Part shown: piece by piece, positions 1 to 64,000 of the stretch | Position numbering within the stretch: the stretch's first letter is position 1 | Layout of the letters: every line of letters starts with the position of its first letter | Source: a virus | Virus record (IMG/VR): IMGVR_UViG_3300009194_000008 | Span: 34,859 to 98,858 of that record | Length of the DNA: 64,000 nucleotides | Reading direction: 5' to 3' (one strand) | The notes under the pieces: model-generated | The model's input: the letters and a program-made list of their open reading frames with translations, nothing else | The model's database searches: none | Told to the model about the DNA's origin: nothing | Program-made: the position numbers and the translations under genes

Positions 1-1
1 T

Positions 2-1906
2 CTGTTAGGGCGTCACAACGTGTCAATGGAAGCCGCAGCCAAGGGCATGACCCCCGAGCAGATCGATGCGTTGTATGATCGTCCTAAACAGCAGGCGCAA
101 ACCACCCACACGGTGATCCCTCAGGGATACATGGATCGTCCCTCCGTCGGCCATCCGATGGTCATGAAACTGCCCATCGAGTCAGTGATTCCGGTCCACG
201 TACCGGGACAGCCAGAAGAACACATTGGCTACTTCGTGATGATCGACCAGAACGGTCGTCCGGTGGTGCGTGATGAGAACCGGGATTACTACGGAGAACT
301 GCGGACCAGCTTTAGCTCCAATACCCAGGACAACACCTCGGAACTGGTGCGTCAGACCAAGGAAGCCATGGGCGGTGTCCAACCTGATAACAGCCAGGAT
401 ATCGACCAGATCCATCAGGCGTATGCGGCGATCATCGAGAACGATCTGATCAACCGACTACGTAACGGTATCTACCAGGAAGAGTTTGAGGTAGGCACCA
501 GCGATGAGATCTATCGGATCATGCTGCATCGCTCCCTCAAGGCCCAACAGACGCAACTGTTGTATATCCCGGCCGAGTTGATGACCTACATCGCCTTCGA
601 CTATAACGACCGGGGGATTGGTCAGACGTTGTTGACCCAGTCCAAGATCCTGTCGTCGATGCGCAGTGTGTTGTTGTTTGCTGAGACCATGTCTGGGGTG
701 CGTAATGCCGTGGGACGTAAGCGGGCCAATATCAACGTCGATCCGGATGACCCTGATCCGCAGAAGACCATCAGTGATATCCAGGCGGCTGTTCTGGAAT
801 CTGCTCACCGCGGGTTCCCGTTGGGGTCTCCTGACCCGGGTCAGACCCTGGACTACCTGAACCGGGCCGGGTTTGATTTCTCGATCAACGTGGAGTCGGA
901 TAACTACCCCACCACCAAGGTGGAGTTTGACGATTACAACACCCAGCAGCAGGCGGGTAACCCGGAACTGCAAGACCGGCTACGTCGCATGCATATCTCA
1001 GGGATGGGGATTAACCCGGAGTTGGTTGACCCGAGCCAGTCCCCGGAGTTTGCCACCAGTGTGGTCAACAACAACTTGATCATGACCCGTCGTGTGATGC
1101 GTTATCAGAAACGCTTTACCCGTCAACTGACCAAGTTCATTCAGACGTTCACGACCCACTCGTCCACACTGAAGGCAAAACTGCTGGAGGAGGTCAAAAG
1201 CAACCACAGGAAGCTGAACAAGGAGCATAAGAAACTCTCGCATGAAGAAGTGGTTGACGAGTTTATTGCCTCCCTGTCGGCCTCTCTCCCGGCACCAGAC
1301 ACCACCCGCATCGATCAGCAGCTCCAGGCGTTTGAGCAATACACCAACCTACTGGATCGGTCGCTGGAATCCTACATCACCGCTGATCTGTTCCCGTCGG
1401 AGATGCTCCAGCGCGAACCTGATGTGGTAAACCACGTCATTTCGGTGGTGCGGGCGTACTACCAGCGGTTGTGGCTGGAACGCAACAATGTCCTGCCGGA
1501 ACTGGACCAACTGACCCAGATGGATGGTAAGAAGTCCGGCTTTAACCTGCTGGATATTCAGGAGGGTCAGTTCAATAGTCTGGGTGAGGCCATCCAGTCC
1601 TATCTGGAGGGTATCAACAAGACCAAGGAGAAGTGGTCCGAGAAGTATCAGGAACAGATGGACGAAGAAGACGGGGCTGGTGGGTTTGGTGATACCACCG
1701 AAACCGACGATTTTGGTGGGTCCACGGATGACTTCTCAACAGACGACACCGGTGGTGATCTGAACGAGGAAGAAGACTTCGGAGAAGAGGAAACGGAGGA
1801 GGAGGTGGAAGAAGAAACCCCCGAATCCGAAGAAGAAACGGAAGAGGAGGAATCCGAAGAGGAAGAAGGCGAAGGTGAAAAGGACGACGCGTCCAAAAAG
1901 AAATAA
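2..1906 (+). CDS. Portal protein (phiKZ gp129 / T4 gp20-like), 5'-truncated by window edge
   Basis: Frame is open from the window start. Segments such as RKRANINVDPDDPDP and FATSVVNNNLIMTRRVMRYQKRF parallel T4 gp20-type portals. Long acidic C-terminal tail; jumbo-phage structural context. Confidence 0.65.
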   Translation: MLGRHNVSMEAAAKGMTPEQIDALYDRPKQQAQTTHTVIPQGYMDRPSVGHPMVMKLPIESVIPVHVPGQPEEHIGYFVMIDQNGRPVVRDENRDYYGELRTSFSSNTQDNTSELVRQTKEAMGGVQPDNSQDIDQIHQAYAAIIENDLINRLRNGIYQEEFEVGTSDEIYRIMLHRSLKAQQTQLLYIPAELMTYIAFDYNDRGIGQTLLTQSKILSSMRSVLLFAETMSGVRNAVGRKRANINVDPDDPDPQKTISDIQAAVLESAHRGFPLGSPDPGQTLDYLNRAGFDFSINVESDNYPTTKVEFDDYNTQQQAGNPELQDRLRRMHISGMGINPELVDPSQSPEFATSVVNNNLIMTRRVMRYQKRFTRQLTKFIQTFTTHSSTLKAKLLEEVKSNHRKLNKEHKKLSHEEVVDEFIASLSASLPAPDTTRIDQQLQAFEQYTNLLDRSLESYITADLFPSEMLQREPDVVNHVISVVRAYYQRLWLERNNVLPELDQLTQMDGKKSGFNLLDIQEGQFNSLGEAIQSYLEGINKTKEKWSEKYQEQMDEEDGAGGFGDTTETDDFGGSTDDFSTDDTGGDLNEEEDFGEEETEEEVEEETPESEEETEEEESEEEEGEGEKDDASKKK

Positions 1907-1911
1907 GCGAT

Positions 1912-1952
1912 GACATACACCACCGGACTTGAGGGTCCGGTGGTGTTATGCC
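1912..1952. terminator. Bidirectional hairpin with GACATA...TTATGCC flanks between convergent genes
   Basis: CACCACCGGAC-ttgagg-GTCCGGTGGTG stem, flanked by GACATA and TTATGCC. Confidence 0.7.
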
Positions 1953-1953
1953 G

Positions 1954-3222
1954 TTAACTGCTGGGTGTCAGACCGGGGATCTCTTCAAAGGCGATCGTGG
2001 GATCCAGATAAAGAATATGATCGGCCATGCGGTGGATCTCGTTATCAGGATCACTGGGATCGGGAACCACCGACCCTGGGGCGTAACCGCGTTGTAACTC
2101 ACCGCGGGTGGCATTGGCTTTTAGCTTGTCCTTCAATGCTCGAACTTCAGCCCGGGTCGACAGTCGGTCATAGCCTTCCAACATACACGCCAACACGCCG
2201 ACCACATATGGCGTCGAGTAGCTGGTCCCGCTACCAATGGATGCATAGTAACCGCCATCCTCGGGACGCATCGCCACCACGACATCCTGTCCAGGGGAGA
2301 CCACGTCAATGGGTGACCCAAAGCTAGTGCCCCAACCATCAAAGGTGTAATAGGGTCGGTCACGAACATTAAGACCACCACAGATAATCGCATCGGGATC
2401 GCCCTCGGCTGGAAACATCTGCACCTGATCCAGATCGAGGATACTGTTACCCGCAGGGAAACAACACGGCAAGCCGACATCAATGCAATCCGTGATCGCG
2501 GCATTGATAGTGCTGCCAAACCCACCCCAGGAACAGAACAACACACCGGGTCGATTACTGGCAGCGTTTTGTTCGTAGTCGTCCTTGATGGCCCCCATGG
2601 CGGTAATAAAGGCGACCGAACTTACCCCCTCACCCGAGCCATGGAATTTGTAGGAGTACATCTGGACTTCGCGGGCAACCCCGAAGGTTCGACCCCCGAC
2701 TGCCGAGAGACATGCTGTGCCATGACCCGTCCCATCCAGCGGTGTGTCGAGTACCCCGTCATACATCCAGGGTTGTTGAGCCCGACCCTCAAACTGATCA
2801 TGGCTCACATAGCACCCAGAATCGATCATGAAGACGTCGACGCCAACCCCGGTACGTAGGCAGGGGAACGTCGCTTCGGCCGCTGTGGTGTGGTTAGGGG
2901 CCCGCCACGGCGACTTACGACGGATAATACGAGCAGGTGCCCAGCCCCCGTGTTCGATGGTGTTGTAACCCCCCGCCATTTGTTCGGTCATCGGGGTGGC
3001 TTGCGGTTGATTGGCTTCGGGATGCAGGGGCGTATCTCCCGACTCAATGGTTTCGATCCCCACATAGTCCCGCAATGGAAAAGCGTCAGGGGTCATATCT
3101 GCGAACACAAAGAACCGGGGGAGTCCTTTGATTCGAGATGCCACCAAACCCTGCTCGTCCAGTAGCGTTTCAAATTCAGTAACCAGGTCACGTGATTTCA
3201 GCACTACAATGGTTTCACTCAT
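1954..3222 (-). CDS. Subtilisin-like S8 serine protease
   Basis: Catalytic triad motifs FMIDSG (Asp), GHGTAC (His), GTSYSTP (Ser); oxyanion AGN; N-terminal prodomain-like region. Confidence 0.9.
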   Translation of the reverse strand: MSETIVVLKSRDLVTEFETLLDEQGLVASRIKGLPRFFVFADMTPDAFPLRDYVGIETIESGDTPLHPEANQPQATPMTEQMAGGYNTIEHGGWAPARIIRRKSPWRAPNHTTAAEATFPCLRTGVGVDVFMIDSGCYVSHDQFEGRAQQPWMYDGVLDTPLDGTGHGTACLSAVGGRTFGVAREVQMYSYKFHGSGEGVSSVAFITAMGAIKDDYEQNAASNRPGVLFCSWGGFGSTINAAITDCIDVGLPCCFPAGNSILDLDQVQMFPAEGDPDAIICGGLNVRDRPYYTFDGWGTSFGSPIDVVSPGQDVVVAMRPEDGGYYASIGSGTSYSTPYVVGVLACMLEGYDRLSTRAEVRALKDKLKANATRGELQRGYAPGSVVPDPSDPDNEIHRMADHILYLDPTIAFEEIPGLTPSS

Positions 3223-3821
3223 ACGGCGACATACTCCACCACTTCAATGGCCATATAGCTGTACGGGGAGGCAAGAATATCGTTCACTACGGTACTACCG
3301 CTGACATTGACACGCAGTTCGATCACATCCCCATATTCAACGGCGATTGGAGGACCCGCCAAGGAGTGTAGGTTACTGGACCAACCATCAGTGCTCTGAC
3401 GAACGTTACTGACCGGACAACCATGAAACTCGGCATTATTCTTACGGAAACTGATATGGGCACTATGCGTATCCGTACTCGCAGTCAAACTCAGGCCAGC
3501 ATACAGACGCACCTTAGTAACCCCTTGGGGAATGACCAGTTGGGTCGGTAAGCTTAAGGTAAAAAAGCCATCGGTGTCATACTCGGCAGCGTCCCACTCC
3601 ACTACGTAGGGGAAGTCCACGTTTGACTTGATAGCATTTAGTCGTAGCATTGCCCCACGGAACGGCGTCTCGATGGTTTCGGCATTGACCAGTCCCGCCA
3701 AGGCGGTGGCGATTTTCCCAATCGTGGTTCGACGACTGTTGCCGTTTTTGACGAGGTAGATTTCTTCAGCGCCGGTAATAGGACCGACGAGATCTAAGCC
3801 ATCCAAAGATGAATCGGGCAT
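3219..3821 (-). CDS. Putative tail fibre/spike protein with C1q/TNF-like beta-sandwich C-terminus
   Basis: N-terminal fibre-type segment followed by PFRGA...VEWD...YDTDGFF...GDVIEL beta-rich domain; 4-nt overlap with the protease gene. Confidence 0.5.
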   Translation of the reverse strand: MPDSSLDGLDLVGPITGAEEIYLVKNGNSRRTTIGKIATALAGLVNAETIETPFRGAMLRLNAIKSNVDFPYVVEWDAAEYDTDGFFTLSLPTQLVIPQGVTKVRLYAGLSLTASTDTHSAHISFRKNNAEFHGCPVSNVRQSTDGWSSNLHSLAGPPIAVEYGDVIELRVNVSGSTVVNDILASPYSYMAIEVVEYVAV

Positions 3822-3832
3822 AATTACGTTCC

Positions 3833-4051
3833 TTAAATCAGCAGTGCGTCGTTACCGGTCTGCTGGGCATCGCCCGAGAGCAGTAGACGACTTTGGTTGT
3901 CAGGGTGGAGTTCATCGAAGTTGGATAACAACATGGCACCCTGAGGTGTCAGGTTATAGGTAGGTGCTTCCCAAACCACATTACCGTTCAGGGTCATCCG
4001 GACGGCAGTTTTGCCGTTTAAGGTAACACGTTCAATATCGTTTAGGTTCAT
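3833..4051 (-). CDS. Small tail-associated protein
   Basis: V.RM.LNG..VW motif typical of short fibre accessory proteins; translationally coupled to the upstream gene. Confidence 0.5.
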   Translation of the reverse strand: MNLNDIERVTLNGKTAVRMTLNGNVVWEAPTYNLTPQGAMLLSNFDELHPDNQSRLLLSGDAQQTGNDALLI

Positions 4052-4344
4052 TGATTCACCTCGATATATAACGTATCGGGATCAGCCGGTACGGGTATGC
4101 CACCGACTGGAACCACCGCAATATGTTTAAACCCACTGGCTTGGGCATACTGGGGGTGGGGATCACTCTCACCAACGTGACGGTTGACAGATTTCATCGT
4201 GTGTCCGCCCGGTGTTGCGCCGTCATGAACACGTAGTTCACGAGCTTCATGGTCGATAGTGATTTCACCACCTTCACCAGTATAAGCGTCGTTGGCTTGG
4301 GTATCCCCTCGCGAGTGTAAAAACTTTTTCATAGGGTATCTCAT
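4048..4344 (-). CDS. Mtd-N-like domain small tail protein
   Basis: RGDTQANDAYTGEGGEITIDHEARELRVHDGATPGG; HVGESDPHPQY motif. Confidence 0.7.
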   Translation of the reverse strand: MRYPMKKFLHSRGDTQANDAYTGEGGEITIDHEARELRVHDGATPGGHTMKSVNRHVGESDPHPQYAQASGFKHIAVVPVGGIPVPADPDTLYIEVNQ

Positions 4345-4392
4345 TTAACGAAGTGAATGCCATATGATCCATCCGCAACCCCATGGAAAGAC

Positions 4393-4421
4393 GACATAAA
4401 CGCCGAGCCTCAGCCCGGCGT
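4393..4421 (-). terminator. Hairpin with TTATGTC tail (minus strand)
   Basis: GACATAA followed by ACGCCG...CGGCGT, just downstream of the 4429-4821 stop. Confidence 0.45.
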
Positions 4422-4428
4422 CATTTGG

Positions 4429-4821
4429 TTAGCCGATACTACCCTGATCCAGCGTCCAACTACCGCTGGCATCACTGAAACCCATGGCTTCGAGCGTCTC
4501 GCGAACCGCAGTCTGTGCTCGGGTGTCGGTGAAGTAGAGGTTGGTGGCGCCTTCCGCCAATTCATCGGTCGTTTCAGGACCACTGCCGCTACCACCAGCC
4601 CCAGACAGGTTGATGTACGTGCTGCCTGACCAGCGGTAGAGCTGGTTGGTATCCAGAGCGACATAGATGATACCGGCATCCCCTTCAGCGGGGAAGGACG
4701 CTTGGTCCGCGAACTCCCGTACGTCATCCACATATGCCGGTAGCTGGGTATTGGGAACTTGCCCAGTGTCATCCAGTTGAGACAGGGTATAAACCTTATC
4801 CCGAATATGAAGCTTTAACAT
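4429..4821 (-). CDS. Tail fibre-related protein, shortened paralogue of 14116-14934
   Basis: QLPAYVDDV.EFAD.ASFP...YRWSGS.YI and L.EG.TNLYFTD.RA...MGFSDA.G.W.LDQGSI are shared with 14116-14934. Confidence 0.75.
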   Translation of the reverse strand: MLKLHIRDKVYTLSQLDDTGQVPNTQLPAYVDDVREFADQASFPAEGDAGIIYVALDTNQLYRWSGSTYINLSGAGGSGSGPETTDELAEGATNLYFTDTRAQTAVRETLEAMGFSDASGSWTLDQGSIG

Positions 4822-4832
4822 GAAACTCTCCT

Positions 4833-4857
4833 AAAAAAGGGTCCCCGAAGGGACCCT
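4833..4857 (-). terminator. Intrinsic terminator
   Basis: AGGGTCCC-cgaa-GGGACCCT stem with an A-tract on the plus strand (U-tract on minus). Confidence 0.75.
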
Positions 4858-4879
4858 AGCTTTATTGCTTAACTGCCTA

Positions 4880-5902
4880 TTAGTCAATCAATTCCAACAC
4901 AGGTCGCCACGCAGATTCTGAATTACCTGCGGTATTCTCAGTTTCGTTGTTAGAATACCCGACACGACGACCAATACGGTAATCAAGGCCATTTTCTGTA
5001 CGGCCTGCTTTTTCCTGCACCCACGCCTCGCCCGATCCAATGTCACCGCTTTCCAGTGACGCCCACTTGGGTTCGGTTTCATTGGGGTTCGGTCTTGCAT
5101 CGACCTTGATCATCAGACGGTCCCATTCCGAACCGACCTGACTTGCGTGGTCTTCCAGACCACGCCATGAGTCGGCATCCACGACCGGATCCTCGGTAGA
5201 ACCACTCATCAGACGTACCCGATAGTTGTGACCCCAGAGGTGGACCACACGGTTTTGGTTAACCGGATCACCATACGGGTGGGTACCGGGCCCATCGACA
5301 CCATAGACCAGGCCTTTCTGGTACAGTTCCTTATAGGTAACATCCTGAAGGACGGGTTTCATGGACATGAACAATGTCTTGCCATCCAATGAAAACTTCA
5401 ACCAACCACCATCCGGACTCGGGTTCCTCCCCTTAACACCTAACATATCGGTTAAGAGTCGATAGTCAATCAGTTGTGATTGTTCCACCTGCCCATAGTA
5501 ACCTGCTGTGGTGTCGCCTGCTACGACGGCTGAAGCTCCCGGTATGAAAACATGTTCCGGGATATCCAGAGCGACCCATCGTCCGTTCTTACGACCAAGT
5601 ACCATGTCGTTGTGTGGGTCCCGTAAGTAAGAATCATGACGCATGTATTCTTCGGGAAGGATACCATTGTCGTTGAGACCGGGTACTACCGAACCAACAT
5701 CGGCCTTATCGAACTTATAGGTCAGTTTTTGGTTGATTAATCCCGTGGTAGGTGCCTCATTGGGGAGCACCACACCACCAGGGGTCTGACCATTGTGGAC
5801 ACGCACCGTTTGGAATGTGGTGTCAAATACCATCTCTCCGGGTTCGCCCACATACGCGCCACTCTCGGGGTATGCCATGTGAGGCATGATCAACTTATTC
5901 AT
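4880..5902 (-). CDS. Tail fibre/tip protein: Mtd-N-like plus phiKZ gp131-family C-terminal domain
   Basis: N-terminal GEPGEMVFDT...RVHNGQTPGG; C-terminal GYYG.V...WLKF...YRVRL..G...SEWDRL...WVQE...WRPVLEL. Confidence 0.7.
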   Translation of the reverse strand: MNKLIMPHMAYPESGAYVGEPGEMVFDTTFQTVRVHNGQTPGGVVLPNEAPTTGLINQKLTYKFDKADVGSVVPGLNDNGILPEEYMRHDSYLRDPHNDMVLGRKNGRWVALDIPEHVFIPGASAVVAGDTTAGYYGQVEQSQLIDYRLLTDMLGVKGRNPSPDGGWLKFSLDGKTLFMSMKPVLQDVTYKELYQKGLVYGVDGPGTHPYGDPVNQNRVVHLWGHNYRVRLMSGSTEDPVVDADSWRGLEDHASQVGSEWDRLMIKVDARPNPNETEPKWASLESGDIGSGEAWVQEKAGRTENGLDYRIGRRVGYSNNETENTAGNSESAWRPVLELID

Positions 5903-5912
5903 TGATTACTCC

Positions 5913-8162
5913 TTATGCGTAAACATGGATGCTCGGCATGCGTTCTGCTTCGGGGAGATCAACCAGTTCAAGTACTGGCCGATAACCGATATCTCCGGCG
6001 ATGGTATCAACCGAAATGGTTTCAATGGCAAGCGGATCCCCTGTGTTACCACGCAGAACGGCTTCTCCAGCGGTAGAACCTAATTCCTGAACCCACTGGC
6101 GGCGCCCATCAACGCTAGTATCGAACCCGAGTTCCTCAGCCGTAAATGACCCCCAACGATCTGCTTCAGGTACATCACTACCTGACCATAAGTGACGCAT
6201 GACCATGTCCCATTCTGACCCTGCAGTTGACGCCCCATCGGTATAGGGGTCTTCATTAGTCCCAGATAAAAGACGGAACTGATATTGGTAGATCGCATCA
6301 CTCTGGTAATGAACTGCCGGATCTGTGACAACAATCTCCTTTGCCAGGATTTCATTATAGGTCACGTTTCGAGTGACTTGTCGAAGTGGCATGTAGCAAA
6401 TCTTACCTTGATAAGAATACTTTACCCACGCTACCTCTCGGGGTGGTTGATCAACACGGTCACTGTAGGACTTACGGAGATCGTAAATATCACCTAATGA
6501 AAAAAGACTAATGACCGCCTGTGTATCCAAGAAACCGTAGAACCCAAACTCCGCGTCGCCTTTCTGTAACACTGCAGGACCAACACCTGTTGCCGGTACC
6601 GGGAAATACGAGTGAGGATCAAAGGGTCGAGAAACCGGCGCGGCATTAAATGTCTGTTCAGGAACCCCGATACAACCTGACCAATTTTTCCCCCACGTCC
6701 GTATTTCGCCGTTCATTAGCATGGCGATGGTACTATAGTGGTCATTACGCACCCAACGTACTCCCGACATAATAAACGTCGGTGAACCTGTACCACTAAT
6801 GTTATCATCTTCGGTGTAGGTGTCCGTGGTCGGGTCATACCCCCAAGAACCATCACCAACTTCAGCCCAGTAGTTGTGTCCCCAGCCATAGAGGTCGCCG
6901 TTCTTGGTGATGGCGAAGTACGCGCCCTCAAAACCCGTTACAACATCAACGACGTTCTTACCCATGAGGAAAGGGGTGGGGTTGTGGAAATACTGTGCCC
7001 TGTCCCATCCATCAGTATCGGCCGTCTCATCGCCTGGGATGGTCCCAAAAATATAGGCGTCACCGTTGGTTTTTACGGCAACAAATCCGGTCCAATCACC
7101 TATACCGGACAAGAAGTCCCAGTCATTGTCATTTCCCAGGCGCTCCCAAGTCATACTGAGGCGGAATTCCGTGACCGTGTCCTGCTCCCAACCGGTATCT
7201 GTCTCACCGGCATAATACAGATAGCCTTGCTCGTCAATCAGTAGACCGACGTAACTACCGAAAGCCATGCGGCGTTTAGGAGTTGCTTTTGGAGCACTAC
7301 TCACCAGAACCGGGGTGTAGGCATCTTCTTCGTGTCCTTCGCCGGTGGCAGACCCATAGTAGTTATACCCCCAACTATAAATGTTACCCGTGTTGGATAC
7401 AGCATACCCACGCCAATAGAGGCTATCCACATAAACGACGGGTTCGGGAATGGGTAGGAGGGTAGGAATTGGATCGTTCCCGGTTTCTGTTTCACGCCCA
7501 ATTGCACCCATCGAATCATCACCCCACGACCATAAAGTGCCGTCAGCTTTGATACCGAAGGATGCGCCATATTCTCCAGCATGGACGAAGGTCCAGTCAT
7601 CGCCAGGGATTACCGTTTCAGGCGGCCAGATAATTTCTCCCGCACGGTCGCTAGGGATGCCGTACTCGCCTTCGTATTCTTCTTCACCTGCAGTCCAGAT
7701 ATGTCCTTCCGTATCGAGCGCCATCAGTCCAGATGACCATGGGTCTGAGGTCACCATTTTGAACCGCTTTTCGGGCATGATTTCGACATACCCGTTAAAC
7801 GCTACGTCCCAGAACGAACCGGTAACGAAGAGGCGACCGTCATCGTCAATATAAGCGCTGTGGTATTCAGCTACTGCTGCTTGATGATGGTGGAGGTGGT
7901 AGGAAGGCTGTGAAAGTGATACGGGGGTAACGGCTTCACCACCTTCTACTTGAACCCACTCCCCGTCTTTACGTACATAGGCCACCCCATCCTTGGGTGC
8001 TTCACTGGGGATGGACGTTCCACCGGGCGTATTACCGTCATGAAGACGGAGCTCACCCACGTCGGTGTCAATACTCAATGTCCCGTCTTCCCCCGTGTAG
8101 AACTGGTGTTCAATACCAGTACCACGAGGGAACTTGGGTGTGTTGGGTTTATCGTTTGCCAT
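5913..8162 (-). CDS. Tail fibre protein: Mtd-N + RCC1-like propeller + gp131-family C-terminal domain
   Basis: RLHDGNTPGG; RCC1-type repeats (IKADGTLWSWG, TGNIYSWGYN, KNGDLYGWGHN, GEIRTWGKN); C-terminal SEWD...WVQE...GYRPVLEL. Confidence 0.75.
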   Translation of the reverse strand: MANDKPNTPKFPRGTGIEHQFYTGEDGTLSIDTDVGELRLHDGNTPGGTSIPSEAPKDGVAYVRKDGEWVQVEGGEAVTPVSLSQPSYHLHHHQAAVAEYHSAYIDDDGRLFVTGSFWDVAFNGYVEIMPEKRFKMVTSDPWSSGLMALDTEGHIWTAGEEEYEGEYGIPSDRAGEIIWPPETVIPGDDWTFVHAGEYGASFGIKADGTLWSWGDDSMGAIGRETETGNDPIPTLLPIPEPVVYVDSLYWRGYAVSNTGNIYSWGYNYYGSATGEGHEEDAYTPVLVSSAPKATPKRRMAFGSYVGLLIDEQGYLYYAGETDTGWEQDTVTEFRLSMTWERLGNDNDWDFLSGIGDWTGFVAVKTNGDAYIFGTIPGDETADTDGWDRAQYFHNPTPFLMGKNVVDVVTGFEGAYFAITKNGDLYGWGHNYWAEVGDGSWGYDPTTDTYTEDDNISGTGSPTFIMSGVRWVRNDHYSTIAMLMNGEIRTWGKNWSGCIGVPEQTFNAAPVSRPFDPHSYFPVPATGVGPAVLQKGDAEFGFYGFLDTQAVISLFSLGDIYDLRKSYSDRVDQPPREVAWVKYSYQGKICYMPLRQVTRNVTYNEILAKEIVVTDPAVHYQSDAIYQYQFRLLSGTNEDPYTDGASTAGSEWDMVMRHLWSGSDVPEADRWGSFTAEELGFDTSVDGRRQWVQELGSTAGEAVLRGNTGDPLAIETISVDTIAGDIGYRPVLELVDLPEAERMPSIHVYA

Positions 8163-8178
8163 CTCTGTTCTCCTAAAG

Positions 8179-8204
8179 AAGAGCGCCCCTAAAGGCGCTC
8201 TTTA
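8179..8204. terminator. Intrinsic terminator-like hairpin
   Basis: AAGAGCGCC-cctaaa-GGCGCTCTT with A/T-rich flanks. Confidence 0.6.
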
Positions 8205-8210
8205 TTGACA

Positions 8211-10220
8211 TCAAGCTTGTGTAACAAAACCATGAAGAACAACACGGACCTTATGGTCAGTACCAGTACTTGCGGCTGCAACAGATACTTCAAGTGAGGT
8301 GGTTCCGTCGAGGAGCAATGGTTCATGTGTTTCGCGACCACCCGCCACCGTGCTAGTGACGAGTGTATTTCCCAGGTAATTACCCGGAGTGGTGTTGTCA
8401 GCACCAATCTGGATCGCAGGATCACCAGCCACATCACTGGCGGATACTACTACAACATCAAAACGGTCCACATACAGCGTTTTCCCATCACTTACCGGGA
8501 ATGTCGCTACCGCCGCGGAATCCGCTAAGTCAACGACATCACTCAACATTACCACCGGTTCAACAGCAGGCTCGGGCTCTGCAGGCGGAACCGGGTGCTT
8601 GAGGACACCCACTTGTTGTTGCGGAACCGACAACTTCTGCTTTCTCGGGTCGTAGGGTAACTGCTGAATACCATCCCCAACGCTACCGTAGTAAGACTGG
8701 TCCTTGTGGGAGAAGACACCAAATTTCCACGGGGAAAGACCGTTGATATCAGAAACTTTTGTGTTGCTCAAGAGGGTTCGGGAGTCGAGGTCGTAGGTTA
8801 GGACATGAGAATTTGTAAAGAAAGTAACTGTCCCATTGTCTTCGTCAATTGCAGCGGTGTCCTTGACTTTACCCAGATCCATCTCCTGAGTACCGTCTGC
8901 TGGGTACCAAACAGTTTCCTCAACCAGATCAATGATCCGGAACAAGTGGACACCAGTACCACAGTCGGCAATAGTGACTACCCACGCATACCGGTCATCC
9001 CGAACAAATACCGCACCACTTTGTACATCGCCAGTGGAGTTGTCAAGGTCCTCCTGAGCTGAATCGATGTTTTTATTAAGGGTGTATGTTCCGGTTAGGG
9101 TATCGTAGTCAAATACCAGTGCGGGGTTAACAATACCCGACCAAATGTGAGTGGCCACCAACTTATTCAGCGACGGCACAACCGCAAGGTTACGCGTCAC
9201 TATGGTTTCCCCAGTTGCGGCGTAATGTTCAGCCGTGTAAGGTATTTCTGGAAGACTGATGGACCAATCCGACGTGTCCAACACAGTGAAACCGTGAACG
9301 TGTTCACGTCCGTCGTTAGTTTCATTCCATGCGTTGTTTTCTGACGTGATTACGATTTTCGTGGTACCGTCAATAAAGGCGAGGTCACGAGGGCCCCAGC
9401 AGTACATTAAGTCGAGGAACTGTTGTTCATCGGCGCGGACCTCTCGCTCCAGCGTCCAATCCGCGGTGCTGTAACACCGAATTACCCCGGAACCTTCCCA
9501 TTTATCGTCGGGATTAACATTAGTTGAATAGTACCCTAAGACGATAAACAACCGACTGCCGTCCGGGGAAAACACAGCGGAGTACGGATCTACACTAGTA
9601 TCAGCTGGAACACCGGGGAGTTCAGCAGTGAGTGAATTGGTGTCCGTGTCATAGACCCGAGCGGTCGGTTTCGTGTTGTCGTCGTACGTCGAGTCCAGGA
9701 CAACCAAGTATTTTTCGTCGGGGGAAAGTGTCACCCGTCGGGAAGTGGACCCAATAGCGGTTGCCCATTCGAGAGTTTCAGCGCTACCCATCACGGGTAG
9801 TTTCTTGAATCCGTCATCTAGGGCGATACTCGTTGCCGTGCCATCACCGTGGACTTCCACCAGACCTGAGTCGTCAAATGCCGACCAAGTCCCCGCCCCG
9901 GTGGCGAGCAGTTCCGCGGTGAAGCGCAGTTCGACCTTGGTGCCAACCTCCCAGCCTTCGGCCGGACGGGTGGTACCTTCCAGCCCACCCACAATCGTCA
10001 GGGTATTACCACTAACACCAGTGACGTCGATGACCTCACGGGCGGTTTCAACGTATTGGGAATCGATCACTTCGGTCTTGAACAGAGTCAGACGATACCG
10101 GTAATCTTCACTTGCCCCCACCAGACGATCACCACCATCGGCGAGTTCCAGTGTAGTGGCATCTACGGCCAGCGGCTGTGCGAGTGCCGCCTTAAAAGCA
10201 TTTAAAAATCCATAACGCAT
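8211..10220 (-). CDS. Putative tail protein with central beta-propeller
   Basis: N-terminal phage tail-type segment (REVIDVTGVSGNTLTI...EGT...W..GTKVELR); propeller-like repeats (LSPDEKYL, FSPDGSRL). Confidence 0.55.
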   Translation of the reverse strand: MRYGFLNAFKAALAQPLAVDATTLELADGGDRLVGASEDYRYRLTLFKTEVIDSQYVETAREVIDVTGVSGNTLTIVGGLEGTTRPAEGWEVGTKVELRFTAELLATGAGTWSAFDDSGLVEVHGDGTATSIALDDGFKKLPVMGSAETLEWATAIGSTSRRVTLSPDEKYLVVLDSTYDDNTKPTARVYDTDTNSLTAELPGVPADTSVDPYSAVFSPDGSRLFIVLGYYSTNVNPDDKWEGSGVIRCYSTADWTLEREVRADEQQFLDLMYCWGPRDLAFIDGTTKIVITSENNAWNETNDGREHVHGFTVLDTSDWSISLPEIPYTAEHYAATGETIVTRNLAVVPSLNKLVATHIWSGIVNPALVFDYDTLTGTYTLNKNIDSAQEDLDNSTGDVQSGAVFVRDDRYAWVVTIADCGTGVHLFRIIDLVEETVWYPADGTQEMDLGKVKDTAAIDEDNGTVTFFTNSHVLTYDLDSRTLLSNTKVSDINGLSPWKFGVFSHKDQSYYGSVGDGIQQLPYDPRKQKLSVPQQQVGVLKHPVPPAEPEPAVEPVVMLSDVVDLADSAAVATFPVSDGKTLYVDRFDVVVVSASDVAGDPAIQIGADNTTPGNYLGNTLVTSTVAGGRETHEPLLLDGTTSLEVSVAAASTGTDHKVRVVLHGFVTQA

Positions 10221-10243
10221 GTCGTGTTACTCCTAAATCGATT

Positions 10244-10498
10244 TTACCCGAGCGTGGTGGTGCCTAACGCGTAACCACCCACTGTTTTAGACTGCCCCAT
10301 CATTGGGATGTCCACATAATCTGCCAAGAAACCCCCATCCATTGATCCCGAACTGGAAACCAATGAACCACCGGGGGTGATACCGTCATGGATGCGCAGT
10401 TCCCCACGCTCACTATCGATAGTAATTTCGCCGTCACCACCCACGTACAGGTCGTTCTTTTGCGTAGTACCCCGACGGTGTAAGTACTGCTTCGTCAT
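10244..10498 (-). CDS. Mtd-N-like domain small protein
   Basis: HRRGTTQKNDLYVGGDGEITIDSERGELRIHDGITPGG. Confidence 0.7.
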   Translation of the reverse strand: MTKQYLHRRGTTQKNDLYVGGDGEITIDSERGELRIHDGITPGGSLVSSSGSMDGGFLADYVDIPMMGQSKTVGGYALGTTTLG

Positions 10499-10525
10499 TG
10501 TATCTTACCCCTTTTCAATATAATG

Positions 10526-10563
10526 CCACCCTCACTCTACACATTTAATTGGAGTGAGGGTGG
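10526..10563. repeat. 12-bp perfect inverted repeat in intergenic/5' leader region
   Basis: CCACCCTCACTC-14 nt-GAGTGAGGGTGG. Confidence 0.7.
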
Positions 10564-10581
10564 GATCATATCCTTTATTTG

Positions 10582-11043
10582 TTAGGCCAGTTCACCGGCA
10601 TCCACGGTGTTCTGCCAAACACTGTCGGGCAGATCCGTTTCAGCGTTCTGTACGGTGTAGATGGAGGCGATACGAGCAACGGAAGCCGCTACCATACTGG
10701 AGTCCCAGTACGCTGCCAGCATGCCATTACGCGGAGTGGCAATACCACCACGCGTCACCAGACCAAACCCAGGAGTGTCGGCATCGGTAGTCGGACGGTC
10801 GTTGAGGGCGATGGAGAGACTGAACTCACCGCTGCCTTCATCGGACACCGCCAGGACGTTCCATACCGCACCACCTGGCTCGATCATGACGTCGCCCACG
10901 GTGATGGGGTTATCGACAGGGTTCTGGCCCTGCGGATAGTTGACCCGAACCCCAATGTTGTCCCACTGACCATTGACATCGTCAAAGGACTGCAGGCCAT
11001 TGAAGCCCAGGATTTCGATACCTGCTAAAATCATAGTGGTCAC
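10582..11043 (-). CDS. Hypothetical virion-associated protein
   Basis: In-line with tail genes, coding-like codon bias, C-terminal VDAG motif. Confidence 0.55.
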   Translation of the reverse strand: MTTMILAGIEILGFNGLQSFDDVNGQWDNIGVRVNYPQGQNPVDNPITVGDVMIEPGGAVWNVLAVSDEGSGEFSLSIALNDRPTTDADTPGFGLVTRGGIATPRNGMLAAYWDSSMVAASVARIASIYTVQNAETDLPDSVWQNTVDAGELA

Positions 11044-11046
11044 CGT

Positions 11047-11925
11047 TTAGAAGTGGATGATAAGGTTCAGCGCATCGTTGCTGGACAGCTGGGTGATGAT
11101 CACGGTGTTCTCATCCAAAATCTGCATGTTGCGCACACCGGTGGGGTACAGGGCGGTGATCGGAGACACTTCGGTCACATAGCCGAACCAGTTAACCGGA
11201 TACTTGCCCTGGTTGTGGGTGATCTTCAGGGAGGTACCATCGTACTCCTTGGCCACAGTCACGCCATCGGGAACCACGAAGTCATCAGCCGCCCAGCTGA
11301 TAACGTCGATACGGATCGGCACGGTGCCAGCAGGACCCTGCGGGCCTTGAGCACCCTGATCGCCTTTATCACCCTTGAGGGAGGCCAGCCAGTCGGTAAC
11401 ACTACCGGTATAGCCTTCGTTGACCGCGACTTCATAGGCCGACATGCCATCGGGACCGACCGGGCCCTGGGGACCTTCTTCGCCTTGAATCCCCTGGATG
11501 CCTTGTTCACCCTGGACACCCTGCTCACCTTGGTCGCCTTTTTCGCCTTGGACACCCTGCTCACCCTGCTCGCCCTTCAGGGAATCCAGCCATTCTTGCA
11601 GAGTACCGGTAAAGCCTTCACCGACAGCGGCCACATAAGCGGACTCACCGGCCGGACCTTCCGGACCCACGAGGGAATCCAGCCATTCCTGGCGGGTACC
11701 ATTGAAGCCTTCGATTTGGGCCAGCTCGTAGGCGGACTTACCTTCAGCGCCTTGCTGACCGATCAGCAGGTCGGTACTGATACGACCATTGATGAACGGG
11801 CCAGAGTCGCCATCACGGTGGATAACTTCGACGAACTTCTGACCGGACAGATCAGGAAGTACCGTCAGTTCCGAGAGCTTTAAACCATTTGCATTCATCG
11901 TTACTTTCCTCTTTCTAAAAGACAA
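11047..11925 (-). CDS. Collagen-like tail fibre protein (likely start ~11898)
   Basis: Gly-X-Y run GEQGEQGVQGEKGDQ...GPQGPVGPDG and three SAY..A...G..G...EWL.SL.G repeats. Confidence 0.85.
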   Translation of the reverse strand: MSFRKRKVTMNANGLKLSELTVLPDLSGQKFVEVIHRDGDSGPFINGRISTDLLIGQQGAEGKSAYELAQIEGFNGTRQEWLDSLVGPEGPAGESAYVAAVGEGFTGTLQEWLDSLKGEQGEQGVQGEKGDQGEQGVQGEQGIQGIQGEEGPQGPVGPDGMSAYEVAVNEGYTGSVTDWLASLKGDKGDQGAQGPQGPAGTVPIRIDVISWAADDFVVPDGVTVAKEYDGTSLKITHNQGKYPVNWFGYVTEVSPITALYPTGVRNMQILDENTVIITQLSSNDALNLIIHF

Positions 11926-11978
11926 TTGGCATTGTTGCCAGTCCTACACACCTTAAAAGACCCTAGCCTTTTAAACGA

Positions 11979-12527
11979 TTAGGCGGATTCCAGCATACGG
12001 AAATGACCATCTTCCATAAGGCGGCCAATACCGGTACCATCTTCCATCAGACGCACATCATCAACCGAATCCAGCGACACCAGGCTGACTTCCACCGTGA
12101 CTTCACCGTACCAGACATAGGACGTCGGCTTGGCCTTCAGGGTAAACTGGAACGGGTTTTGGCGGGAATGGACCTTGATGCGGTCGAAATCCACGTCACG
12201 GGAATTGAGGTTGAACCCCAGCTGACGGTTGATCTCTTCCGCGATCGAACGATGCGTGGGAGTCCGATCGTCGCGATGGGTAATACTCACCACCGGACCC
12301 ATGGCAACTGCCATGTCCAGACGCCGATAATACAGAGACTCTTTACGGCCTCGATCCTGGAGGTACATTTCGATGTAGGTACGACCCGGATCGGTATCGG
12401 TAGGAACCGGGATGGGGTCTTCGAAGGACACATTGTAGTCCATCACCCCCAACCGCGGATGGGTCTCTTGGATGAGATCTACGAGCGCATCCCGACCCCG
12501 CTTTGTGTAACTGTAAATCACTGACAT
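11979..12527 (-). CDS. phiKZ-like virion structural protein
   Basis: YRRLD...IN...G.NL...D...A.P.SYVW.G pattern recalled from jumbo-phage structural families; C-terminal RLMEDG repeats. Confidence 0.55.
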   Translation of the reverse strand: MSVIYSYTKRGRDALVDLIQETHPRLGVMDYNVSFEDPIPVPTDTDPGRTYIEMYLQDRGRKESLYYRRLDMAVAMGPVVSITHRDDRTPTHRSIAEEINRQLGFNLNSRDVDFDRIKVHSRQNPFQFTLKAKPTSYVWYGEVTVEVSLVSLDSVDDVRLMEDGTGIGRLMEDGHFRMLESA

Positions 12528-12591
12528 ACGTGTGACTCCATGAACATTTCTCGGTGTTGGCGGACATCTGACTTAGATAAACGTTCGCTGC

Positions 12592-12604
12592 CATACCATT
12601 GTCA
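12592..12604 (-). promoter_or_regulatory. Putative late promoter TGACAATGGTATG
   Basis: Identical 13-mer also at 30433-30445; both lie ~60-65 nt upstream of structural genes; ends in TATG like phiKZ late promoters. Confidence 0.55.
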
Positions 12605-12622
12605 ATCCCGCCGCGTGTCGCC

Positions 12623-13060
12623 TCAGTAGTTCTCTCGTTTGATAAATCCCTGTTCGATCATGATGATTGCATAGTTGCGCCCATCCGGCAGAATGATGTC
12701 GGCTTCAACGCGGTTGTAAACTGCCCAGCCATATGAACGTACGATAAAACGCTCAGGCAACAGGTCCTGAGCATAGACCGTGGCTTCCTCACCATGGAGC
12801 TTTTCTTCCTCGGTCCCTGGACGCCAGGTTTCCGGTGCGTCGTAGTCACGGATGCGAACCCGGACATCCATCAATACCCCCAACCCCATGCTCAGTCGAA
12901 CATCGAAGGTGTCGGCATCCACGACATTTATCAACTCACCGATGTAATACTGCGTTTCCTCCACATGGTTAAACAGGGGGGTTTCGTCAACATAGGCCTG
13001 CGCGGCGAACGACATCACCCAGCACAGTAGCCCGAGAATAAAACAACGTAACGTTTTCAT
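12623..13060 (-). CDS. Thermonuclease (SNase-like) with signal peptide
   Basis: VVDADTF...RVRIRDYDAPE...YNRVEA; N-terminal MKTLRCFILGLLCWVMSFAAQA signal peptide. Confidence 0.8.
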   Translation of the reverse strand: MKTLRCFILGLLCWVMSFAAQAYVDETPLFNHVEETQYYIGELINVVDADTFDVRLSMGLGVLMDVRVRIRDYDAPETWRPGTEEEKLHGEEATVYAQDLLPERFIVRSYGWAVYNRVEADIILPDGRNYAIIMIEQGFIKRENY

Positions 13061-13115
13061 TTTACCTACCACCTTCAGTTCGTAAACCCTATAACATATC
13101 ATTCCACGGATTGAC

Positions 13116-13160
13116 GGCATAAAGCGGGTGGGGACAACCCCACCCTAGCTTACTTATGTC
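13116..13160. terminator. Conserved hairpin element
   Basis: GGCATAA-GGGTGGGG-acaa-CCCCACCC-TTATGTC. Confidence 0.65.
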
Positions 13161-14011
13161 ACACAGGGCCGACTGAAAGCAGCGAAGTGTGCCAAGAGTT
13201 TTTCACTCACCGCATGCTTGTGGCCGGCGGGCCCGTTGTAGCGTCGACTAAAGGCGGTCCACTCGCGGTTTCGTAACGCCTCGTGGAGTACCGGGTCAGC
13301 TTTTATAAAACGACTAATGGTCAGTAATTGATGACGTTCACCTCGCTTCATTTCCGTTACCAGGTCATGAACCGATGCAAACCCGAGGCGTTGCCAATGA
13401 TACCCCATCAATTGAAACAACCCCCAACCGGTTGATTCCAGAGCTGCTTCTTCATTGATCGCTGCGGCACGTACCAAGTGGTCGTAGCCTGCCTGGTCCA
13501 CATGACCGCCGTCGGGATGGCGACCGATGAGGTCAGGGTACTTACTCAGGTAGTGGGTGGGATCAATCCCTTTGTCTGCCAGCCGCTGGCGCATGATGTG
13601 GCGTTCATAGACCACCGTTGGTCGTTCACTGTCAAGAAACCCAAGTCCTCGCGATTCCACCGCATTGAAAGTCATGACTGTAGCGACGGAAACACCAAGA
13701 ATTACAGCAGCGTTTTCAACATCCGTTTGCGACAACCAGTGTGGATCACGTGGATGGCCAGTTAAACACGCCTGCGTCTTAGGGCCCACACGTCCATCTT
13801 CTACAAGTTGGTGTTTACGTTGAAACGCTTTTACCGTACGCAATAAGGCGTCGTCGAAATGTTCAGTTACGGCAATGGAATGGCCCTGTTCCTGTAGTTG
13901 ACGTTGTATCCGTGTCACGTTATCGCCGCTATCACCGAAAACCGTATGGGGTACCACACAAGGAATAAAGTTGACACTGTTCCACCAGTCAATATCTTGG
14001 TAGCTCGACAT
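13154..14011 (-). CDS. Modular endolysin 1: PG-binding domain + DUF3380-type N-acetylmuramidase
   Basis: V..FQR...L..DG.VGPKT; AVESRG.GF; YERH; WGLFQLMGYHW; RRYNGP. Confidence 0.85.
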   Translation of the reverse strand: MSSYQDIDWWNSVNFIPCVVPHTVFGDSGDNVTRIQRQLQEQGHSIAVTEHFDDALLRTVKAFQRKHQLVEDGRVGPKTQACLTGHPRDPHWLSQTDVENAAVILGVSVATVMTFNAVESRGLGFLDSERPTVVYERHIMRQRLADKGIDPTHYLSKYPDLIGRHPDGGHVDQAGYDHLVRAAAINEEAALESTGWGLFQLMGYHWQRLGFASVHDLVTEMKRGERHQLLTISRFIKADPVLHEALRNREWTAFSRRYNGPAGHKHAVSEKLLAHFAAFSRPCVT

Positions 14012-14076
14012 CTGACCACCTCATCGTGCGCATTATCGCTGTTGTTGGCAGGTTGACCATATGATAGTTTTGTTAC

Positions 14077-14110
14077 GGCATAAAACCCCTTCCCTTTGGT
14101 GGGAAGGGGT
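14077..14110 (-). terminator. Conserved hairpin element
   Basis: GGCATAAA-ACCCCTTCCC-tttggt-GGGAAGGGGT. Confidence 0.7.
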
Positions 14111-14115
14111 GTCTA

Positions 14116-14934
14116 TTACGCGATGCTACCTTGGTCCAGCACCCAGTCGCCACCGGCATCGCTAAAGCCCATGGACTCGAGCAACCAACGAGTGGCTTGC
14201 GGGGTCATGTTGGCGGTCTCCACCGCCGCGGCTTCGGCTTCGGCTTGGGTAGCGTTGCCTTGGTTCTCCACGCTATCCAGACCCACGTCGGCTTTCACCA
14301 GGGTCACTGCACCGGATTTACCCGCAACGGTGGTGACAGACTCGGAGAAGCTGATCACACCGGTGCCACCGTCGTAGGACAGATCACCGCTGACACTGAT
14401 GGCGTTACGAGCACGGGTATCAGTGAAGTAGAGGTTGGTAGAGCCTTCGGCCAGCCCATCGGTGGTGGCCGGACCTGCGTTGGCCTCGGTCATGTTGATG
14501 TAGGCACTGCCGGACCAACGGTAGATGTCGTTGGTGTCCAGGGCGATGTAGATGACGCTGGTCTCACCAGTGGCGGGGAAGGACGCCTCATCGGCAAACT
14601 CCAGCACATCATCCACGTAGGCGGGCAGCTGGGAAGACGGGATCTTGCCGGAGCTGTTCAGGGTGGCGATACCATCGGCCACACCCACCTGGTCCACGGC
14701 AACCTTGGCTGCCAGGGCGGTTTCCAGACCACTTACTCCGGAGATACCCAGTTCGTCCAGCTGTTGCTGAATGGCCTGGATGTCACCCGGGACCGGCACC
14801 AGGAAGCCACCTTGAGTTGCCCCGTCATGAATGCGAAGCTGGTTGAGTTCGGTATCCAGGGAGAGGGAACCCGCTGCCCCGGTGAAACCATCATTCTGAA
14901 CCGTTGTGCCGCGCCGAAACTGAATCTTTAACAT
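14116..14934 (-). CDS. Mtd-N-like tail fibre/adaptor protein
   Basis: IQFRRGTT...LRIHDGATQGG; QLPAYVDDV; EGSTNLYFT; KADVGLDSVEN. Confidence 0.8.
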   Translation of the reverse strand: MLKIQFRRGTTVQNDGFTGAAGSLSLDTELNQLRIHDGATQGGFLVPVPGDIQAIQQQLDELGISGVSGLETALAAKVAVDQVGVADGIATLNSSGKIPSSQLPAYVDDVLEFADEASFPATGETSVIYIALDTNDIYRWSGSAYINMTEANAGPATTDGLAEGSTNLYFTDTRARNAISVSGDLSYDGGTGVISFSESVTTVAGKSGAVTLVKADVGLDSVENQGNATQAEAEAAAVETANMTPQATRWLLESMGFSDAGGDWVLDQGSIA

Positions 14935-14978
14935 GTTAGTTCTCCTAACGTATTGGTTGGTACTTCGTAAACATTGCC

Positions 14979-15548
14979 TTAATTAGGCAAGGACCCCTGG
15001 TCATGTACCCAGGTATCGTCGTCGGGATCGTGAACAATCCCTACTTCACCCATTTTACCGGTGAAATATTGACCGAACTCCTCGGTATTAAGCTTAGCAT
15101 CCAGTGCTTGCTGTGTGGCGGTGGAAACCGGTTTGTCCATGTCCGATGTGTTGTCGACTTGGTCCAGTCCCAGGTGGGCTGGGGTCAAGACCATCCACCC
15201 TAGGTTTTGACCGTCATTGGTCATCACCTTGCCTGCATCCTGCGGTTCCAATTGGTAGAGGGCTTCCATGGTCCGAATCCAATCGTCTCGGGTGCCCTGG
15301 AATCCATTCTCCACTGCCGCATCAAAGGCGGATTTGCCTTTTAGTGAACTTAGCCACTGGATTTCCGTTCCAGGAAATCCATACTCGACCGCGATCTCAT
15401 AAGCGGACTTGCCTTTAAGACCCGTGCGGAGTGTCTCGACACTGATTCGGCGGTTCACCCATTTCAATCCCGAGCGGGAGATGATTTCTAGCCAACCTTC
15501 CGTCGGGATCTGCGTAAGTGGATCGAAATCCGAAATACGATATCCCAT
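14979..15548 (-). CDS. Tail fibre-associated protein
   Basis: GKSAYEIAV..GF.GT...WL.SLKG repeats and LGLDQVDNTSDMDKPVSTATQQAL motif. Confidence 0.75.
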   Translation of the reverse strand: MGYRISDFDPLTQIPTEGWLEIISRSGLKWVNRRISVETLRTGLKGKSAYEIAVEYGFPGTEIQWLSSLKGKSAFDAAVENGFQGTRDDWIRTMEALYQLEPQDAGKVMTNDGQNLGWMVLTPAHLGLDQVDNTSDMDKPVSTATQQALDAKLNTEEFGQYFTGKMGEVGIVHDPDDDTWVHDQGSLPN

Positions 15549-15559
15549 TTGTAACCCCT

Positions 15560-16426
15560 TTAAGTCGGTCGCGTCTCACTGTACCGGGTGAATGCCGCGG
15601 CGAGCTTTTCATCGTAGCGGTTTTTCTCGTACGCAGGACCGTTATATCGACGGGCATAACGCGCCCAATGTTGCGTCCTCAGTGCATCAAGCAAAACCGG
15701 ATCACGTTGGTTGAATTTAACAAACGCCATCAGATGATCACGTTCGCTACGTTTCATCGCACTCACGTAGGTTTGAGCTGAAGTGTACCCCAGGTGTTCC
15801 CAGTGGTACCCCATGATCTGGAAAAGTCCCCAGGAAGCAGACTCCAGTGCCGATACCTCGTGCAGTTGCTGTGCTGCATTCAGACGCTGGTGTTCGTCAA
15901 GACCGCCCTTATAGCCACCCGGGCTTGAATTAACCAGATGCGGATACTGATCCACATAGTCGTCAACCGCAATACCGTGGTGCTTCATACGACGGCGCAT
16001 GATGTGACGCTCGAACAGGATCGCTGGGGTATCAGGAGCGAAGAAACCGCTACCGCGTGACTCAACGGCGTTCACGGCCATGATCGCTGCCACGGGAACA
16101 TCCAGCATCCTCGCCGCGTCTTCCAGGTCTTCCTGAGAGAGAACCGTGGGGTCCTTGGGGTGTTTCTCCAGACAGGCGAACGTCTTGGGACCGACTCGAC
16201 CATCCTGTACCAGCCCGACGTCTTTCTGGAAACGACGAACCACACGTTCGGTGCCAGGACCAAAGTCCCCGTCCACCGAGATGGCGTAACCCGCTTCCTT
16301 CAATAGCCGTTGGATGCTCTGAACCTCGGGGCCGTTATCCCCCAGATCGATCATGACAACTTGCTGTGGGACCACATCGACCTGCTCCCACCAATGGGGG
16401 GCACTGTCATCGAAAGTGTTTGACAT
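15560..16426 (-). CDS. Modular endolysin 2: PG-binding domain + DUF3380-type N-acetylmuramidase
   Basis: VDGDFGPGT...FQ...DGRVGPKT; AVESRGSGF; FERH; SWGLFQIMGYHW; RRYNGPAY. Confidence 0.9.
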   Translation of the reverse strand: MSNTFDDSAPHWWEQVDVVPQQVVMIDLGDNGPEVQSIQRLLKEAGYAISVDGDFGPGTERVVRRFQKDVGLVQDGRVGPKTFACLEKHPKDPTVLSQEDLEDAARMLDVPVAAIMAVNAVESRGSGFFAPDTPAILFERHIMRRRMKHHGIAVDDYVDQYPHLVNSSPGGYKGGLDEHQRLNAAQQLHEVSALESASWGLFQIMGYHWEHLGYTSAQTYVSAMKRSERDHLMAFVKFNQRDPVLLDALRTQHWARYARRYNGPAYEKNRYDEKLAAAFTRYSETRPT

Positions 16427-16427
16427 A

Positions 16428-16742
16428 TTACATTACCTCGGGTCGCTGATTCTGCGCACACCGTTCGAGCTTGTCCAGTGTTGCGTCATCACAGGCGCCA
16501 GTGGGGGATAGCTGAAGGTCGCGTTGAAAAGCCTTCAGTGACCGGAAGGTCTGGGCATCGACTTCCCCATGAATCGGGGACGAGTACCCAACACGCCGGA
16601 GGAGGGACTGTACATAACGACAATCGCTATCTAGATGATCAATCGCCACGAAAGGTCTCCCGATAAAAACCGTAAACCCCCACGGCTGCCGACATCGTTT
16701 TACGCCGCCATTTCGATACCCCGGACGACAATAACGCTTCAC
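16428..16742 (-). CDS. Stand-alone peptidoglycan-binding domain protein (true start probably downstream of 16742)
   Basis: VQSLL...GY...G..D..T...LKAFQ...L..TG..D..T...L. Confidence 0.7.
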   Translation of the reverse strand: MKRYCRPGYRNGGVKRCRQPWGFTVFIGRPFVAIDHLDSDCRYVQSLLRRVGYSSPIHGEVDAQTFRSLKAFQRDLQLSPTGACDDATLDKLERCAQNQRPEVM

Positions 16743-16998
16743 GAAACTTTCGATTGGCTACCCGCCAACCCACACCTGATTTCAACAGGTAATCGTGTAC
16801 CACAGCCGCTGGGAAATACCGACACACCGGGGGGAAGAACAACCAGAAAATACGCGGAATGGTTGCGCCATCGGTAATGAAAAGCCGGGGTACTTCTTCA
16901 CCAACCACCCGCATGACTTCGTGCAGACGATATCGAACCGGTTTCCACCACCGATCTGGTAATAAGATGTCTACCGGAAAACACGTTTTTTGGGTCAT
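16639..16998 (-). CDS. DUF1353-like protein
   Basis: VP..FITDGATIPR.FW...Y..AAVVHDYL...A...F. Confidence 0.8.
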   Translation of the reverse strand: MTQKTCFPVDILLPDRWWKPVRYRLHEVMRVVGEEVPRLFITDGATIPRIFWLFFPPVCRYFPAAVVHDYLLKSGVGWRVANRKFREALLSSGVSKWRRKTMSAAVGVYGFYRETFRGD

Positions 16999-17016
16999 GT
17001 CACATCCCCGCTATAA

Positions 17017-17769
17017 TTACACCAACCGCAGGCACGGACGCCACCCATAGGCAAGGTCGGTTGCCGATGAGACATCAGCGTTGAAGTCAGTCACATCCGT
17101 CGTCCCACCACGCAGAATCCGCTGGCCGGCATCCAGGTCAGAGACTTCTTGGGTCCAGGACGCACTACCGTCACCTGATCCGACAATCAAATCGGCGTTG
17201 GTATAACCAACACCCCAACCCAGGCCGGTGGGATCATCCACGTGCACCGGGTACATCAGTCGGTTCCACTCACCACCTGAGGCGGCTGCAGGATCACCAT
17301 CACCACCCGTCAACAGGGTGACTCGGAATTGATAACCGTCAATAGTGATGATCGGTGCGCCACCATCATTGAGTACGACGCCTGCAGCGCTGAGGGCATC
17401 CCAGGACACACTGTTGTGAATCGGCTTCTTAGCGACAAAGAGGATCTCACCATCTTTGACAAACTTCAGCCAGGCGGATTCTGCATCGTGCCGCAGAGTC
17501 CCTTCGGTAACACCCACCTCGGTGGCCAAAGCACCATAAGTGATCATATCGGCTCCGGCGACCTCGCCGAAGAATCCGGTAGTGCCGTCACCGTTAGCCA
17601 ATGCTGCCGGACCAGGCGCCAGCGACCGGGTGCTCACCTCAACACCCCCTAAGGTAACACCGTCATGGAGACGCAGGGTGTTGCGCTCCGTATCCACTGA
17701 CAACTCACCTGGACTTAATACCAGTTGGTTGTTCTTGGCGGTGTTACCGCGCAATAACTGTATCCTCAT
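17017..17769 (-). CDS. Tail protein: Mtd-N + phiKZ gp131-family domain
   Basis: IQLLRG...LRLHDGVTLGG; GFFGEV...WLKF...AKKP...VSW...GEWNRL...SWTQE...GWRPCLRL. Confidence 0.75.
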   Translation of the reverse strand: MRIQLLRGNTAKNNQLVLSPGELSVDTERNTLRLHDGVTLGGVEVSTRSLAPGPAALANGDGTTGFFGEVAGADMITYGALATEVGVTEGTLRHDAESAWLKFVKDGEILFVAKKPIHNSVSWDALSAAGVVLNDGGAPIITIDGYQFRVTLLTGGDGDPAAASGGEWNRLMYPVHVDDPTGLGWGVGYTNADLIVGSGDGSASWTQEVSDLDAGQRILRGGTTDVTDFNADVSSATDLAYGWRPCLRLV

Positions 17770-17876
17770 GGATCACTCCTTATGCACCCATTTCATTGGA
17801 AACGGAAGAAGCTCCCGTTATCCGTCGGTTGACTGTTGACCAAAATCACATCTCTGTCATACCATCGGTGTTTTTC

Positions 17877-17917
17877 GGCATAAACAGGACCCCACTTAAG
17901 GGGTCCGGTGTTATGTT
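17877..17917. terminator. Conserved hairpin element
   Basis: GGCATAA-GGACCCC-acttaa-GGGGTCC-TTATGT. Confidence 0.65.
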
Positions 17918-17920
17918 ACT

Positions 17921-18304
17921 TCACAGAAAAAACTTGAAAACGGCAAGAGTATTTCCGATTATGCCATTAATCAGTTCACTCACTCCAGTACTTTTCGGTG
18001 TAACGATTTCGGCCACCGCCAACGCAACCCCGAAAATACCCATCAGCCCCGAGACCGCTAGTAACACGGTTCGGTAGCTGTCCCGACCTCGCACCTGTCC
18101 AACTTCGCGTTCCAGTAGTCGTTCCTGTAACGATGTGTCCGGTAGCTGATAGACCAATGATAAGACTTCTTGACCAGTCGTTTCCCGAGACACGCTATTA
18201 TTGCCAGGGAGGTAGGCATTGAGAACCAGTAACAAGGTACTGGAGTAAGGACTACGTCGCAGGGGTTTATCACCCAATTCGATTAGGGCGGCTTCGACAT
18301 TCAT
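17921..18304 (-). CDS. Membrane protein, possible holin
   Basis: C-terminal hydrophobic segments (VLLAVSGLMGIFGVALAVAEI); directly downstream of spanin-like genes. Confidence 0.4.
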   Translation of the reverse strand: MNVEAALIELGDKPLRRSPYSSTLLLVLNAYLPGNNSVSRETTGQEVLSLVYQLPDTSLQERLLEREVGQVRGRDSYRTVLLAVSGLMGIFGVALAVAEIVTPKSTGVSELINGIIGNTLAVFKFFL

Positions 18305-18672
18305 TCGCTCGCCTCCATGTCCTGTTGTAAATCATACCACCCCCGAAGACCTTCCAGTTGATTATTGCAATTACCCAATTCCTGGGTTTGTTCATTCCAG
18401 TGGTCTGTCATTAACAGGAAACGGGCTTCCCACACATTTTCGGCTTGTGGGTAATAGCTGTCCGCGGTTACTAACATCTCACGGCTTGGAGGTGACGCTA
18501 CATAACATGGCTTAGTCAGACTGATTGGCGGTACAATCAGCTGAGGTTCCTCCGGCACGGCAGTATGTGTCGCGCATCCCGCGAGCCAAACGGTCAAAGT
18601 GGTCAGTAGTAACAGCCCGATCAGGTTCGGGGGTGGGACTCTGGGCTTCAGGCACTCGGGGAGGCGTCTCAT
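18301..18672 (-). CDS. o-spanin (Rz1-like lipoprotein)
   Basis: Lipobox LIGLLLLTTLTVWLAG/C; Pro-rich linker; L..CN.QL..LR motif; overlaps the 3' end of the i-spanin in another frame. Confidence 0.75.
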   Translation of the reverse strand: MRRLPECLKPRVPPPNLIGLLLLTTLTVWLAGCATHTAVPEEPQLIVPPISLTKPCYVASPPSREMLVTADSYYPQAENVWEARFLLMTDHWNEQTQELGNCNNQLEGLRGWYDLQQDMEASE

Positions 18673-19084
18673 TAACTGCTGGAGCCGCTTCAGCCACTTC
18701 GGTAGGGGTAGGGTCTGGGGTCGGAGTGACAGGCACTGAGGTGTCTTCTGCTGCGTTTTTAAAGATAAGGTAGTCACGAATCAGTTCCTCGCGATCCAGG
18801 CGTTGTTGATGGCGGTTTTCTACCAAGTCTTGAGTGACTGTGGCGACCACGGTCTGATCTATTTTTTGGCGTTCTTGGGCGTTAGCATGAAGTGCCACCG
18901 CCTGTTGGACGGCTTCTTCACTGACATGCAGGTCCCCTGCCAGTGACTCGACCCGTTGGGTTTGAAGGTACAGCGCCAGCCCAAGTAACAGGAGAGCCCC
19001 TAGGAAAACACCTTCGTACCACTTTGGACGTATCTTGGTCAATAACCCGCGTAGCATAGTTGGTTCCTTGAGCAGCACACTCAA
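18512..19084 (-). CDS. i-spanin (Rz-like)
   Basis: N-terminal TM (VFLGALLLLGLALYL), coiled coil, Pro/Thr linker, C-terminal Cys pair. Confidence 0.7.
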   Translation of the reverse strand: MSVLLKEPTMLRGLLTKIRPKWYEGVFLGALLLLGLALYLQTQRVESLAGDLHVSEEAVQQAVALHANAQERQKIDQTVVATVTQDLVENRHQQRLDREELIRDYLIFKNAAEDTSVPVTPTPDPTPTEVAEAAPAVNETPPRVPEAQSPTPEPDRAVTTDHFDRLARGMRDTYCRAGGTSADCTANQSD

Positions 19085-19656
19085 ATCATGAAACGTAAGT
19101 AGTGTAGCCCGACGGCTGTTGCATCAACAGCATGTTCGTCCAGTGTGTCAAGGCCCACTCCCCACTCTAGATCACGTCGCAACGCCAGAGCGTCACGTAC
19201 GATGCTTTTCTTATCTTTCATTTTGCGCATTGCTGACAGATCCACCCCTGCTGCCATCTTGGCCACATTGGGTTCTACCTGATACAGCGGTAGATACGCA
19301 TCATACGCCATAAGCGCTTGACGAACAACCGCCAAGCATTCAGTTAGGGCCGCAAAAGTTTGCACAAAGCGACCCTGATAAGGCGATTCGGCAATCACCG
19401 CTTGTGGTCGGATGCAATGAAGTAAGTAGAGCAGCTCGTCATGGTGTTGTTGCAGTCGTGCTGTTCGTCCACCATGGAGTTCTTCAATTGCACCGTACCC
19501 ATTGGTGTTGTTGGTCGCCTTTAACGTAAAACCGTCTTCCACTCGATACTTCGGTGACTCAAGGTCCCAGCTAAGAATGGACACCCCCAAGGTGGAGGTG
19601 CCCGGATCTATGCCCATGACCGTGAAGGGTCGAGTGGAGGTGGGCATTACCAGCAC
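19081..19656 (-). CDS. ruvC: RuvC-like Holliday junction resolvase
   Basis: VMGIDPG, IAES, DEHAVDA acidic catalytic motifs. Confidence 0.85.
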   Translation of the reverse strand: MLVMPTSTRPFTVMGIDPGTSTLGVSILSWDLESPKYRVEDGFTLKATNNTNGYGAIEELHGGRTARLQQHHDELLYLLHCIRPQAVIAESPYQGRFVQTFAALTECLAVVRQALMAYDAYLPLYQVEPNVAKMAAGVDLSAMRKMKDKKSIVRDALALRRDLEWGVGLDTLDEHAVDATAVGLHYLRFMI

Positions 19657-19658
19657 GG

Positions 19659-20546
19659 TTACAGGAAGGTCGCGTTGTTGACGTCCTGCTCACCCAGCAT
19701 CGGTTCAACCCCACCCACGTCCAGCGTGAAGGTTGCCCCGTTGGTGGCGTACCCGATCGCATGATAGGTCGCGACATGCACATTCACCTGACAGGCAATG
19801 CACTCTTGGTAGGTGAACGTCCCGGCACCACCCGAACTGCCCTGGACTTCCTTGTCGACACCGGAACACAGGGCGATCTCGGAGATCACTGGTGAGCGAA
19901 CGGACCCTGTACGGATTTTGTGGGCATTGAGGATTTCGGCGATATCATCCGGACCCAACTCAACGGTCATCACCGCTGAAGCGGACTCAGAACTACTGGA
20001 ACCGAGGACGATACCAGTGTTTGAGATAGCGGGGCGTTCCGGGTTGAGGTTATCGGTAGTCGGGGTAAAAGGCGTGGTGGTTGCCACCCCATCAGTCACC
20101 TCTACACGCTGTAGCTGCGCTACCACATCGTCCATGGTAATACGACGCAGATAGTAGGCCACATAGTTCACCCCATCGTGGGTTTCCAGCACCCGTAAGG
20201 CGTAACGGTCACGAACATGCGCCGGGAGATCATTGGTGACTTCACGTAACACAAAGGGGATCTGTCCATAGAGACCCGCATCAGTAGCGCGATGCGGGAC
20301 CGGTACGGTTTCATCACTACCATCGTCAGCCTTGACGGTAGCGTGGCCCAGGTTACCGATCGCGAAGTAGCGCATGGCTGGGGTCTGTGTCGCAGGCGGA
20401 GTAACACCGGCCTGAACATCGAAACGTTCATTGAGAGTGGTGTTCTCAATCAATTCAAACGGGATGCCCAGGTTTTTGATCGTTTGCAAATACGTCCCGT
20501 AAACAGTCCGCGTGACGCCAATGATTTCTTGGTCCATAGAGGCCAT
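19659..20546 (-). CDS. phiKZ-like conserved virion/baseplate protein
   Basis: NTTLNE...YFAIGNLGH...H...DA.LY..IPFVLR....DL...R..Y.LR...YY pattern recalled from phiKZ-like structural proteins. Confidence 0.6.
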   Translation of the reverse strand: MASMDQEIIGVTRTVYGTYLQTIKNLGIPFELIENTTLNERFDVQAGVTPPATQTPAMRYFAIGNLGHATVKADDGSDETVPVPHRATDAGLYGQIPFVLREVTNDLPAHVRDRYALRVLETHDGVNYVAYYLRRITMDDVVAQLQRVEVTDGVATTTPFTPTTDNLNPERPAISNTGIVLGSSSSESASAVMTVELGPDDIAEILNAHKIRTGSVRSPVISEIALCSGVDKEVQGSSGGAGTFTYQECIACQVNVHVATYHAIGYATNGATFTLDVGGVEPMLGEQDVNNATFL

Positions 20547-20616
20547 GATGTATTCCTTTCCTTAATTCGTGTGGGACTAATATCGTCAAAGGATTAGTGG
20601 TGTTTTGTTAAAGTAA

Positions 20617-21102
20617 TCAACGTAACCTAAGGTTGATCCCATCAAAATGGAAGCGGTCTTCTACTGTTTCGTTCCACAACAACTCCACAGGATGACTGTA
20701 CGAGTCTTCGATTGACCGTAGTTCACGAATCAACACCCCCCACTGTTTTTGAAAATATCGAACGGAGGAGAACGAATCTCCACGGTCGATGTAGCGAATA
20801 AGATAATCATCCAGTAGGGATGGGTGTGGATACACTCGGTAATGAAAAATTTCCTGATTGATGAGTTGTTGAATGATGGGCATCTCAGTCGCAGCGAAGA
20901 TAATCCTTGCGGTTGATAGATGACACTTTAACATTCTAATGTAGTTTACCGGAAAAGTCGGATCACCGCGGTATCCATTTGTATCGAGGTCTATCACCGT
21001 ATCATCCGGTATGGATTTCGTGTGATATAGTTGGTTTTGTATTGACCGGAACATCCGGGACTTTCCCACGCCCGGAAAACCACAGACGACATGTGGTTGC
21101 AT
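20617..21102 (-). CDS. Small P-loop NTPase/kinase-like protein
   Basis: Walker A GFPGVGKS; FP.NYI...VYP...Y..R...RG. Confidence 0.65.
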   Translation of the reverse strand: MQPHVVCGFPGVGKSRMFRSIQNQLYHTKSIPDDTVIDLDTNGYRGDPTFPVNYIRMLKCHLSTARIIFAATEMPIIQQLINQEIFHYRVYPHPSLLDDYLIRYIDRGDSFSSVRYFQKQWGVLIRELRSIEDSYSHPVELLWNETVEDRFHFDGINLRLR

Positions 21103-21107
21103 GAGGG

Positions 21108-21659
21108 TTACCCGAATGTGAAGTCAGTGGTTAATGCTACCCGAAACTCCCCTGGGTGGGGGAGTACATAGTGAGGGATGTAACACGGAAAGATCACCAT
21201 CATACCCGTTGTCGGGGAAATGTGGTGATTCGCGAAATATCCACGTCGAACCGGTGTGGGGTATGATCGACATGCCGCACCACGGGGATCCATCAGGGTG
21301 AGGTCCCCTGGCGCCGCCGCAAGATACAACACCGTGGTCAACAGTGAATGACCGTGGATATGGGGTTCAATCCCGGCGTTGTTATGTCCATGAACCGCCC
21401 AACTGTGATAGGACATTGTTGATTCGTCAATTGGGTAATCCCAGCAGTCTTTTGTGTACTGTAAGACGGCTGGTACGATTACCTCGCGCCGCAAGCGCCA
21501 CAAGTAGGGCGTGTGTTCCTCACTAATGATCTCTTGCTCGTCCGCACCCCACTGGGCCATTTGCGGACTACTAAAGATTTCAGTAATGGCGCGTTCTTCG
21601 TCGATGTCCTTTATAACCTGTTGTCCAATCTGTGTGCGCCACGGTTCATGGTATTCCAT
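21108..21659 (-). CDS. 2OG-Fe(II) oxygenase-like protein (HxH...H type)
   Basis: SW...PHIH...LTTVLYL...L.L.DPR...G.MVIFP.YIPH.V...R. Confidence 0.8.
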   Translation of the reverse strand: MEYHEPWRTQIGQQVIKDIDEERAITEIFSSPQMAQWGADEQEIISEEHTPYLWRLRREVIVPAVLQYTKDCWDYPIDESTMSYHSWAVHGHNNAGIEPHIHGHSLLTTVLYLAAAPGDLTLMDPRGAACRSYPTPVRRGYFANHHISPTTGMMVIFPCYIPHYVLPHPGEFRVALTTDFTFG

Positions 21660-22759
21660 TACGCCTCCCGGCTAGTGGCAATTAAACCACTCTCATTAAC
21701 GTAGGGGGTAGGTTCCAGCTGACCTGTCATCCCATTAGCTTCGATAATGTCTGGTGCTAGACGTTTCATTTTCTGACAATGGTGTTCGACCAGACCCAAG
21801 GCCTTATGGTCGTGGGTTGTCTTTTTGCAGGAATTACAAATCGAAAACATGGGACACCCATAACAGCTATACTTCATCACGCTGATTTCGGGGTCGTTCT
21901 GTAGTGGTGTGGTCAACTCTCCGGTCATTTCACTATTAAAGTCAATCGCGTATTTTTTATCGTCAGCAAATGCTGGACAGCTATAGTAGTCGCCGGATGG
22001 TTGTAGCGTACGTATCCCTGCATCACACTGTCGCGACAATGGGCAAGTAGTGAGTTCCCCTCTCAACTTACGTACCATCTGCTTTGTATTATATTCCCAC
22101 TCCGTGAGGCCGGCTTTCCATATATCAACGTAGTGTCCATACATGTCAGCAAGTAGGTAAAGGGATCCCTCATTGCCCATTTGTCGGCCTTTGATCTCTA
22201 CCGATGGCCCCGATGACATTGCGTAGTTGGCTTTACATTCAACTTCCATCTCACGGGCCAGACGGACGTGATCCAAAACCCGGTCGGCATTGTCTTCATC
22301 GATAACCGAAATGAAGTCTGGCCGGTAACCACAGATATCCAACATGCAATCGGAGACTTTCCAGAACTCTTCTTCGGTAAAGGGGGTAAAATCCCCCTTC
22401 AGTCGCTTATCGCCGTACTGGAAACTGGTAATTACCGAGAACTTTGGGTGTTGAAAAACCGCCCGCCAACGCTCGGGTTTCTTGTAGAACGGCCACAGGT
22501 TACTGGTGATACTTACAATAACATCAAGGTTCTCATCATCGAGGTAGTCCAGCAGTTCTTGGTAATAGTCAGGGGTCATCATCAGCGGATCGCCACCGTT
22601 GACAATAATTGTCTCTGTCTCCGGGAACCTAACCAGGAAGGCTTTGATTTGATCCAATGACAACTCATCCCCTGCATCATCGGCAATCGACGTACTGGAA
22701 CAGAAGGTGCATTTGAAATTACACCGTTCTGTTGGTTTAATTACGAGATCCACACCCAC
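21659..22759 (-). CDS. Radical SAM/SPASM-domain enzyme B
   Basis: CNFKCTFC (CxxxCxxC), GGDP, SPASM-type Cys: CPLSRQC...SC...CYGC...CNSC...HC. Confidence 0.92.
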   Translation of the reverse strand: MGVDLVIKPTERCNFKCTFCSSTSIADDAGDELSLDQIKAFLVRFPETETIIVNGGDPLMMTPDYYQELLDYLDDENLDVIVSITSNLWPFYKKPERWRAVFQHPKFSVITSFQYGDKRLKGDFTPFTEEEFWKVSDCMLDICGYRPDFISVIDEDNADRVLDHVRLAREMEVECKANYAMSSGPSVEIKGRQMGNEGSLYLLADMYGHYVDIWKAGLTEWEYNTKQMVRKLRGELTTCPLSRQCDAGIRTLQPSGDYYSCPAFADDKKYAIDFNSEMTGELTTPLQNDPEISVMKYSCYGCPMFSICNSCKKTTHDHKALGLVEHHCQKMKRLAPDIIEANGMTGQLEPTPYVNESGLIATSREA

Positions 22760-22762
22760 TCC

Positions 22763-23830
22763 TTAGTCGGCCCACCCGACTTTAACTGGATTGCCTGACG
22801 CACGGTTGGCCAGTGCCCAGAAAACCAGATTCGTGGTAAACATGCGCGATTCCATGGGAGGAACAATGAGCGTCAACCGATCCAACTGCGTATAAGCGTC
22901 AATATACCCGTCCACTATTTCGTCGTCGGGGAGTTCGAGAAGTTCAATCGGCACAGTCATTTCACGCACATTTGTCTCGAGGTACGTGTTGGTGTTGATG
23001 GTGTTAAGGAGTTTGCGGAGATCGTGTTGATATCCTTCCTTAAACGCCACGATTTTCTCAGAAGATGAAAATACATCTTCAAGGTCAACCTCACGCGACA
23101 CTACCTTGAGTCCTTCGATATCACGCAGTGGGGAATTCATAGTCAGTGTAGCGGTGGGGAGCTCCCCTAGCATCTTTTTAATATGTGGCGAGAAATACAG
23201 ATACCCCAACTTACTCCGTTGTGTTTCTATTTGATCATTAATTGCCCGATAAAGGCGATGACGTAGTCGTGTGGGTAAGGTAGTATCCTCTTCACCTGCC
23301 ATATGGCCGAGCAGGCGGTATTCCACCGGGAGGTGTTCGTGGTGGTTGTTCAAAAACTCAAATACTACATCGGAGCGCGACATTTCTGTCATGCACCGTT
23401 TGATAAAGTTAGGTGTTGTCGTTTCACTACCCCAAATGAACGTTGATTCAGAGCGTTCACGGTTAAGGAACAGTAAGAACGCAAGTTCACACAGCGCGCT
23501 ATGGGAAAGCTTTGGGAACAGGTGACGAACCCAGAAACAGAAAAGCTTGACATAGGCCTCGTCGTCACAGAAGATAACCACGGGCCTGTCGCGGTCACAT
23601 AACAGTTCTAACTCATCAGGAAAAACACTCGTAATAAAGTCATCGACGTCCTTGGTATAATAACAGGTCTGTGCGAGTTCTGGAATACCTAACGACTTCG
23701 ACAGTCGATCATCTTCGGATTCTAGAAAATGATCCTCAATACCACTACCAATGATGTATCGTTGGGTGTTACTGTTGAGGTGGTCAATATGGTCAACATA
23801 AACGTCGTCAAATAACAGGTACATTCTCAA
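22763..23830 (-). CDS. Hypothetical protein in radical SAM cassette
   Basis: 355-aa ORF, tightly packed and overlapping with neighbours; no recognised motif. Confidence 0.75.
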   Translation of the reverse strand: MRMYLLFDDVYVDHIDHLNSNTQRYIIGSGIEDHFLESEDDRLSKSLGIPELAQTCYYTKDVDDFITSVFPDELELLCDRDRPVVIFCDDEAYVKLFCFWVRHLFPKLSHSALCELAFLLFLNRERSESTFIWGSETTTPNFIKRCMTEMSRSDVVFEFLNNHHEHLPVEYRLLGHMAGEEDTTLPTRLRHRLYRAINDQIETQRSKLGYLYFSPHIKKMLGELPTATLTMNSPLRDIEGLKVVSREVDLEDVFSSSEKIVAFKEGYQHDLRKLLNTINTNTYLETNVREMTVPIELLELPDDEIVDGYIDAYTQLDRLTLIVPPMESRMFTTNLVFWALANRASGNPVKVGWAD

Positions 23831-24539
23831 CTCCTAATTCACTAACCGCTTTATTGAACCGAGCGATAAACTCTTTCTCATCAAACTCGCCCTGCTGTAT
23901 CCCGATGCCGATCAGGAATACCGGATTTTCAGCATTACACCAAAAAAGTTCCAGTGTACTTCCCCGGTAAAGGGGTTTATCGTAAAGATCCTGATAGTAA
24001 CACAACGGAATAATGGGGGTGCCATCCAGGAGTAATGGGAACAGATCGTGGCCGATTAGTTTAATATAGTTAATTCCCGTTAGATCCCGATCGGTTACTA
24101 CCTCGTGTTGTTTGAAAATATAGTCCTCATTGACCCCGGTCCATTTCATGTTGTAGAGACTGAGTGACTCGATAATACTCAGCCAACGGTAAATAATGTC
24201 ACGGTTTTGAGGGTCGATGATAAGATCGTGGTAGTCGATCCCCGACTCACTGGCAAACCCTTTAATTTGTAGTAATACTTCTAGGACGCCACGTTCCAGC
24301 TGAGGTAGGTCATGCACCATAGGAGAGCGCATATACGCCAGCAACAGAGAAAAATAATCATCGGTTGATGTAAAATCTAACGTTACTTCCATTCCGAGGT
24401 TGGTCAAATACGTCAAAAATACTTGCCCTTCAAGTTTCGACTCCGCTACGTCGATAACCACCTCAGGCGTGGGCTTCTCAGCCACCAGTCTTTTGATAAC
24501 ATCGGTGGGGACTGGAACTACCGTATTAATTGCTTGCAT
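23808..24539 (-). CDS. Hypothetical protein in radical SAM cassette
   Basis: 243-aa ORF with GAGGA RBS, directly downstream of the CHxS protein. Confidence 0.75.
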   Translation of the reverse strand: MQAINTVVPVPTDVIKRLVAEKPTPEVVIDVAESKLEGQVFLTYLTNLGMEVTLDFTSTDDYFSLLLAYMRSPMVHDLPQLERGVLEVLLQIKGFASESGIDYHDLIIDPQNRDIIYRWLSIIESLSLYNMKWTGVNEDYIFKQHEVVTDRDLTGINYIKLIGHDLFPLLLDGTPIIPLCYYQDLYDKPLYRGSTLELFWCNAENPVFLIGIGIQQGEFDEKEFIARFNKAVSELGVENVPVI

Positions 24540-24564
24540 CTAGGTTGTCCTCTATACTTAGTTT

Positions 24565-25137
24565 TTACACACCACCACCGTTACCTGGACCGTCGCCATG
24601 ACAGCTAGAGTGGCAACTATAATGGCAGCTAGAATGACAGAATGTTTCGCTGATGGATACCGTTGAATTCCGTACATTGACCACCTTATTCTTTACCGCC
24701 GTCATGTACGATCTCAGATCGCCATAATCGACCGGATTTCCAGCGGCCGTGCCACTGCCTCCAGGATCACTAATACCTGTCCTATAACCACTATGTAGAT
24801 GACCAATGCGGGTCTCATTAGCAAATACATAATACCTGGAGTTATTGTTGTACCGCATATACACTGAAACACGGCGGATTGCTGTGTACAGCGCGGCATG
24901 TGCGACAATACGACTGCGCATGGTAGACGAGTCAATATTACCGGAGAAGTCACTGGTACTTGGACTATTGTAAAGTCCATTTTTCGACCCAGTGAAGTAC
25001 GACTCGTATGTACTCCGGGCATAGCCGTTGTAATCAGGTGGGTAATTGCCACTTCCCCAACTAATTCCCGAATTCAGAGGATTTCGAATGTAGGCGTTAA
25101 ACAGGTTAACGACGTGCTGTGATGTAACATCGGTCAT
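24565..25137 (-). CDS. Putative radical SAM substrate with C-terminal (CHxS)3-CHG core
   Basis: C-terminus ...ETF-CHSS-CHYS-CHSS-CHG-DGPGNGGGV; lies between two rSAM/SPASM genes. Confidence 0.75.
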   Translation of the reverse strand: MTDVTSQHVVNLFNAYIRNPLNSGISWGSGNYPPDYNGYARSTYESYFTGSKNGLYNSPSTSDFSGNIDSSTMRSRIVAHAALYTAIRRVSVYMRYNNNSRYYVFANETRIGHLHSGYRTGISDPGGSGTAAGNPVDYGDLRSYMTAVKNKVVNVRNSTVSISETFCHSSCHYSCHSSCHGDGPGNGGGV

Positions 25138-25143
25138 GTTTCA

Positions 25144-26184
25144 TTATCCTTCAATCATCGTAAGTGGGATGAGGTTGTCGCCGCCTCTCTGGATGTAACG
25201 CAAAAGATTTTTCAAACCACCGCACCGGTCACCCTGCCAGGGAAGTTGATGACAATCACCGCCACATAGATGAAACACATCACACTGTAAACAGTTGGGG
25301 TGAAAATTCAACTCGTGGGTGATTTCAGCAAGTCGCCCATCGCTGGTAAGAAAGGTTTCAACACTGTCGTCAATCGTGGCATGTTTATTACTTGCTGCGG
25401 TGTTGGGACATCCAGCGAGTGACCCATCGGCGTTCATTGTTACTAGATTCTGTTCGCAGTTACGGCAGTTGGTGTCTGTCTTAACCACCTGTGTATCAAG
25501 CTTCTCCTCAATTATATCTAAGGTGCCGATTGAGAAATTCCAATGGTACTGTGGATCCTTGTATAATTTATAGACCTCGACAAACCAATTATCTTGAGCT
25601 TCGTTATCCGGAAAGATCGCCGGGTTGCGCACGGCGTTACCATCCAGCGTCAGGCGTTCCAGTTTGATGTTCTCCGGCGCTACCTGTTGCATCTCATTAA
25701 GGAACTCCATTATCTCCATATTCACCAGTTCGGTGTTGACCGAAACAAAAACACACCGTGGAATCCCTTCGTTCTTCAAGATGGCAACATTCTTTTCCCA
25801 TAGCGCCTTTTGGTTATGGGTTTCAAAACGAATCCCTACATCCCAGCTGGTACCGACAAACCCAATGCGGCGTAAGAGCGCCAGTTTCCGATCATCCAAC
25901 TTCAACACGAGGTTCGTCGTAATTGTAATTGCAACATTTGGTTGTTTTTCATAATAGGCAACGAATCGTTCCAAATCCTCTATGGGGGCAAGAAGTGGCT
26001 CACCTCCATGTAGGATCAGCATCACCTGTTCCCCTTCTGGGTAGTGGGCGATAAATTGATCAATCCAGGCAATGGTGGCGTCTGCATCCCACTTGACTTT
26101 ACTCCCGTTGCGTCCGTTAGTAAAGCAGTGGTCACAATGCAGGTTACAAGTATCGGACGTCTTAACATAAATTGCCTTACTCAT
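25144..26184 (-). CDS. Radical SAM/SPASM-domain enzyme A
   Basis: CNLHCDHC, HGGEP, TTNL; SPASM CRNC...GCP...CLQC...CGGDC...C. Confidence 0.92.
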   Translation of the reverse strand: MSKAIYVKTSDTCNLHCDHCFTNGRNGSKVKWDADATIAWIDQFIAHYPEGEQVMLILHGGEPLLAPIEDLERFVAYYEKQPNVAITITTNLVLKLDDRKLALLRRIGFVGTSWDVGIRFETHNQKALWEKNVAILKNEGIPRCVFVSVNTELVNMEIMEFLNEMQQVAPENIKLERLTLDGNAVRNPAIFPDNEAQDNWFVEVYKLYKDPQYHWNFSIGTLDIIEEKLDTQVVKTDTNCRNCEQNLVTMNADGSLAGCPNTAASNKHATIDDSVETFLTSDGRLAEITHELNFHPNCLQCDVFHLCGGDCHQLPWQGDRCGGLKNLLRYIQRGGDNLIPLTMIEG

Positions 26185-26190
26185 ACATCC

Positions 26191-26976
26191 TCACGTCAGC
26201 GGAGGGAGTTTAGTGTCGTCGATCAGATGTTCTCTGAACCACTTGATCACTACGTACTTGGTGTGGGTGACTACAGGTGTAGACAGGTGGTGGGCCTTAT
26301 TGTCGGCTGTCGCAAGGGGGTAGTTAAAAAACAACAACGACCCTTTTTTTGGGTAAACGCAAATACCCAAGTGATCAAAGCAGGTACCGCCATCACCATG
26401 TGTGTCATTTAAATACATGACCATGGTACCGACCCGTTGTCCTCCATTATCAAGTGCCCGAGAACGGTTTTTTCCTTCGCCAAAGAAATCATGGTGTCCA
26501 CGGATACCTTCGTCGTAGTCGTACCGAACAAAACTACTACGTTCCGTTTTAAACCGTGGCCATAATGTAATCGCCTCAAGGCGTTCTTCAAACCTCTTCA
26601 TAATCGGACATGAACTACGTTTTAGAGCTTTCCCATATGCAGTGCGACGCTCGTCAATAACCTCATTACCTTCATGGTCTAAAAGAAAACCCATGCGTTT
26701 GAGACCGGTGTTGTATTTTTCGATGAGGGTATCGCATTCAACATCGGTTAGAAAATGATCGATAACTCTAACATGCGGGTCATCAATGGAGAGACGTACA
26801 CAACAGTCATCTGGAAGTAGGTGACGTGCACTGTTTAGGGAGTGCTCACTGATGGTTGGTGCCACACGGTACGGGGGTATCGGGTATGACATTAATAGGT
26901 ACTCTGGGTGGAGTGATGGTATTTCTATAATATTCCCTAACGGGGTATTCCTCCACCAACCCGGATAGACCCACAT
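26191..26976 (-). CDS. Prolyl-4-hydroxylase-like 2OG-Fe(II) oxygenase
   Basis: FLT..ECD.LI, RT, RY...HHDFF, R..T..MYLND...GG.T.F, P.KG..LFF, H...PV...K....KW. Confidence 0.88.
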   Translation of the reverse strand: MWVYPGWWRNTPLGNIIEIPSLHPEYLLMSYPIPPYRVAPTISEHSLNSARHLLPDDCCVRLSIDDPHVRVIDHFLTDVECDTLIEKYNTGLKRMGFLLDHEGNEVIDERRTAYGKALKRSSCPIMKRFEERLEAITLWPRFKTERSSFVRYDYDEGIRGHHDFFGEGKNRSRALDNGGQRVGTMVMYLNDTHGDGGTCFDHLGICVYPKKGSLLFFNYPLATADNKAHHLSTPVVTHTKYVVIKWFREHLIDDTKLPPLT

Positions 26977-27012
26977 AGTGGGCGGTCCTTAGACCGCCCA
27001 CCTTGTGGTGCC

Positions 27013-28299
27013 TTATTGCCACTGTGGCGGCCACACGGTTCGCCATGAACCACTAACCCGTGCCTGGAGCTGTCCATTGTAAACTCTCAGGCTGGTTTCG
27101 TCGCTGGAGTTTTTGATCACGTAACGACTATCGTGTTCATTACCCGCAATGTGGTCATTCAGTGCCTGACGAACACGCTGCGGTGTCATGAAACGGTTGC
27201 CGGCGGTACCATTCACAGCATCACTGTAAGAGGCAGTCGGGTAGTTGTCTACATTACCTAACCCCACCTGAGCTTTCGTAACGTTGTGTGGGTTGTTGGT
27301 GTTAGTGGTATGTTGCTCCAACTGCCGTCCCGCTTGGAAATCAATGGCTTGCGCGGTGCGCAGTGGGGTCATATACCGATCGTTACGATCCCCAACTTCA
27401 GCCTCGCCCTGGGATGAAAGAGTAAAATCCTCCACCCGACCAAGACCCACTTGAGTTTTCGTGACGTTATGGGGGTTGTTATAATCATCACGGTGACTAC
27501 GAAAGTCCCGACCTAGATGAAAATCAACCCCGTGGACCAAACCCTCTACGGTTATAAAGCGGTTATTCGCGGTTCCTGTTTCAACTTCCAGTAACGTTGC
27601 GGTAGGGTAGTTATTCACTGAACCCAAACCCACCTGGGCTTTCGTGACGTTATGGGGGTTCGTTGAGTTGGCTTTGTGGTCCTGGAACCGACCATCGAGA
27701 GCATCGGTATAGTCCTTCCCAACGTCGAGCAGTTCCCGGGCGTACGCCCGTACTTCGTCATGAATTGACTGATCACCCACCACAATCGCTTGGACAACGC
27801 GTTCTAACTGGATGACCAGATACTCAAATCCATACAACTCCCATAGCGCATGTAGATGCCCTCCTGGGGGGTATTCCGATGGCTTACCAATGATCTCGGC
27901 CCATTCAACTGGTCGATCATCATCTTTCAGGGTTTGAAGTACCTGCTCCAGCGCGGCTGTTGAAATTGCAAAGTCACCACCCACCGCCTGGTAGTCGACG
28001 GTGACTTCTGAGGTAACATTGGGGTCAATAACAACCAATGTACCACAAACTTCCAGACCGCTGCGGGTAGTAGCATCCTCGTATAGGTAGGTGGCAATGT
28101 AATGGACATCGGGTTTTAACCGAAGGCCCGAAGAATCCCTAAGGACCAAGGACTCGGTATAAAACGCGCCATTGTTAGGAACAAATACACGCATGCCATC
28201 ACGTGAGTTTTCCACCAGGGTATGGCGTTCCCCAATGACCAGATTGTCTGGATTTCGTCCAGTCAGGTCCAACGGATACTTACGAATTAACGGGGTCAT
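27013..28299 (-). CDS. Tail fibre protein with NPH.VTK.QVGLG repeats
   Basis: YPLDLTG..PDNLV..E.H N-terminus (phiKZ-like); three NPHNVTKAQVGLG.V.NY-type repeats; C-terminal WRTVWP. Confidence 0.8.
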   Translation of the reverse strand: MTPLIRKYPLDLTGRNPDNLVIGERHTLVENSRDGMRVFVPNNGAFYTESLVLRDSSGLRLKPDVHYIATYLYEDATTRSGLEVCGTLVVIDPNVTSEVTVDYQAVGGDFAISTAALEQVLQTLKDDDRPVEWAEIIGKPSEYPPGGHLHALWELYGFEYLVIQLERVVQAIVVGDQSIHDEVRAYARELLDVGKDYTDALDGRFQDHKANSTNPHNVTKAQVGLGSVNNYPTATLLEVETGTANNRFITVEGLVHGVDFHLGRDFRSHRDDYNNPHNVTKTQVGLGRVEDFTLSSQGEAEVGDRNDRYMTPLRTAQAIDFQAGRQLEQHTTNTNNPHNVTKAQVGLGNVDNYPTASYSDAVNGTAGNRFMTPQRVRQALNDHIAGNEHDSRYVIKNSSDETSLRVYNGQLQARVSGSWRTVWPPQWQ

Positions 28300-28317
28300 C
28301 GATTACTCCACTTATCA

Positions 28318-30372
28318 TTAGGCCAGTAGTGCTGTTGTTGCATCACCAAATACGGTATCCAGTTCCGATACGACATCGGTCATTTGTTGGTCAATATCGG
28401 AAAACTCGGCATCATACAGTCCAGTCACCGTAACCATAGTTGGTGAGTCCAATGTGTCGGCGGAGACAATCGCTGTAGGGTCTTCGAGCTCAGTATTGTA
28501 CAACTCGGCGATCGGAATGAGGTTAATGTTCTCAATCACACCTGCGGGTTGTATCCAAAGTTCCTGGCCGTTTTCCACATTCATGGTGGTGGCAATATTC
28601 AAATCAAACTCACCGCCATTTAGAATCGTGGCACTTGCAGGAGTTCCTGGCTCACCCATATGGATTTGAAGAATAGCATCTCGACCATTAACGTGTCGAC
28701 CGGTTAACAAGAACGACGCATTACCGGATTCGATTACCGAGTTGTCGTCTGCAAGTTGTTGCGGGCGAGTCAGTAGACGGATATACTGCGTCCCAGTTGC
28801 GTTATTGACATCAAATGAGAGGAAACGGACGAAATTGTCAGTCAATGGTCCGACAATAAGGTCAGGTACTGTTAAGCCACCCACCCTATCACTGTCAAAC
28901 GCAGTTCCAGTAAGGATGTCGGCCGCTAAATCGGGTTTAAGCAAACCAAACACACGACTTGCGTCATAAGCGACACCGTCTGTGGGCAGAAGTCCAGTGG
29001 TTATGGAGTCGATCTCCGCAATGGTGTATGCCCCTACCTGTTCCGCCGATACCTGGTGTGGGTTTTCAAAATCGTTAACATGACTTTCCAGAACCGTCCC
29101 AGTTACCGCTGCGATGGCCTCTTTTGTTGTCATCGGGGTCATGTAAAGGTCATCGCGCTCACCGGCAATTGCTTCGGAGTTGGTCGCGATAGAAAAGTTC
29201 TGTACGTTACCCAACCCGATTTGGAATTTATCCACATCGTGAGGGTTGTTAATGTCAGCAGCGTGCTGACCTAACGGAATGAGTGCTAAAACATCAATCG
29301 CCTCTGCTGTGCGCAGTGGGGTCATATACCGATCATTACGATCCCCGGCGAACGCTTCGCTTTGAACAGCGATGGGGTAGTTTTCTACTTCACCAAGGCC
29401 AATAACTTCTTTGGTCACTCCAGTGGGGTTAGTGGGATCACCACTCAAAACAGGGGCAAGACGGTCGATATAAAACTGATCAAGCGCCTGACCTACCCCA
29501 CGCGGTGACATATACCGAGTCGTCAATGACGCTTCGCGGGCTTCAACATCATCAGCGAAAAGATAGTTTTCAATGTTCCCCAGTCCCACCTGAAACTTAG
29601 TTACGGCGTGGGGATTGCTGGTGTCGGCGAGGTGCGTATTGAGTGGTTGAACCGCGTGCTCGTCTACCGTTGCCCGAACGTTGCTCGGCGACATATAGCG
29701 GTCACTACGTAACCCCGCCCGCGCTTCAGCTTCATCGGCGAAGATGTAGTTATTTACATTATCCAAACCCACTTGGGCTTTTGTGACGTTGTGTGGGTTG
29801 AGTCGATCATCCATATGTTGAGAGAAACGCCCTGACTCACTCTCAGAAATCGCGTCAACAACGTTACCAATCGAATCAACAATGTCTTGGAACCCAATAA
29901 GGTCATCCACCCGCTGTTCATGTGGGATTGGGGGGAACATCTCAGGGATAGTGTCAATCTGAGCCCAACCACGAGTTAACGGGTTAACCACTTTATTAGA
30001 GAGTTCTTCAAGAATCGCTTGATCATCGAACCCCCACTGTCCCCCAACTGTCTGGTATGTTAAGGAAACCACTCCCCCGATGTCGCGGTTCAGGAACCGA
30101 ATCGATCCAGCAATCGAACGTCCAGTTTGGGTCATTGCCTCCACAAACCAGTGGCCAACCACATAATCACGTCCTTCAACGTAAACCTCACCGGTGGTGT
30201 CGTTACGCACCACCATGGACTTAACAAAGAACGGGGCCGCTTTCGGAATCAGAAAATAGAAATCATCACGACCGGGCGTCTGTAGTGCCTGTAGTTCATT
30301 AAGCACCAAACACTCGGGATTGTTGCCGTACGGGTCAAAGGGGTAAAGACCGGTGGTGCTATGAGTAGCCAT
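28318..30372 (-). CDS. Tail fibre protein with NPH.VTK.QVGLG repeats
   Basis: YPFDPYG..P N-terminus paralogous to 27013-28299; five ~60-aa NP...V...Q.G repeats, the last degenerate. Confidence 0.8.
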   Translation of the reverse strand: MATHSTTGLYPFDPYGNNPECLVLNELQALQTPGRDDFYFLIPKAAPFFVKSMVVRNDTTGEVYVEGRDYVVGHWFVEAMTQTGRSIAGSIRFLNRDIGGVVSLTYQTVGGQWGFDDQAILEELSNKVVNPLTRGWAQIDTIPEMFPPIPHEQRVDDLIGFQDIVDSIGNVVDAISESESGRFSQHMDDRLNPHNVTKAQVGLDNVNNYIFADEAEARAGLRSDRYMSPSNVRATVDEHAVQPLNTHLADTSNPHAVTKFQVGLGNIENYLFADDVEAREASLTTRYMSPRGVGQALDQFYIDRLAPVLSGDPTNPTGVTKEVIGLGEVENYPIAVQSEAFAGDRNDRYMTPLRTAEAIDVLALIPLGQHAADINNPHDVDKFQIGLGNVQNFSIATNSEAIAGERDDLYMTPMTTKEAIAAVTGTVLESHVNDFENPHQVSAEQVGAYTIAEIDSITTGLLPTDGVAYDASRVFGLLKPDLAADILTGTAFDSDRVGGLTVPDLIVGPLTDNFVRFLSFDVNNATGTQYIRLLTRPQQLADDNSVIESGNASFLLTGRHVNGRDAILQIHMGEPGTPASATILNGGEFDLNIATTMNVENGQELWIQPAGVIENINLIPIAELYNTELEDPTAIVSADTLDSPTMVTVTGLYDAEFSDIDQQMTDVVSELDTVFGDATTALLA

Positions 30373-30432
30373 GGCTTTTTGTCCTCATTTGGATGAACAA
30401 ACGGCGAAAGGCCGCATCATCATGTGAATCAT

Positions 30433-30445
30433 CATACCATTGTCA
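30433..30445 (-). promoter_or_regulatory. Putative late promoter TGACAATGGTATG
   Basis: Exact copy of 12592-12604; 60 nt upstream of the 30372 start. Confidence 0.55.
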
Positions 30446-30467
30446 GATTTTTCTTCGGGGAGGTAGC

Positions 30468-31715
30468 ATGTACGAACTGATTACTGCGTACTCACGTAAA
30501 GACCGGCGTAATGGCCGTTGGGTGGAAGTGGATGTCACTGACGAACCCGTCAAATTCCTGTATCAGACCTTTGGTGATGTTTGGTTCATCATCACCTATC
30601 CATCACTGGACGGTGTTAAGGGGTTACGTCTTGACGATGTCCAGAACCTACTCAACCCACTTGGTCCACTTACATCAGTTAGTGAATGGCTCATTTCGGT
30701 TGGAAATACCACGTTACCATTCACTGACGACTTTCCAGAATTTACCACAGGTTATGTGAAATACGCAAATGCTTGGCATGCGGGGTACCAACTTGAACCG
30801 ATATCCCGCATTGGTACAGTGGAGCAGGGTGGTAGTAAATGGGATAAGGAGGACCTGTTAATTAGTCGCTCGGATATTGACCCCGAGTATTTGGTACGGA
30901 ATGTCTTGTTTAGTGTCAACGGTTTGTTTCATGTTGCTGAATACGGTCCTGAAGGAGTCCATATCCATAATGGAAACCGGAGCCTGAGAAAGGCCAATGA
31001 TAACCAGGTCGGTATTCATTCATTTGCTGAAGTCGGGACAGTTAGTTATATCCCAATTACCGATGACATGATCACAGCACAGCATACTGGAGCACCGCTC
31101 AACAAAGGCGTCTACGTCACACTGCCGGAAAATACCGACATGGATGGGAAAACGTTCCTGGTTGTACTTGGGGGCTACCTGCAAGTGTTGGGAAAAACGT
31201 ACACTCGTGTGGGTGAGCGTACTTATCGGATTGAGTTACCGAACCTAATGTTGCTCGAGCGGTTTTACGACAGCTGGGACGATATGGACCTTGATACCGA
31301 GTTAGGCCTTACAAAATATGAGGTCAATAACTCAATGGTTAGCGTCTTTGAATTTTTCAAAGATGAAACTATTCGACGTTATCTAACCCTTTCACAATCG
31401 TTCTTCGTTGCGGTTGATGCTGATACGTTCTTTCATGAATTAGTCGCGTTAGAAACAACTAAACTCCCATCCCGTTATTACGATAGTGAAGTAACCCAAT
31501 ACCCACTTATTGGGGCATATGGACGGATGTTGGAATACCACCCGATTGTTGAAGACGGCGTTACGGTGTTATGTACCACACGCAACGTCCGACACCGGTA
31601 TGATTTCCACCGCCGCAAATGGAGGGATTCTACAGCGGTAGACGATGGTCGTTATCCAGCCCACTCTTTTGATCACACTAATGCATACTACCGTATCATG
31701 GGAACTCAGCATTGA
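30468..31715 (+). CDS. phiKZ-like virion structural protein
   Basis: GGGAGG RBS before ATG 30468; LFSVNG.FH, LGGYL, YLTLSQSF motifs recalled from jumbo-phage structural proteins. Confidence 0.6.
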   Translation: MYELITAYSRKDRRNGRWVEVDVTDEPVKFLYQTFGDVWFIITYPSLDGVKGLRLDDVQNLLNPLGPLTSVSEWLISVGNTTLPFTDDFPEFTTGYVKYANAWHAGYQLEPISRIGTVEQGGSKWDKEDLLISRSDIDPEYLVRNVLFSVNGLFHVAEYGPEGVHIHNGNRSLRKANDNQVGIHSFAEVGTVSYIPITDDMITAQHTGAPLNKGVYVTLPENTDMDGKTFLVVLGGYLQVLGKTYTRVGERTYRIELPNLMLLERFYDSWDDMDLDTELGLTKYEVNNSMVSVFEFFKDETIRRYLTLSQSFFVAVDADTFFHELVALETTKLPSRYYDSEVTQYPLIGAYGRMLEYHPIVEDGVTVLCTTRNVRHRYDFHRRKWRDSTAVDDGRYPAHSFDHTNAYYRIMGTQH

Positions 31716-31717
31716 GC

Positions 31718-31757
31718 GCATAAAACCCTCCCCGTGTTGGGGAGGGACATTTATGTC
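31718..31757. terminator. Conserved bidirectional hairpin element
   Basis: GCATAA-CCCTCCCC-gtgtt-GGGGAGGG-TTATGTC between convergent genes. Confidence 0.7.
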
Positions 31758-31758
31758 A

Positions 31759-31926
31759 TCAATAGTAAAACATCCACCATAACACGCCGCAGGAGGTAAC
31801 TAGCGGGAACGCTATCATGACCCGCAAGATCCGCCGTTCAATCCGACGGAGATCACGGTTACGGTGCTGCATTTCTCGGTGTATTGCTAACCATTCATTA
31901 TCGTCTACCGAAGTACCCGTTACCAT
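31759..31926 (-). CDS. 55-aa small membrane protein not in ORF track
   Basis: MVTGTSVDDNEWLAIHREMQHRNRDLRRIERRILRVMIAFPLVTSCGVLWWMFYY; ATG overlaps the end of the dUTPase gene; stop abuts the hairpin. Confidence 0.5.
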   Translation of the reverse strand: MVTGTSVDDNEWLAIHREMQHRNRDLRRIERRILRVMIAFPLVTSCGVLWWMFYY

Positions 31927-32852
31927 TTACCACTACTCCCAAAACCGTTAAGGCCGCGTTCAGTTTCTTCGTCAAACTCATCCACCATGACCAACTTAAG
32001 CGGGAGTCGCTCAATGGCAAAATACTGCGCTACCCGCTCACCGGGTTCAATATCAATAGGATTATTCCCCCGGTTCCACATGCAGAGTTTGATCTCGTTC
32101 TGGTAGTCTGAGTCAATGATACCGACAAGGTTACCCAGGACCAATCCTTCCATGCCCCGCCCACTACGCGGTACAGCAATCCCCACAAAGTTTGGCTGGC
32201 GTAACCAAATGGCTAGTCCGGTCGACACCATGGCTTGATCGCCAGGATACAGCGTAAGGGTTGTCCCGCCCACGTAGCGAAGATCGATACCCGCAGAACC
32301 CGACGTTGCCGCCTTCAGATAACGGTGTTGTATAGCATCGATAAAGGCGTCACCCAGTCCTTCCCACACCTCAGGAACAAAGCGTGATTGAACCGGACAG
32401 CTGATCTCGTTCACCACATGCCCGACATTGCGGGCTTCGCCATCAGTTGCATTAATGATAGATTGTGCATCTTCCATGGTGAATTCACCTTCAGTGGGAG
32501 TAGTCTCGGACATGACGGGTTCCTCTTTCTCTGGTGGGGTTGGGTAGTAAATGACAGGGCGGTTGGTTGATAGATTGATCACATAACGTTTGCTGTCGTG
32601 ACAAGCCCCCGGAGGAAGCTCGACCACATCGTTCTTTTCAATAATGAAATGGATGCGATCCTGTTTCTCTTCGGGGAGACTGTCGGTAAAGTAGCGATGG
32701 ACTCGATCCCGCATTGCTTCAGTGTCCACTTGGATGTATACCTCGACATCCTCGTTTTTCACCAACACGGCTGTCTCAAATAACACCTGGGCAGTCTTTC
32801 CTACCCGACGACCCGTGGTGTAGGTCACCGGAGATTTCGATAACGGTTCCAT
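31920..32852 (-). CDS. dut: Trimeric dUTPase with long N-terminal extension
   Basis: AGIDL, PRSG, GIIDSDY, GERVAQ, RG..GFGSSG motifs in the C-terminal half. Confidence 0.9.
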   Translation of the reverse strand: MEPLSKSPVTYTTGRRVGKTAQVLFETAVLVKNEDVEVYIQVDTEAMRDRVHRYFTDSLPEEKQDRIHFIIEKNDVVELPPGACHDSKRYVINLSTNRPVIYYPTPPEKEEPVMSETTPTEGEFTMEDAQSIINATDGEARNVGHVVNEISCPVQSRFVPEVWEGLGDAFIDAIQHRYLKAATSGSAGIDLRYVGGTTLTLYPGDQAMVSTGLAIWLRQPNFVGIAVPRSGRGMEGLVLGNLVGIIDSDYQNEIKLCMWNRGNNPIDIEPGERVAQYFAIERLPLKLVMVDEFDEETERGLNGFGSSGKW

Positions 32853-32861
32853 AGGTGCCTC

Positions 32862-35354
32862 TTAGCTGAGTTTGACGTGTTGGTTGTAGTCTTGTGGGAC
32901 CGATACGTTGCGTGGGTCGAGCACCATCACTTCGGCTTGGTTGAACGCCCCATGTGTGGTCACGTAGTGGCTGATGAAAAACACTTGGTCGATCTGGTTC
33001 AATTCCAACATCTGGTTGATGAACGGAATCAGATTCTGCCGGTGTTGTTCATCAAAGGTACTGCCGAACTCATCTAGGTATAACGGCATGTCTTCCAGAC
33101 CCATGAACTTCATGACCAGGAGCTTGAAGGCGAAGTCCACAATGTCCCGCTGGGAGGCTGAACCACGTGAGATGTCGGGAGCGGTCACCGCACCATTATT
33201 GACATCCAGTGGGAACTTGTAGTCCAACTCATCTTTCTCGACCTGTGAGGGCAGAACCTCCATGGGGTAGGTCCAGATTTCAGCGATGACGGCGTTGACC
33301 ATCTTGACCACGTTTTGCATGAACCCCATCAGGTAACGACCGATCAGGCCGTCAGTGGGAGCCAAGGCTTTGACCAGAATCCCATAGTCCTTGTGGGCTT
33401 GGGTGGCTTCATCGTGCTGTTGTTGCAGGTCGTTCAGTACCCCTTCACGCAATTCGATCTTGGACAAGGTCTCCTGTGTCTGCGCCAGCTGCATCTGGGT
33501 GGCTTGAGTTTCATCGACCACGGCCTTTTGGAACAGATAGTCACGCTGCTTGTCCAGATCAGCAAAGAACGCCTCCAGCTCCCCACTGGCTTCCCGAAGC
33601 AGGCGCTCATAGTCGTAGAGGGTTTGTTGTGCCTGTTCCATTGACTTGATCCGCCGGTGGCGATGACGCAGTTCTTGGGTCTCCTTATCAATTTCGGTTT
33701 CCAAGTTCTTACGCCGTTGGTCCTGTTGCGTCAGTGCTTGCTTGTCAATTGCTTCGACATACCGCAAACGATGCGCTAAGGTATCGCGATCCTGCACCGC
33801 GTGTTGCCAGGCCACCTGTGTTTGCATGGCCTCATACCACGCGATGGCCGCACTGGTGTAGTTTCGTGGCTGACGAAACATCACCTTCTCTTCAACACAG
33901 ACATCCCACAGTGGCTTGAACAGAACCGATTCATTCACCAACCGCCGGAAGCGGCGTACGTAACCAACGTAGTCCTCATAATCATCCAAATACTGCTTGT
34001 CTTCCGCGATCTGTTTGTCCAGTTGTTCGATCGCCGCGGTCATCTTTTCCTTGGTGGCCTCCAAGCCTTTGATGTCTCGCTCGGAAACACCCGGTTGGAA
34101 CTCATGATCGCATTTCGGGCACTGGACGCTCTCACAGCCCTTTAAGCGCGCCAGGCGGGTCAGTAGTCCATTTAGCTGCCCATCGAGCTTCTGGCGCTCC
34201 CCTGTGGCCTTCTGATAGCGTTCCTGTGTCGCTTTACCTTTGTCTTGGGTAAAATACCCTTCCGTGTTCTCCGGGAAGGTCTGCAACAGGGTTTGCCATT
34301 CATCGAACACTGACGTTAAGAGTTTTGTTGGTTGACGATCCAACGGTAATTCGATTAACGGGAAATGACCTTGATACCGACGAAGGTCCTGGGCCAGCGA
34401 TTCCACGTCGCGGTTCTTTTGCTCGACCTCTTGACGTAGACGGGCAATGTCCTCTTCGCTGAGGCTGTCGTCACGGGACGGTGCTTGTTGCAAAAGCTGT
34501 TGATGTTCTTCCTGCATGCGTTCCAATACGGCATGGCGGCGCTGGTATTCCGTATTGGCGTCATGAATCGCCTGTGTCAGTCCCTCAGCGGACGATACAC
34601 CCCACTCCGGGGGTAGGGTCGGTTGCTTGGCTAACAGGCGTTTAGCACGGTCTGTGCGCGTCCTCAGCTGCTCTTCCAGGTCCCGCTGGCCCGTGAAGGG
34701 TGAATGAGCATCCGACTTACGATGCGTGTAAAGCTCATCCAGTTTATCGGTAAGCTGTTTGACATGTTGGCGGTACCGTGATACCTCGCCATCGTCAGGT
34801 AGGTCTTGGTTTTCACGCCCCATGCGTTTGGTGATGTGCTTGATGACCCCCAGCTGGTCACGATGGAGGCTACGGACCTTGTTATACATGTTAAAGGCAT
34901 AGCGCATATCCACCGGGGTAAGCTTGGTGAGCCACTCACGCCGTTTGGCCGTGGACAAGCCAGTGAACGGAGTCAACCCAATCAGCAACTCATGGATCTC
35001 ACGGGTCAGACCAAAATGCTCTTCCACCAGGTCCTTCTGAACGGCCATGGTGCCGCCTTCGTTCAACTCTACTCCATCACGGATGAACGAATGATGACCA
35101 CTACCGCGTTGGTAATGTGAATCCAGGTTATAAGTGACGCCGCGGTGAACCGCAGCAAAGGTCTTACGTCCCCCTTTGGCGAAATTGCTATGGTGGGCCG
35201 GTAGGGGTGTCATCTCTTCCAGCACCGACGACTTACCTGAGCCGTTACTGCCGATAATCAACTGCATGTTGTTGCGGGGGTTGTACTCAAACCGCTGGAT
35301 ATCCGACAACATCAACCGTTTGTACTTCTCTAACACTAGCTGGGTGATGCGCAT
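32862..35354 (-). CDS. sbcC: SbcC/Rad50-like SMC ATPase
   Basis: Walker A GSNGSGKS, coiled coils, CPKC zinc hook, Walker B LYLDEFG, ISH. Confidence 0.9.
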   Translation of the reverse strand: MRITQLVLEKYKRLMLSDIQRFEYNPRNNMQLIIGSNGSGKSSVLEEMTPLPAHHSNFAKGGRKTFAAVHRGVTYNLDSHYQRGSGHHSFIRDGVELNEGGTMAVQKDLVEEHFGLTREIHELLIGLTPFTGLSTAKRREWLTKLTPVDMRYAFNMYNKVRSLHRDQLGVIKHITKRMGRENQDLPDDGEVSRYRQHVKQLTDKLDELYTHRKSDAHSPFTGQRDLEEQLRTRTDRAKRLLAKQPTLPPEWGVSSAEGLTQAIHDANTEYQRRHAVLERMQEEHQQLLQQAPSRDDSLSEEDIARLRQEVEQKNRDVESLAQDLRRYQGHFPLIELPLDRQPTKLLTSVFDEWQTLLQTFPENTEGYFTQDKGKATQERYQKATGERQKLDGQLNGLLTRLARLKGCESVQCPKCDHEFQPGVSERDIKGLEATKEKMTAAIEQLDKQIAEDKQYLDDYEDYVGYVRRFRRLVNESVLFKPLWDVCVEEKVMFRQPRNYTSAAIAWYEAMQTQVAWQHAVQDRDTLAHRLRYVEAIDKQALTQQDQRRKNLETEIDKETQELRHRHRRIKSMEQAQQTLYDYERLLREASGELEAFFADLDKQRDYLFQKAVVDETQATQMQLAQTQETLSKIELREGVLNDLQQQHDEATQAHKDYGILVKALAPTDGLIGRYLMGFMQNVVKMVNAVIAEIWTYPMEVLPSQVEKDELDYKFPLDVNNGAVTAPDISRGSASQRDIVDFAFKLLVMKFMGLEDMPLYLDEFGSTFDEQHRQNLIPFINQMLELNQIDQVFFISHYVTTHGAFNQAEVMVLDPRNVSVPQDYNQHVKLS

Positions 35355-35408
35355 GAGGGAAAAATCCTTTTATCGAAGGTAACTATCTCTATAGGAAAAA
35401 CACACCCA

Positions 35409-36440
35409 GTGATCTTTTCGGAGAACGTGATGAATGTCTCGCAATTACACCTCTACAGTATCGGCATTGCGGCGGAGAATAAGCCGCTGTCGACGCGGAA
35501 GTTAAACGTCACCCCTGTCGAGATCTTATCGGCTCTCGATGGGGAGCTTAACTTTGCCCCGCAGGACGATGTCCATGTTGGTCAAGACAGTGACGGTAAC
35601 CGTTATGAGGTGAAATCCACCACCGACATGACTCTGACGGCGGAATGGTACCCCAATGGCACCAACCGCGTTACTCCCCCTGACATCCGTCGTGGTGAGT
35701 TGATCGAGATCTACCGCGTGGCCGACAGTGACCAGTTCCTGTGGCGGTGTATGGGGCTACGGGACGACCTGCGTCGGTTGGAGACCGTGATCTTTGCCTT
35801 TAACGCCTCGCCAAAGGAAGGCACTAAGGGTATCGATCCGGCTACCTGTTACTTTATGGAAGTATCGACCCACAAGAAGACGGTGACCTTCAGTACCTCC
35901 CAAGCCAATGGCGAACCCTTTGGCTATCAGTTCCAGGTTAACGCCAATGATGGACAAATGGTCTTTGAAGACACCATTGGTAATAGCCTGTTCCTGGACT
36001 CCGGTCGGGTGTTCTGGGAGTTGATCAACAGCAACGGCACTGTACTACAATTGGACCACACCAATATCTACGGCAAGGCGGATAACAACATCGACATGCG
36101 GGCTGGCAACGACATGATACTGAAAGCTGGCAATAACATGAAGTTAACGGCCGGTAATCAAATTTACCAAGAAGCTCCGAACCACGCCATTAAATCTTCT
36201 ACTATGACCGTAGAAGCATCCACCCATGACATTACGTGTCCTGCCAGTAGTTACAGCGGGAATGTCAACATCGGCGGTAACTTAGGTCTCGGGGGGAGTA
36301 TCTCTACCGGGACCTCTGGCGGTGGTGGCGATGCTAATATCAACGGTAACATGGATGTCCAGGGGAAGATGGATATTACCGGTACCATTCGGTGTGACCG
36401 ACTGATCGCCAGTACCAGTGTGAGTGCCCCCAACTTGTAA
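35409..36440 (+). CDS. Baseplate/tail-tip spike protein (phiKZ gp164-like)
   Basis: NRVTPPDIRRGE OB-like region followed by beta-helix-like repeats (AGNDM.LKAGNNM.L.AGN); adjacent to sbcC. Confidence 0.6.
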   Translation: MIFSENVMNVSQLHLYSIGIAAENKPLSTRKLNVTPVEILSALDGELNFAPQDDVHVGQDSDGNRYEVKSTTDMTLTAEWYPNGTNRVTPPDIRRGELIEIYRVADSDQFLWRCMGLRDDLRRLETVIFAFNASPKEGTKGIDPATCYFMEVSTHKKTVTFSTSQANGEPFGYQFQVNANDGQMVFEDTIGNSLFLDSGRVFWELINSNGTVLQLDHTNIYGKADNNIDMRAGNDMILKAGNNMKLTAGNQIYQEAPNHAIKSSTMTVEASTHDITCPASSYSGNVNIGGNLGLGGSISTGTSGGGGDANINGNMDVQGKMDITGTIRCDRLIASTSVSAPNL

Positions 36441-36443
36441 GAC

Positions 36444-36480
36444 GACATAAGCCCTCCCCACGATGGGGAGGGCGTTATGC
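36444..36480. terminator. Conserved bidirectional hairpin element
   Basis: GACATAA-GCCCTCCCCA-cga-TGGGGAGGGC-TTATGC. Confidence 0.75.
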
Positions 36481-36489
36481 GTCATGCGA

Positions 36490-38802
36490 TCAGGCCAGTT
36501 GTGCTTGACCTTGGGCGCCGCGGTCTTCCGCTTTACCTTTCACGTCCTTACCGGACTTGGTACCCACTTCCTTGGCCAGGACACTAATGTTGTGTTCCAG
36601 CACCGAGAGGTAGGCGTTGAGGGTACTTACCACGTAGCCGTTGAAGGCACCCGACGGCTGAGTCAGCGTACGGGCAATGCTATTCAGTGACTGAATCATC
36701 GGATTACCGATGCGCGGCATCTTCACCTTCTGGTTAATGGTGTCAGCAACACCATCCAGGCGCTGCTTGGCTTTCTTGTAAACCTCCTTATTGGCATCGC
36801 CCTTTTCGACCTGTTCCAACACTGCCAGCGTGCGCTTAGTGATGTCGTTCATCTCACGCACTGATGGGACGCGGTAGGTCTCGGTCTTTTGGGCACCGGA
36901 AGCACCTTCCAGCTGCACAAACGCCACATTGAAGACATCGCCAAACCGCAGCAGTGAGGTAGCATCCTCGCCGCGGAAAGATCCGTCCTTCGTCATGTTC
37001 CGACGGTCCAGCTGATTGACGTATTGCACCATGGCGTAGTTGCCCGGCAGACGGTGGCTGCGCTGAACACCCGGTACCTTACGCAGTTTGGCTGACAGTT
37101 CGGACTGTTCGGCCTGCGTCTGGTTGGGGAGCTTCTTCAGGTGGCGCTTGGGTACCTGAGCGAAATCACTCAGCGCATCGGCAAATGCCGCTTCCAGCTG
37201 AGTCTGTTCACGTCCAAGGGTACTATCGCGGTGGAACGACAGCTTCTCGATAATACGGGCGGTATCATCAGCGATCCCAGTCGCAATACGCGGGTAATCG
37301 TGATAGATGTATTCCGCGACATCTTCGATGGCAGCCAGACCGCGCGGGTCGTTACCCATGAACTGAGAACCGATGGTCAGACGGGCACTACCGGCAACCT
37401 GGGTCTGAATGCTGGAATCACCCTTCAGGTCGTCCAGACGCTCAGCCAGCTTCTTCGCCCGAGTACGAGTACGGGAAGCCCCACCAGTAACCTTGGTCCA
37501 CATTTCGTAGAGCAGCTCGAAGAGTTTGGCAATGGCGCGTTTGGTCGCCTCAGCCACGGTCTTCATCTTGCTGCCAACCGACTCCATGGAGATGTAGGTC
37601 GCAGTATGACGCGAAGAGATCTGACCGAAAGCTTCCATGGCCGGGATGATCTCGGCATCCTGGAACATCGGGTCCAGACGCTCGATACCCAGACGGATCG
37701 CTTCAGCGGTATCAGCATGCACACCATCGTACTCTTCCATCCCACGATGCAGGATCTCGTAGTAAGCTTCCAGGGACTCGGAAACCTGCTGGAAGTGATC
37801 GATGTCGCTTTCGACCTTGGCAATCTGCTGAGTCTCTTCTTCGAAGTGATCCTCATCACCATCCGCTTCGTCCACGGCGGGGGTCACGTCGGTCTCATCA
37901 CCCACGACATGCTCTTCTGAGGAGACTTCTTCGGTCTGAGCACCCTTGGGGTCAGGATCGACTTGCTCGTCAGACTCCGGGGTCTTCTGCTCGTCACCGG
38001 CTTCGTTTTCATCCAGCTTGGCAACCACCGGCTTCTCGACGTTGGCGTCGGTCTGCTCGTCAGGCTCGATGACCTCATCCTCGGTCGGCGCTTTCGGAGC
38101 CGTCTCGGTGTCCTCAGCGTCGATGTCGTCGTCCTTCTTCTCGGACTCCTCGGTCACGTTCTCTTCCTGAGACACGGTCTCAGTAGCAGCTTCTTCAGCG
38201 GGCTCTTCACGCTCTTCCGTGGCCGGGGTTTCTTCCGCAGTTTCGGTAGCAGCTTCTTCAGCATGCTCTTCGGTAGCGGGCGTCTCTTCCTCACCTTCGT
38301 CGCTGTGTTCCTCGACAGCGGGTTCTTCCTTGCCGGTATCTTCCGCGTCGGTGGTTTCAGCGTGGTCCTCGACGGCCGGTTCCTCAGTAGCAGGCTCTTC
38401 TGCCGCCGGTTCTTCGGCATGTTCCTCGGTGGCCGGGGTTTCCTCGGTAGAAGTTGCTTCTTCAGCAGCCGGGGCTTCTTCAGTGTGGTCTTCTACCGCA
38501 GGCTCTTCAGCAGAAGCGGCTTCTTCGGTAGCGTCTTCGTTGGATACCTTGCCATCGTTATCGGGGACGTGAACTTCTTGATGGCCCTGGTCGATATCCT
38601 TGCCTTCTTCATAGTCGTCAGAGGCAGCATCGATCTCGGCGGTAGCCGGCTTGTCGGTATCGACCTCACCGCTGTCTTCGTTGGTCGCAGTGGAGAAGTC
38701 CTCTTTGGGAGTATCCCCATCTTGGACGATCACCGGAGCGTCGTCGTCACCCTTGCGTTCTTCCATTGAGGCGGCGAGCCATTCACGAATGTTCGTTGAC
38801 AT
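36490..38802 (-). CDS. Internal head protein with long acidic propeptide (phiKZ gp162/163-like)
   Basis: ~340-aa E/A/T-rich repetitive N-terminus; S/A-x-E processing motifs (ASME, ESLE, PAME, ISME) before a conserved helical domain. Confidence 0.7.
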   Translation of the reverse strand: MSTNIREWLAASMEERKGDDDAPVIVQDGDTPKEDFSTATNEDSGEVDTDKPATAEIDAASDDYEEGKDIDQGHQEVHVPDNDGKVSNEDATEEAASAEEPAVEDHTEEAPAAEEATSTEETPATEEHAEEPAAEEPATEEPAVEDHAETTDAEDTGKEEPAVEEHSDEGEEETPATEEHAEEAATETAEETPATEEREEPAEEAATETVSQEENVTEESEKKDDDIDAEDTETAPKAPTEDEVIEPDEQTDANVEKPVVAKLDENEAGDEQKTPESDEQVDPDPKGAQTEEVSSEEHVVGDETDVTPAVDEADGDEDHFEEETQQIAKVESDIDHFQQVSESLEAYYEILHRGMEEYDGVHADTAEAIRLGIERLDPMFQDAEIIPAMEAFGQISSRHTATYISMESVGSKMKTVAEATKRAIAKLFELLYEMWTKVTGGASRTRTRAKKLAERLDDLKGDSSIQTQVAGSARLTIGSQFMGNDPRGLAAIEDVAEYIYHDYPRIATGIADDTARIIEKLSFHRDSTLGREQTQLEAAFADALSDFAQVPKRHLKKLPNQTQAEQSELSAKLRKVPGVQRSHRLPGNYAMVQYVNQLDRRNMTKDGSFRGEDATSLLRFGDVFNVAFVQLEGASGAQKTETYRVPSVREMNDITKRTLAVLEQVEKGDANKEVYKKAKQRLDGVADTINQKVKMPRIGNPMIQSLNSIARTLTQPSGAFNGYVVSTLNAYLSVLEHNISVLAKEVGTKSGKDVKGKAEDRGAQGQAQLA

Positions 38803-38858
38803 GTCAAACTCCTAGGGTTGTGTGGTCGAAACCACGTCAGCTATCCGGCCGGATAGAG

Positions 38859-39476
38859 TTATTCAGGGATGAGTCCGTTTTCTTTCAACAGGGTTTCGGC
38901 AATCGCCAAACGCTGATTGAGTTGGGTCACTTGTTGTTCCAACTCTAAGCGTCGAGCGTAGTCCGTTGTGCGGTTGGTGATGGAAGCCTGACGGGCAGCC
39001 TCATTGACTTCATGTTGCTCGGGACTCACTGTCCCTTTCATGGGGGCCACACTTAATTGCACAGTTGCTTCTTGACCCACCACCTCCGAAACGGCAGTTG
39101 CCACCTGATCACGGACAAACGTCAGGTCTATATAATCGGGTAGAGGGCCTAAAGAGGCACTCAACACCACATGATGGTAATTGCGGTAACTTTGGTCGGG
39201 GAACGAGGCGATGTAACTACTAGGGACATAGATCGGTGCGGTTGTCTCGGAGATTAACGTGACAATCGCTTCATCGTTCTGTCGATCCCGGTCGTAGTCG
39301 CTTTGGGTTAAACCCGACGGCGCGTAGTATGTCTCATATACATCCGTACCTAGGTTGGCTAAGTCAACAAAGCGTCGAATCGCCGCACAGGTATAGACCA
39401 CCCCAGGGGAGGCGGTCCACGGGGCGTTGAGACTATAGACCCCGCGCGTCCCAATCGGCGGAATGGGTGAGGCCAT
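38859..39476 (-). CDS. phiKZ-like conserved hypothetical/virion protein
   Basis: PP.GT.G...L.APW...Y.C.A.R...IYVP.SYI...P...LGPLP; C-terminal coiled coil. Confidence 0.55.
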   Translation of the reverse strand: MASPIPPIGTRGVYSLNAPWTASPGVVYTCAAIRRFVDLANLGTDVYETYYAPSGLTQSDYDRDRQNDEAIVTLISETTAPIYVPSSYIASFPDQSYRNYHHVVLSASLGPLPDYIDLTFVRDQVATAVSEVVGQEATVQLSVAPMKGTVSPEQHEVNEAARQASITNRTTDYARRLELEQQVTQLNQRLAIAETLLKENGLIPE

Positions 39477-39522
39477 GAGAGTTCCTTAATTGAAGTTGAC
39501 GTAAGAAAAAGAATGAGGGTAA

Positions 39523-40836
39523 TTAACCCATCAGTTCTTCCAGATTGGGCTTGCCGACCATCAGGTACGTGACGTTCTCATAAAGCGCCGCCACATACTG
39601 CACCCCATCGCGCGTCAGTCGGGACATGCCCACCGGAATATCACTCACATCAGTTAAGTTCTCCGCCACCCGTGTCATCTCGCCCAACAGGACATAAAAT
39701 TCCTGGGTACGTAACGACATCCGGTTAAAATCGGATGAATCGTTGGTGACGATCATGTAGTCGTCGAATTTCTCTTGGAAGCTGGTAATGCCATCCCGGT
39801 TCTGGGGATTACCCACGACACCGAAAGCCAGGGACTTATAAAGGAGGTTAGACACCTCGTAGTTATCAGCAATCCACTCAGGTGTGTATTTCGGTCCTCG
39901 GGTGGTTTGTTGCAACACGTCGAGGGCGTACTGAGGACGAACTGTCGGACTATACATACCTGCCTGAAGTTCCCGATTAGGTACCGAGTACGTCGTCCAG
40001 AACGGCGTCAGGATAAACTCCGTGGTCAAAAAAAGCTCAGGGAGGATGTTCGTCCACTCTTCCCGAGTATGGGTCGAGTTATCCAGGACGTACTGGATTA
40101 TCGTGTTGCGGATAATATCCGGGTTGACACCCGCTTGACCGTAAACAATTACCATCCAGTGGGTCGGAACCTGAAACGTCTCGTCGAAGGGATTGACATA
40201 ATTGTAACGACGAGCCAGCAGTTGGGTATATGGGTATTCACCCCGATTAGCCTGTACGTCGTTGATCTTCTCAACCAGGTCGTAATCTTCCAACAGAATC
40301 TTAACAGCGATCGGGTCTTTAAAGAAATCGTCCAGCGGTACGACCGGCGGCACCACTTCAATTGAATACCCACCGTACTGGTTCTGAAAGCTCTCGTCCG
40401 ATAACCAAACGGTGATCTCATTATCGTCGGTATGGCCGACAACACTGAAGCGGACCCACTCGGGCATCCGGATGCCATCGACCTCATTGATCTCCCCGGA
40501 AGAGACATCGGAGATGAGGGTTGAGAACTCGGCCTGGAGATTGGTGCGGAACAAGTTCGGGTCACTGACGATGGTTCCCGACACCCCACGGTCCAGCAGG
40601 TACTGACCCACCATCAACACCGTTTCTGCCAGCGGGATAGGCACCGGTGCGTGGTCCCCGTCCTGTTGACTTTCAAATGTAATCAGTGTAGTCTGGGGGG
40701 CAACACCATTGGTATGATAGGTTTTATCCTTGGCAAAGGTTAGGCTGTCACTGGAGATCTCACCAAACGGAGCAACCTGGTCTAACCCGTTGTCGATTAG
40801 AGAAGAAAAATTGAAGAAACCTTTGAGCTGATACAT
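39523..40836 (-). CDS. phiKZ-like virion structural protein
   Basis: MYQLKGF...GE.S..S.TF; W...F..QY; PYT; P.LF...EF..P.W. Confidence 0.6.
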   Translation of the reverse strand: MYQLKGFFNFSSLIDNGLDQVAPFGEISSDSLTFAKDKTYHTNGVAPQTTLITFESQQDGDHAPVPIPLAETVLMVGQYLLDRGVSGTIVSDPNLFRTNLQAEFSTLISDVSSGEINEVDGIRMPEWVRFSVVGHTDDNEITVWLSDESFQNQYGGYSIEVVPPVVPLDDFFKDPIAVKILLEDYDLVEKINDVQANRGEYPYTQLLARRYNYVNPFDETFQVPTHWMVIVYGQAGVNPDIIRNTIIQYVLDNSTHTREEWTNILPELFLTTEFILTPFWTTYSVPNRELQAGMYSPTVRPQYALDVLQQTTRGPKYTPEWIADNYEVSNLLYKSLAFGVVGNPQNRDGITSFQEKFDDYMIVTNDSSDFNRMSLRTQEFYVLLGEMTRVAENLTDVSDIPVGMSRLTRDGVQYVAALYENVTYLMVGKPNLEELMG

Positions 40837-40994
40837 CTGTCATTTCCTTTTATGTGGGCTCACATACAACACGTCTATAAAATCAGACGCCTAGACATAA
40901 GTAGCGATGTCAGAAATAACCAATACATTGGGGTAGTCATGCGTATCACACCCCAAACAGGGGACTTGCCTAGGCAATAACAAGTACTATAAGG

Positions 40995-41384
40995 GTGAGG
41001 TATGACACCAAGGAGAGGGTCATAAAGAACGAGGCATCGATGTTAGTAAACTTTTTTAAGCTGTTGGGGTTTTTTTGGCCGTTTTTCAAGAGTGTAATTT
41101 TCAAAGACCGTCCCGTCAAAGAAGTCCTTCGTGCTAACCGTCAGTTTACCTGGCTGTTCGTCATTCTCATGGGGATTTCGATGACGTTGTTTGTTACGGT
41201 AAGTGCGTTATCGGAAGCAAAGCGCACCTTGGTGGCTACACACCGGGATGTGACCAAGCTCACCCAGACACTCTCTGAAAAAGAACGTCGCCTGGAAACG
41301 CTGCAGCGTCAAATCAAAAACGAGGAACTGTGTACGCCTGATCCTTACGATAAACGCCACCTACTGGAGTTATTAGGAGAGTAA
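40995..41384 (+). CDS. Membrane protein with TM and coiled coil (i-spanin-like)
   Basis: TM WLFVILMGISMTLFVTVSAL followed by a coiled coil; precedes a lipoprotein gene. Confidence 0.5.
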   Translation: MRYDTKERVIKNEASMLVNFFKLLGFFWPFFKSVIFKDRPVKEVLRANRQFTWLFVILMGISMTLFVTVSALSEAKRTLVATHRDVTKLTQTLSEKERRLETLQRQIKNEELCTPDPYDKRHLLELLGE

Positions 41385-41385
41385 T

Positions 41386-41793
41386 ATGTTAAGACCCAGC
41401 TCGTTAGGGCTGGTTTGTCTTCTTCTAACGGGCTGTGTCGTGACCCTCGAAGATCCTCGTCAAACAGGGTCTTCTTCACAACACGTAAGTATTTCTTTAA
41501 TAAACCCCAACGGAACGGAGACAACCGAAAGCCCGCCCCCGGTCGTGGTACACCACACCGAACCTGCTGAACCACCCAAACCAACCACACCTCAATCATC
41601 CTGTCCCATCTTTCAACTCCCCCCGACACGAACGATTCCTAAGATGATGGACCTTAGTGATCCCAACATCTCCACCCGGGAAGATATCGAGATTGCGTTA
41701 GCGACGTATATCAATGACTTAAAAGGCTACATCTCCGATGAACGCGAGCGGTTAGTGCGGCGTCACGAGACTTACCTGGATGCGTGTGGATAA
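41386..41793 (+). CDS. Lipoprotein (o-spanin-like)
   Basis: Lipobox LVCLLLTG/C; Pro-rich linker; C...C pair. Confidence 0.6.
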   Translation: MLRPSSLGLVCLLLTGCVVTLEDPRQTGSSSQHVSISLINPNGTETTESPPPVVVHHTEPAEPPKPTTPQSSCPIFQLPPTRTIPKMMDLSDPNISTREDIEIALATYINDLKGYISDERERLVRRHETYLDACG

Positions 41794-41859
41794 TAGAATT
41801 TCACCCACCCAGGCTATCTTGTAGACGACCCAACTTGTCAGCAAAAAGGATGTTTTACC

Positions 41860-43338
41860 GTGAGCGATGTTACAACGTTAGATGGACTCGTGCTTTATGG
41901 AGATGGTAGCTTTCGTCGGGGTCGTGCCGGCTGGGGATTACACGGGTATACTTTTACCAACACCCCGTTAACCCGTGGTATCGGGATCAAGCAACTACCG
42001 ACCACCAAGGGCTATGCACCAATGGCCCTCGAAGATACCGTAACACCGGTGGAATATCTCGACGCGTTCGGTTCAGTGACCGATACCCCCACCAATAACA
42101 CAGGTGAGCTTCAGGCGGCGATTGAGGCGTTCCGTCTGGCGGAAACGCTGGATGTCACCACTATCTACCTGCTGTTGGATAGCGAGTATGTGCGTAAAGG
42201 TCTGACGCAGTGGGTGAAGAAATGGGTCAAGAATGATTGGCTCACCAAGGATGGCAATCCCGTCGCCAACCGGGGTTATTGGGAAACCTTACTCGGACTG
42301 GAAACCGCCTGGAAAGAAAAAGGCAACAAGGTTGAGTTGGTCTGGATCAAGGGCCATAGTGGTGACGTGGGTAACGACCTAGCGGACCTGAATGCCCGCA
42401 CGGGGTCGGGACAGATTGTCGAGCCCCAGGTACACCGGACAGCACCTGAAGGATATCACAATCCCAAGGTAGAAACCAACCCACTGTTCATGAAGACCCG
42501 GATGTTGTTCAATCTGGGTGGACCGGAGCATCGGACCGAATCTGGTTGTTATTATTACCAATACCAGTTAGGACGCATGCAGACCTACGGTCATAAGCAA
42601 CACGACACTCAAAAAGATCGCCATAATAAAACCGACCTACTGTTGGGTCGACGGATCGCTGATGCCACGTTCTGTGTGATCAAGCTACCAGAGCCGGATG
42701 ACTATCTGGAAACCTTGATTGAGTACCACACCCACCACCACCAGCGTGACATCATCGAACTGGCCATTGCGCGGTTGGATAATGCCTATCGTCCGGCAAC
42801 CTACCAGCGCATTCAACAGTTAGGGAAACCAGCAGTGATCCCCGTGATGGACAACGGCTCATTGCTGACACCCAACGCCGATCTGATCACGAAGACGTTA
42901 GATCCGCCCCGTCTTGCACGGGAAGCGGTTGATAAGTTCGGTATTCTAGAACGTCGACTTAATCAACACCTTGATGGAACGCTCGGGAAAGGTGTCCATG
43001 TGATCGACATCACCGAGTCGTTGTATGGCAAGGAACTGAAGGGCAAAGCGAAAACCAAGGAAGTGGTAGGGTTACACAAGCATATTACCAATAACACCCC
43101 GACTCTGGATGTACCGACGACGTTTAAAGGTCACGACGTGACCCTGAAGCTCGTCTTGGGGGTGGACCTACCGCAACGGAATCCCCTGGCGCGACTCGCC
43201 AGTACCGATACGAAAGTGGAGGTACTTGTTATGGCGGACGGCCCGCTTTGTTACTCCTTCGCCACGGTGTTCAGCACCAGCGAAGGACATGCCATCTACC
43301 AATCACCATACACCCAGTTTGTTCTCCCTAAATCGTGA
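41860..43338 (+). CDS. rnhA: Ribonuclease HI with C-terminal extension
   Basis: YGDGS, TNNTGEL, DSEY, WIKGHSG..GN..AD. Confidence 0.88.
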   Translation: MSDVTTLDGLVLYGDGSFRRGRAGWGLHGYTFTNTPLTRGIGIKQLPTTKGYAPMALEDTVTPVEYLDAFGSVTDTPTNNTGELQAAIEAFRLAETLDVTTIYLLLDSEYVRKGLTQWVKKWVKNDWLTKDGNPVANRGYWETLLGLETAWKEKGNKVELVWIKGHSGDVGNDLADLNARTGSGQIVEPQVHRTAPEGYHNPKVETNPLFMKTRMLFNLGGPEHRTESGCYYYQYQLGRMQTYGHKQHDTQKDRHNKTDLLLGRRIADATFCVIKLPEPDDYLETLIEYHTHHHQRDIIELAIARLDNAYRPATYQRIQQLGKPAVIPVMDNGSLLTPNADLITKTLDPPRLAREAVDKFGILERRLNQHLDGTLGKGVHVIDITESLYGKELKGKAKTKEVVGLHKHITNNTPTLDVPTTFKGHDVTLKLVLGVDLPQRNPLARLASTDTKVEVLVMADGPLCYSFATVFSTSEGHAIYQSPYTQFVLPKS

Positions 43339-43365
43339 CCACACCTTAGTGAAAGGTTTTAATCC

Positions 43366-43794
43366 ATGCGCTTTATCCACAACTACCACTTAGTGAGCAA
43401 AAACCCATTAATGTTCTTATGGTTCATGCTTTGGTACCGAACCCCCGACCAGAGCAAACGAATGTGCGTACTGGCTTCGTTGTACGCCCGACTAATGGAG
43501 TGCCAACCCGACGATCGAGAATGCCTGGAACGCGTCAATCAGGAAATGGGCTTGAGTCGTGATACCAATGCCCTGAAATTTCCAGCGGCGATCAGTCGGT
43601 GGATTTGGAAGAACATCCTACCCATCAAACGGATCGACCTGGAACATGAGGAGCACTACGTAGCCCGCCTGGTGAAGAAGACGCCCTGCTGGTTATGGTA
43701 TGCCGACGCCGAAACCAGATACCAAGACATTCAACGTCTGGTAGAACTGTGTACGGGACGTCAGGAACCCGACCATCTACAAGCTGCGGCTTGA
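43366..43794 (+). CDS. Hypothetical protein
   Basis: RBS and position between rnh and the hairpin. Confidence 0.6.
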   Translation: MRFIHNYHLVSKNPLMFLWFMLWYRTPDQSKRMCVLASLYARLMECQPDDRECLERVNQEMGLSRDTNALKFPAAISRWIWKNILPIKRIDLEHEEHYVARLVKKTPCWLWYADAETRYQDIQRLVELCTGRQEPDHLQAAA

Positions 43795-43804
43795 CGGAAG
43801 AAAC

Positions 43805-43832
43805 GTCCCCTCCTTCGGGAGGGGACTATGTC
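43805..43832. terminator. Conserved hairpin element with cUUCGg loop
   Basis: GTCCCCTCC-ttcg-GGAGGGGAC-TATGTC between convergent genes. Confidence 0.7.
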
Positions 43833-43840
43833 GGCGGTGG

Positions 43841-44686
43841 TTACAGCGCGCGGAGCAATGTACGTTCGGTATGTTTCAATGCCGTGGTGGTATCGATGAC
43901 CCGTGTCTGCATGACTGAGAACCATTCCACCCAGCGAGCCGCGTGTTGCAGGTTGTTGGCGATCTCTGCCATTACCTGTTTACTCGGGGTGGTCTCTTGG
44001 CGATGGATGGCGTCCAGCAACGCCGTAGCGGTCTGCTGCAGGCGTTGCACCTCTTTCACAATCTCCTTGGGATTGGCTTCAGCCCAACGGCGCCGGTTGA
44101 GTTTGTTGACAACGTCCATGGCAGTGACGCAACCATTGTTGTTAACAAAGAGATCCCCAAAGGCCGCTTCGCTGGAACGATTCCCTTCGACCGTCCACCG
44201 TGCTTCCTTCTCGATCAGCGATGCGCGGATCTCGTCACTGTACTCCTTGGACGGCGTTTCCACCCGACGCTCGGACAGGCGTTCCAGGTCATTGAGGTAG
44301 TAGGCCATCAGACGGCTGGTCTTCATCAACACGGAAGGACGGATCCCCGCCATGTATGGGAGGTGTTGTACATAGAGCTCCTGAACATAATCTTCCAGGT
44401 TACCCAGAAATCCTACCGGCTTAGCAACCACGATATCCGCCACATCGGTATAACGCGATTGACGCAATTTGGCACGAACCGAATTGGTATTGATCACTTC
44501 AGGACGCGAGTAGTCCCAGGTGGTGATAAACCGAAATACATCATTCAGACCCGCCTTGAGTTTCGCCATGCGGTTCTGCACCAACGAATGCAGTTCAGAT
44601 ATAGTGTAAGCTTCAGTAGAAACCGTCTGACACGTCTCGATGAACCGGTCGGTCTCGGGGCGTGAGGTAAAGAGTTCGTGCGTCAT
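43841..44686 (-). CDS. Virion (head) protein, phiKZ gp153-like
   Basis: N-terminal VSTEA processing-type motif; divergent from uvsX as in phiKZ-like gene order. Confidence 0.5.
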   Translation of the reverse strand: MTHELFTSRPETDRFIETCQTVSTEAYTISELHSLVQNRMAKLKAGLNDVFRFITTWDYSRPEVINTNSVRAKLRQSRYTDVADIVVAKPVGFLGNLEDYVQELYVQHLPYMAGIRPSVLMKTSRLMAYYLNDLERLSERRVETPSKEYSDEIRASLIEKEARWTVEGNRSSEAAFGDLFVNNNGCVTAMDVVNKLNRRRWAEANPKEIVKEVQRLQQTATALLDAIHRQETTPSKQVMAEIANNLQHAARWVEWFSVMQTRVIDTTTALKHTERTLLRAL

Positions 44687-44821
44687 GATCCCTCCACGGG
44701 TAATGGGACACCAGAGTGTATGTCATTCATATCAATACGGAGTCTACACCGGGAAAATCCACCTAGCTGCGTTATTGAATGACCGTAACCTTCACGTAGT
44801 ACAGCGACAGGATAGTCACAC

Positions 44822-46273
44822 ATGTTTCAGAAAGCATTCTCACGTCCGCGGTTTCGTCCGGCCATTAACATGGGCGCTCTGTTAGATATCCCCACCGGCA
44901 AGTACGAGTATGGTCAACACGGAGAAGCCATTCTCAATGGTGGTCTGTCATCCATGACAGGTATCTGCGCACGACCGAACAACTTCAAGACCGCGCTGGC
45001 GGTGTATATGCTCGCTCAGCTTCGTCGGGTATGTCACCATACCCACACCATCACTTACGACACCGAAGGTACGCTCTACCCCACGTCACGTTTCGATGCG
45101 GTGTCCAAGAACGATCCCTATCTGTCAGGGATCGATTACGACAACGACGAACAGTTCGCCTTTACTGACCTGTCACAGTACATGGGCGATCAGTGGTTCG
45201 ACGAATTCCGTAAAATCGTCAATCAGAAAACCAAGGATGAGAAGGACTGGCTGGCCACTACGCCGTTCCTTGACGGTAATGGCAAACCCAAGGATGCGCT
45301 CTATCCGAGTGGGGGTCTGATCGACAGCTTCAGTAAGTTCCAGGTATCTGCCGTTGAAGACATCTACAATAAGAACAAGATCGGTGACTCTGGGGCCAAC
45401 ACCGATGCCATGATGAATGGTAAGGCCAAGAACCAGATGTTCAACCAGATGCCGCAGATCTGTGCACGTACGGGGTCCTACCTGATCCTGACGGCGCACC
45501 TGGGCGATATCATCAACATGGAGATGTTCCCCACCGATAAGCGTAACCTGTCCTACATGAAGAAGGACACGGTGCTTAAGGGGGTCTCCAGTGGTTTCTA
45601 TTCCCTACCCAATAACGTGTGGATGATCACCCACAACAAGCCGCTGCAGAACAAGGATAAGATGCCGGAATACCCGTGGGACAACGCCACGGCCATGCAG
45701 GGCGATACCGACCTGACCATCATTACCATGATGAACCTGCGCGGTAAGAACGGCATGTCGGGCCTGCCGGTGCCGCTGGTGGTCTCACAGAGTGAAGGCA
45801 TTCTGGCCAGTCTGTCCGAATTCCATTACGTCAAGGAAAACAACCGCTTCGGGATTGGTGGTAACATGCAGAACTACTACATGGAACTGCTGCCCGACGT
45901 GACCCTGTCACGGACCAAGATCCGCAAACGGTTGGATGAGAATGCCAAACTGCGTCGTGCGGTGCAGATCACCGCTGAGATTCTGCAGATGCAGCAATTC
46001 CACCGGGGTCACGAAGCCGATCTGATCTGTGAGCCCAAGGTTCTGTATGAGGACCTCAAGGCCATGGGTTACGACTGGGATCAGCTGCTGGGTGAAACCC
46101 GCAGCTACTGGGTCTTCTCTAAAGAGGAGACTGAACATGACCAGAAGTATCTGTCCACCATGGATCTACTCAACATCCGGCTCGGAAAGTACACCCCGTT
46201 CTGGATGACCAAGGAAGAGAAAGCGAAGCTCAAGCCCAACCCGAATCTGGGTAAGGCTGAGAAGACCGCCTAA
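44822..46273 (+). CDS. uvsX: UvsX/RecA-like recombinase
   Basis: LNGG...G..ARPNNFKT (Walker A variant), YDTE, IDSFS (Walker B), K.G.SG. Confidence 0.75.
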   Translation: MFQKAFSRPRFRPAINMGALLDIPTGKYEYGQHGEAILNGGLSSMTGICARPNNFKTALAVYMLAQLRRVCHHTHTITYDTEGTLYPTSRFDAVSKNDPYLSGIDYDNDEQFAFTDLSQYMGDQWFDEFRKIVNQKTKDEKDWLATTPFLDGNGKPKDALYPSGGLIDSFSKFQVSAVEDIYNKNKIGDSGANTDAMMNGKAKNQMFNQMPQICARTGSYLILTAHLGDIINMEMFPTDKRNLSYMKKDTVLKGVSSGFYSLPNNVWMITHNKPLQNKDKMPEYPWDNATAMQGDTDLTIITMMNLRGKNGMSGLPVPLVVSQSEGILASLSEFHYVKENNRFGIGGNMQNYYMELLPDVTLSRTKIRKRLDENAKLRRAVQITAEILQMQQFHRGHEADLICEPKVLYEDLKAMGYDWDQLLGETRSYWVFSKEETEHDQKYLSTMDLLNIRLGKYTPFWMTKEEKAKLKPNPNLGKAEKTA

Positions 46274-46291
46274 CAACACCTCTCTCACCAT

Positions 46292-46489
46292 TTGGAGAAT
46301 ATCGTGGAACTCATTCCGTTTGATCACACCTCTGTGGGTTTTCGTCGTGCCAAGCGTTGGTTAAAGCACAACCGCTTTCGTGAACTGCTGGAAACCTATG
46401 GCAGTGATGCCAACGCGGTGGTTAACCTCGCCAACGAGATCCGCAACCAACAGCGTCACGATCACTCCGAGCCCGACTATAAGGAATGA
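46292..46489 (+). CDS. Small hypothetical protein
   Basis: Fills the gap; stop overlaps the next ATG (ATGA). Confidence 0.45.
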   Translation: MENIVELIPFDHTSVGFRRAKRWLKHNRFRELLETYGSDANAVVNLANEIRNQQRHDHSEPDYKE

Positions 46490-46842
46490 AGCTCTACACG
46501 TACCAGATTCCTCACTGGCGCAAACTGCAAGGCTGTGGTGTTCCCTTGGTGGACACCACAGTGAAATCAGGTGATCCCCGCATGGCCCCGACGTGGGCCA
46601 TGGTTATGGGTGTGAAGCGCGGGACCCTAAGTGAGGAAGAATATACGCGCGCCTATAATGAAATGCTGGACTATTCGTGGTTCGCTGATCCCGCTTTCTG
46701 GGATGACCTATTGCGTCAACCCAGTATAGCCCTTGGCCGCTACTGTCCAGCTAACACATTCTGTCACCGCTACCTGTTGGTGGACTTCCTTGTTCGCCAC
46801 ACACGCCGCCTACCTAGGCGAGCTGACACCTCAAAACGTTAG
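46486..46842 (+). CDS. DUF488-like protein
   Basis: D.TVKSG...APTW.MV...K...EY...Y...YC....CHR. Confidence 0.55.
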   Translation: MKLYTYQIPHWRKLQGCGVPLVDTTVKSGDPRMAPTWAMVMGVKRGTLSEEEYTRAYNEMLDYSWFADPAFWDDLLRQPSIALGRYCPANTFCHRYLLVDFLVRHTRRLPRRADTSKR

Positions 46843-46874
46843 TCGTATAGACTAGCTTAAGGAAGCCGAATGTC

Positions 46875-47231
46875 ATGTTATCATTTCTCTCTGGAGCTAC
46901 CATGCCTAACCAAATCTCCCTTCGTGCCCGTGTTTTCTACTTAATCCGTCACCACGACATCGAGCTGGCCGAAACCTTTGCCCGTCGGTGTCCGGAAGTG
47001 CGTGACCTCGTGGAACTCAACACGTTCTTCCATCGGATCTTCTCCCAAATAGAAGGCTTCCCGGTCGACGCTCGGGCGTGTCTCAACGACACCATGAACG
47101 AGCAAGACTGGTTCCGTCATTTTGAAGCCACTGCGCTGCCGGCTCTGCTGCGGCTGCGATTCCCCCCGTTCACGGCCAAGGAGGTGCCGAGCTTCTATGA
47201 CATCCTCAACCCCGGACTTGCTCCTGCATGA
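46875..47231 (+). CDS. Hypothetical protein (start probably 46902)
   Basis: GGAG RBS before MPNQ; coding-like composition. Confidence 0.55.
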   Translation: MLSFLSGATMPNQISLRARVFYLIRHHDIELAETFARRCPEVRDLVELNTFFHRIFSQIEGFPVDARACLNDTMNEQDWFRHFEATALPALLRLRFPPFTAKEVPSFYDILNPGLAPA

Positions 47232-47580
47232 ACCACGACTAGCCATTCTCCACCCTCCCCACTTCACGAATGGCGAGCTTGTCCAGTCGATTCTGGAGCA
47301 GCCCACCTGGATACAACGCGATCCTGAGATCGTGCTATTCCGGCCCCAGTTGCTCCAGCCTCACTTCCTTGACCAGTGGCTTGCAGAGTACTATTGGTTC
47401 AACACCTCATTCAGTCCTGTCGACCAAGAAAAGGAGTCTTGGTTTGCGGGGTTGGATGAGGTGCTTTCTTATGCCACCCACCTCATGGTGTTCTGGGATG
47501 GTGCACCACACACAGTCGTGAACCAGTACCTCCGGCGCAAAGAGCGCCCCATGCCACCCACCAAGGTGGTGACTGTCTAG
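47197..47580 (+). CDS. Hypothetical protein
   Basis: ORF filling the gap before the RNAP subunit; ATHLMVFWDG motif; start uncertain. Confidence 0.45.
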   Translation: MTSSTPDLLLHEPRLAILHPPHFTNGELVQSILEQPTWIQRDPEIVLFRPQLLQPHFLDQWLAEYYWFNTSFSPVDQEKESWFAGLDEVLSYATHLMVFWDGAPHTVVNQYLRRKERPMPPTKVVTV

Positions 47581-47615
47581 GAGGATGATATGTAACCCAT
47601 ACACGGAGTGTCTCC

Positions 47616-48290
47616 ATGTCCCCACGTCAACGTGCGACCAACGAACTATTGTACTTCATCGACCAGTTTGCTCCGGGGTCAGATAACCGGGATATTTACG
47701 AACGCCGTCTAAACCAGATGACCAACCAAGAGTTTACCGACTTCATGTCACGGTTGGAATCTGGGGAAGATGTGTTGGCGCTGTTTATCCCCAACCTCTC
47801 CAAGCATTCCCTATCGTTGAAGCGTAACTTCCAGATTGCCAAGAAGCTGGATTACCCCCTGTTCCAGCATCTGCATCTGACCGATCCCAAAACCGGACAG
47901 GTGTACAAGACGCCCATCAAGCACCTGGTCATTGACTTGCCGTTACGGCGTCAGGCCCAGATGCTGTATAAGAAAATGAGCATCCCCGAGAATAACCAAG
48001 CGGTGGATGAACGCAGTGGTCAGCCTACCGGGCCCAGTAAAGGGGCCAGGGTCTCCTATCCCGAATTGCAGGTCAATGCCGCCAAGGGGCTGGACAACAT
48101 GGTCTTGGAGCTCATCAAGTTCCGGGGCGGTGATGTTAAAGCCTTTAACGCCATGAACCGCAGCATTCAGGAAACTGGTGATGCCTCCTTGGAGGAGATC
48201 AATGCCCGGGAACCGACCAACGTTAAGGCCTCCCAGACGCTCAGCGTGTTCTTGAAGGCCATGCATTTGCAGAATAACGTGGATCAATAA
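47616..48290 (+). CDS. Virion RNA polymerase beta C-terminal subunit (phiKZ gp149-like)
   Basis: LP.RRQ.Q...KK.S....D...GQPTG.SKG..S.PE, RGGD; matches the C-terminal beta region (QP..G...GG.R..EME). Confidence 0.75.
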   Translation: MSPRQRATNELLYFIDQFAPGSDNRDIYERRLNQMTNQEFTDFMSRLESGEDVLALFIPNLSKHSLSLKRNFQIAKKLDYPLFQHLHLTDPKTGQVYKTPIKHLVIDLPLRRQAQMLYKKMSIPENNQAVDERSGQPTGPSKGARVSYPELQVNAAKGLDNMVLELIKFRGGDVKAFNAMNRSIQETGDASLEEINAREPTNVKASQTLSVFLKAMHLQNNVDQ

Positions 48291-48310
48291 CCAGTTACTA
48301 AGGACGTCAC

Positions 48311-48826
48311 ATGTCAGGTCTCCACCAGATCGCCTCAGAAGCCGCCCTGGAGGCGACACGTGAGGAACTCTACCTCACCCCCAGGGAAACCCACACCGAA
48401 CTGTACAGGTGGCTTCTTGAGCTGAGAATCAATACCCGCATGTATTACCTCAGTCAAGAAATGGTGGTAGCGGAGCTGTGGCCCAAATTACGCCGCAATG
48501 AAGCCCTGTTGGACCTTGTCATGCGTGGTGCCATTGGTTTCTACTCGCGGATGGAGGGTCACGAGACCGGGGCACGGTATCGCGACTACTGTGGTACGAT
48601 CGGTCACGCCATTGGTGAACTCACCGGTCGAGGTCGTAACCAGTCTCAACAGGTCTCCGACCCAGAGTTCCATGAGAAGATTCCTCCGGGAACCAAACTG
48701 CGAGAACTGTTTATCCAAGAACAGTGGCTGACGTATCTGGTGGCGTTGGAACGTAGTGCCTCAAAACTTCTTCCAACCTCCATGCTGATTCACATTGACC
48801 CCACTCAGGGAACTGGCAATGCGTAA
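48311..48826 (+). CDS. Hypothetical protein
   Basis: AGGA RBS; operon with the RNAP subunit. Confidence 0.6.
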   Translation: MSGLHQIASEAALEATREELYLTPRETHTELYRWLLELRINTRMYYLSQEMVVAELWPKLRRNEALLDLVMRGAIGFYSRMEGHETGARYRDYCGTIGHAIGELTGRGRNQSQQVSDPEFHEKIPPGTKLRELFIQEQWLTYLVALERSASKLLPTSMLIHIDPTQGTGNA

Positions 48827-49529
48827 AGTATTGATCGATATGGATAGCCTGTTGGATACCCGTCTCGGGGTCTTGGCTGGGCTTAGTGAAGAGGCCGTGC
48901 GTAAAGTGATCGCTACTCCCACCTACTGGCAACGGGAACACACCGATTGGTCTGTTCTGACTAGTGGGTTGGTCGATAACGCAACCTTTCAAGACGCCTG
49001 GAAGAATCGGGGTAATGGGGACCTTCGTCGGTCAGTGATGACCGGGATTATCCTACCCTTGAGTCGAGTGCTCGCCGAATACAATCGTAACGTACAGGAC
49101 GGGATTGTTGACGACGACATCTGTCTGGAGGTCAACCTTCATCCCTATACGCTGGACTTTGACGAAACCGAGGAGTTGGAAGGGGTCTTGCATGAACTCC
49201 TTTATCCCGAGCTACAGATCAGCTTCTGTTCCCGTCCCATGGAAGAGCTGACCCCCAAGGTCATGAACGAACACTACGCCGCGGTGTTTTTGTTTGACTT
49301 CCCACCATGGATCAAGCACCACTGCTTTAACCTGGGCAAACAGCGTTGTCGTGGGTTGAACGTGATCGTTCCCAAGCTCTTTGAAAAGGACCCTCGAAAC
49401 TTAACCAAAGAACAGAAGCAAGAAGAGGTCTTTGGGTTTCGCCTGTGGTTGATGGAATATATCGACTTCGAGTTTGTGGATGTAGAGTGGTTCTCCATGC
49501 TTCGCCCCAGCAAAGAAAAAAGTGCATAG
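48819..49529 (+). CDS. HAD-like conserved jumbo-phage protein
   Basis: VLIDMDSLLDTR N-terminal DxD motif; N.HPY. Confidence 0.5.
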   Translation: MRKVLIDMDSLLDTRLGVLAGLSEEAVRKVIATPTYWQREHTDWSVLTSGLVDNATFQDAWKNRGNGDLRRSVMTGIILPLSRVLAEYNRNVQDGIVDDDICLEVNLHPYTLDFDETEELEGVLHELLYPELQISFCSRPMEELTPKVMNEHYAAVFLFDFPPWIKHHCFNLGKQRCRGLNVIVPKLFEKDPRNLTKEQKQEEVFGFRLWLMEYIDFEFVDVEWFSMLRPSKEKSA

Positions 49530-49562
49530 AGTCCCCTCCCCGTGCTGGGGAGGGGTTATGCC
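49524..49562. terminator. Conserved bidirectional hairpin element
   Basis: GCATA-CCCCTCCCC-gtgct-GGGGAGGGG-TTATGCC. Confidence 0.75.
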
Positions 49563-49563
49563 G

Positions 49564-50031
49564 TCAATCCTCATCCTCGTCAGGGCCGGGGACCATGTTG
49601 CGTTCCCGTTCCATGCGTTTCATGAAATCAGTGGAGGTCTCGGAAACCACCCCAATCTCATGCTCGCCATCTACCAAGTCATGGTCGCCCAGTTTCTCAG
49701 GACTGGCCTGGGGAGTGGGGATCTCTTTGGCACTGCCATCAGGTTCCCGTTCGAAGGGGTTACGGTTCTGCTGCATCATGACCATGTCACGCAGCGCAGA
49801 GGCCACCTCTTTCGAGCTATCGGCGGCATTCTGCTCGATGCTGTTCTTACGGTCGTTGATGGCGGTACTGTCCATATCCTTCAATGCTTTCAAGACAGTA
49901 TCGATGTCCTTGGGGTCTTCAGGGACCCCTTTCTTCATGTAGTGGTCGACGACCGTACGCCGGATTCCCTGGGAGTAGGCAAGGGTTTCCTCGTAGTTTG
50001 GGACGCTGGGGGCTTCGGTTTCTTCGCTCAT
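49564..50031 (-). CDS. Conserved hypothetical protein
   Basis: GAGGA RBS before MSEETE; L.ALKDMD..A motif. Confidence 0.6.
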   Translation of the reverse strand: MSEETEAPSVPNYEETLAYSQGIRRTVVDHYMKKGVPEDPKDIDTVLKALKDMDSTAINDRKNSIEQNAADSSKEVASALRDMVMMQQNRNPFEREPDGSAKEIPTPQASPEKLGDHDLVDGEHEIGVVSETSTDFMKRMERERNMVPGPDEDED

Positions 50032-50176
50032 GTCAGGCTTCCTCGGGAAAAAGTACAATACGGGTTAACATTATGGTAGTCATAGGGACTTGACGGCAAT
50101 TGACATCTATATCATTCAGTTGACCAACCCTATGCTATCATGTGTCTCCACTAATCATTCCATAAGGAGTCCACCC

Positions 50177-50692
50177 GTGTTTGGACGTACCATGCGCCTT
50201 CGTCGCTACGCCCGACGCCTGGCCACCCTCCGCCCCAACAGCACTGACAGTGCCGTGATTGCCAACCAACTGGCGGATTTGTGGCGTGGGTTTCGCGTCA
50301 AGGACCTCGTCTATCATCCACCCACTAAGAGAGCAACTACGCACCTGACTGTATGGTGGCCAACACTCCCTGAACTGGTACGCGATCTTCAACACCACAA
50401 CCACTTGATTGCCGAGCAGGCCGATCGGCGATTGGAGATGGACGCCCATCAGCGCGGGCGTACGCAAACCCACACGGTGTTGGATTTCTACCTGGCGGAC
50501 GAGAACCGCTTTCCAGTCGATGAGATCCACCTACTGCGCCGTCTACAAGGCCTATTACAGGAGCATGCCTATCTGGTGGACCAACATACCAGTCACTTCT
50601 ACCAACGGCTCTCTGAGCCCTTCTACGAGGATATCATCGTCCTTACGCAAACCCTTATCGACCTCAGCCTACCGGAGGCGCCTATCAGCTAA
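50177..50692 (+). CDS. Hypothetical protein
   Basis: AAGGAG RBS before GTG at ~50177. Confidence 0.55.
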   Translation: MFGRTMRLRRYARRLATLRPNSTDSAVIANQLADLWRGFRVKDLVYHPPTKRATTHLTVWWPTLPELVRDLQHHNHLIAEQADRRLEMDAHQRGRTQTHTVLDFYLADENRFPVDEIHLLRRLQGLLQEHAYLVDQHTSHFYQRLSEPFYEDIIVLTQTLIDLSLPEAPIS

Positions 50693-50778
50693 TCAATAAC
50701 TGACCAAACGATGTGCGAGAATAACGCACCGGGAACGTACTCCCAACTCACCGTTGGTGAAGCAGCGAGAGAATAACC

Positions 50779-51537
50779 ATGTCAAAAACCGTAAAAGAGC
50801 TATTAAGCGATCCCCTGAAGGGGACGAACCGCGCTAAGGGGATACTCTGTTATCTCTTTCGCCACGTACTGCTCTGGCGTAAAGTCAATCAGTTTGCGTG
50901 GGACAAGCGTGCACGGCTTTATTTCCAAAAGGAGCATAATAAGCACTCGAAAGACAAAGGGAATCTCAACAAGGCCCTCGTCCACGACGAGTTCACCTGG
51001 GGCGCCTTTAAAAGCGCCATTGATTTCCTCAATCCCGTTGGGGCTACGTTAACCATCCAGTTGACCTGGAAGAGCAACAAGGTCTCGCGGTATTCCATCA
51101 TCATCGATCCCGCAGAGGATGAGTCCGATCCTGTGTTGAACCTGTTCGATGTCGATACACCTAGCGATGTGTTTAAAACACACAAGGACAAGAAGCCGCC
51201 GAATACGCTGGCGCGCTTGTTTCGCAAGATTGTCTCGGAGGAAGGCATTACCGCTACTCAATGGGCGGCGCTACTGGTGGCCTACGTGCGCAATCCTATG
51301 AATGGCGTCCCGCAGAACTCCCGTGACGAGAACTCCGCCATCGGGACCTTACAGCGGGAATTATTAAAACCTCGGATGTCGTGGGCAGTCTTCCGTAAGG
51401 GGTTGAATCTGTTGAACCCCAAACAGGTTGATTATGTCTTGGAAATGCGCTGGTCGAACAACCCCGGCGATGTAACCACCCATGTGGTCACCATGCGTGA
51501 CCCCCTTTCCATGATACCCCCGTCTACCGAAAAATAA
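50779..51537 (+). CDS. Hypothetical protein made of two internal repeats
   Basis: L..LFR...W......Y...G.L...L......W..F......LNP occurs twice. Confidence 0.65.
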   Translation: MSKTVKELLSDPLKGTNRAKGILCYLFRHVLLWRKVNQFAWDKRARLYFQKEHNKHSKDKGNLNKALVHDEFTWGAFKSAIDFLNPVGATLTIQLTWKSNKVSRYSIIIDPAEDESDPVLNLFDVDTPSDVFKTHKDKKPPNTLARLFRKIVSEEGITATQWAALLVAYVRNPMNGVPQNSRDENSAIGTLQRELLKPRMSWAVFRKGLNLLNPKQVDYVLEMRWSNNPGDVTTHVVTMRDPLSMIPPSTEK

Positions 51538-51551
51538 CCTAAGGATGATTC

Positions 51552-52010
51552 ATGTCGCAGGTAGCTTACATGGACACCACGTTGGGTGATGGACACACTC
51601 ATATTAACGTGGGAAGTTTAGCAAACACCGCTCTGGGTCGGATGCTACATTATTACGACCCGACTCCCAAACAGACCCATGAAGGAATGTCCTTCCACAT
51701 GTACGCAGGGTTCTATTTCTACCTGATCACGTCAGGAGATAATGGACGCTTCCTGAGGGCCCAAACACATCGTGAGTTGGATGCCAAACGCAAGTACACA
51801 TGGGAAAACGTGCCAGGTCTGGAAACCCACCTCGAGGCTGTGTTGAGCTACAACCTTCGCAAGTCGCCCTTGGCGATACCGCTGTTGGTTCAACATGACC
51901 TACCCATCGAGTGGAGTGAACCGGACCGGGCATTGCGTAATGCCGAGCGGCGCTGGCTGCGGGTGGTGCAACGTACGGTTGCCCGGCTGCGGAATGAATA
52001 CACATCCTGA
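51552..52010 (+). CDS. Hypothetical protein (possibly NADAR-related)
   Basis: HINV.S...T.LGR.L motif. Confidence 0.45.
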   Translation: MSQVAYMDTTLGDGHTHINVGSLANTALGRMLHYYDPTPKQTHEGMSFHMYAGFYFYLITSGDNGRFLRAQTHRELDAKRKYTWENVPGLETHLEAVLSYNLRKSPLAIPLLVQHDLPIEWSEPDRALRNAERRWLRVVQRTVARLRNEYTS

Positions 52011-52021
52011 CGGTTCACCGT

Positions 52022-52052
52022 AACCCTCTCCCTCCGGGGAGGGGGTTATTCC
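52022..52052 (+). terminator. Hairpin element, TTATTCC variant
   Basis: AACCCTCTCCC-tccg-GGGAGGGGGTT-ATTCC. Confidence 0.55.
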
Positions 52053-52074
52053 GTCATGCCCAAGAGAGAACACC

Positions 52075-52614
52075 ATGAGTGAACGGACGCTGGTTTTTGA
52101 TCCCCACTACCCTGGCCGGTGGGGAAAGCAGACACTGGATATCCTCAGTGATGTGGTTAATTACGACCACATTGCCTTCCCTTATACCTACAACTGGTTA
52201 CGCGTTACCCAGGAAGACCAGTTCATCAACAAACTTCTTCATATGTCAGGGATTACCCTAGGCGCTAACCGGGTGGGAATAAAAGGACCCCAATACTGGT
52301 CCGATGATCCCGGTAATGTCGACTGGGAGTCCATGCTCCTTGTTGAACTGGGGCGGCCCTTAAGTGCGCGTGCTTGGTCGTATTTGTCGGGTAGTGGTTC
52401 GTTTGACACACTGACCGAAGAAGATCATCAGGACTTTCTAACCCTCGCCACACAACTCATTCCTTCACGTGTGGCTGTCTTGGGTGAGACATGGCAAACA
52501 ACCATCACTTTCATTATCGGTGGACAACCTTACGAACGAGTCAAGACATTCCTCGATTACGTTTTAGATGGTAACGCTCCCGATTCGGGTTTGGTTGTCT
52601 TTCTAGATCTGTGA
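52075..52614 (+). CDS. Hypothetical protein
   Basis: ORF with RBS, followed by an intrinsic terminator. Confidence 0.6.
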   Translation: MSERTLVFDPHYPGRWGKQTLDILSDVVNYDHIAFPYTYNWLRVTQEDQFINKLLHMSGITLGANRVGIKGPQYWSDDPGNVDWESMLLVELGRPLSARAWSYLSGSGSFDTLTEEDHQDFLTLATQLIPSRVAVLGETWQTTITFIIGGQPYERVKTFLDYVLDGNAPDSGLVVFLDL

Positions 52615-52619
52615 AACAC

Positions 52620-52651
52620 AGGCGTCCTGCTGGGACGCCTTCTTTTTTTTT
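52620..52651 (+). terminator. Rho-independent terminator
   Basis: AGGCGTCC-tgctg-GGACGCCT followed by TCTTTTTTTTT. Confidence 0.85.
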
Positions 52652-52703
52652 GTTCCTCACCAGTCAGGTTATCGTATAGACCCTTATCACTGGAGTTACC
52701 CCC

Positions 52704-53684
52704 ATGTCACGTATTGCCCGTCCGGCCTTTAATGGGAGTCCTACCGATTCCTTACAGGCCGTGGATGTCTACGGTGAAGTCTCCGATAGCGTCCGGAATA
52801 AATTTACCACTCAGTTCTCGGCCTTTGGTCAATCACTACAAGAGAGTCTGGGGCGCGTACAGAACCAGTTGATCGGTGTAGGTAACCAACTTAATGCCGG
52901 TACCGTGGATTATGCCACCGCCACACAGCGGGTTAAGAGTATTCTACGTGGGGCCCGGGGGGATCTGGACACCATTGGTGATGACCTCAAGGATTCCATC
53001 CTGGAGGGTGTCGGGATAGACCCCACCAAAGCCAAACAACTCAAGGTCAATCTCGAGTCCGGGGTACAACGTATTCGGGATGCTGACCTTAACAACGCCC
53101 AAGGGGTGATGGCACTGTTGCGGGATGTGACTGGCAACGATGTCTTTAGCGTCCTAGACTTGGATGCCGAAGTCGGTGTCCTTCGCGGAGTGTTGGAAGA
53201 GGTCTCCGCTTGGGGTGTTCCCGAACTGGTCGATAGTGTCCTGTCGGAAATCGACGACCCAGAAGTTCGCCGACAAGTGGTTCAAGCCAGTACCGATCGC
53301 TTGAGCCAGGATTCCGACATCGATGGCATTGAAGCCATCCTTAACCAGGTGGATGCTTCGGCCTTAACGGCTAACCGTCCCGACTTTCCGAAAAAGGTAC
53401 TCGAACGCTACAAGTTCACGTCTGGCGTGACGCCAGACCAATACCCCGATAAACTTGCTCAATTAGTCGGGGTGATGGATAAGCTTCATCCGGATTGGTT
53501 CTGGACACGGCGCGGTGGTGAAGATGTCTGGAACCTGAGCATCATTCGCACGGCCAGTGACGATGCCAAACAGTTGTTCTACTCAGACCCCGACTACCGC
53601 ACACCGGCGTTGATTGCCCCGCTCTATCCCGAGAAGGAATTCACCGCCCTTGCCCGAAAACTCTATCCCGGCATTGCTTTTTAA
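52704..53684 (+). CDS. phiKZ-like virion structural protein (gp174-like by synteny)
   Basis: F...PTD.L..VDVY N-terminus; convergent with the head protease as in phiKZ-like genomes. Confidence 0.5.
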   Translation: MSRIARPAFNGSPTDSLQAVDVYGEVSDSVRNKFTTQFSAFGQSLQESLGRVQNQLIGVGNQLNAGTVDYATATQRVKSILRGARGDLDTIGDDLKDSILEGVGIDPTKAKQLKVNLESGVQRIRDADLNNAQGVMALLRDVTGNDVFSVLDLDAEVGVLRGVLEEVSAWGVPELVDSVLSEIDDPEVRRQVVQASTDRLSQDSDIDGIEAILNQVDASALTANRPDFPKKVLERYKFTSGVTPDQYPDKLAQLVGVMDKLHPDWFWTRRGGEDVWNLSIIRTASDDAKQLFYSDPDYRTPALIAPLYPEKEFTALARKLYPGIAF

Positions 53685-53689
53685 GTCAC

Positions 53690-53729
53690 GGCATAAACCG
53701 AGCCCCCAGTCACGGGGGCTCAATTATGC
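53690..53729. terminator. Conserved bidirectional hairpin element
   Basis: GGCATAA-GAGCCCCC-agtcac-GGGGGCTC-TTATGC. Confidence 0.75.
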
Positions 53730-53734
53730 GTCGA

Positions 53735-54499
53735 TCACCAATCCAGGTAGGAGGGCGTCGAGGGTTTACTAACCCCCTTGCTCCATCCCAGATCCGCGGC
53801 CAAGGATTCATAGTCCACGGCGTTGGATTCCATACCCGAGGCTTTCTGCTGGCGCTGTTCTTCGGCCAGGCCCCACAGCATGGTCGGGGTAACTTCTACT
53901 TGAGAGAACGACTCGAGGGCCGGGGAGTAGTATTTGTTGGCGTTGTAGATACCGCCCTCATTAACAAAGTCCCAGGTCACGATGTCACGGGTGTATTTCA
54001 CCCCACGCATCATGTCGTCCACGGTCAGACTACGGACGGAGAAGTAGACGTTCTCATGGGGGTTGTCCAGCGCGTCCTTGAGAACCTGACCATAGGGACC
54101 GGAGGGACGCACTTCACCAATGACCACAGTGACCGGACGCCCTTTCTCGTCTTTCTGACCCGGCTCCAGACGCAGGTTGCGAATATGGAACGCGACACGG
54201 TCGGAATCAATCTGGCGAATACGACCGATGAAGGCTTGATCGGATTGACCGCCCTGTTTCTCGGGGTGCTTGTACTCGCCGCGCAGCACACCTTTCTCCA
54301 GCATCCGCATCAGCGGGGAGCCTTGTTGGAAGAAGGGGACGGCCGATTGCAGGTCATAGAACATTCCGGCGCTGTTATACGCCCCATAGGCACCCAGCAC
54401 AACGGTGTAGTAGCCGTCGTGGTCGGGCTTTAACACCCCTTTCTTTTGCGTGCCCATGAGCATGGTACAGCCCATGGAGACACTGCGGTTCATTTGCAT
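53735..54499 (-). CDS. Prohead maturation protease (phiKZ gp175-like)
   Basis: L.GE..HP (His), FSVRS (Ser), TWD.VNE.G; C-terminal PALES self-processing motif. Confidence 0.85.
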   Translation of the reverse strand: MQMNRSVSMGCTMLMGTQKKGVLKPDHDGYYTVVLGAYGAYNSAGMFYDLQSAVPFFQQGSPLMRMLEKGVLRGEYKHPEKQGGQSDQAFIGRIRQIDSDRVAFHIRNLRLEPGQKDEKGRPVTVVIGEVRPSGPYGQVLKDALDNPHENVYFSVRSLTVDDMMRGVKYTRDIVTWDFVNEGGIYNANKYYSPALESFSQVEVTPTMLWGLAEEQRQQKASGMESNAVDYESLAADLGWSKGVSKPSTPSYLDW

Positions 54500-54501
54500 G
54501 A

Positions 54502-55227
54502 TTACGTCCTCAACAATGATTCAATACGTTCCACCCGCTCACTGGGGTTGACCAGGGCTGACGAGATACTATCCCCAAAATACGCCCCGATGAGCTTACT
54601 GGTGGTGTCAGAAGTGTTATAAATCACACTACGGAACGGCACGACTTTCGGTGGGATCTTCTCCACGTCGGCCGGTTTAAAGATCACATGACGGTAGAGT
54701 CGCATGATGTCTTGTGGGTCACGGGCAATCGTGGACATGATCAGGTCCAGTACCGCGCGGTTACCCAAGTTGATTCCGGCATGGAGCTCAGCGGTTTCAA
54801 ACAACCGTGCCAGATCGAAATAGTTCAGGTACCAAGGAATACGTCCCTTGGCAATGAACTCATCGTAGATGTAGTAGGTGATCGTGTCGTTCTTCACCAG
54901 ATCGGTAGAATAGAAGACTTGATCACCTGCGGCAAAGTGGAATTCCAAATACGTCGTGCCGTCAATCTCCACGGTTTCGGTACTGGCTGGAAGAATCCGC
55001 ATCATCGCATTGGTCAGTGATACCGCGTACACACTGTCGTCCATGATGATGGCAAAGATGCCGAGGATATGCACCTCGGCACCAATGCTGGCCAGATGAC
55101 GTCCCAGGTACCGCTCGGGTACCTGGATTTTGCACGCCTTGGTCGTGAAGAGCCCACCATCTTCCTGCTCTTTCAGGTGGGTATTGACAGCCGCCGCATC
55201 ACGCCGATACGGTTGCGTCATCCTCAA
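54502..55227 (-). CDS. Conserved jumbo-phage protein (phiKZ gp176-like)
   Basis: G.IPWY..Y.D...LF; KL.GAYF...I.SAL; synteny between protease and RNAP. Confidence 0.55.
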   Translation of the reverse strand: MRMTQPYRRDAAAVNTHLKEQEDGGLFTTKACKIQVPERYLGRHLASIGAEVHILGIFAIIMDDSVYAVSLTNAMMRILPASTETVEIDGTTYLEFHFAAGDQVFYSTDLVKNDTITYYIYDEFIAKGRIPWYLNYFDLARLFETAELHAGINLGNRAVLDLIMSTIARDPQDIMRLYRHVIFKPADVEKIPPKVVPFRSVIYNTSDTTSKLIGAYFGDSISSALVNPSERVERIESLLRT

Positions 55228-56857
55228 CTGCCTCCTGCTTGGCCTCGTCAGCCTCTTCAGACTCGACGATGTCCTCTTCTTCAGTGGTCACGTCCGAGGC
55301 TTCTTCCGCCACCGGAGACTCGGGCTCAACTTCAGCGGCCGGATTCTCCTCCGGGACCACTTCGCTGCCCTCATCGTGGTTACGGATGTCTTCCACGAAG
55401 CTCTCGCTACGGATCTGCTTGACCAGCCACTGGGCGGTCATCTCGACAGTCGCCAGCGTGGCCAGTTCACGTGCCGGCATGTCAGGATGAGTCTTGGTGA
55501 TCCGATCCATGGACAGCAGGAACTCCCGATACGGCGTGTTCGGGTAGTAGACGTTACACACCAGCGCGGTGATGGTGCGCCACGGATCGTCCAGGTCATC
55601 CTCACGGAGGGCCTTGACTTCGCGGGTTACTCGAGTGACGAGTTCGTTGTAACCGATTTCCGGAAGACTGCCCGCGGCTTCGTCCTCGGCATCGTCCCCA
55701 GTAGGACGATGAATAAGTAGAGTGCGCAGAGTGTCACGGCGTTTACTGAGGTAGCGATCCAGTGCGGCTTGACGCAGCAAATAGTGTTTACGATCCCATT
55801 GGGTCTCAAGGTCTTCCTTGACCGCATCCAGATCCTTGGCCGCGAGGCGGGTCGGGGCCATGACTGCCGCACCCAACAGTTGCTTGACACTACCACCGGC
55901 TTCCAGCCAGTCAGCGTAGACGTCACCGTTGGCCCACACCGTCACGGACTGACCTTCGTTCTGCTTCTCCACATCGTAGCGGAACACCACACGCTTTTGC
56001 TGGCGGGCGCGAGCACGGAACTGATAGGCCTGACACAGCAGGGAACCGAACAGGGTATGCAGCTGTCCCAGGGCACCTTCCCACTCGTCGATCGAGACGG
56101 ACTCACCCGCGACATCCTGCGGCTCATGACACAGGTAGGCAGTCAGGAAGTAAGCCACCAGCAGACGGTCAGTGGTAAACGGCAGCTTACCGCGGTTGGC
56201 CATGGGTAGATCAGACGGGTGGAGTTCGCGACGATCCCCAAACAGCTCGTACCAGGTAATCCGCAGTTCTTCCTCTTGGTCCTGAAGGCTGGCCAGCCAC
56301 TCGGCAGTCTCTTGACCGTCAACGTGCTTGTTGGCCGTGATCCACTCGATCAGGGTTTCCATGGACGGGCAGTCCATGATGAACGTGCGATAGCTATCCC
56401 GCTGACGAACGTTACAGTACTGCTCCAGGATGTGGGTCGACAGTGATGCATCTTCATGGATCGAATGAAAGACGAACGGCTTGACTTCCAGTTTCGGGAC
56501 ACGGCTGTGCTCACCGATCTGATCGTACGCCGCCTTGATGGTCTTGCAGAACGGGACCACGACACCGCGTACGGTCTTGAGCATGCGACCCAGGCCTTGG
56601 GCCATCAGCGTGGTGAGTTCGTCGAACTCTTCCGCTTCACGCTCACCGACAACTTCATTGGAACGACGGACCAGGTCATTGAGAGCCATGGCCCGGTCAT
56701 TGGTCAGTTGCTTGTAATCCGGATCGACCGCGGCACGGATGTGACCCGCCATGATACCCACCGGGTAATGATCGGACTTGGGTGCCAGGACCAGGTTGTA
56801 CTCGGTCAGGGCACGGGCTACCGGGGCTGCCACCGACAGCGTAGGACGCTTCAACAT
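55199..56857 (-). CDS. Conserved jumbo-phage protein (phiKZ gp177-like)
   Basis: Long ORF in the conserved protease-RNAP block; acidic tail. Confidence 0.55.
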   Translation of the reverse strand: MLKRPTLSVAAPVARALTEYNLVLAPKSDHYPVGIMAGHIRAAVDPDYKQLTNDRAMALNDLVRRSNEVVGEREAEEFDELTTLMAQGLGRMLKTVRGVVVPFCKTIKAAYDQIGEHSRVPKLEVKPFVFHSIHEDASLSTHILEQYCNVRQRDSYRTFIMDCPSMETLIEWITANKHVDGQETAEWLASLQDQEEELRITWYELFGDRRELHPSDLPMANRGKLPFTTDRLLVAYFLTAYLCHEPQDVAGESVSIDEWEGALGQLHTLFGSLLCQAYQFRARARQQKRVVFRYDVEKQNEGQSVTVWANGDVYADWLEAGGSVKQLLGAAVMAPTRLAAKDLDAVKEDLETQWDRKHYLLRQAALDRYLSKRRDTLRTLLIHRPTGDDAEDEAAGSLPEIGYNELVTRVTREVKALREDDLDDPWRTITALVCNVYYPNTPYREFLLSMDRITKTHPDMPARELATLATVEMTAQWLVKQIRSESFVEDIRNHDEGSEVVPEENPAAEVEPESPVAEEASDVTTEEEDIVESEEADEAKQEAVEDDATVSA

Positions 56858-56869
56858 GATAATCTCTCC

Positions 56870-57070
56870 TTAGGCGCCGAGGGCTTTAGCCATCCGAGAA
56901 GCCAGCAGCTCCTGGACGTCACGGGTATTTTGTTGCTCACCTTGCAGATGAGTGGAGATTTCCTCCCCACCCATGACTTTCTGCAGGGCCTGTTCACCTA
57001 GGGCGAGGGCACCTGACAACACGGCCAGGTTCTCGGCGTAGGCAGTATTAGGACTCTGGGGCTTTGACAT
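56870..57070 (-). CDS. Small hypothetical protein
   Basis: GAGGAG RBS within the RNAP gene end; fills the gap. Confidence 0.55.
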   Translation of the reverse strand: MSKPQSPNTAYAENLAVLSGALALGEQALQKVMGGEEISTHLQGEQQNTRDVQELLASRMAKALGA

Positions 57071-59630
57071 CTTTCTCTCCTCGATATACAGCGGCTACGT
57101 GTTGGGATAGTACCCGGAGCAGGGTGTTGGTGGTGCCCATCAGTTTCGGGGACAGCACCATCCGGTCTTCGATACTGGTGTTGCCAAAGATCGCATCCAA
57201 CGGCTCACCGGTGTCGGTGGTATTCTCGCCGACCATGACCCGTGAGAACACGGTTTTCATCTGGTTGGCAAAGACCCCCTTGTCACCGGTACCGGCTGCC
57301 ACATCATGGTCGATGTAGACCTGAATGGCTAGGGTGTCGGGAGCGAGGGCGTTACCACGGATACGGAAGCTGGTATCCACCTGTCCTGTAAAGGCAGGAC
57401 GACCTAAGGCTTTAGCGTGGCGTTTGCGTTCACGGTCCGATTGGGCTGCCAATTCCTGTAAAGAGGGGGACAGTTCCTCGAATTCACCGTGATAGAAACA
57501 TTCCACACGACTTACGGTTCCGGTCAATTTCGCCCGGGGTGTCATGGCAGACAGACGCCGTAGGGTATCCATGGCAGCATCGTCGAATAGCGGATTGTCG
57601 GCCGTCTCCGGATCTTCAATCGTACATAGGATTGTCTCCAGGTCGACGTGATCGCCTTCCTTGACCAGTCCACTGACACTTTGATCGAAGCGCACTTCAA
57701 TCGTGCGTACCTCGGTCGTCTGGGTGGTCATCTTTTCTGCGGTCTCTTGTGAGATCGCCGAGCCATCTTCCAGCGTGTCGATATTGTCGATCAATGCAGT
57801 TCGACACATGACCCCGGCTTTCCATACCACCTGACCGGGATTGAACGTATCGGGCGTAAAGAACTTCTTGTTGTACGCCAACACATCCCCGGTCTTGACC
57901 TTATCCCCTTTCGAGAAATCGGTCACCACCTCATGGGGGTAGGTGACACCTGCGGCATTACCAAACCGCTTGCCCAGTGCCACTCGGGTCTCCGACCCGT
58001 CCTTATGACGGATCACCAGAGAACGCTTGGTGACCTCGACCACTTCCCCATCGGCTTCTGCAGTCGCGGCAAACAGATCGGTGGTGCGGTGGGCTAGTAC
58101 CTGCTCGTAACCGGTCCGCAGCGGGGTCGGTTCGTAGCCGTTGGCAAACACACCCTGAGACTGCTGGATCGCGATAAAGTTGATACGTTTGGCATCATCG
58201 TGATCGGCACAGGGGGCATTCAACGTACTGGACGACAGCAGGCGCGTCGGTCCATCACGCTCCTTATCGAACGGACGGGTGATTCCCCGCAGGTTGGTGA
58301 AGTTGGCATCGGGTGACATGTACGCCACTACCCCGACGTCACCGGAGTCCACGGTAGACTCACTGACCACCCCTACATCAGACGGATGGTATTTACGCGT
58401 CCGCTCCACCATCGACTTACCACCACGACCCCCATCACCCCGGTAGGTCATGACTTCCTGCTCCCGCACATTGGCAAAGGGATTGGATTCCTCCACTGGG
58501 GCCACTGCCGGGTCCTGAACCACCTTCTGCCAGACAGCGTGGGGATTTAACTCTACGGCGTTGTCGCCCATGCCCGCTTTGGCATTGAAGGTCTTCGCCG
58601 CCCGTGAGAGCTCCCCATACACCATCCCGGCAAACCGCTCATAGCCACGATAGCGCATGTACGCCCCATCCACCTCTTCAGGGGAGAAGTCAGTCTGCAG
58701 CAGCTCCACCGACCGAATGAGCAGCGGGAAGAACTCAGTGGGTTCACCCATCTCATCCAGCAGACCCCGGGTAATCGGATCGACCCAGGCCTGGAACAGG
58801 GTATCGATCTCACGCAGGTACCGTACCCCCAGACCACTGTCTTCCAACAGCCGGTAGTAGACGTCCTTTTGATCGAAGTCCCAGACACTGAACTCCTTGA
58901 GTGCCCGGTGATACCGATTAAGCCCGGCGAGGATCATGGTCGCCCGACGATCCAGACGCGAACACACCAGCACCTCATCCTGGAACACCAGACGATATTC
59001 ATCCGACTGTAGGGGAACACGCTCGCCCCGCTTGAGACGGGTAACATCCGCCCCCAGTCGCCGCAACAGTTCCGACAGACCCAGGTGGTAAGCCATGACA
59101 AACCCGACCGGTAAGGTCTTGTTAGCCACCGACATTTCTGCCACTTCAATCGGGGCTTTGCTGGGGTCAATGCCCAGCAGGTCATGGATGGTACCCGCGA
59201 CTTCGGTTCCTTCATCCGTCACCACGTAGAAGGTGTCGTTGTAATCCACCAGTAGCGGTTGATTACGATAGCGACCAATCACCACCAGTGACTCAGTTTC
59301 ATGGTCGGCCACATCGAAGCCCGCGGTGGTCTGGAAATGTTCCTGACGTTGCGGGTGGTCCAGATAGAAGTGATAGTTGCCGGCAGTGAACGAGCGCATC
59401 CGAGTGGACAGCAGCGAGTACATCCGCGGTAACCGACGGGTTTGCTCGAACACGTTGGACAAACGCAGATTGGTGATCTGTTCGTTCTCGTTGTCCAGGC
59501 CCCGCTCCACAATCTCCCCGGTCAACCAGCGACCGTAGTCGTTGGCGACTCGATCACTGCGATCCACAAACGTCTTGTTGTAGTACGACGTCAGGGCCAC
59601 CCGAGTGGGCTTGACCTTACGAATCGGTTG
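57048..59630 (-). CDS. Virion RNA polymerase beta-like subunit (phiKZ gp178-like), exon 2
   Basis: PIRKV, R.YHPSD.G..SE.T.DSG.VG, HDD.KR, EDG..IS, GDK...NQ.K, D.IF...S...R beta motifs. Confidence 0.88.
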   Translation of the reverse strand, partial: QPIRKVKPTRVALTSYYNKTFVDRSDRVANDYGRWLTGEIVERGLDNENEQITNLRLSNVFEQTRRLPRMYSLLSTRMRSFTAGNYHFYLDHPQRQEHFQTTAGFDVADHETESLVVIGRYRNQPLLVDYNDTFYVVTDEGTEVAGTIHDLLGIDPSKAPIEVAEMSVANKTLPVGFVMAYHLGLSELLRRLGADVTRLKRGERVPLQSDEYRLVFQDEVLVCSRLDRRATMILAGLNRYHRALKEFSVWDFDQKDVYYRLLEDSGLGVRYLREIDTLFQAWVDPITRGLLDEMGEPTEFFPLLIRSVELLQTDFSPEEVDGAYMRYRGYERFAGMVYGELSRAAKTFNAKAGMGDNAVELNPHAVWQKVVQDPAVAPVEESNPFANVREQEVMTYRGDGGRGGKSMVERTRKYHPSDVGVVSESTVDSGDVGVVAYMSPDANFTNLRGITRPFDKERDGPTRLLSSSTLNAPCADHDDAKRINFIAIQQSQGVFANGYEPTPLRTGYEQVLAHRTTDLFAATAEADGEVVEVTKRSLVIRHKDGSETRVALGKRFGNAAGVTYPHEVVTDFSKGDKVKTGDVLAYNKKFFTPDTFNPGQVVWKAGVMCRTALIDNIDTLEDGSAISQETAEKMTTQTTEVRTIEVRFDQSVSGLVKEGDHVDLETILCTIEDPETADNPLFDDAAMDTLRRLSAMTPRAKLTGTVSRVECFYHGEFEELSPSLQELAAQSDRERKRHAKALGRPAFTGQVDTSFRIRGNALAPDTLAIQVYIDHDVAAGTGDKGVFANQMKTVFSRVMVGENTTDTGEPLDAIFGNTSIEDRMVLSPKLMGTTNTLLRVLSQHVAAVYRGEKDVKAPES

Positions 59631-61193
59631 CATCCCGATTCAAAAATGGACCATATCTTCATCCGCCGACCTGAATCGGGTAGGATGCCTGCCGTTTCGG
59701 TATCCTAGGATACCTACTCTACTCGCTTTAATTACCCGGAAGGTAACCACCCGACTTTATACGGGTGTCATTAACCGTGCGTGTGTATACACGGTGTAGC
59801 TTTCGATGGCCTCTGAACACATCCCATAGCTAACGCCTTAGGGACTTCGCTGCGCCGGTTGTGTCTCTCAGTGACGTTTTTACCATGCCCACCACTTCCA
59901 TTACTGGGGTGGGTGTTACAATCAGTTTCCTGTTGTAAGTGGTAGTCACTGACATTAATGACAGTTTCCCGCATTTAGACAGGTTTTCTTGTAGAACATT
60001 TCTGTCCTACGCGGACCATTTATTAGTAATGGTCAGGTTCTCATCGAAGACATGTCCAATCACCCGTAGTACATTTTCGAGCACGATTTCTATGCCATCA
60101 CCCGCCGCTAACCAGTAACCTATTGTTAAAAGCGGGTAGCCGTGCTTTTGTGCAAGGGTTTTCTTGACGATGTCGTTCCTGTAAGTTTCCTTAAAATACT
60201 TTTTGCCTCCAAAGAGTTCTACTGGCATGAAATGCTGTTGTCCCTGGTATTCAATAAGAATTCCATGATCAACGAGGAAGAAATCATAGCGGTATCGATG
60301 GGTGGGTAGTTTATACTCTTGGACATAGTTAATTCCATGTTTTTCCAAGAATACCCGCACTCGAGTCTCGCCTTTTGATTCTTTGCAACGTGGACACCCA
60401 GCATTTGACGAAGTATGGCCGTTCGGTGTTACCCAGAACACGCCGTGTTCGTCACAAAGTATCTCTACTTTGTCTTTGTTCGTATGGTAGACCACTTTCC
60501 GGTAATCGTACCGGTCACCGTGGACTTCCCGGGCCTGCTTAATGAACTCTTCTTTATTTGACCGGTTTCGGTCAAGGTAGCACTGTTTACACCCACTACC
60601 GCCGGAATGGACTCTTGGTTTCTGGCGAAAAGAACCGTGAGTCGGACAAACGATAGTGATCAAGGAATCGGCGGTTTTATATTCCACCTGAGAGTAGTCG
60701 TAAAAGTCCCCATGTATCTCACGCGCTTGACGCACAAAATCTTCAGTACTTAAACGATCATTATCTCGAAAGCAGTAACCACATCCCACTTGCTTACTGT
60801 AGTGTTCATATGGCTTAACCATGAATTCGCCATGGGTCGGGCAGATAACACCAACTTTAGTTGTCGAATTAACAAAATCGACATTGCTGTAATCATACCG
60901 ATCGCCATGAACTGCTTTTGCTTTTTCGAGAAACTCTTCCTTGGTTAGAATGTTACCACATCGTTTGCATCCGTTTACGGAACGCAGGAAGTGTTGTGGA
61001 CAAACCTCAAAATCACCATGTTTTGGGCAGGTGATAATCACTTTATTGCGTTTCGTTGTGTAAACAGTTTTGTCGTATCGGAACTTGGAACCGTGCCGCC
61101 GTCGGGCACGTTCAATATAATTGCTCGATGAGATCCTTTTATTTGCCATTACTAACCCCACAATGGAAGAACTATACCATTGTAGGACTTTTA
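59631..61193 (-). mobile_element. Group I intron (IA-like) in the vRNAP beta gene
   Basis: P1 GGAU/uaaaa/GUCC with U-G at the splice site; P AAAUGCGGGAAA; R GUUCAGAGGCCA; S AAGAUAUGGUCC; P3 CCUGUC/GGCAGG; terminal G; splicing joins ...QRAD|QPIRK in frame. Confidence 0.9.
60007..61149 (-). CDS. Intron-encoded homing endonuclease (Zn-finger repeats + Vsr/EDxHD-like nuclease)
   Basis: Four Y.Y..V.Y......I.C..HG.F...P..H....GC..C repeats; C-terminal SKGE...YDF....ILIEYQG.QH. Confidence 0.85.
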   Translation of the reverse strand: MANKRISSSNYIERARRRHGSKFRYDKTVYTTKRNKVIITCPKHGDFEVCPQHFLRSVNGCKRCGNILTKEEFLEKAKAVHGDRYDYSNVDFVNSTTKVGVICPTHGEFMVKPYEHYSKQVGCGYCFRDNDRLSTEDFVRQAREIHGDFYDYSQVEYKTADSLITIVCPTHGSFRQKPRVHSGGSGCKQCYLDRNRSNKEEFIKQAREVHGDRYDYRKVVYHTNKDKVEILCDEHGVFWVTPNGHTSSNAGCPRCKESKGETRVRVFLEKHGINYVQEYKLPTHRYRYDFFLVDHGILIEYQGQQHFMPVELFGGKKYFKETYRNDIVKKTLAQKHGYPLLTIGYWLAAGDGIEIVLENVLRVIGHVFDENLTITNKWSA

Positions 61194-62906
61194 ATCCGCC
61201 CGTTGCAGACGCATGCGGTAGGTCACGCCGTTGGAGACAAAACGTCCATCATCGTCTACTACTGGCAAACGGAAGCGCACGGTTGATTGACGACCGCGTA
61301 CCGGCTTCAGTGTCACCGTGTGGACTTCATAGTGGTTCATTGCATCATGAACCGTTTCGACGCTGTAGTCCTTGACCGATACCCCTTGTTGCTGGACCGA
61401 CATCACTGACGACACGATGTCCTTGTGCAGGACGTTACGCACGTAGCTGCGCTGAATGGTCTTCAGCTTGGATTGCAGCATGGACTTGTCAGGGATCGTA
61501 TCACGGTCCGGGAAAGACGGAACATCCGGAATCGCCAGATCCTCGGAGGTCAAGGTCAACATCTCTTCCATCGACTGACCTGAGCCATACGGATCCTTCA
61601 GTGACTTGTAGGTCTCAGCCTCGTCCACGGCCCGCAGGTAGGCCTTACCTGACATCAGTCCGACATCGTGCAATTCCCAAGCACGGGCTGCCACCCCAGC
61701 GGTCAACCGTTCATCCAGTCCGATGGGTTCTTCTTCGGTTAAATCCGATCCCGTTTCTTCGTTGGGTAAGGTAACGCCTTCTTCGGGTTCCTCATCCACT
61801 GTGACATTGGTGGTGAACGACGGCGGGGTCGTCAGTGACGGAGAGACCGGTTCGGGAAGCTCCAGACTGTCTTCCTCGAACATGGCCAGCAGGTCCAGGC
61901 CATCGTCGTTTACGTCTTCGTCTTTTGGTGTCTCCGGTAATCGCTCTTCCGGTTGACGGTCTGCCGGCTTTGGCGCGGCAGCGGGTGCTTTCTTACTGTC
62001 CGCGGCCGGTGACGTCCCGGTAGCCGATGTGGGTTGGTCGAGCTGCGTGGCACCTGATAACAGATCACGGAGTCCGTGAAGCAGCTTGAGGAAATGGCGT
62101 TGGAGTACGCTACCGCTAACACCGGTGTCCTGTTCGTCGTCCTGATCCTTCCGCCATTCATTGAGTTTCCCCAAGTTAATAACGAAGAAATACCCCTTCA
62201 GGCGTACCATGAAGTTCACGCTATCCAGGGTAGTGTCGGCGAGCTGGGCCAGAGAGGAGCGCTGACGGTCATCGGAGAGCCACAGCCAGAGATCCATCAG
62301 GTTCAGTTCCGCAGGCCCTGAGAAGGCTTGTAGGGTCTTCTGGTTGATGGTAGACTCGATCCGCTTGAACTCTTCGTACGTCGGAATCCGCTCCGGTAGG
62401 TGAAGATCCAGGTACTGGTTCCACTTGAACCGCTCGTGGGTACGTTCGACGTTAGCCCACACGGTCATGGCCACGTTCTTCCACCGAAAGTATTCCGCCT
62501 TGTATGACGGAATGTACCGGTAGAGGTGCGAGAGCATGGCATAGTTCTCGACCAGCACGTTACGGTTGTTGATGATCAGCGCTTGCTCTTTACGCAGGGG
62601 CTTGAACAGTCGGTTCTTACGGCGGTATTCGTTCTCCATCATGGTGGGGTTGAACACCGTGCGCCGTGGGGCACCTTCCAGATGGGTCAGTTCCTTGATA
62701 TGCTCAACAAACACCCGACCGTTAATATTGGCAAATAACGGGTCCTGGGGATTGGGGCCGTAACTGACCGTGTCGTCCGGCCAGTAATGGTAAATGGATT
62801 CAAAGGGAAGGACCAGTTTATCTACCGTGATCAACCGTGGCTTCATCAACTGCTGACGCTGACGAACCCCGGTCTGCCGGTAGAACATAGGTTGCTTCAA
62901 ACGCAT
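61194..62906 (-). CDS. Virion RNA polymerase beta-like subunit, exon 1
   Basis: Ends ...FRLPVVDDDGRFVSNGVTYRMRLQRAD at the intron 5' splice site; spliced product 1431 aa. Confidence 0.85.
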
Positions 62907-62927
62907 GATGCGGTATCCTATCGTGGA

Positions 62928-63998
62928 TTACATCGGCTCACCGGTCATGAACCGGAGCGACAGTTTCAAAGTATGGATATCGACACTAAACGCCAGACCA
63001 CCACCCGCCTTGATGTACGCCTTACGGGTTTTGAAATACCGCTCAGCTTCTTCACTGGCTTCGCGGGAGTAGACTGCGTTGTAGCTGATCGTATCGCCAT
63101 CAAAGTCAGCCCCTAAGGGTTCCAGGAAGGGGGATGGCACGGAGGTAGAGTCGTGATACTGGGGTGTCTCCCCTTCAATGAACCGGGGGTACTCCAACGC
63201 GATGGGGGCGTTAGGATCACGTTCAAAGGCGGCATCGAGGGGATAACGCATCTCCCCCACTACCGTGGTCTTGACGTAACTACGGGTGGGAATAGAGCTA
63301 AAAGCGTTCTCGACCGGATACCGGGTCACAAACGCATTGGTCGAGTACCAACTGCCCAGACCGACCAGATAGATCAGTTCCACGTACGTGATGGGCCGTA
63401 CCCATTTGGTATCAAACCCCTCGGGGACTTCATCGATACCCCGCAGTATCCGGTAGTTCTGTTGATCATCAACATACACCAGCGCCAGGTAGTGGTTCGC
63501 CACCATGATCGGCCGTGCCCGTTTCTCCGGTACCGACAATTCGTTAACCACCTTCTCCAGACCTTCGTCCGTTGCCCAGAGGTCCATGTCGTCGTTGGCG
63601 ATTTCGACCCAGGTCCGCTGTAACGTTTTGGGTTCTACCAACTCGACCATATTGGACGAGGACGAGAAGATGTCACCAACCACTGACGTCTTGAGGGCGT
63701 AGATCGTTTTGGGCAGGATTGACTTGGAGGCCTGATACAGTCCGATGACCGTGTCATTGAACCCAGGGCGGTTCGGCGCGTCCAGATCATCCGTGGTGTT
63801 ATCCAACGAGGACAGCACATTACGGGTACCGTTGAACACCCGACGCGATGCCCAGCGACTCTGGATAAACCCGCCTTTTCCCGAGATCAGGTTTTCGATG
63901 TACTCATAGATCGCCAGAATCCGCAGGGTCAGTGTGAAGCGGGTTCGGTCATAGATCGGGTAGTCCTGTTCGGTGATGCGGTCAGGAAAGTTACGCAC
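62928..63998 (-). CDS. Virion RNA polymerase beta'-like subunit (phiKZ gp180-like), 5'-truncated by window edge
   Basis: Catalytic GADFDGD motif; GK.G.I...W..R; TRYP. Confidence 0.9.
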   Translation of the reverse strand: MRNFPDRITEQDYPIYDRTRFTLTLRILAIYEYIENLISGKGGFIQSRWASRRVFNGTRNVLSSLDNTTDDLDAPNRPGFNDTVIGLYQASKSILPKTIYALKTSVVGDIFSSSSNMVELVEPKTLQRTWVEIANDDMDLWATDEGLEKVVNELSVPEKRARPIMVANHYLALVYVDDQQNYRILRGIDEVPEGFDTKWVRPITYVELIYLVGLGSWYSTNAFVTRYPVENAFSSIPTRSYVKTTVVGEMRYPLDAAFERDPNAPIALEYPRFIEGETPQYHDSTSVPSPFLEPLGADFDGDTISYNAVYSREASEEAERYFKTRKAYIKAGGGLAFSVDIHTLKLSLRFMTGEPM

Positions 63999-64000
63999 CA

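Follow-up and report, generated by a model that had tools for sequence, protein, structure and literature searches.

In this study, a putative conserved protein-modification cassette was recognised in a viral DNA stretch of 64,000 nucleotides (the window), and two-way gene linkage suggests that it is built around a protein with a C-terminal Cys-His tail, in line with the original prediction. We consider it rather probable that the tail of this putative particle protein is modified by phage radical SAM (rSAM) enzymes and oxygenases before assembly. The evidence consists of the linked genes, an invariant tail on a folded protein body, an orthologue detected in a phage preparation, and self-cleaving domains that follow the tail in some orthologues; from these we infer the tail modification itself, the role of each enzyme and the purpose of the modification. 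No paper describing such a phage cassette was found in the literature; the "host recognition cluster" of pelagimyophages has been reported to contain rSAM cassettes.

Gene cassette and its linkage across phage genomes

The eight ORFs predicted at 20617-26976 were all present at their coordinates as a tightly packed, co-oriented block on the minus strand, with intergenic spacing of -23 to +25 nt. The GC content over 20-27 kb was 0.45-0.50, compared with about 0.52-0.58 over the greater part of the window, so the block is indeed richer in AT, and the families assigned to its enzymes (rSAM/SPASM and 2OG oxygenases) were upheld by Pfam, NCBIfam and PHROG matches. The features are listed below in gene order, preceded by the two genes upstream.

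27013-30372, minus strand: two tail-fibre/virion structural genes, 428 and 684 aa (phrog_2163, E 1e-126; phrog_13857, E 9e-180)
26191-26976, minus strand: P4H-type 2OG/Fe(II) oxygenase, 261 aa (PF13640, solved P4Hs)
25144-26184, minus strand: rSAM/SPASM A, 346 aa (PF04055, TIGR04085, phrog_1802)
24565-25137, minus strand: Cys-His-tailed protein, 190 aa (tail motif, AF2 model, family of 789 representatives)
24568-24639, minus strand: C-terminal tail, (C-H-x-S)x3-C-H then GDGPGNGGGV (invariant Cys-His dyads, period 4)
23808-24539, minus strand: unknown protein, 243 aa, phrog_20767 (constant neighbour downstream of the tail gene)
22763-23830, minus strand: unknown protein, 355 aa, ATG at 23824 (positional conservation, 69 loci by clustering)
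21659-22759, minus strand: rSAM/SPASM B, 366 aa (PF04055, phrog_1802, clade B)
21108-21659, minus strand: 2OG-Fe(II) oxygenase of the PF13759 type, 183 aa (PF13759, phrog_81)
20617-21102, minus strand: P-loop protein, 161 aa, phrog_4182 (visible GxxGxGKS motif, weak AAA matches)

This gene order is not due to chance, because the same order was found in hundreds of viral contigs. When loci were found via the tail motif, a homologue of rSAM A was present in 79 of 82, the 243-aa protein in 78 (almost always next to the tail gene) and rSAM B in 68. When loci were fetched through rSAM A alone, a (CHxx)n-CH ORF lay within 1.5 kb downstream in 72 of 75, so the expected co-occurrence of rSAM homologues and tail ORF holds both ways. 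The original prediction had implied a trait peculiar to a jumbo phage, but the cassette is widespread and was found in T4-like uncultured phages, phiKZ-like phages, Atu_ph07-like phages and contigs binned to Bdellovibrio. Its description as a complete pathway is not established either: the window holds a minimal variant with two rSAMs, whereas relatives hold four to seven and carry many tailoring enzymes. In the phiKZ-like, T4-like and Atu_ph07-like phages, the cassette always lies behind fibre or baseplate genes. The same fibre-gene pair stands ahead of it in DT01, RSL2 and phiKZ-like contigs, and the 428-aa and 684-aa genes directly upstream in the window represent this conserved genomic setting.

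The Cys-His-tailed protein and its probable association with the particle

In the AF2 model (pLDDT 86.5, pTM 0.79), the 190-aa protein consists of a folded body (residues 1-166) and a flexible C-terminal tail (pLDDT below 50), and the disorder of the tail in the model indicates that it is accessible. The body is modelled as a globular alpha/beta domain that is not fibre-like (no beta-helical fibre). It had no match among solved structures (Foldseek E > 0.5; VIA Z at most 3.6), and the protein had no NCBIfam or Pfam match at E <= 0.1; we regard the carrier as a predicted new fold. The tail reads CHSSCHYSCHSSCHGDGPGNGGGV, with the pattern CHSS-CHYS-CHSS-CH. The family counts 789 representatives, and in a 61-sequence alignment C167, H168, S170, C171, H172, S174, C175 and H176 are invariant. 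A CHxS repeat had been described earlier; the Cys-His repeat tail is real, but its conserved unit is C-H-x-x and the invariant core of the family is C-H-x-x-C-H-x-x-C-H, since the tail Ser, although common in the family, can be replaced by Asn, Ala, Asp or Gln. This alignment indicates that selection acts on the tail, whose core is invariant although the bodies are only ~25% identical. Among the best 150 representatives, 132 end with CHx[SN]CHx[SN]CHx[SNA]RxRR. The window tail ends with GDGPG where the usual ending is RGRR, and the GD[GS]PG ending is common to P0004, P0005, P0009 and P0133.

Atu_ph07 gp170, which is an orthologue of the 190-aa protein and ends FCHSSCHASCHNSRSRR, was identified in a phage preparation purified with PEG (8 unique peptides, 35% coverage), whereas its enzyme neighbours gp165-169, gp171 and gp172 were absent from the preparation proteome (PMC6102473 Table S5). 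Because this preparation was PEG-purified and also held RecA-like, SSB and RNR peptides (PMC6102473), the detection is good evidence, but not proof, of a structural role. The mass of gp170 is 31.9 kDa, yet it peaks in the top gel band 1 with proteins of 87-127 kDa (PMC6102473 Table S5), and this signal could be disulfide-linked or merely SDS-resistant, because the loading buffer lists no reducing agent. In the L003 orthologue, a Peptidase_S74 fibre chaperone comes right after the Cys-His tail (PF13884, E 1.5e-11, 44.8 bits, cut-off 22), and Hint domains follow the tail in other relatives. The S74 fusion is limited to one lineage, and the window protein has no PF13884 and ends 10 residues past the last Cys-His. 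The position of the self-cleaving domains after the tail suggests that the tail becomes exposed as the mature C-terminus and that the protein carrying it assembles in the manner of a fibre, and the detection of a relative in a purified phage preparation suggests that the enzymes probably modify a particle protein. We believed that the 190-aa protein is probably both a particle protein and the substrate of the enzymes.

Alternatively, the tail might stay unmodified and bind metal or iron-sulfur so as to stabilise an oligomeric tip of the fibre, with the rSAMs and oxygenases acting on another substrate, such as a different fibre protein or a small molecule. HxH iron sites and iron-binding His repeats occur in T4 fibres, and the three or four Cys-His dyads at fixed spacing, together with the S74 trimerisation chaperone directly after the tail in L003, are compatible with such a tip. 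A disulfide-linked or metal-held oligomer could also explain the band 1 signal of gp170 in a gel with no listed reductant. However, this explanation does not account for one rSAM paralogue accompanying the tail gene so tightly (72 of 75 loci that were fetched independently), nor for the oxygenase type switching with the tail ending; the tail is disordered in the AF2 model, and the cassette offers no other conserved repeat-bearing candidate substrate. We therefore think that it is unlikely.

A classical RiPP or cofactor pathway was also considered, in which the 166-residue body would be a long leader and the tail, once modified, would be cleaved from it to yield a free small peptide or a redox or metal-binding cofactor. 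In the PQQ and mycofactocin pathways, a C-terminal core is found beside SPASM enzymes; the tail likewise looks like a modified core at the extreme C-terminus beside such enzymes, and numerous tailoring enzymes are present in relatives. This reading is very unlikely in our opinion, because the body is a conserved domain that is predicted to fold confidently, gp170 was present in the phage preparation with 35% coverage, the cassette sits within structural gene blocks and the self-cleaving domains stand after the tail instead of before it. Domain searches of all eight proteins (Pfam, NCBIfam, PHROG) also found no RRE, peptidase or transporter domain, so the cassette was rejected as a classical RiPP system and the earlier remark that it holds no exporter or leader peptidase was confirmed. 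With no protease or exporter in the cassette and gp170 in the phage preparation, a modified full-length protein, as first proposed, is favoured over a secreted peptide.

Radical SAM enzymes and comparison with known systems

Both rSAMs scored above the PF04055 cut-off of 29.5 bits (rSAM A, 36.4 bits; rSAM B, 40.3 bits) and matched phrog_1802 (E 7e-53 and 2e-50, respectively). For the TIGR04085 SPASM model (cut-off 27 bits), rSAM A reached 29.0 bits, and rSAM B, with a Cys-rich C-terminus, fell slightly under the cut-off at 23.4 bits. rSAM A carries CxxxCxxC (C13, C17, C20) and eight C-terminal Cys, including CX2CX5CX3C, invariant in 34 orthologues. In the paralogue tree, rSAM A belongs to clade A (support 99), the paralogue that is always directly upstream of the tail gene. 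rSAM B belongs to clade B (support 99), is 61% identical to its counterpart from a T4-like contig and is the second universal paralogue of the cassette. The phage enzymes are minimal, with the rSAM core starting at about residue 8. Both resemble, along their length, SPASM enzymes that modify peptides or proteins, namely anSME, YhhB, FxsB, PapB and DynA in NCBIfam and anSME and CteB in the PDB, but their chemistry is not readable from homology because they score far under the cut-off of each characterised rSAM family.

It has been shown that the HXS system, which comprises the effector HxsA, the rSAMs HxsB and HxsC, and HxsD, is a defence that blocks phage DNA entry and places a +8 Da modification of unsolved chemistry on an SHRSS repeat (Li et al., Nat Commun 2026; PMC13128918). 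The phage cassette is similar in that two rSAMs and one or more helpers would mature a full-length protein with short His-x-Ser-type repeats and basic residues. In contrast to HXS, its repeat is a C-terminal Cys-His dyad with period 4, its carrier is a predicted new-fold protein with an orthologue in a phage preparation instead of a periplasmic peptidoglycan-binding effector, and it lies in a fibre module and includes oxygenases. rSAM B matched HxsC (TIGR03977) with 29.3 bits over the N-terminal 80 residues only (cut-off 267.9), and HxsB (TIGR03978) was not among the matches listed for either rSAM. CXXX-repeat membership (TIGR04114/TIGR04115) was rejected as well on the basis of the 190-aa protein, which had no NCBIfam match; the maturase model was not among the 25 best matches listed for either rSAM. 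By HMM comparison, the cassette is a member of neither system, which agrees with the original wording that it resembles but does not match them. We also weighed a phage copy of HXS-like logic, namely an rSAM-matured effector for superinfection exclusion or a decoy against the bacterial HXS defence. Two rSAMs and a protein that carries His-x-Ser units and ends in basic residues, as in HXS, would suit it; but HxsC reached only 29 bits against 268, HxsB was not among the listed matches, the HxsA and HxsD models had no match, no peptidoglycan-binding domain or signal peptide was present, the tail Ser is not invariant, and the protein is encoded in a structural module with an orthologue in a particle preparation. 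We regard this explanation as highly improbable.

The comparison with the anaerobic sulfatase maturase (anSME) family (TIGR03942) that had been suggested gave 59.5 bits for rSAM A and 30.9 bits for rSAM B against a cut-off of 349.45, so neither is a member; no sulfatase gene is present, and the window tail has no Arg. There are likenesses: anSME is a minimal rSAM/SPASM enzyme of ~350-370 aa with no RRE that modifies the Cys of a folded protein, it aligns weakly with rSAM A over the full length (59.5 bits), it is among the top PDB matches (4K36-4K39), and the last unit of the common RxRR tails, C-H-x-S-R, resembles C-x-P/A-x-R; the target of anSME in sulfatases is C/S-x-P/A-x-R. However, the window tail has no Arg past the last Cys, and the phage system combines multiple Cys-His units with multiple rSAM paralogues.

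In Methanococcus voltae, the SPASM rSAM CrpC installs ranthionine thioethers on the Cys-rich protein CrpA (PMC13692751). Like CrpC/CrpA and QhpD/QhpC, the phage cassette places a SPASM-type rSAM beside a putative Cys-rich substrate that is a whole protein and not a short peptide, and by analogy these pairs may offer the closest mechanistic model of how thioethers could form. In contrast to the minimal phage enzymes, CrpC carries an RRE and N-terminal domains, and the substrate motif, organism and biological role differ. The triceptide synthases HaaB, HtkB and YhhB are SPASM rSAMs that join His C2 to the beta-carbon two residues on (PMC11499958). The phage H-x-S units fit this three-residue spacing, and among the NCBIfam models YhhB ties for the best match to rSAM A. 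Unlike the short leader-core peptides of triceptides, the phage units sit in a 190-aa folded protein, their third position is not invariant, and triceptide logic does not explain the invariant Cys. Triceptide membership was rejected, with 59.5 bits for YhhB (NF041707), 54.6 for FxsB (TIGR04269) and under 24 for XyeB (TIGR04496) against cut-offs of 445, 370 and 450, respectively. The 190-aa protein also recalls fibres and tailspikes in which S74 acts as an intramolecular chaperone at the C-terminus, such as endosialidase and T5 pb1, because the L003 relative has S74 directly after the Cys-His tail, the arrangement of self-cleaving trimeric fibres, and the gene lies among fibre genes; the window protein, however, stops before the S74 position, and its body is globular alpha/beta with no beta-helical fibre.

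Oxygenases, helper proteins and proposed mechanism

The 261-aa oxygenase scored 39.6 bits for PF13640 (cut-off 27) and matched the solved P4Hs 5iax, 3itq, 2jig and 7zsc (B. anthracis, Chlamydomonas, human) at E 1.8e-19 to 7e-14. It occupies the place of a ~165-aa cupin in most relatives, and among the loci compared, only L003, the closest relative, has a P4H homologue at that position. For RxRR tails, the upstream gene was a cupin in 172 cases and a P4H in 0, whereas both genomes with GDxPG tails (window and L003) encode a P4H. The oxygenase type thus appears to covary with the tail ending, though window and L003 represent one evolutionary event only. X-Pro-Gly is the classical P4H target. The 183-aa oxygenase scored 42.9 bits for PF13759 (cut-off 27) and matched phrog_81 (E 4e-19); clustering placed its homologues in 44 loci, where they frequently follow rSAM B.

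The 243-aa protein, whose Atu_ph07 orthologue is gp169, gave a confident AF2 model (pLDDT 89.7, pTM 0.85) with no fold match (best Z 4.2), and is probably a non-structural helper. The 355-aa protein belongs to a fast-evolving family, found in 69 loci by clustering, that keeps its position in the cassette; it had no match in Pfam, NCBIfam, PHROG or the PDB, and hhalign showed no relationship to the rSAMs.

In the mechanism that we propose, the 190-aa protein would be a component of the virus particle at the fibre or baseplate, and its flexible Cys-His tail would be the enzyme substrate. rSAM/SPASM A and B would modify the tail inside the infected cell and ahead of assembly, and the most likely result is covalent bonds made by radical chemistry at Cys, His or both; candidate products include thioethers, cross-links through Cys or His side chains, and oxidised Cys. 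Tailoring steps would fall to the Fe(II) oxygenases, and for the P4H-type enzyme of this lineage the Pro in the GDGPG ending is the probable site of hydroxylation. Non-structural helper roles, for example in substrate presentation or folding, may belong to the 243-aa and 355-aa proteins, and the modified protein would then be built into the particle with its tail at or near the mature C-terminus. As a more doubtful speculation, large phages might have rSAMs dedicated to welding the Cys-His tail of a fibre or baseplate protein, so that tails are joined covalently to each other or to a partner protein, or turn into a tip that is reactive or chelates metal; particle assembly or host recognition would in that case hang on radical chemistry inside the infected cell, with the oxygenase type (cupin or P4H) matched to the sequence after the tail.

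The 161-aa P-loop protein shows a visible GxxGxGKS motif and weak AAA matches (E 0.016), and a homologue was found only in L003. Its gene had been counted as part of the cassette and does adjoin it in the same orientation, but gene comparison indicates that it is a lineage-specific passenger outside the conserved core.

The eight-gene cassette and its neighbours

All eight minus-strand open reading frames expected at 20617-26976 were found, with intergenic gaps of -23 to +25 nt, and the block was indeed richer in AT than its surroundings, its GC content falling to 0.45-0.50. The first gene had been taken for a P4H-like oxygenase and the 183-aa protein for a 2OG oxygenase; the former matched PF13640 (39.6 bits) and solved P4Hs (E 1.8e-19), and the latter matched PF13759. 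The 346-aa and 366-aa proteins (rSAM A and rSAM B) are radical SAM enzymes as proposed, with PF04055 above the cut-off, and both belong to phrog_1802, a phage family (E 7e-53 and 2e-50, respectively). Two assignments of the original prediction stood in part: a SPASM domain was recovered in rSAM A (29.0 bits, cut-off 27), whereas rSAM B reached 23.4 bits, below the cut-off; and the 161-aa protein called a P-loop protein shows a Walker A motif, but all its AAA matches were weak. The 190-aa protein (24565-25137, minus strand; the tail protein, after its Cys-His tail) and the 243-aa and 355-aa proteins had no curated family match. PADLOC returned generic viperin and 2OG matches only, and a sigma-70 promoter scan gave hits at shuffle level; such a scan carries no information on a phage that has polymerases of its own.

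The features flanking the cassette are as follows.

27013-30372, minus strand: two tail-fibre or virion structural genes, upstream of the cassette (phrog_2163 and phrog_13857, E down to 9e-180)
19659-20546, minus strand: conserved 295-aa unknown (phrog_3315, E 2e-103), next after the cassette in the window and in L003, the closest relative of the window

The two fibre genes have a common N-terminal module and several copies of the short motif NPHNVTKAQVGLG, and matched many PHROG tail-fibre families. Downstream of the cassette, the conserved unknown is accompanied by a RuvC-like resolvase, a spanin and an endolysin. An ORF of the same size (295 aa) lies just ahead of the rSAM set of Ralstonia phage RP31. 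The source record is a 98.9-kb IMG/VR viral fragment with an estimated completeness of 34%, which puts the whole genome at roughly 290 kb and makes this a jumbo phage; besides A and B, no rSAM genes are present on the fragment.

Conservation and linkage of the cassette

When the whole cassette or the 190-aa protein was compared with the phage collection (DNA megablast, protein tblastn), no match was obtained, and relatives came to light only when rSAM A or the 243-aa protein served as query or patterns were scanned for. With rSAM A and the 243-aa protein as queries, the same neighbourhoods appeared in Pseudomonas phage pPa_SNUABM_DT01 (DT01), Ralstonia/Burkholderia phages of the RSL2/RSF1 group, Agrobacterium phage Atu_ph07 and Sinorhizobium phage Phosso. 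In DT01, RSL2 and Atu_ph07, the gene after rSAM A encodes a small protein with the same Cys-His repeat at its end.

The expectation that the rSAMs co-occur with a Cys-His-tailed ORF in other phages was borne out in both directions. A tail-motif scan of IMG/VR gave 93 contigs, and the 80 loci kept from it, together with those of DT01 and RSL2, made up 82 loci, in which rSAM A, the 243-aa protein and rSAM B were present in 79, 78 and 68, respectively; the fast-evolving 355-aa family was placed in 69 by clustering. In the reverse direction, an rSAM A alignment scan gave 398 contigs, and among the best 75 loci with enough downstream sequence, 72 had a (CHxx)n-CH ORF within 1.5 kb downstream of rSAM A. 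The reverse test weighs more, because the 82 forward loci were picked by the motif itself. Two actinobacterial matches (L084, L085) were rejected as out-of-frame chance matches in high-GC DNA.

Hundreds of large phages of ocean, lake and soil origin carry the cassette, which spans 4-20 kb; among cultured phages it is present in those that infect Pseudomonas, Ralstonia, Burkholderia, Agrobacterium and Sinorhizobium. Its place is always the host-recognition region. The typical order in T4-like contigs is a VrlC-like giant structural protein, a 77-aa virion protein, a fibre-like protein, a cupin, rSAM A and the tail protein, followed by the 243-aa and 355-aa proteins, more rSAMs and oxygenases, rSAM B and one further rSAM. 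The rSAM paralogues fell into distinct clades, with the window's enzymes in clades A and B (support 99 each); the clade A enzyme is always upstream of the tail gene, and rSAM B of the window is 61% identical to that of a T4-like contig. Since the cupin and every extra rSAM and oxygenase family of the relatives are missing from the window, its cassette is a minimal version.

Several other arrangements were observed. Two tandem Cys-His-tailed genes (124-138 aa) at L081:7453-8213 and L082:8007-8836 are followed by rSAMs of another clade (c14), without the usual rSAM A, possibly as a second type of architecture. Contigs L083 (CAZCHT010000097.1) and L086 (DDVI01000089.1) hold, at about 5800-14900, a cassette with seven rSAM genes and the tail end CH..CH..CHGARGRR; they are binned to Bdellovibrio or Bdellovibrionaceae MAGs and could be either bacterial chromosome or phage DNA. 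RP12/RP31, relatives of RSL2, carry a 537-aa rSAM, an "arylsulfatase regulator" and MoaA-like and MgoB-like proteins behind two fibre genes (PMC5468394, Suppl. Table 2). As this different rSAM set occupies the same position, RP12/RP31 proteomics was rejected as evidence on the present family. The slot behind the fibre genes seems to be a hotspot for cassettes of radical SAM genes.

The tail protein and its probable association with the particle

A profile search of 1.84 billion representatives gave 789 members of the tail-protein family at E <= 0.001. C-H-x-S-C-H-x-S-C-H was invariant in a 61-sequence alignment whose bodies are only about 25% identical, and 132 of the top 150 representatives end in CHx[SN]CHx[SN]CHx[SNA]RxRR. 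The repeat had been described as CHxS. The Cys-His dyad at period 4 is conserved, but in the wider rSAM-A-based set the fourth position is also Asn, Asp, Gln or Ala, which makes the dyad, and not His-x-Ser, the conserved unit. Such a tail might simply bind metal and stay unmodified, which we consider unlikely beside its linkage to the rSAMs. The unit number varies: L034:8001-8681 has several blocks separated by NVV, and L227:705-1289 and L229:1864-2448 have six units ending in GSRGWR, so the repeat is able to expand. In an AlphaFold2 model built on this 61-sequence alignment, the body was globular, of alpha/beta type and predicted with confidence (pLDDT 86.5, pTM 0.79), and the tail was disordered. 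No solved structure matched this fold convincingly (Foldseek against PDB, E > 0.5; VIA-align, best Z 3.6), and a BFVD search found only its own family, uncharacterised relatives that include the Atu_ph07 protein.

In the Atu_ph07 proteome, gp170 was identified by 8 unique peptides with 35% coverage (PMC6102473), and its mass of 31.89 kDa is consistent with the 296-aa Atu_ph07 orthologue of the tail protein, which ends in FCHSSCHASCHNSRSRR. It was present in gel slices 1-9 with its peak in slice 1, which otherwise holds proteins of 87-127 kDa, whereas 30-kDa proteins peak in slice 8 (PMC6102473). No reductant is listed in the loading buffer, so this high-mass form may be disulfide-linked. The neighbours gp176 and gp177 were detected too, whereas the cupin, the rSAMs and the 243-aa homologue (gp165-169, gp171, gp172) were undetected; the preparation was PEG-purified and held a few replication proteins as well (PMC6102473).

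The domains found behind the tail in relatives also bear on its fate. The L003 tail protein, 54% identical to that of the window, has a Peptidase_S74 intramolecular chaperone after the tail (E 1.5e-11). In tail fibres and spikes, Peptidase_S74 serves as the trimerisation module and cleaves itself. In other relatives, a four-unit Cys-His tail is followed at once by one to three tandem Hint (Hedgehog/intein-like) domains (P0011, a 650-aa family representative from a JGI metagenome; L209:2112-3863; L218:140-2143), each with Cys-Phe at its start and His-Asn at its end, which suggests self-cleavage, or possibly ligation, at the C-terminus of the tail. The window's tail protein stops exactly where the S74 or Hint domains would begin. 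Judged from these sequences, the tail would lie at or near the mature C-terminus in all three forms. The tail protein thus behaves as a particle protein and not as a peptide precursor, and a reading in which the cassette makes a released, PQQ-like product is quite improbable.

Proposed modification and its significance

The known substrates of radical SAM/SPASM enzymes are peptides and a handful of proteins, namely sulfatases, QhpC, CrpA and HxsA. In the best-supported reading, rSAM A and rSAM B would act, before assembly, on a particle protein associated with the fibre or baseplate, at its exposed Cys-His tail; the oxygenases would be responsible for tailoring, and the 243-aa and 355-aa proteins would be non-structural helpers. 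The best rSAM family matches were anSME, YhhB, FxsB, PapB and DynA, which scored 42-60 bits where the cut-offs are 340-450, and the solved-structure matches include anSME and CteB; at this level of similarity, homology does not reveal the reaction. By analogy with CrpC/CrpA, QhpD and His-cyclophane synthases, thioether or other Cys/His side-chain cross-links would be the most likely chemistry. Formylglycine formation is possible at the C-H-x-S-R unit of the common tails and is not possible at the window's own tail.

The first oxygenase varies with the tail ending. A small subfamily (the window, L003 and the representatives P0004, P0005 and P0133) has four Cys-His units and, in place of RxRR, the end GD[GS]PG-Gly-rich. 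Among all loci compared, RxRR tails had the cupin upstream in 172 cases and the P4H-type enzyme in 0, whereas GDxPG tails had the P4H-type enzyme at this position in both genomes with visible context; the covariation represents one evolutionary event only. X-Pro-Gly is the classical P4H target, and this covariation is of the kind expected if the first oxygenase acts on residues behind the last Cys-His. The cupin has an invariant HxD...H and Lys and weak profile matches to cupin_2 proteins and JmjC hydroxylases, so the enzyme at this position is always of the Fe(II) kind.

Among described systems, the antiphage system HXS (PMC13128918) comes nearest in logic; it is a bacterial defence built on a repeat-bearing protein that is matured by two rSAMs together with a helper. 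None of the HXS membership features tested was found in the cassette, and an HXS-like exclusion effector is less probable still than a released product. In the searched literature, we found neither a phage structural protein reported to be matured by a radical SAM/SPASM enzyme nor a description of the tail protein or of how it is linked to the cassette enzymes. The DT01 paper, like the reports of the pelagimyophage host-recognition cluster and of a T4-like marine genome with 12 rSAM genes, goes no further than to call such genes "radical SAM proteins" of unknown role. Should the tail prove to be modified, this would be a new step in virion assembly, probably with new Cys/His chemistry, and would account for the rSAM genes, as many as a dozen per phage, that marine T4-like phages carry and that have been classed as "auxiliary metabolic genes". 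The cultured phages Atu_ph07, DT01 and RSL2 open the idea to direct testing, and the window's two-rSAM version is the simplest set for reconstitution. New from the window are this minimal form, the pairing of a P4H-type enzyme with the GDGPG variant of the tail, and the S74-fused sister gene.

As for the putative helpers, PDB profile searches with the 243-aa and 355-aa proteins were empty, the ESM Atlas held nothing usable for either, and their origin as decayed rSAM paralogues was rejected by hhalign (probability 0.1). The 243-aa protein (23808-24539, minus strand) had no convincing match among solved structures (best Z 4.2). Its AlphaFold2 model and that of the tail protein were confident (pLDDT 86-90), and on these models both proteins are candidates for new folds.

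Follow-up and report, generated by a model that had tools for sequence, protein, structure and literature searches.

A Cys-His-x-Ser tail on a probably virion-associated protein family of jumbo phages and its candidate radical SAM maturation cassette

What is the role of a run of four evenly spaced Cys-His pairs at the very end of a viral protein whose gene is accompanied by two radical SAM (rSAM) enzymes? Most of what is known about rSAM/SPASM maturases comes from small bacterial peptides, and the original prediction had read the motif as a RiPP-style core on which two different rSAMs could install two chemistries. Here, we investigated this motif in a stretch of 64,000 nucleotides (referred to as the window), which belongs to an IMG/VR virus contig of 98,858 bp. 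The CheckV completeness of this record is 34%, which implies a jumbo-sized genome. The stretch is present in one sequencing run, a subsurface DNA metagenome from which it may have been derived, with no RNA runs listed.

The motif occupies positions 24595–24639 of the minus strand, near the end of an open reading frame of 190 amino acids (24565–25137, minus strand). The reverse complement reads TGT CAT TCT AGC, TGC CAT TAT AGT, TGC CAC TCT AGC and TGT CAT GGC, and is translated as C167-H-S-S-C171-H-Y-S-C175-H-S-S-C179-H-G181. By direct reading, the core is therefore (Cys-His-x-Ser)x3-Cys-His-Gly (residues 167–181), and it is followed by the Gly-rich end DGPGNGGGV (24568–24594, minus strand), in which Pro184-Gly185 (24583–24588) forms part of a G-D-[GS]-P-G element. 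The protein has no cysteines outside this tail. The four pairs at four-residue spacing, as the only cysteines and with a Gly-rich tail behind them, are thus confirmed. The same holds for the variety of synonymous codons, which change from unit to unit for Cys (TGT/TGC), His (CAT/CAC) and Ser (AGC/AGT).

Codon variety had been taken as a sign of selection on the protein, and conservation of the motif in homologues had been set as a test beforehand. The first homologue search gave five homologues, all five with CHSSCHxSCH. Among IMG/VR viruses 66 loci were found, and a C-terminal run of Cys-His-x-x units was present in 66/66. In an alignment of 41 sequences, with identities of 22–51% to the window protein, no column was invariant except those of Cys and His in units 1–3, which bears out selection at the protein level; in units 1 and 2, the Ser at position 4 was nearly invariant. 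A profile search of 1.84 billion representative proteins returned 813 clusters at E ≤ 0.001, of which 505 reached E ≤ 1e-10, with the window protein itself at E 1.3e-47. We then tabulated 153 proteins (147 other listed library representatives and the six from the first search). The unit run stood at the C-terminus in 151 of them, and the remaining two carried an interrupted version.

Within this set the ends differ. An RxRR end was found in 137 of the 153 proteins, with exactly three units in 134 of those, and a short tail of the GS[IL] type in another eight. The form present in the window, four units followed by GDGPGxGGG, was found in four proteins, and one further protein (P0098) carries four units and GDSPG, followed by an additional domain; the G-D-[GS]-P-G element is kept in all five of these window-type proteins. 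Judging from the aligned sequences, the motif is real and selected, and the window carries a rare variant of it. The motif noted in the original prediction is therefore a feature of a family, with the correction that four units and a Gly-rich end are not typical of that family, in which three units with RxRR prevail (134/153).

The family extends over jumbo phages and Bdellovibrio-like bacteria, and metagenome-assembled genomes (MAGs) of the latter contain the full RxRR cassette. Searching 50,697 phage records by tblastn with the window protein and an RGRR-type relative gave no match. This was a failure of sensitivity, as the homologues in phages DT01, Atu_ph07 and RSL2 could be reached via their rSAM genes. 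Nor did megablast with the cassette retrieve anything from the phage records. We scanned IMG/VR for the DNA pattern of the exact GDGPG form without any match, and a looser pattern identified one locus (L084). A metagenome scan aimed at window-type relatives returned RGRR types only. One apparent locus in a Nocardioides MAG (L083) was discarded as a spurious off-frame match. Full-text literature searches on rSAM systems of the His-Xaa-Ser kind, on SPASM RiPPs encoded by phages and on clusters of rSAM genes in jumbo phages turned up no account of the family, and in phage papers its genes are merely listed.

In order to seek a link between the tail and its neighbours, we analyzed the surrounding genes one by one. 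The 190-aa protein is encoded in a tightly packed, co-oriented block on the minus strand, directly behind two tail-fibre-like genes (27013–28299 and 28318–30372, both minus strand), which fall into PHROG tail and virion structural families and match gp068 and gp069 of DT01 (E 1e-149 and 7.5e-112). Fibre genes likewise stand ahead of the cassette in RSL2, in Atu_ph07, in the GS[IL] loci and in the sister locus, G001. The block of the window opens with a homologue of collagen-type prolyl 4-hydroxylase (P4H; 26191–26976, minus strand, PF13640), whose best solved relatives are the P4H of Bacillus anthracis (1.8e-19), that of Chlamydomonas and human C-P4H alpha-2; in cassettes of the RxRR type this slot holds a small cupin/JmjC protein. 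Next comes an rSAM/SPASM enzyme that we designate class A (25144–26184, minus strand; Pfam Radical_SAM and TIGR04085 SPASM), with orthologues in DT01 (gp066), Atu_ph07 (gp171) and RSL2 (ORF067). Its stop codon lies 6 nt ahead of the start codon of the 190-aa protein, the putative substrate, and the two genes adjoin each other in 65/66 viral loci.

Three further genes complete the set. An accessory protein of 243 aa from the h064 family (23808–24539, minus strand; phrog_20767) follows the putative substrate in about 60 of the 66 loci and has gp169 as its homologue in Atu_ph07. Its model reached a pLDDT of 89.7; Foldseek found no counterpart in the PDB, and the best VIA Z score was 4.5, over 54 residues only. 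A second accessory protein, of 355 aa (22763–23830, minus strand), was assigned to the h063 family by homology to DT01 gp063 (E 5.4e-5) and to the h063 protein of G001 (38% identity, E 2.5e-83). An open reading frame of 250–400 aa, matched by position and size, stands at this place in 53 loci. We also considered whether the 355-aa protein might be a degenerate rSAM and rejected this, as hhalign gave a probability below 1%. Look-ups in the ESM Atlas yielded nothing informative on either accessory protein. The second rSAM/SPASM enzyme, class C (21659–22759, minus strand; Pfam and SPASM matches), is the most conserved gene of the cassette, with 51–60% identity to 11 cultured jumbo phages and with orthologues in DT01 (gp060, phmmer E 7e-152), Atu_ph07 (gp165) and RSL2 (ORF075). 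Given a long enough flank it is present, with 3 exceptions among 50 long-flank loci. Two different rSAM enzymes beside the core, as originally proposed, are thus a regular feature of these loci, class A in 65 of the 66 and class C with the exceptions given.

Beyond class C the membership of genes is less clear. A 2OG-Fe(II) oxygenase (PF13759; 21108–21659, minus strand) is possibly accessory. It weakly matches DT01 gp056 and is absent from the sister locus, hence we do not count it as a core gene. The block ends with a protein of 161 aa (20617–21102, minus strand; phrog_4182) whose membership is uncertain and whose homologue, 30% identical, follows class C in G001. A promoter scan gave results at chance level, and a terminator scan found 20 sites against 10.3 in shuffled sequences (sd 3.9), none of them just after the putative substrate gene.

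Genes of all loci were classed by reference to the six-rSAM cassette of Pseudomonas phage pPa_SNUABM_DT01, and the gene order proved to be syntenic with that of the cultured phages DT01, Atu_ph07 and RSL2. In loci with the RxRR end the order is cupin/JmjC, class A, substrate, h064, (h063), class B, class C, class D and h055. The window and the GS[IL] loci retain only class A, substrate, h064, an h063-like gene and class C, and the GS[IL] loci additionally contain a 630-aa B12-binding rSAM and AspH-like proteins. Classes B and D were both present in 43/44 long-flank loci with the RxRR end and in 0/6 without it (Fisher p = 4e-7, uncorrected for phylogeny). The cupin and h055 also accompany the RxRR end, and neither occurs in the block of the window. 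There are exactly two rSAM genes in the 98.9-kb window record and again exactly two in the 36.6-kb record of the sister locus. This sister (L084/G001, the locus of P0098) has the same arrangement of two fibre genes, P4H, class A, substrate, h064, h063 and class C, with identities to the window of 40% for P4H, 71% for class A, 42% for h064, 38% for h063 and 72% for class C. After class C it carries homologues of the 161-aa protein, of a DUF7208 protein (85%) and of a RuvC-like gene. The GD(G/S)PG end was accompanied by the collagen-type P4H in 2/2 loci (the window and G001/L084), and P4H was found in 0/66 other loci.

Trees of class C and class A placed the window and L084 beside the RxRR types DT01 and L029 (SH-aLRT 96–100), and the GS[IL] group formed a separate clade (SH-aLRT 100). 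A single joint clade of the window and GS[IL] types was rejected by the AU test (p = 0.034). It follows from these separate placements that the Arg-rich end and four companion genes were lost together at least twice. We infer that the window lineage arose from an RxRR-type ancestor that lost the RxRR end along with the four linked genes. Since the enzyme set changes with the end of the tail, this co-variation argues that the tail is the substrate of the enzymes, and it is the best evidence for this that we obtained. On this distribution, work on the Cys-His-x-Ser repeats would fall to classes A and C, h064 and h063, with the cupin, classes B and D and h055 assigned to the Arg-rich end. The form with two rSAMs makes the core enzymes separable from those linked to RxRR.

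We therefore favor, with a probability of roughly 0.58, the reading that the tail belongs to a folded, virion-associated and probably trimeric jumbo-phage protein and is the substrate of a phage-encoded rSAM maturation cassette. Modification of the tail is deduced here from gene neighbourhood only. In favor of this maturation stand the adjacency of class A and the frequent presence of h064, as well as the SPASM domains of both rSAMs and their resemblance to maturases of peptides or proteins. Against it, the co-variation comes down to two independent evolutionary events, the AU test gave a p value of only 0.034, and the type of reaction is weakly assigned, as every NCBIfam score is far below its cut-off.

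The nature of the putative substrate was assessed by modeling. AlphaFold2, supplied with the alignment of 41 sequences, predicted a compact alpha/beta body (residues 1–167) and a disordered tail (168–190), both within 24565–25137 (minus strand), with a pLDDT of 86.5 and a pTM of 0.79; the tail itself had a pLDDT of about 50. In this model the first Cys closes the last strand of the body, and the remainder of the tail is disordered. The body found no partner in the PDB by Foldseek, the best VIA Z score against it was 3.6, and a profile search of PDB sequences found nothing. Matches in BFVD were uncharacterised family members only, gp170 of Atu_ph07 among them. Pfam gave no match to the window protein, including no C-terminal PF13884, and NCBIfam gave 0 families at E ≤ 0.1, including no HxsA (TIGR03979). 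According to the model, the substrate is a folded protein and not a small precursor peptide on a leader. The RiPP-style core of the original prediction thus gives way to a flexible end of a folded, virion-associated and probably trimeric protein.

Association with the virion comes from published proteomics of Atu_ph07 particles, in which gp170 (31.9 kDa) was identified from 8 unique peptides that cover 35% of it (Attai et al. 2018, PMC6102473, Table S5). This shows that the Atu_ph07 homologue is part of the particle. The virion samples were heated at 95 °C in SDS, and gp170 nevertheless had its highest abundance in the top slice of the gel (band 1), whereas other proteins of 29–34 kDa peak in bands 7–8 (PMC6102473). 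Such a pattern may point to a high-mass form that is very stable or covalent. As gp170 was detected across bands 1–9 (PMC6102473), it could alternatively reflect a heat-stable non-covalent oligomer or smearing in the gel.

The neighbours gp165, gp168, gp169 and gp171 are absent from the virion protein list of Atu_ph07 (PMC6102473, Table S5), and this bears on the idea that the 190-aa protein is not a substrate at all. It might instead act as a scaffold or carrier of the enzyme set, its tail holding a cluster or delivering sulfur or electrons, with the upstream fibres as the proteins that are modified. Such a role would agree with the cassette always lying directly behind fibre genes and with a body that is a folded domain matching no solved fold. 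However, in Atu_ph07 the homologue is in the particle and the enzymes are not, the enzyme set co-varies with the tail end rather than with the fibres, and a relative of the window protein is fused to a domain that is characteristic of structural fibres and not of enzyme subunits. We regard a scaffold as very improbable.

That relative is P0098, which shares 51% identity with the window protein along its entire length. Its tail, CHTS-CHSS-CHDS-CH-GDSPGTGDGTD, is followed directly by Peptidase_S74 (PF13884, E 1.5e-11, from Ser206). Peptidase_S74 is a C-terminal domain of trimeric fibres and spikes in phages; it drives trimer folding and then cleaves itself off at its first Ser. With S74 placed right after the tail, mature P0098 would end approximately where the window protein ends, with three tails in parallel. 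The tail-bearing protein is thus probably trimeric, as far as the sequence of its relative indicates. Other S74 fibre proteins (endosialidase, T5 pb1 and the GA-1 appendage) share with P0098 a domain that is absent from the window protein, and the compact alpha/beta body of the latter differs from a beta-helical phage fibre.

Three parallel chains would also form layers of Cys and His ligands. The tail could accordingly be an unmodified metal- or iron-sulfur-binding end of a trimeric fibre-associated protein, with the rSAMs acting on the fibres, on another protein or on a small molecule. Metals are known from phage fibres and tail tips, namely the His-x-His iron sites of T4 gp37, the zinc of gp12 and the [4Fe-4S] cluster of lambda gpL. 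Repeats of Cys and His are classic metal ligands, the invariant columns consist of nothing but Cys and His, and, with S74 fused to a close relative, three C-termini should lie parallel. Yet metal binding leaves unexplained why class A is adjacent in 65/66 loci and why four enzymes were lost jointly with the RxRR end, twice independently. Moreover, the Ser at position 4 is nearly invariant, although Ser is no usual metal ligand, and the tail has no ordered structure in the model. An unmodified metal site, the alternative that accompanied the original prediction, is a serious but less likely rival. Overlapping CX3CH motifs of the heme-c type were set aside, as the three-unit relatives would keep an odd Cys; covalent heme attachment is a periplasmic process.

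Returning to maturation of the tail by the cassette, we asked which chemistry the two enzymes may perform. In both class A and class C the CxxxCxxC motif starts at residue 13, so there is no N-terminal RRE in either, and both have a SPASM domain. In NCBIfam, class A scored 59.5 bits against YhhB (cut-off 445), 59.5 against anSME TIGR03942 (cut-off 349) and 54.6 against FxsB (cut-off 370); its only solved sequence relative was the triceptide synthase ChlB (E 1.3e-6). Class C came nearest, and weakly, to DynA and anSME, the latter being its only solved sequence match, and it scored 30.9 bits against anSME TIGR03942 (cut-off 349) and 23.9 against XyeB (cut-off 450). All these scores are far below the cut-offs, so the enzymes do not qualify as members of XyeB, YhhB or FxsB. 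Nor do they fall into the thioether families, with 52.5 bits against PapB (cut-off 340) and 25.3 against the SCIFF maturase (cut-off 425). PADLOC gave only generic viperin-core matches for the rSAMs.

The triads that start with His in the tail are H-S-S, H-Y-S, H-S-S and H-G-D, and they fit the pattern of repeated aromatic-x-x units of the triceptide type. Triceptide synthases link His-C2 to the C-beta of the third residue on HAA, HNR and HTK motifs (PMC11499958). In the HXS antiphage system, HxsA is matured by the rSAMs HxsB and HxsC together with HxsD, with a site-specific mass change of +8 Da on an S-H-R-S-S unit of HxsA (Li et al., Nat Commun 2026, PMC13128918). As triceptide synthases use His motifs and HXS modifies its S-H-R-S-S unit, a His-to-Ser link on the tail is plausible by analogy, and likewise a Cys thioether. 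Formation of formylglycine and links between chains are further possibilities.

None of these systems corresponds fully to the cassette of the window. HXS resembles it in a full-size substrate with His-x-Ser repeats, two different rSAMs and a small helper protein. However, HXS is a bacterial defence system with another gene order, and HxsA lacks Cys, undergoes processing at the N-terminus and contains a domain that binds peptidoglycan. At the sequence level, class C scored 29.3 bits against HxsC (cut-off 267.9), over the N-terminal 78 residues only, and HxsB was not among the listed matches of class A or class C. The 243-aa and 355-aa proteins matched 0 NCBIfam families, so neither is recognizable as an HxsD helper. 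The triceptide synthases YhhB, HaaB, HtkB, ChlB and FxsB are rSAM/SPASM enzymes like class A and work on repeated three-residue motifs in which residue 1 may be His, but their substrates are short precursor peptides, and the scores given above lie far below their cut-offs. Among the triceptide motifs in PMC11499958, none has an invariant Cys before His or a Ser acceptor, in contrast to the tail in the window.

Enzymes that act on proteins offer another comparison. QhpD is an rSAM/SPASM enzyme acting on a folded protein, and both anSME and QhpD are similar to classes A and C in having no RRE, a protein substrate and Cys or Ser as the modified residue; this likeness is one of generic SPASM similarity only. 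The sulfatase motif C/S-x-P/A-x-R does not occur in the tail of the window, which has no Arg. In the RxRR relatives the last unit, C-H-G-S-R, places Arg at +4 but has no Pro or Ala at +2.

As a special case of maturation by the cassette, the two chemistries originally envisaged could both be installed on the same four units, with one rSAM forming Cys thioethers and the other three-residue His-to-Ser cyclophanes. The minimal cassette with exactly two classes of rSAM/SPASM enzymes would suit this, as would the presence of a Cys in every unit and of H-x-S in units 1–3 (unit 4 being H-G-D), and YhhB, FxsB and ChlB are among the best family or solved matches of class A. On the other hand, class A ties with anSME, class C is nearest to DynA and anSME, and the family cut-offs exceed all the scores by a factor of 7 to 10. 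Neither enzyme has an N-terminal extension of the size of an RRE, a thioether requires an acceptor and the tail is short, and a triceptide with a Ser acceptor is not found in PMC11499958. Such a division of labor on one core appears quite unlikely.

In the mechanism that we propose, class A and class C would each add one modification to the Cys/His/Ser repeats after the body has folded. These modifications would most likely be radical cross-links, a Cys thioether and/or a bond from His-C2 to Ser-C-beta, formed within one chain or among the three chains. The hydroxylase would convert Pro184 in its X-Pro-Gly site, and the matured tail may then stabilise or arm a fibre-associated component of the particle. 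However, P4H could act on another protein, for instance on the product of a collagen-like open reading frame at 11050–11943, although this is without Pro-Gly.

A stronger version of this mechanism, which we consider possible but on the doubtful side, is that classes A and C covalently join the three chains of a trimeric fibre-associated protein to one another through cross-links between their parallel tails, and that the collagen-type prolyl hydroxylase finishes the end. If true, such an inter-chain weld would be the first case in which enzymes place a radical cross-link in a structural protein of a virion, and it would explain why a 32-kDa homologue from Atu_ph07 is found at the top of a boiled SDS gel.

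On the favored reading, a virus would apply rSAM/SPASM maturases to a folded particle protein, and it would do so in a family of hundreds of clusters. Should the tail be either cross-linked or metal-chelating, this would represent a new post-translational chemistry in virion assembly and a source of new enzymes for protein engineering. To the family, the window adds the minimal form with two rSAMs, the pairing of P4H with Pro-Gly, the S74 fusion and the gel anomaly of Atu_ph07. The minimal cassette is a five-gene set suitable for co-expression, with the C-terminal tryptic peptide of 34 residues (157–190) as a readout.

The C-terminal tail that characterises the window family, phage proteins ending in Cys-His-x-Ser units, is also found on short proteins of 126–140 aa, which carry an RGRR tail and are encoded as tandem pairs in the IMG/VR loci L059–L063 and L082 (e.g., L060:585-1351). 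When these were compared with the window family, the likeness was confined to the last ~56 residues (hhalign probability 98.9%). The tail, together with the preceding helix and strand, is thus a portable module, which in these loci sits on another body.

Family members themselves vary in architecture. In the 650-aa protein P0157, HINT/intein domains (PF07591, PF14890 and others) interrupt or extend the protein, which suggests a mobile intein within the family gene in some phage. In the 453-aa protein P0052 a Gly_rich_2 domain (PF21722) is fused at the N-terminus to the family domain. Three paralogues of 504–660 aa are listed in BFVD for Myoviridae sp. ctijX18. The number of Cys-His units can also expand greatly, as in L029, where a relative resembling that of Pseudomonas phage pPa_SNUABM_DT01 (L029:10001-10681) has 13 units instead of 3 and lies beside a full set of six radical SAM genes.

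Cassettes with GS[IL]-tailed proteins (L017:14068-17336, L058:14130-17452 and L012:14064-16620) each encode a 630-aa B12-binding radical SAM protein, followed by AspH-like proteins of ~235 aa, two in L017, two in L058 and one in L012; a match to AspH, a weak one, was obtained for only one of these, in L017. This set was found in none of the RxRR-type or window-type cassettes. In the window, the collagen-type prolyl 4-hydroxylase homologue has a possible alternative client 15 kb away, a collagen-like ORF (11050-11943, minus strand) with long G-X-Y runs (GEQGEQGVQGEKG..., GPQGPVGPDG). Proline occurs there only at the X position, and therefore Pro-Gly is absent.

Two fibre-like proteins of the window (27013-28299 and 28318-30372, both minus strand), each with repeated NPHNVTKxQVGLG units, match gp068 and gp069 of DT01 (E = 1e-149 and 7.5e-112), and this similarity links the subsurface phage to a lineage of Pseudomonas jumbo phages. 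The DUF7208 protein (19659-20546, minus strand; PF23838, E = 8.5e-107) is 85% identical to its counterpart in G001, the record of the sister locus (L084/L087), whereas its neighbours are far less conserved. IMG/VR assigns direct terminal repeats to the 36.6-kb G001 record, although its completeness according to CheckV is 12%; since the record shares synteny with a jumbo-phage fragment, the repeat label is probably an artefact.
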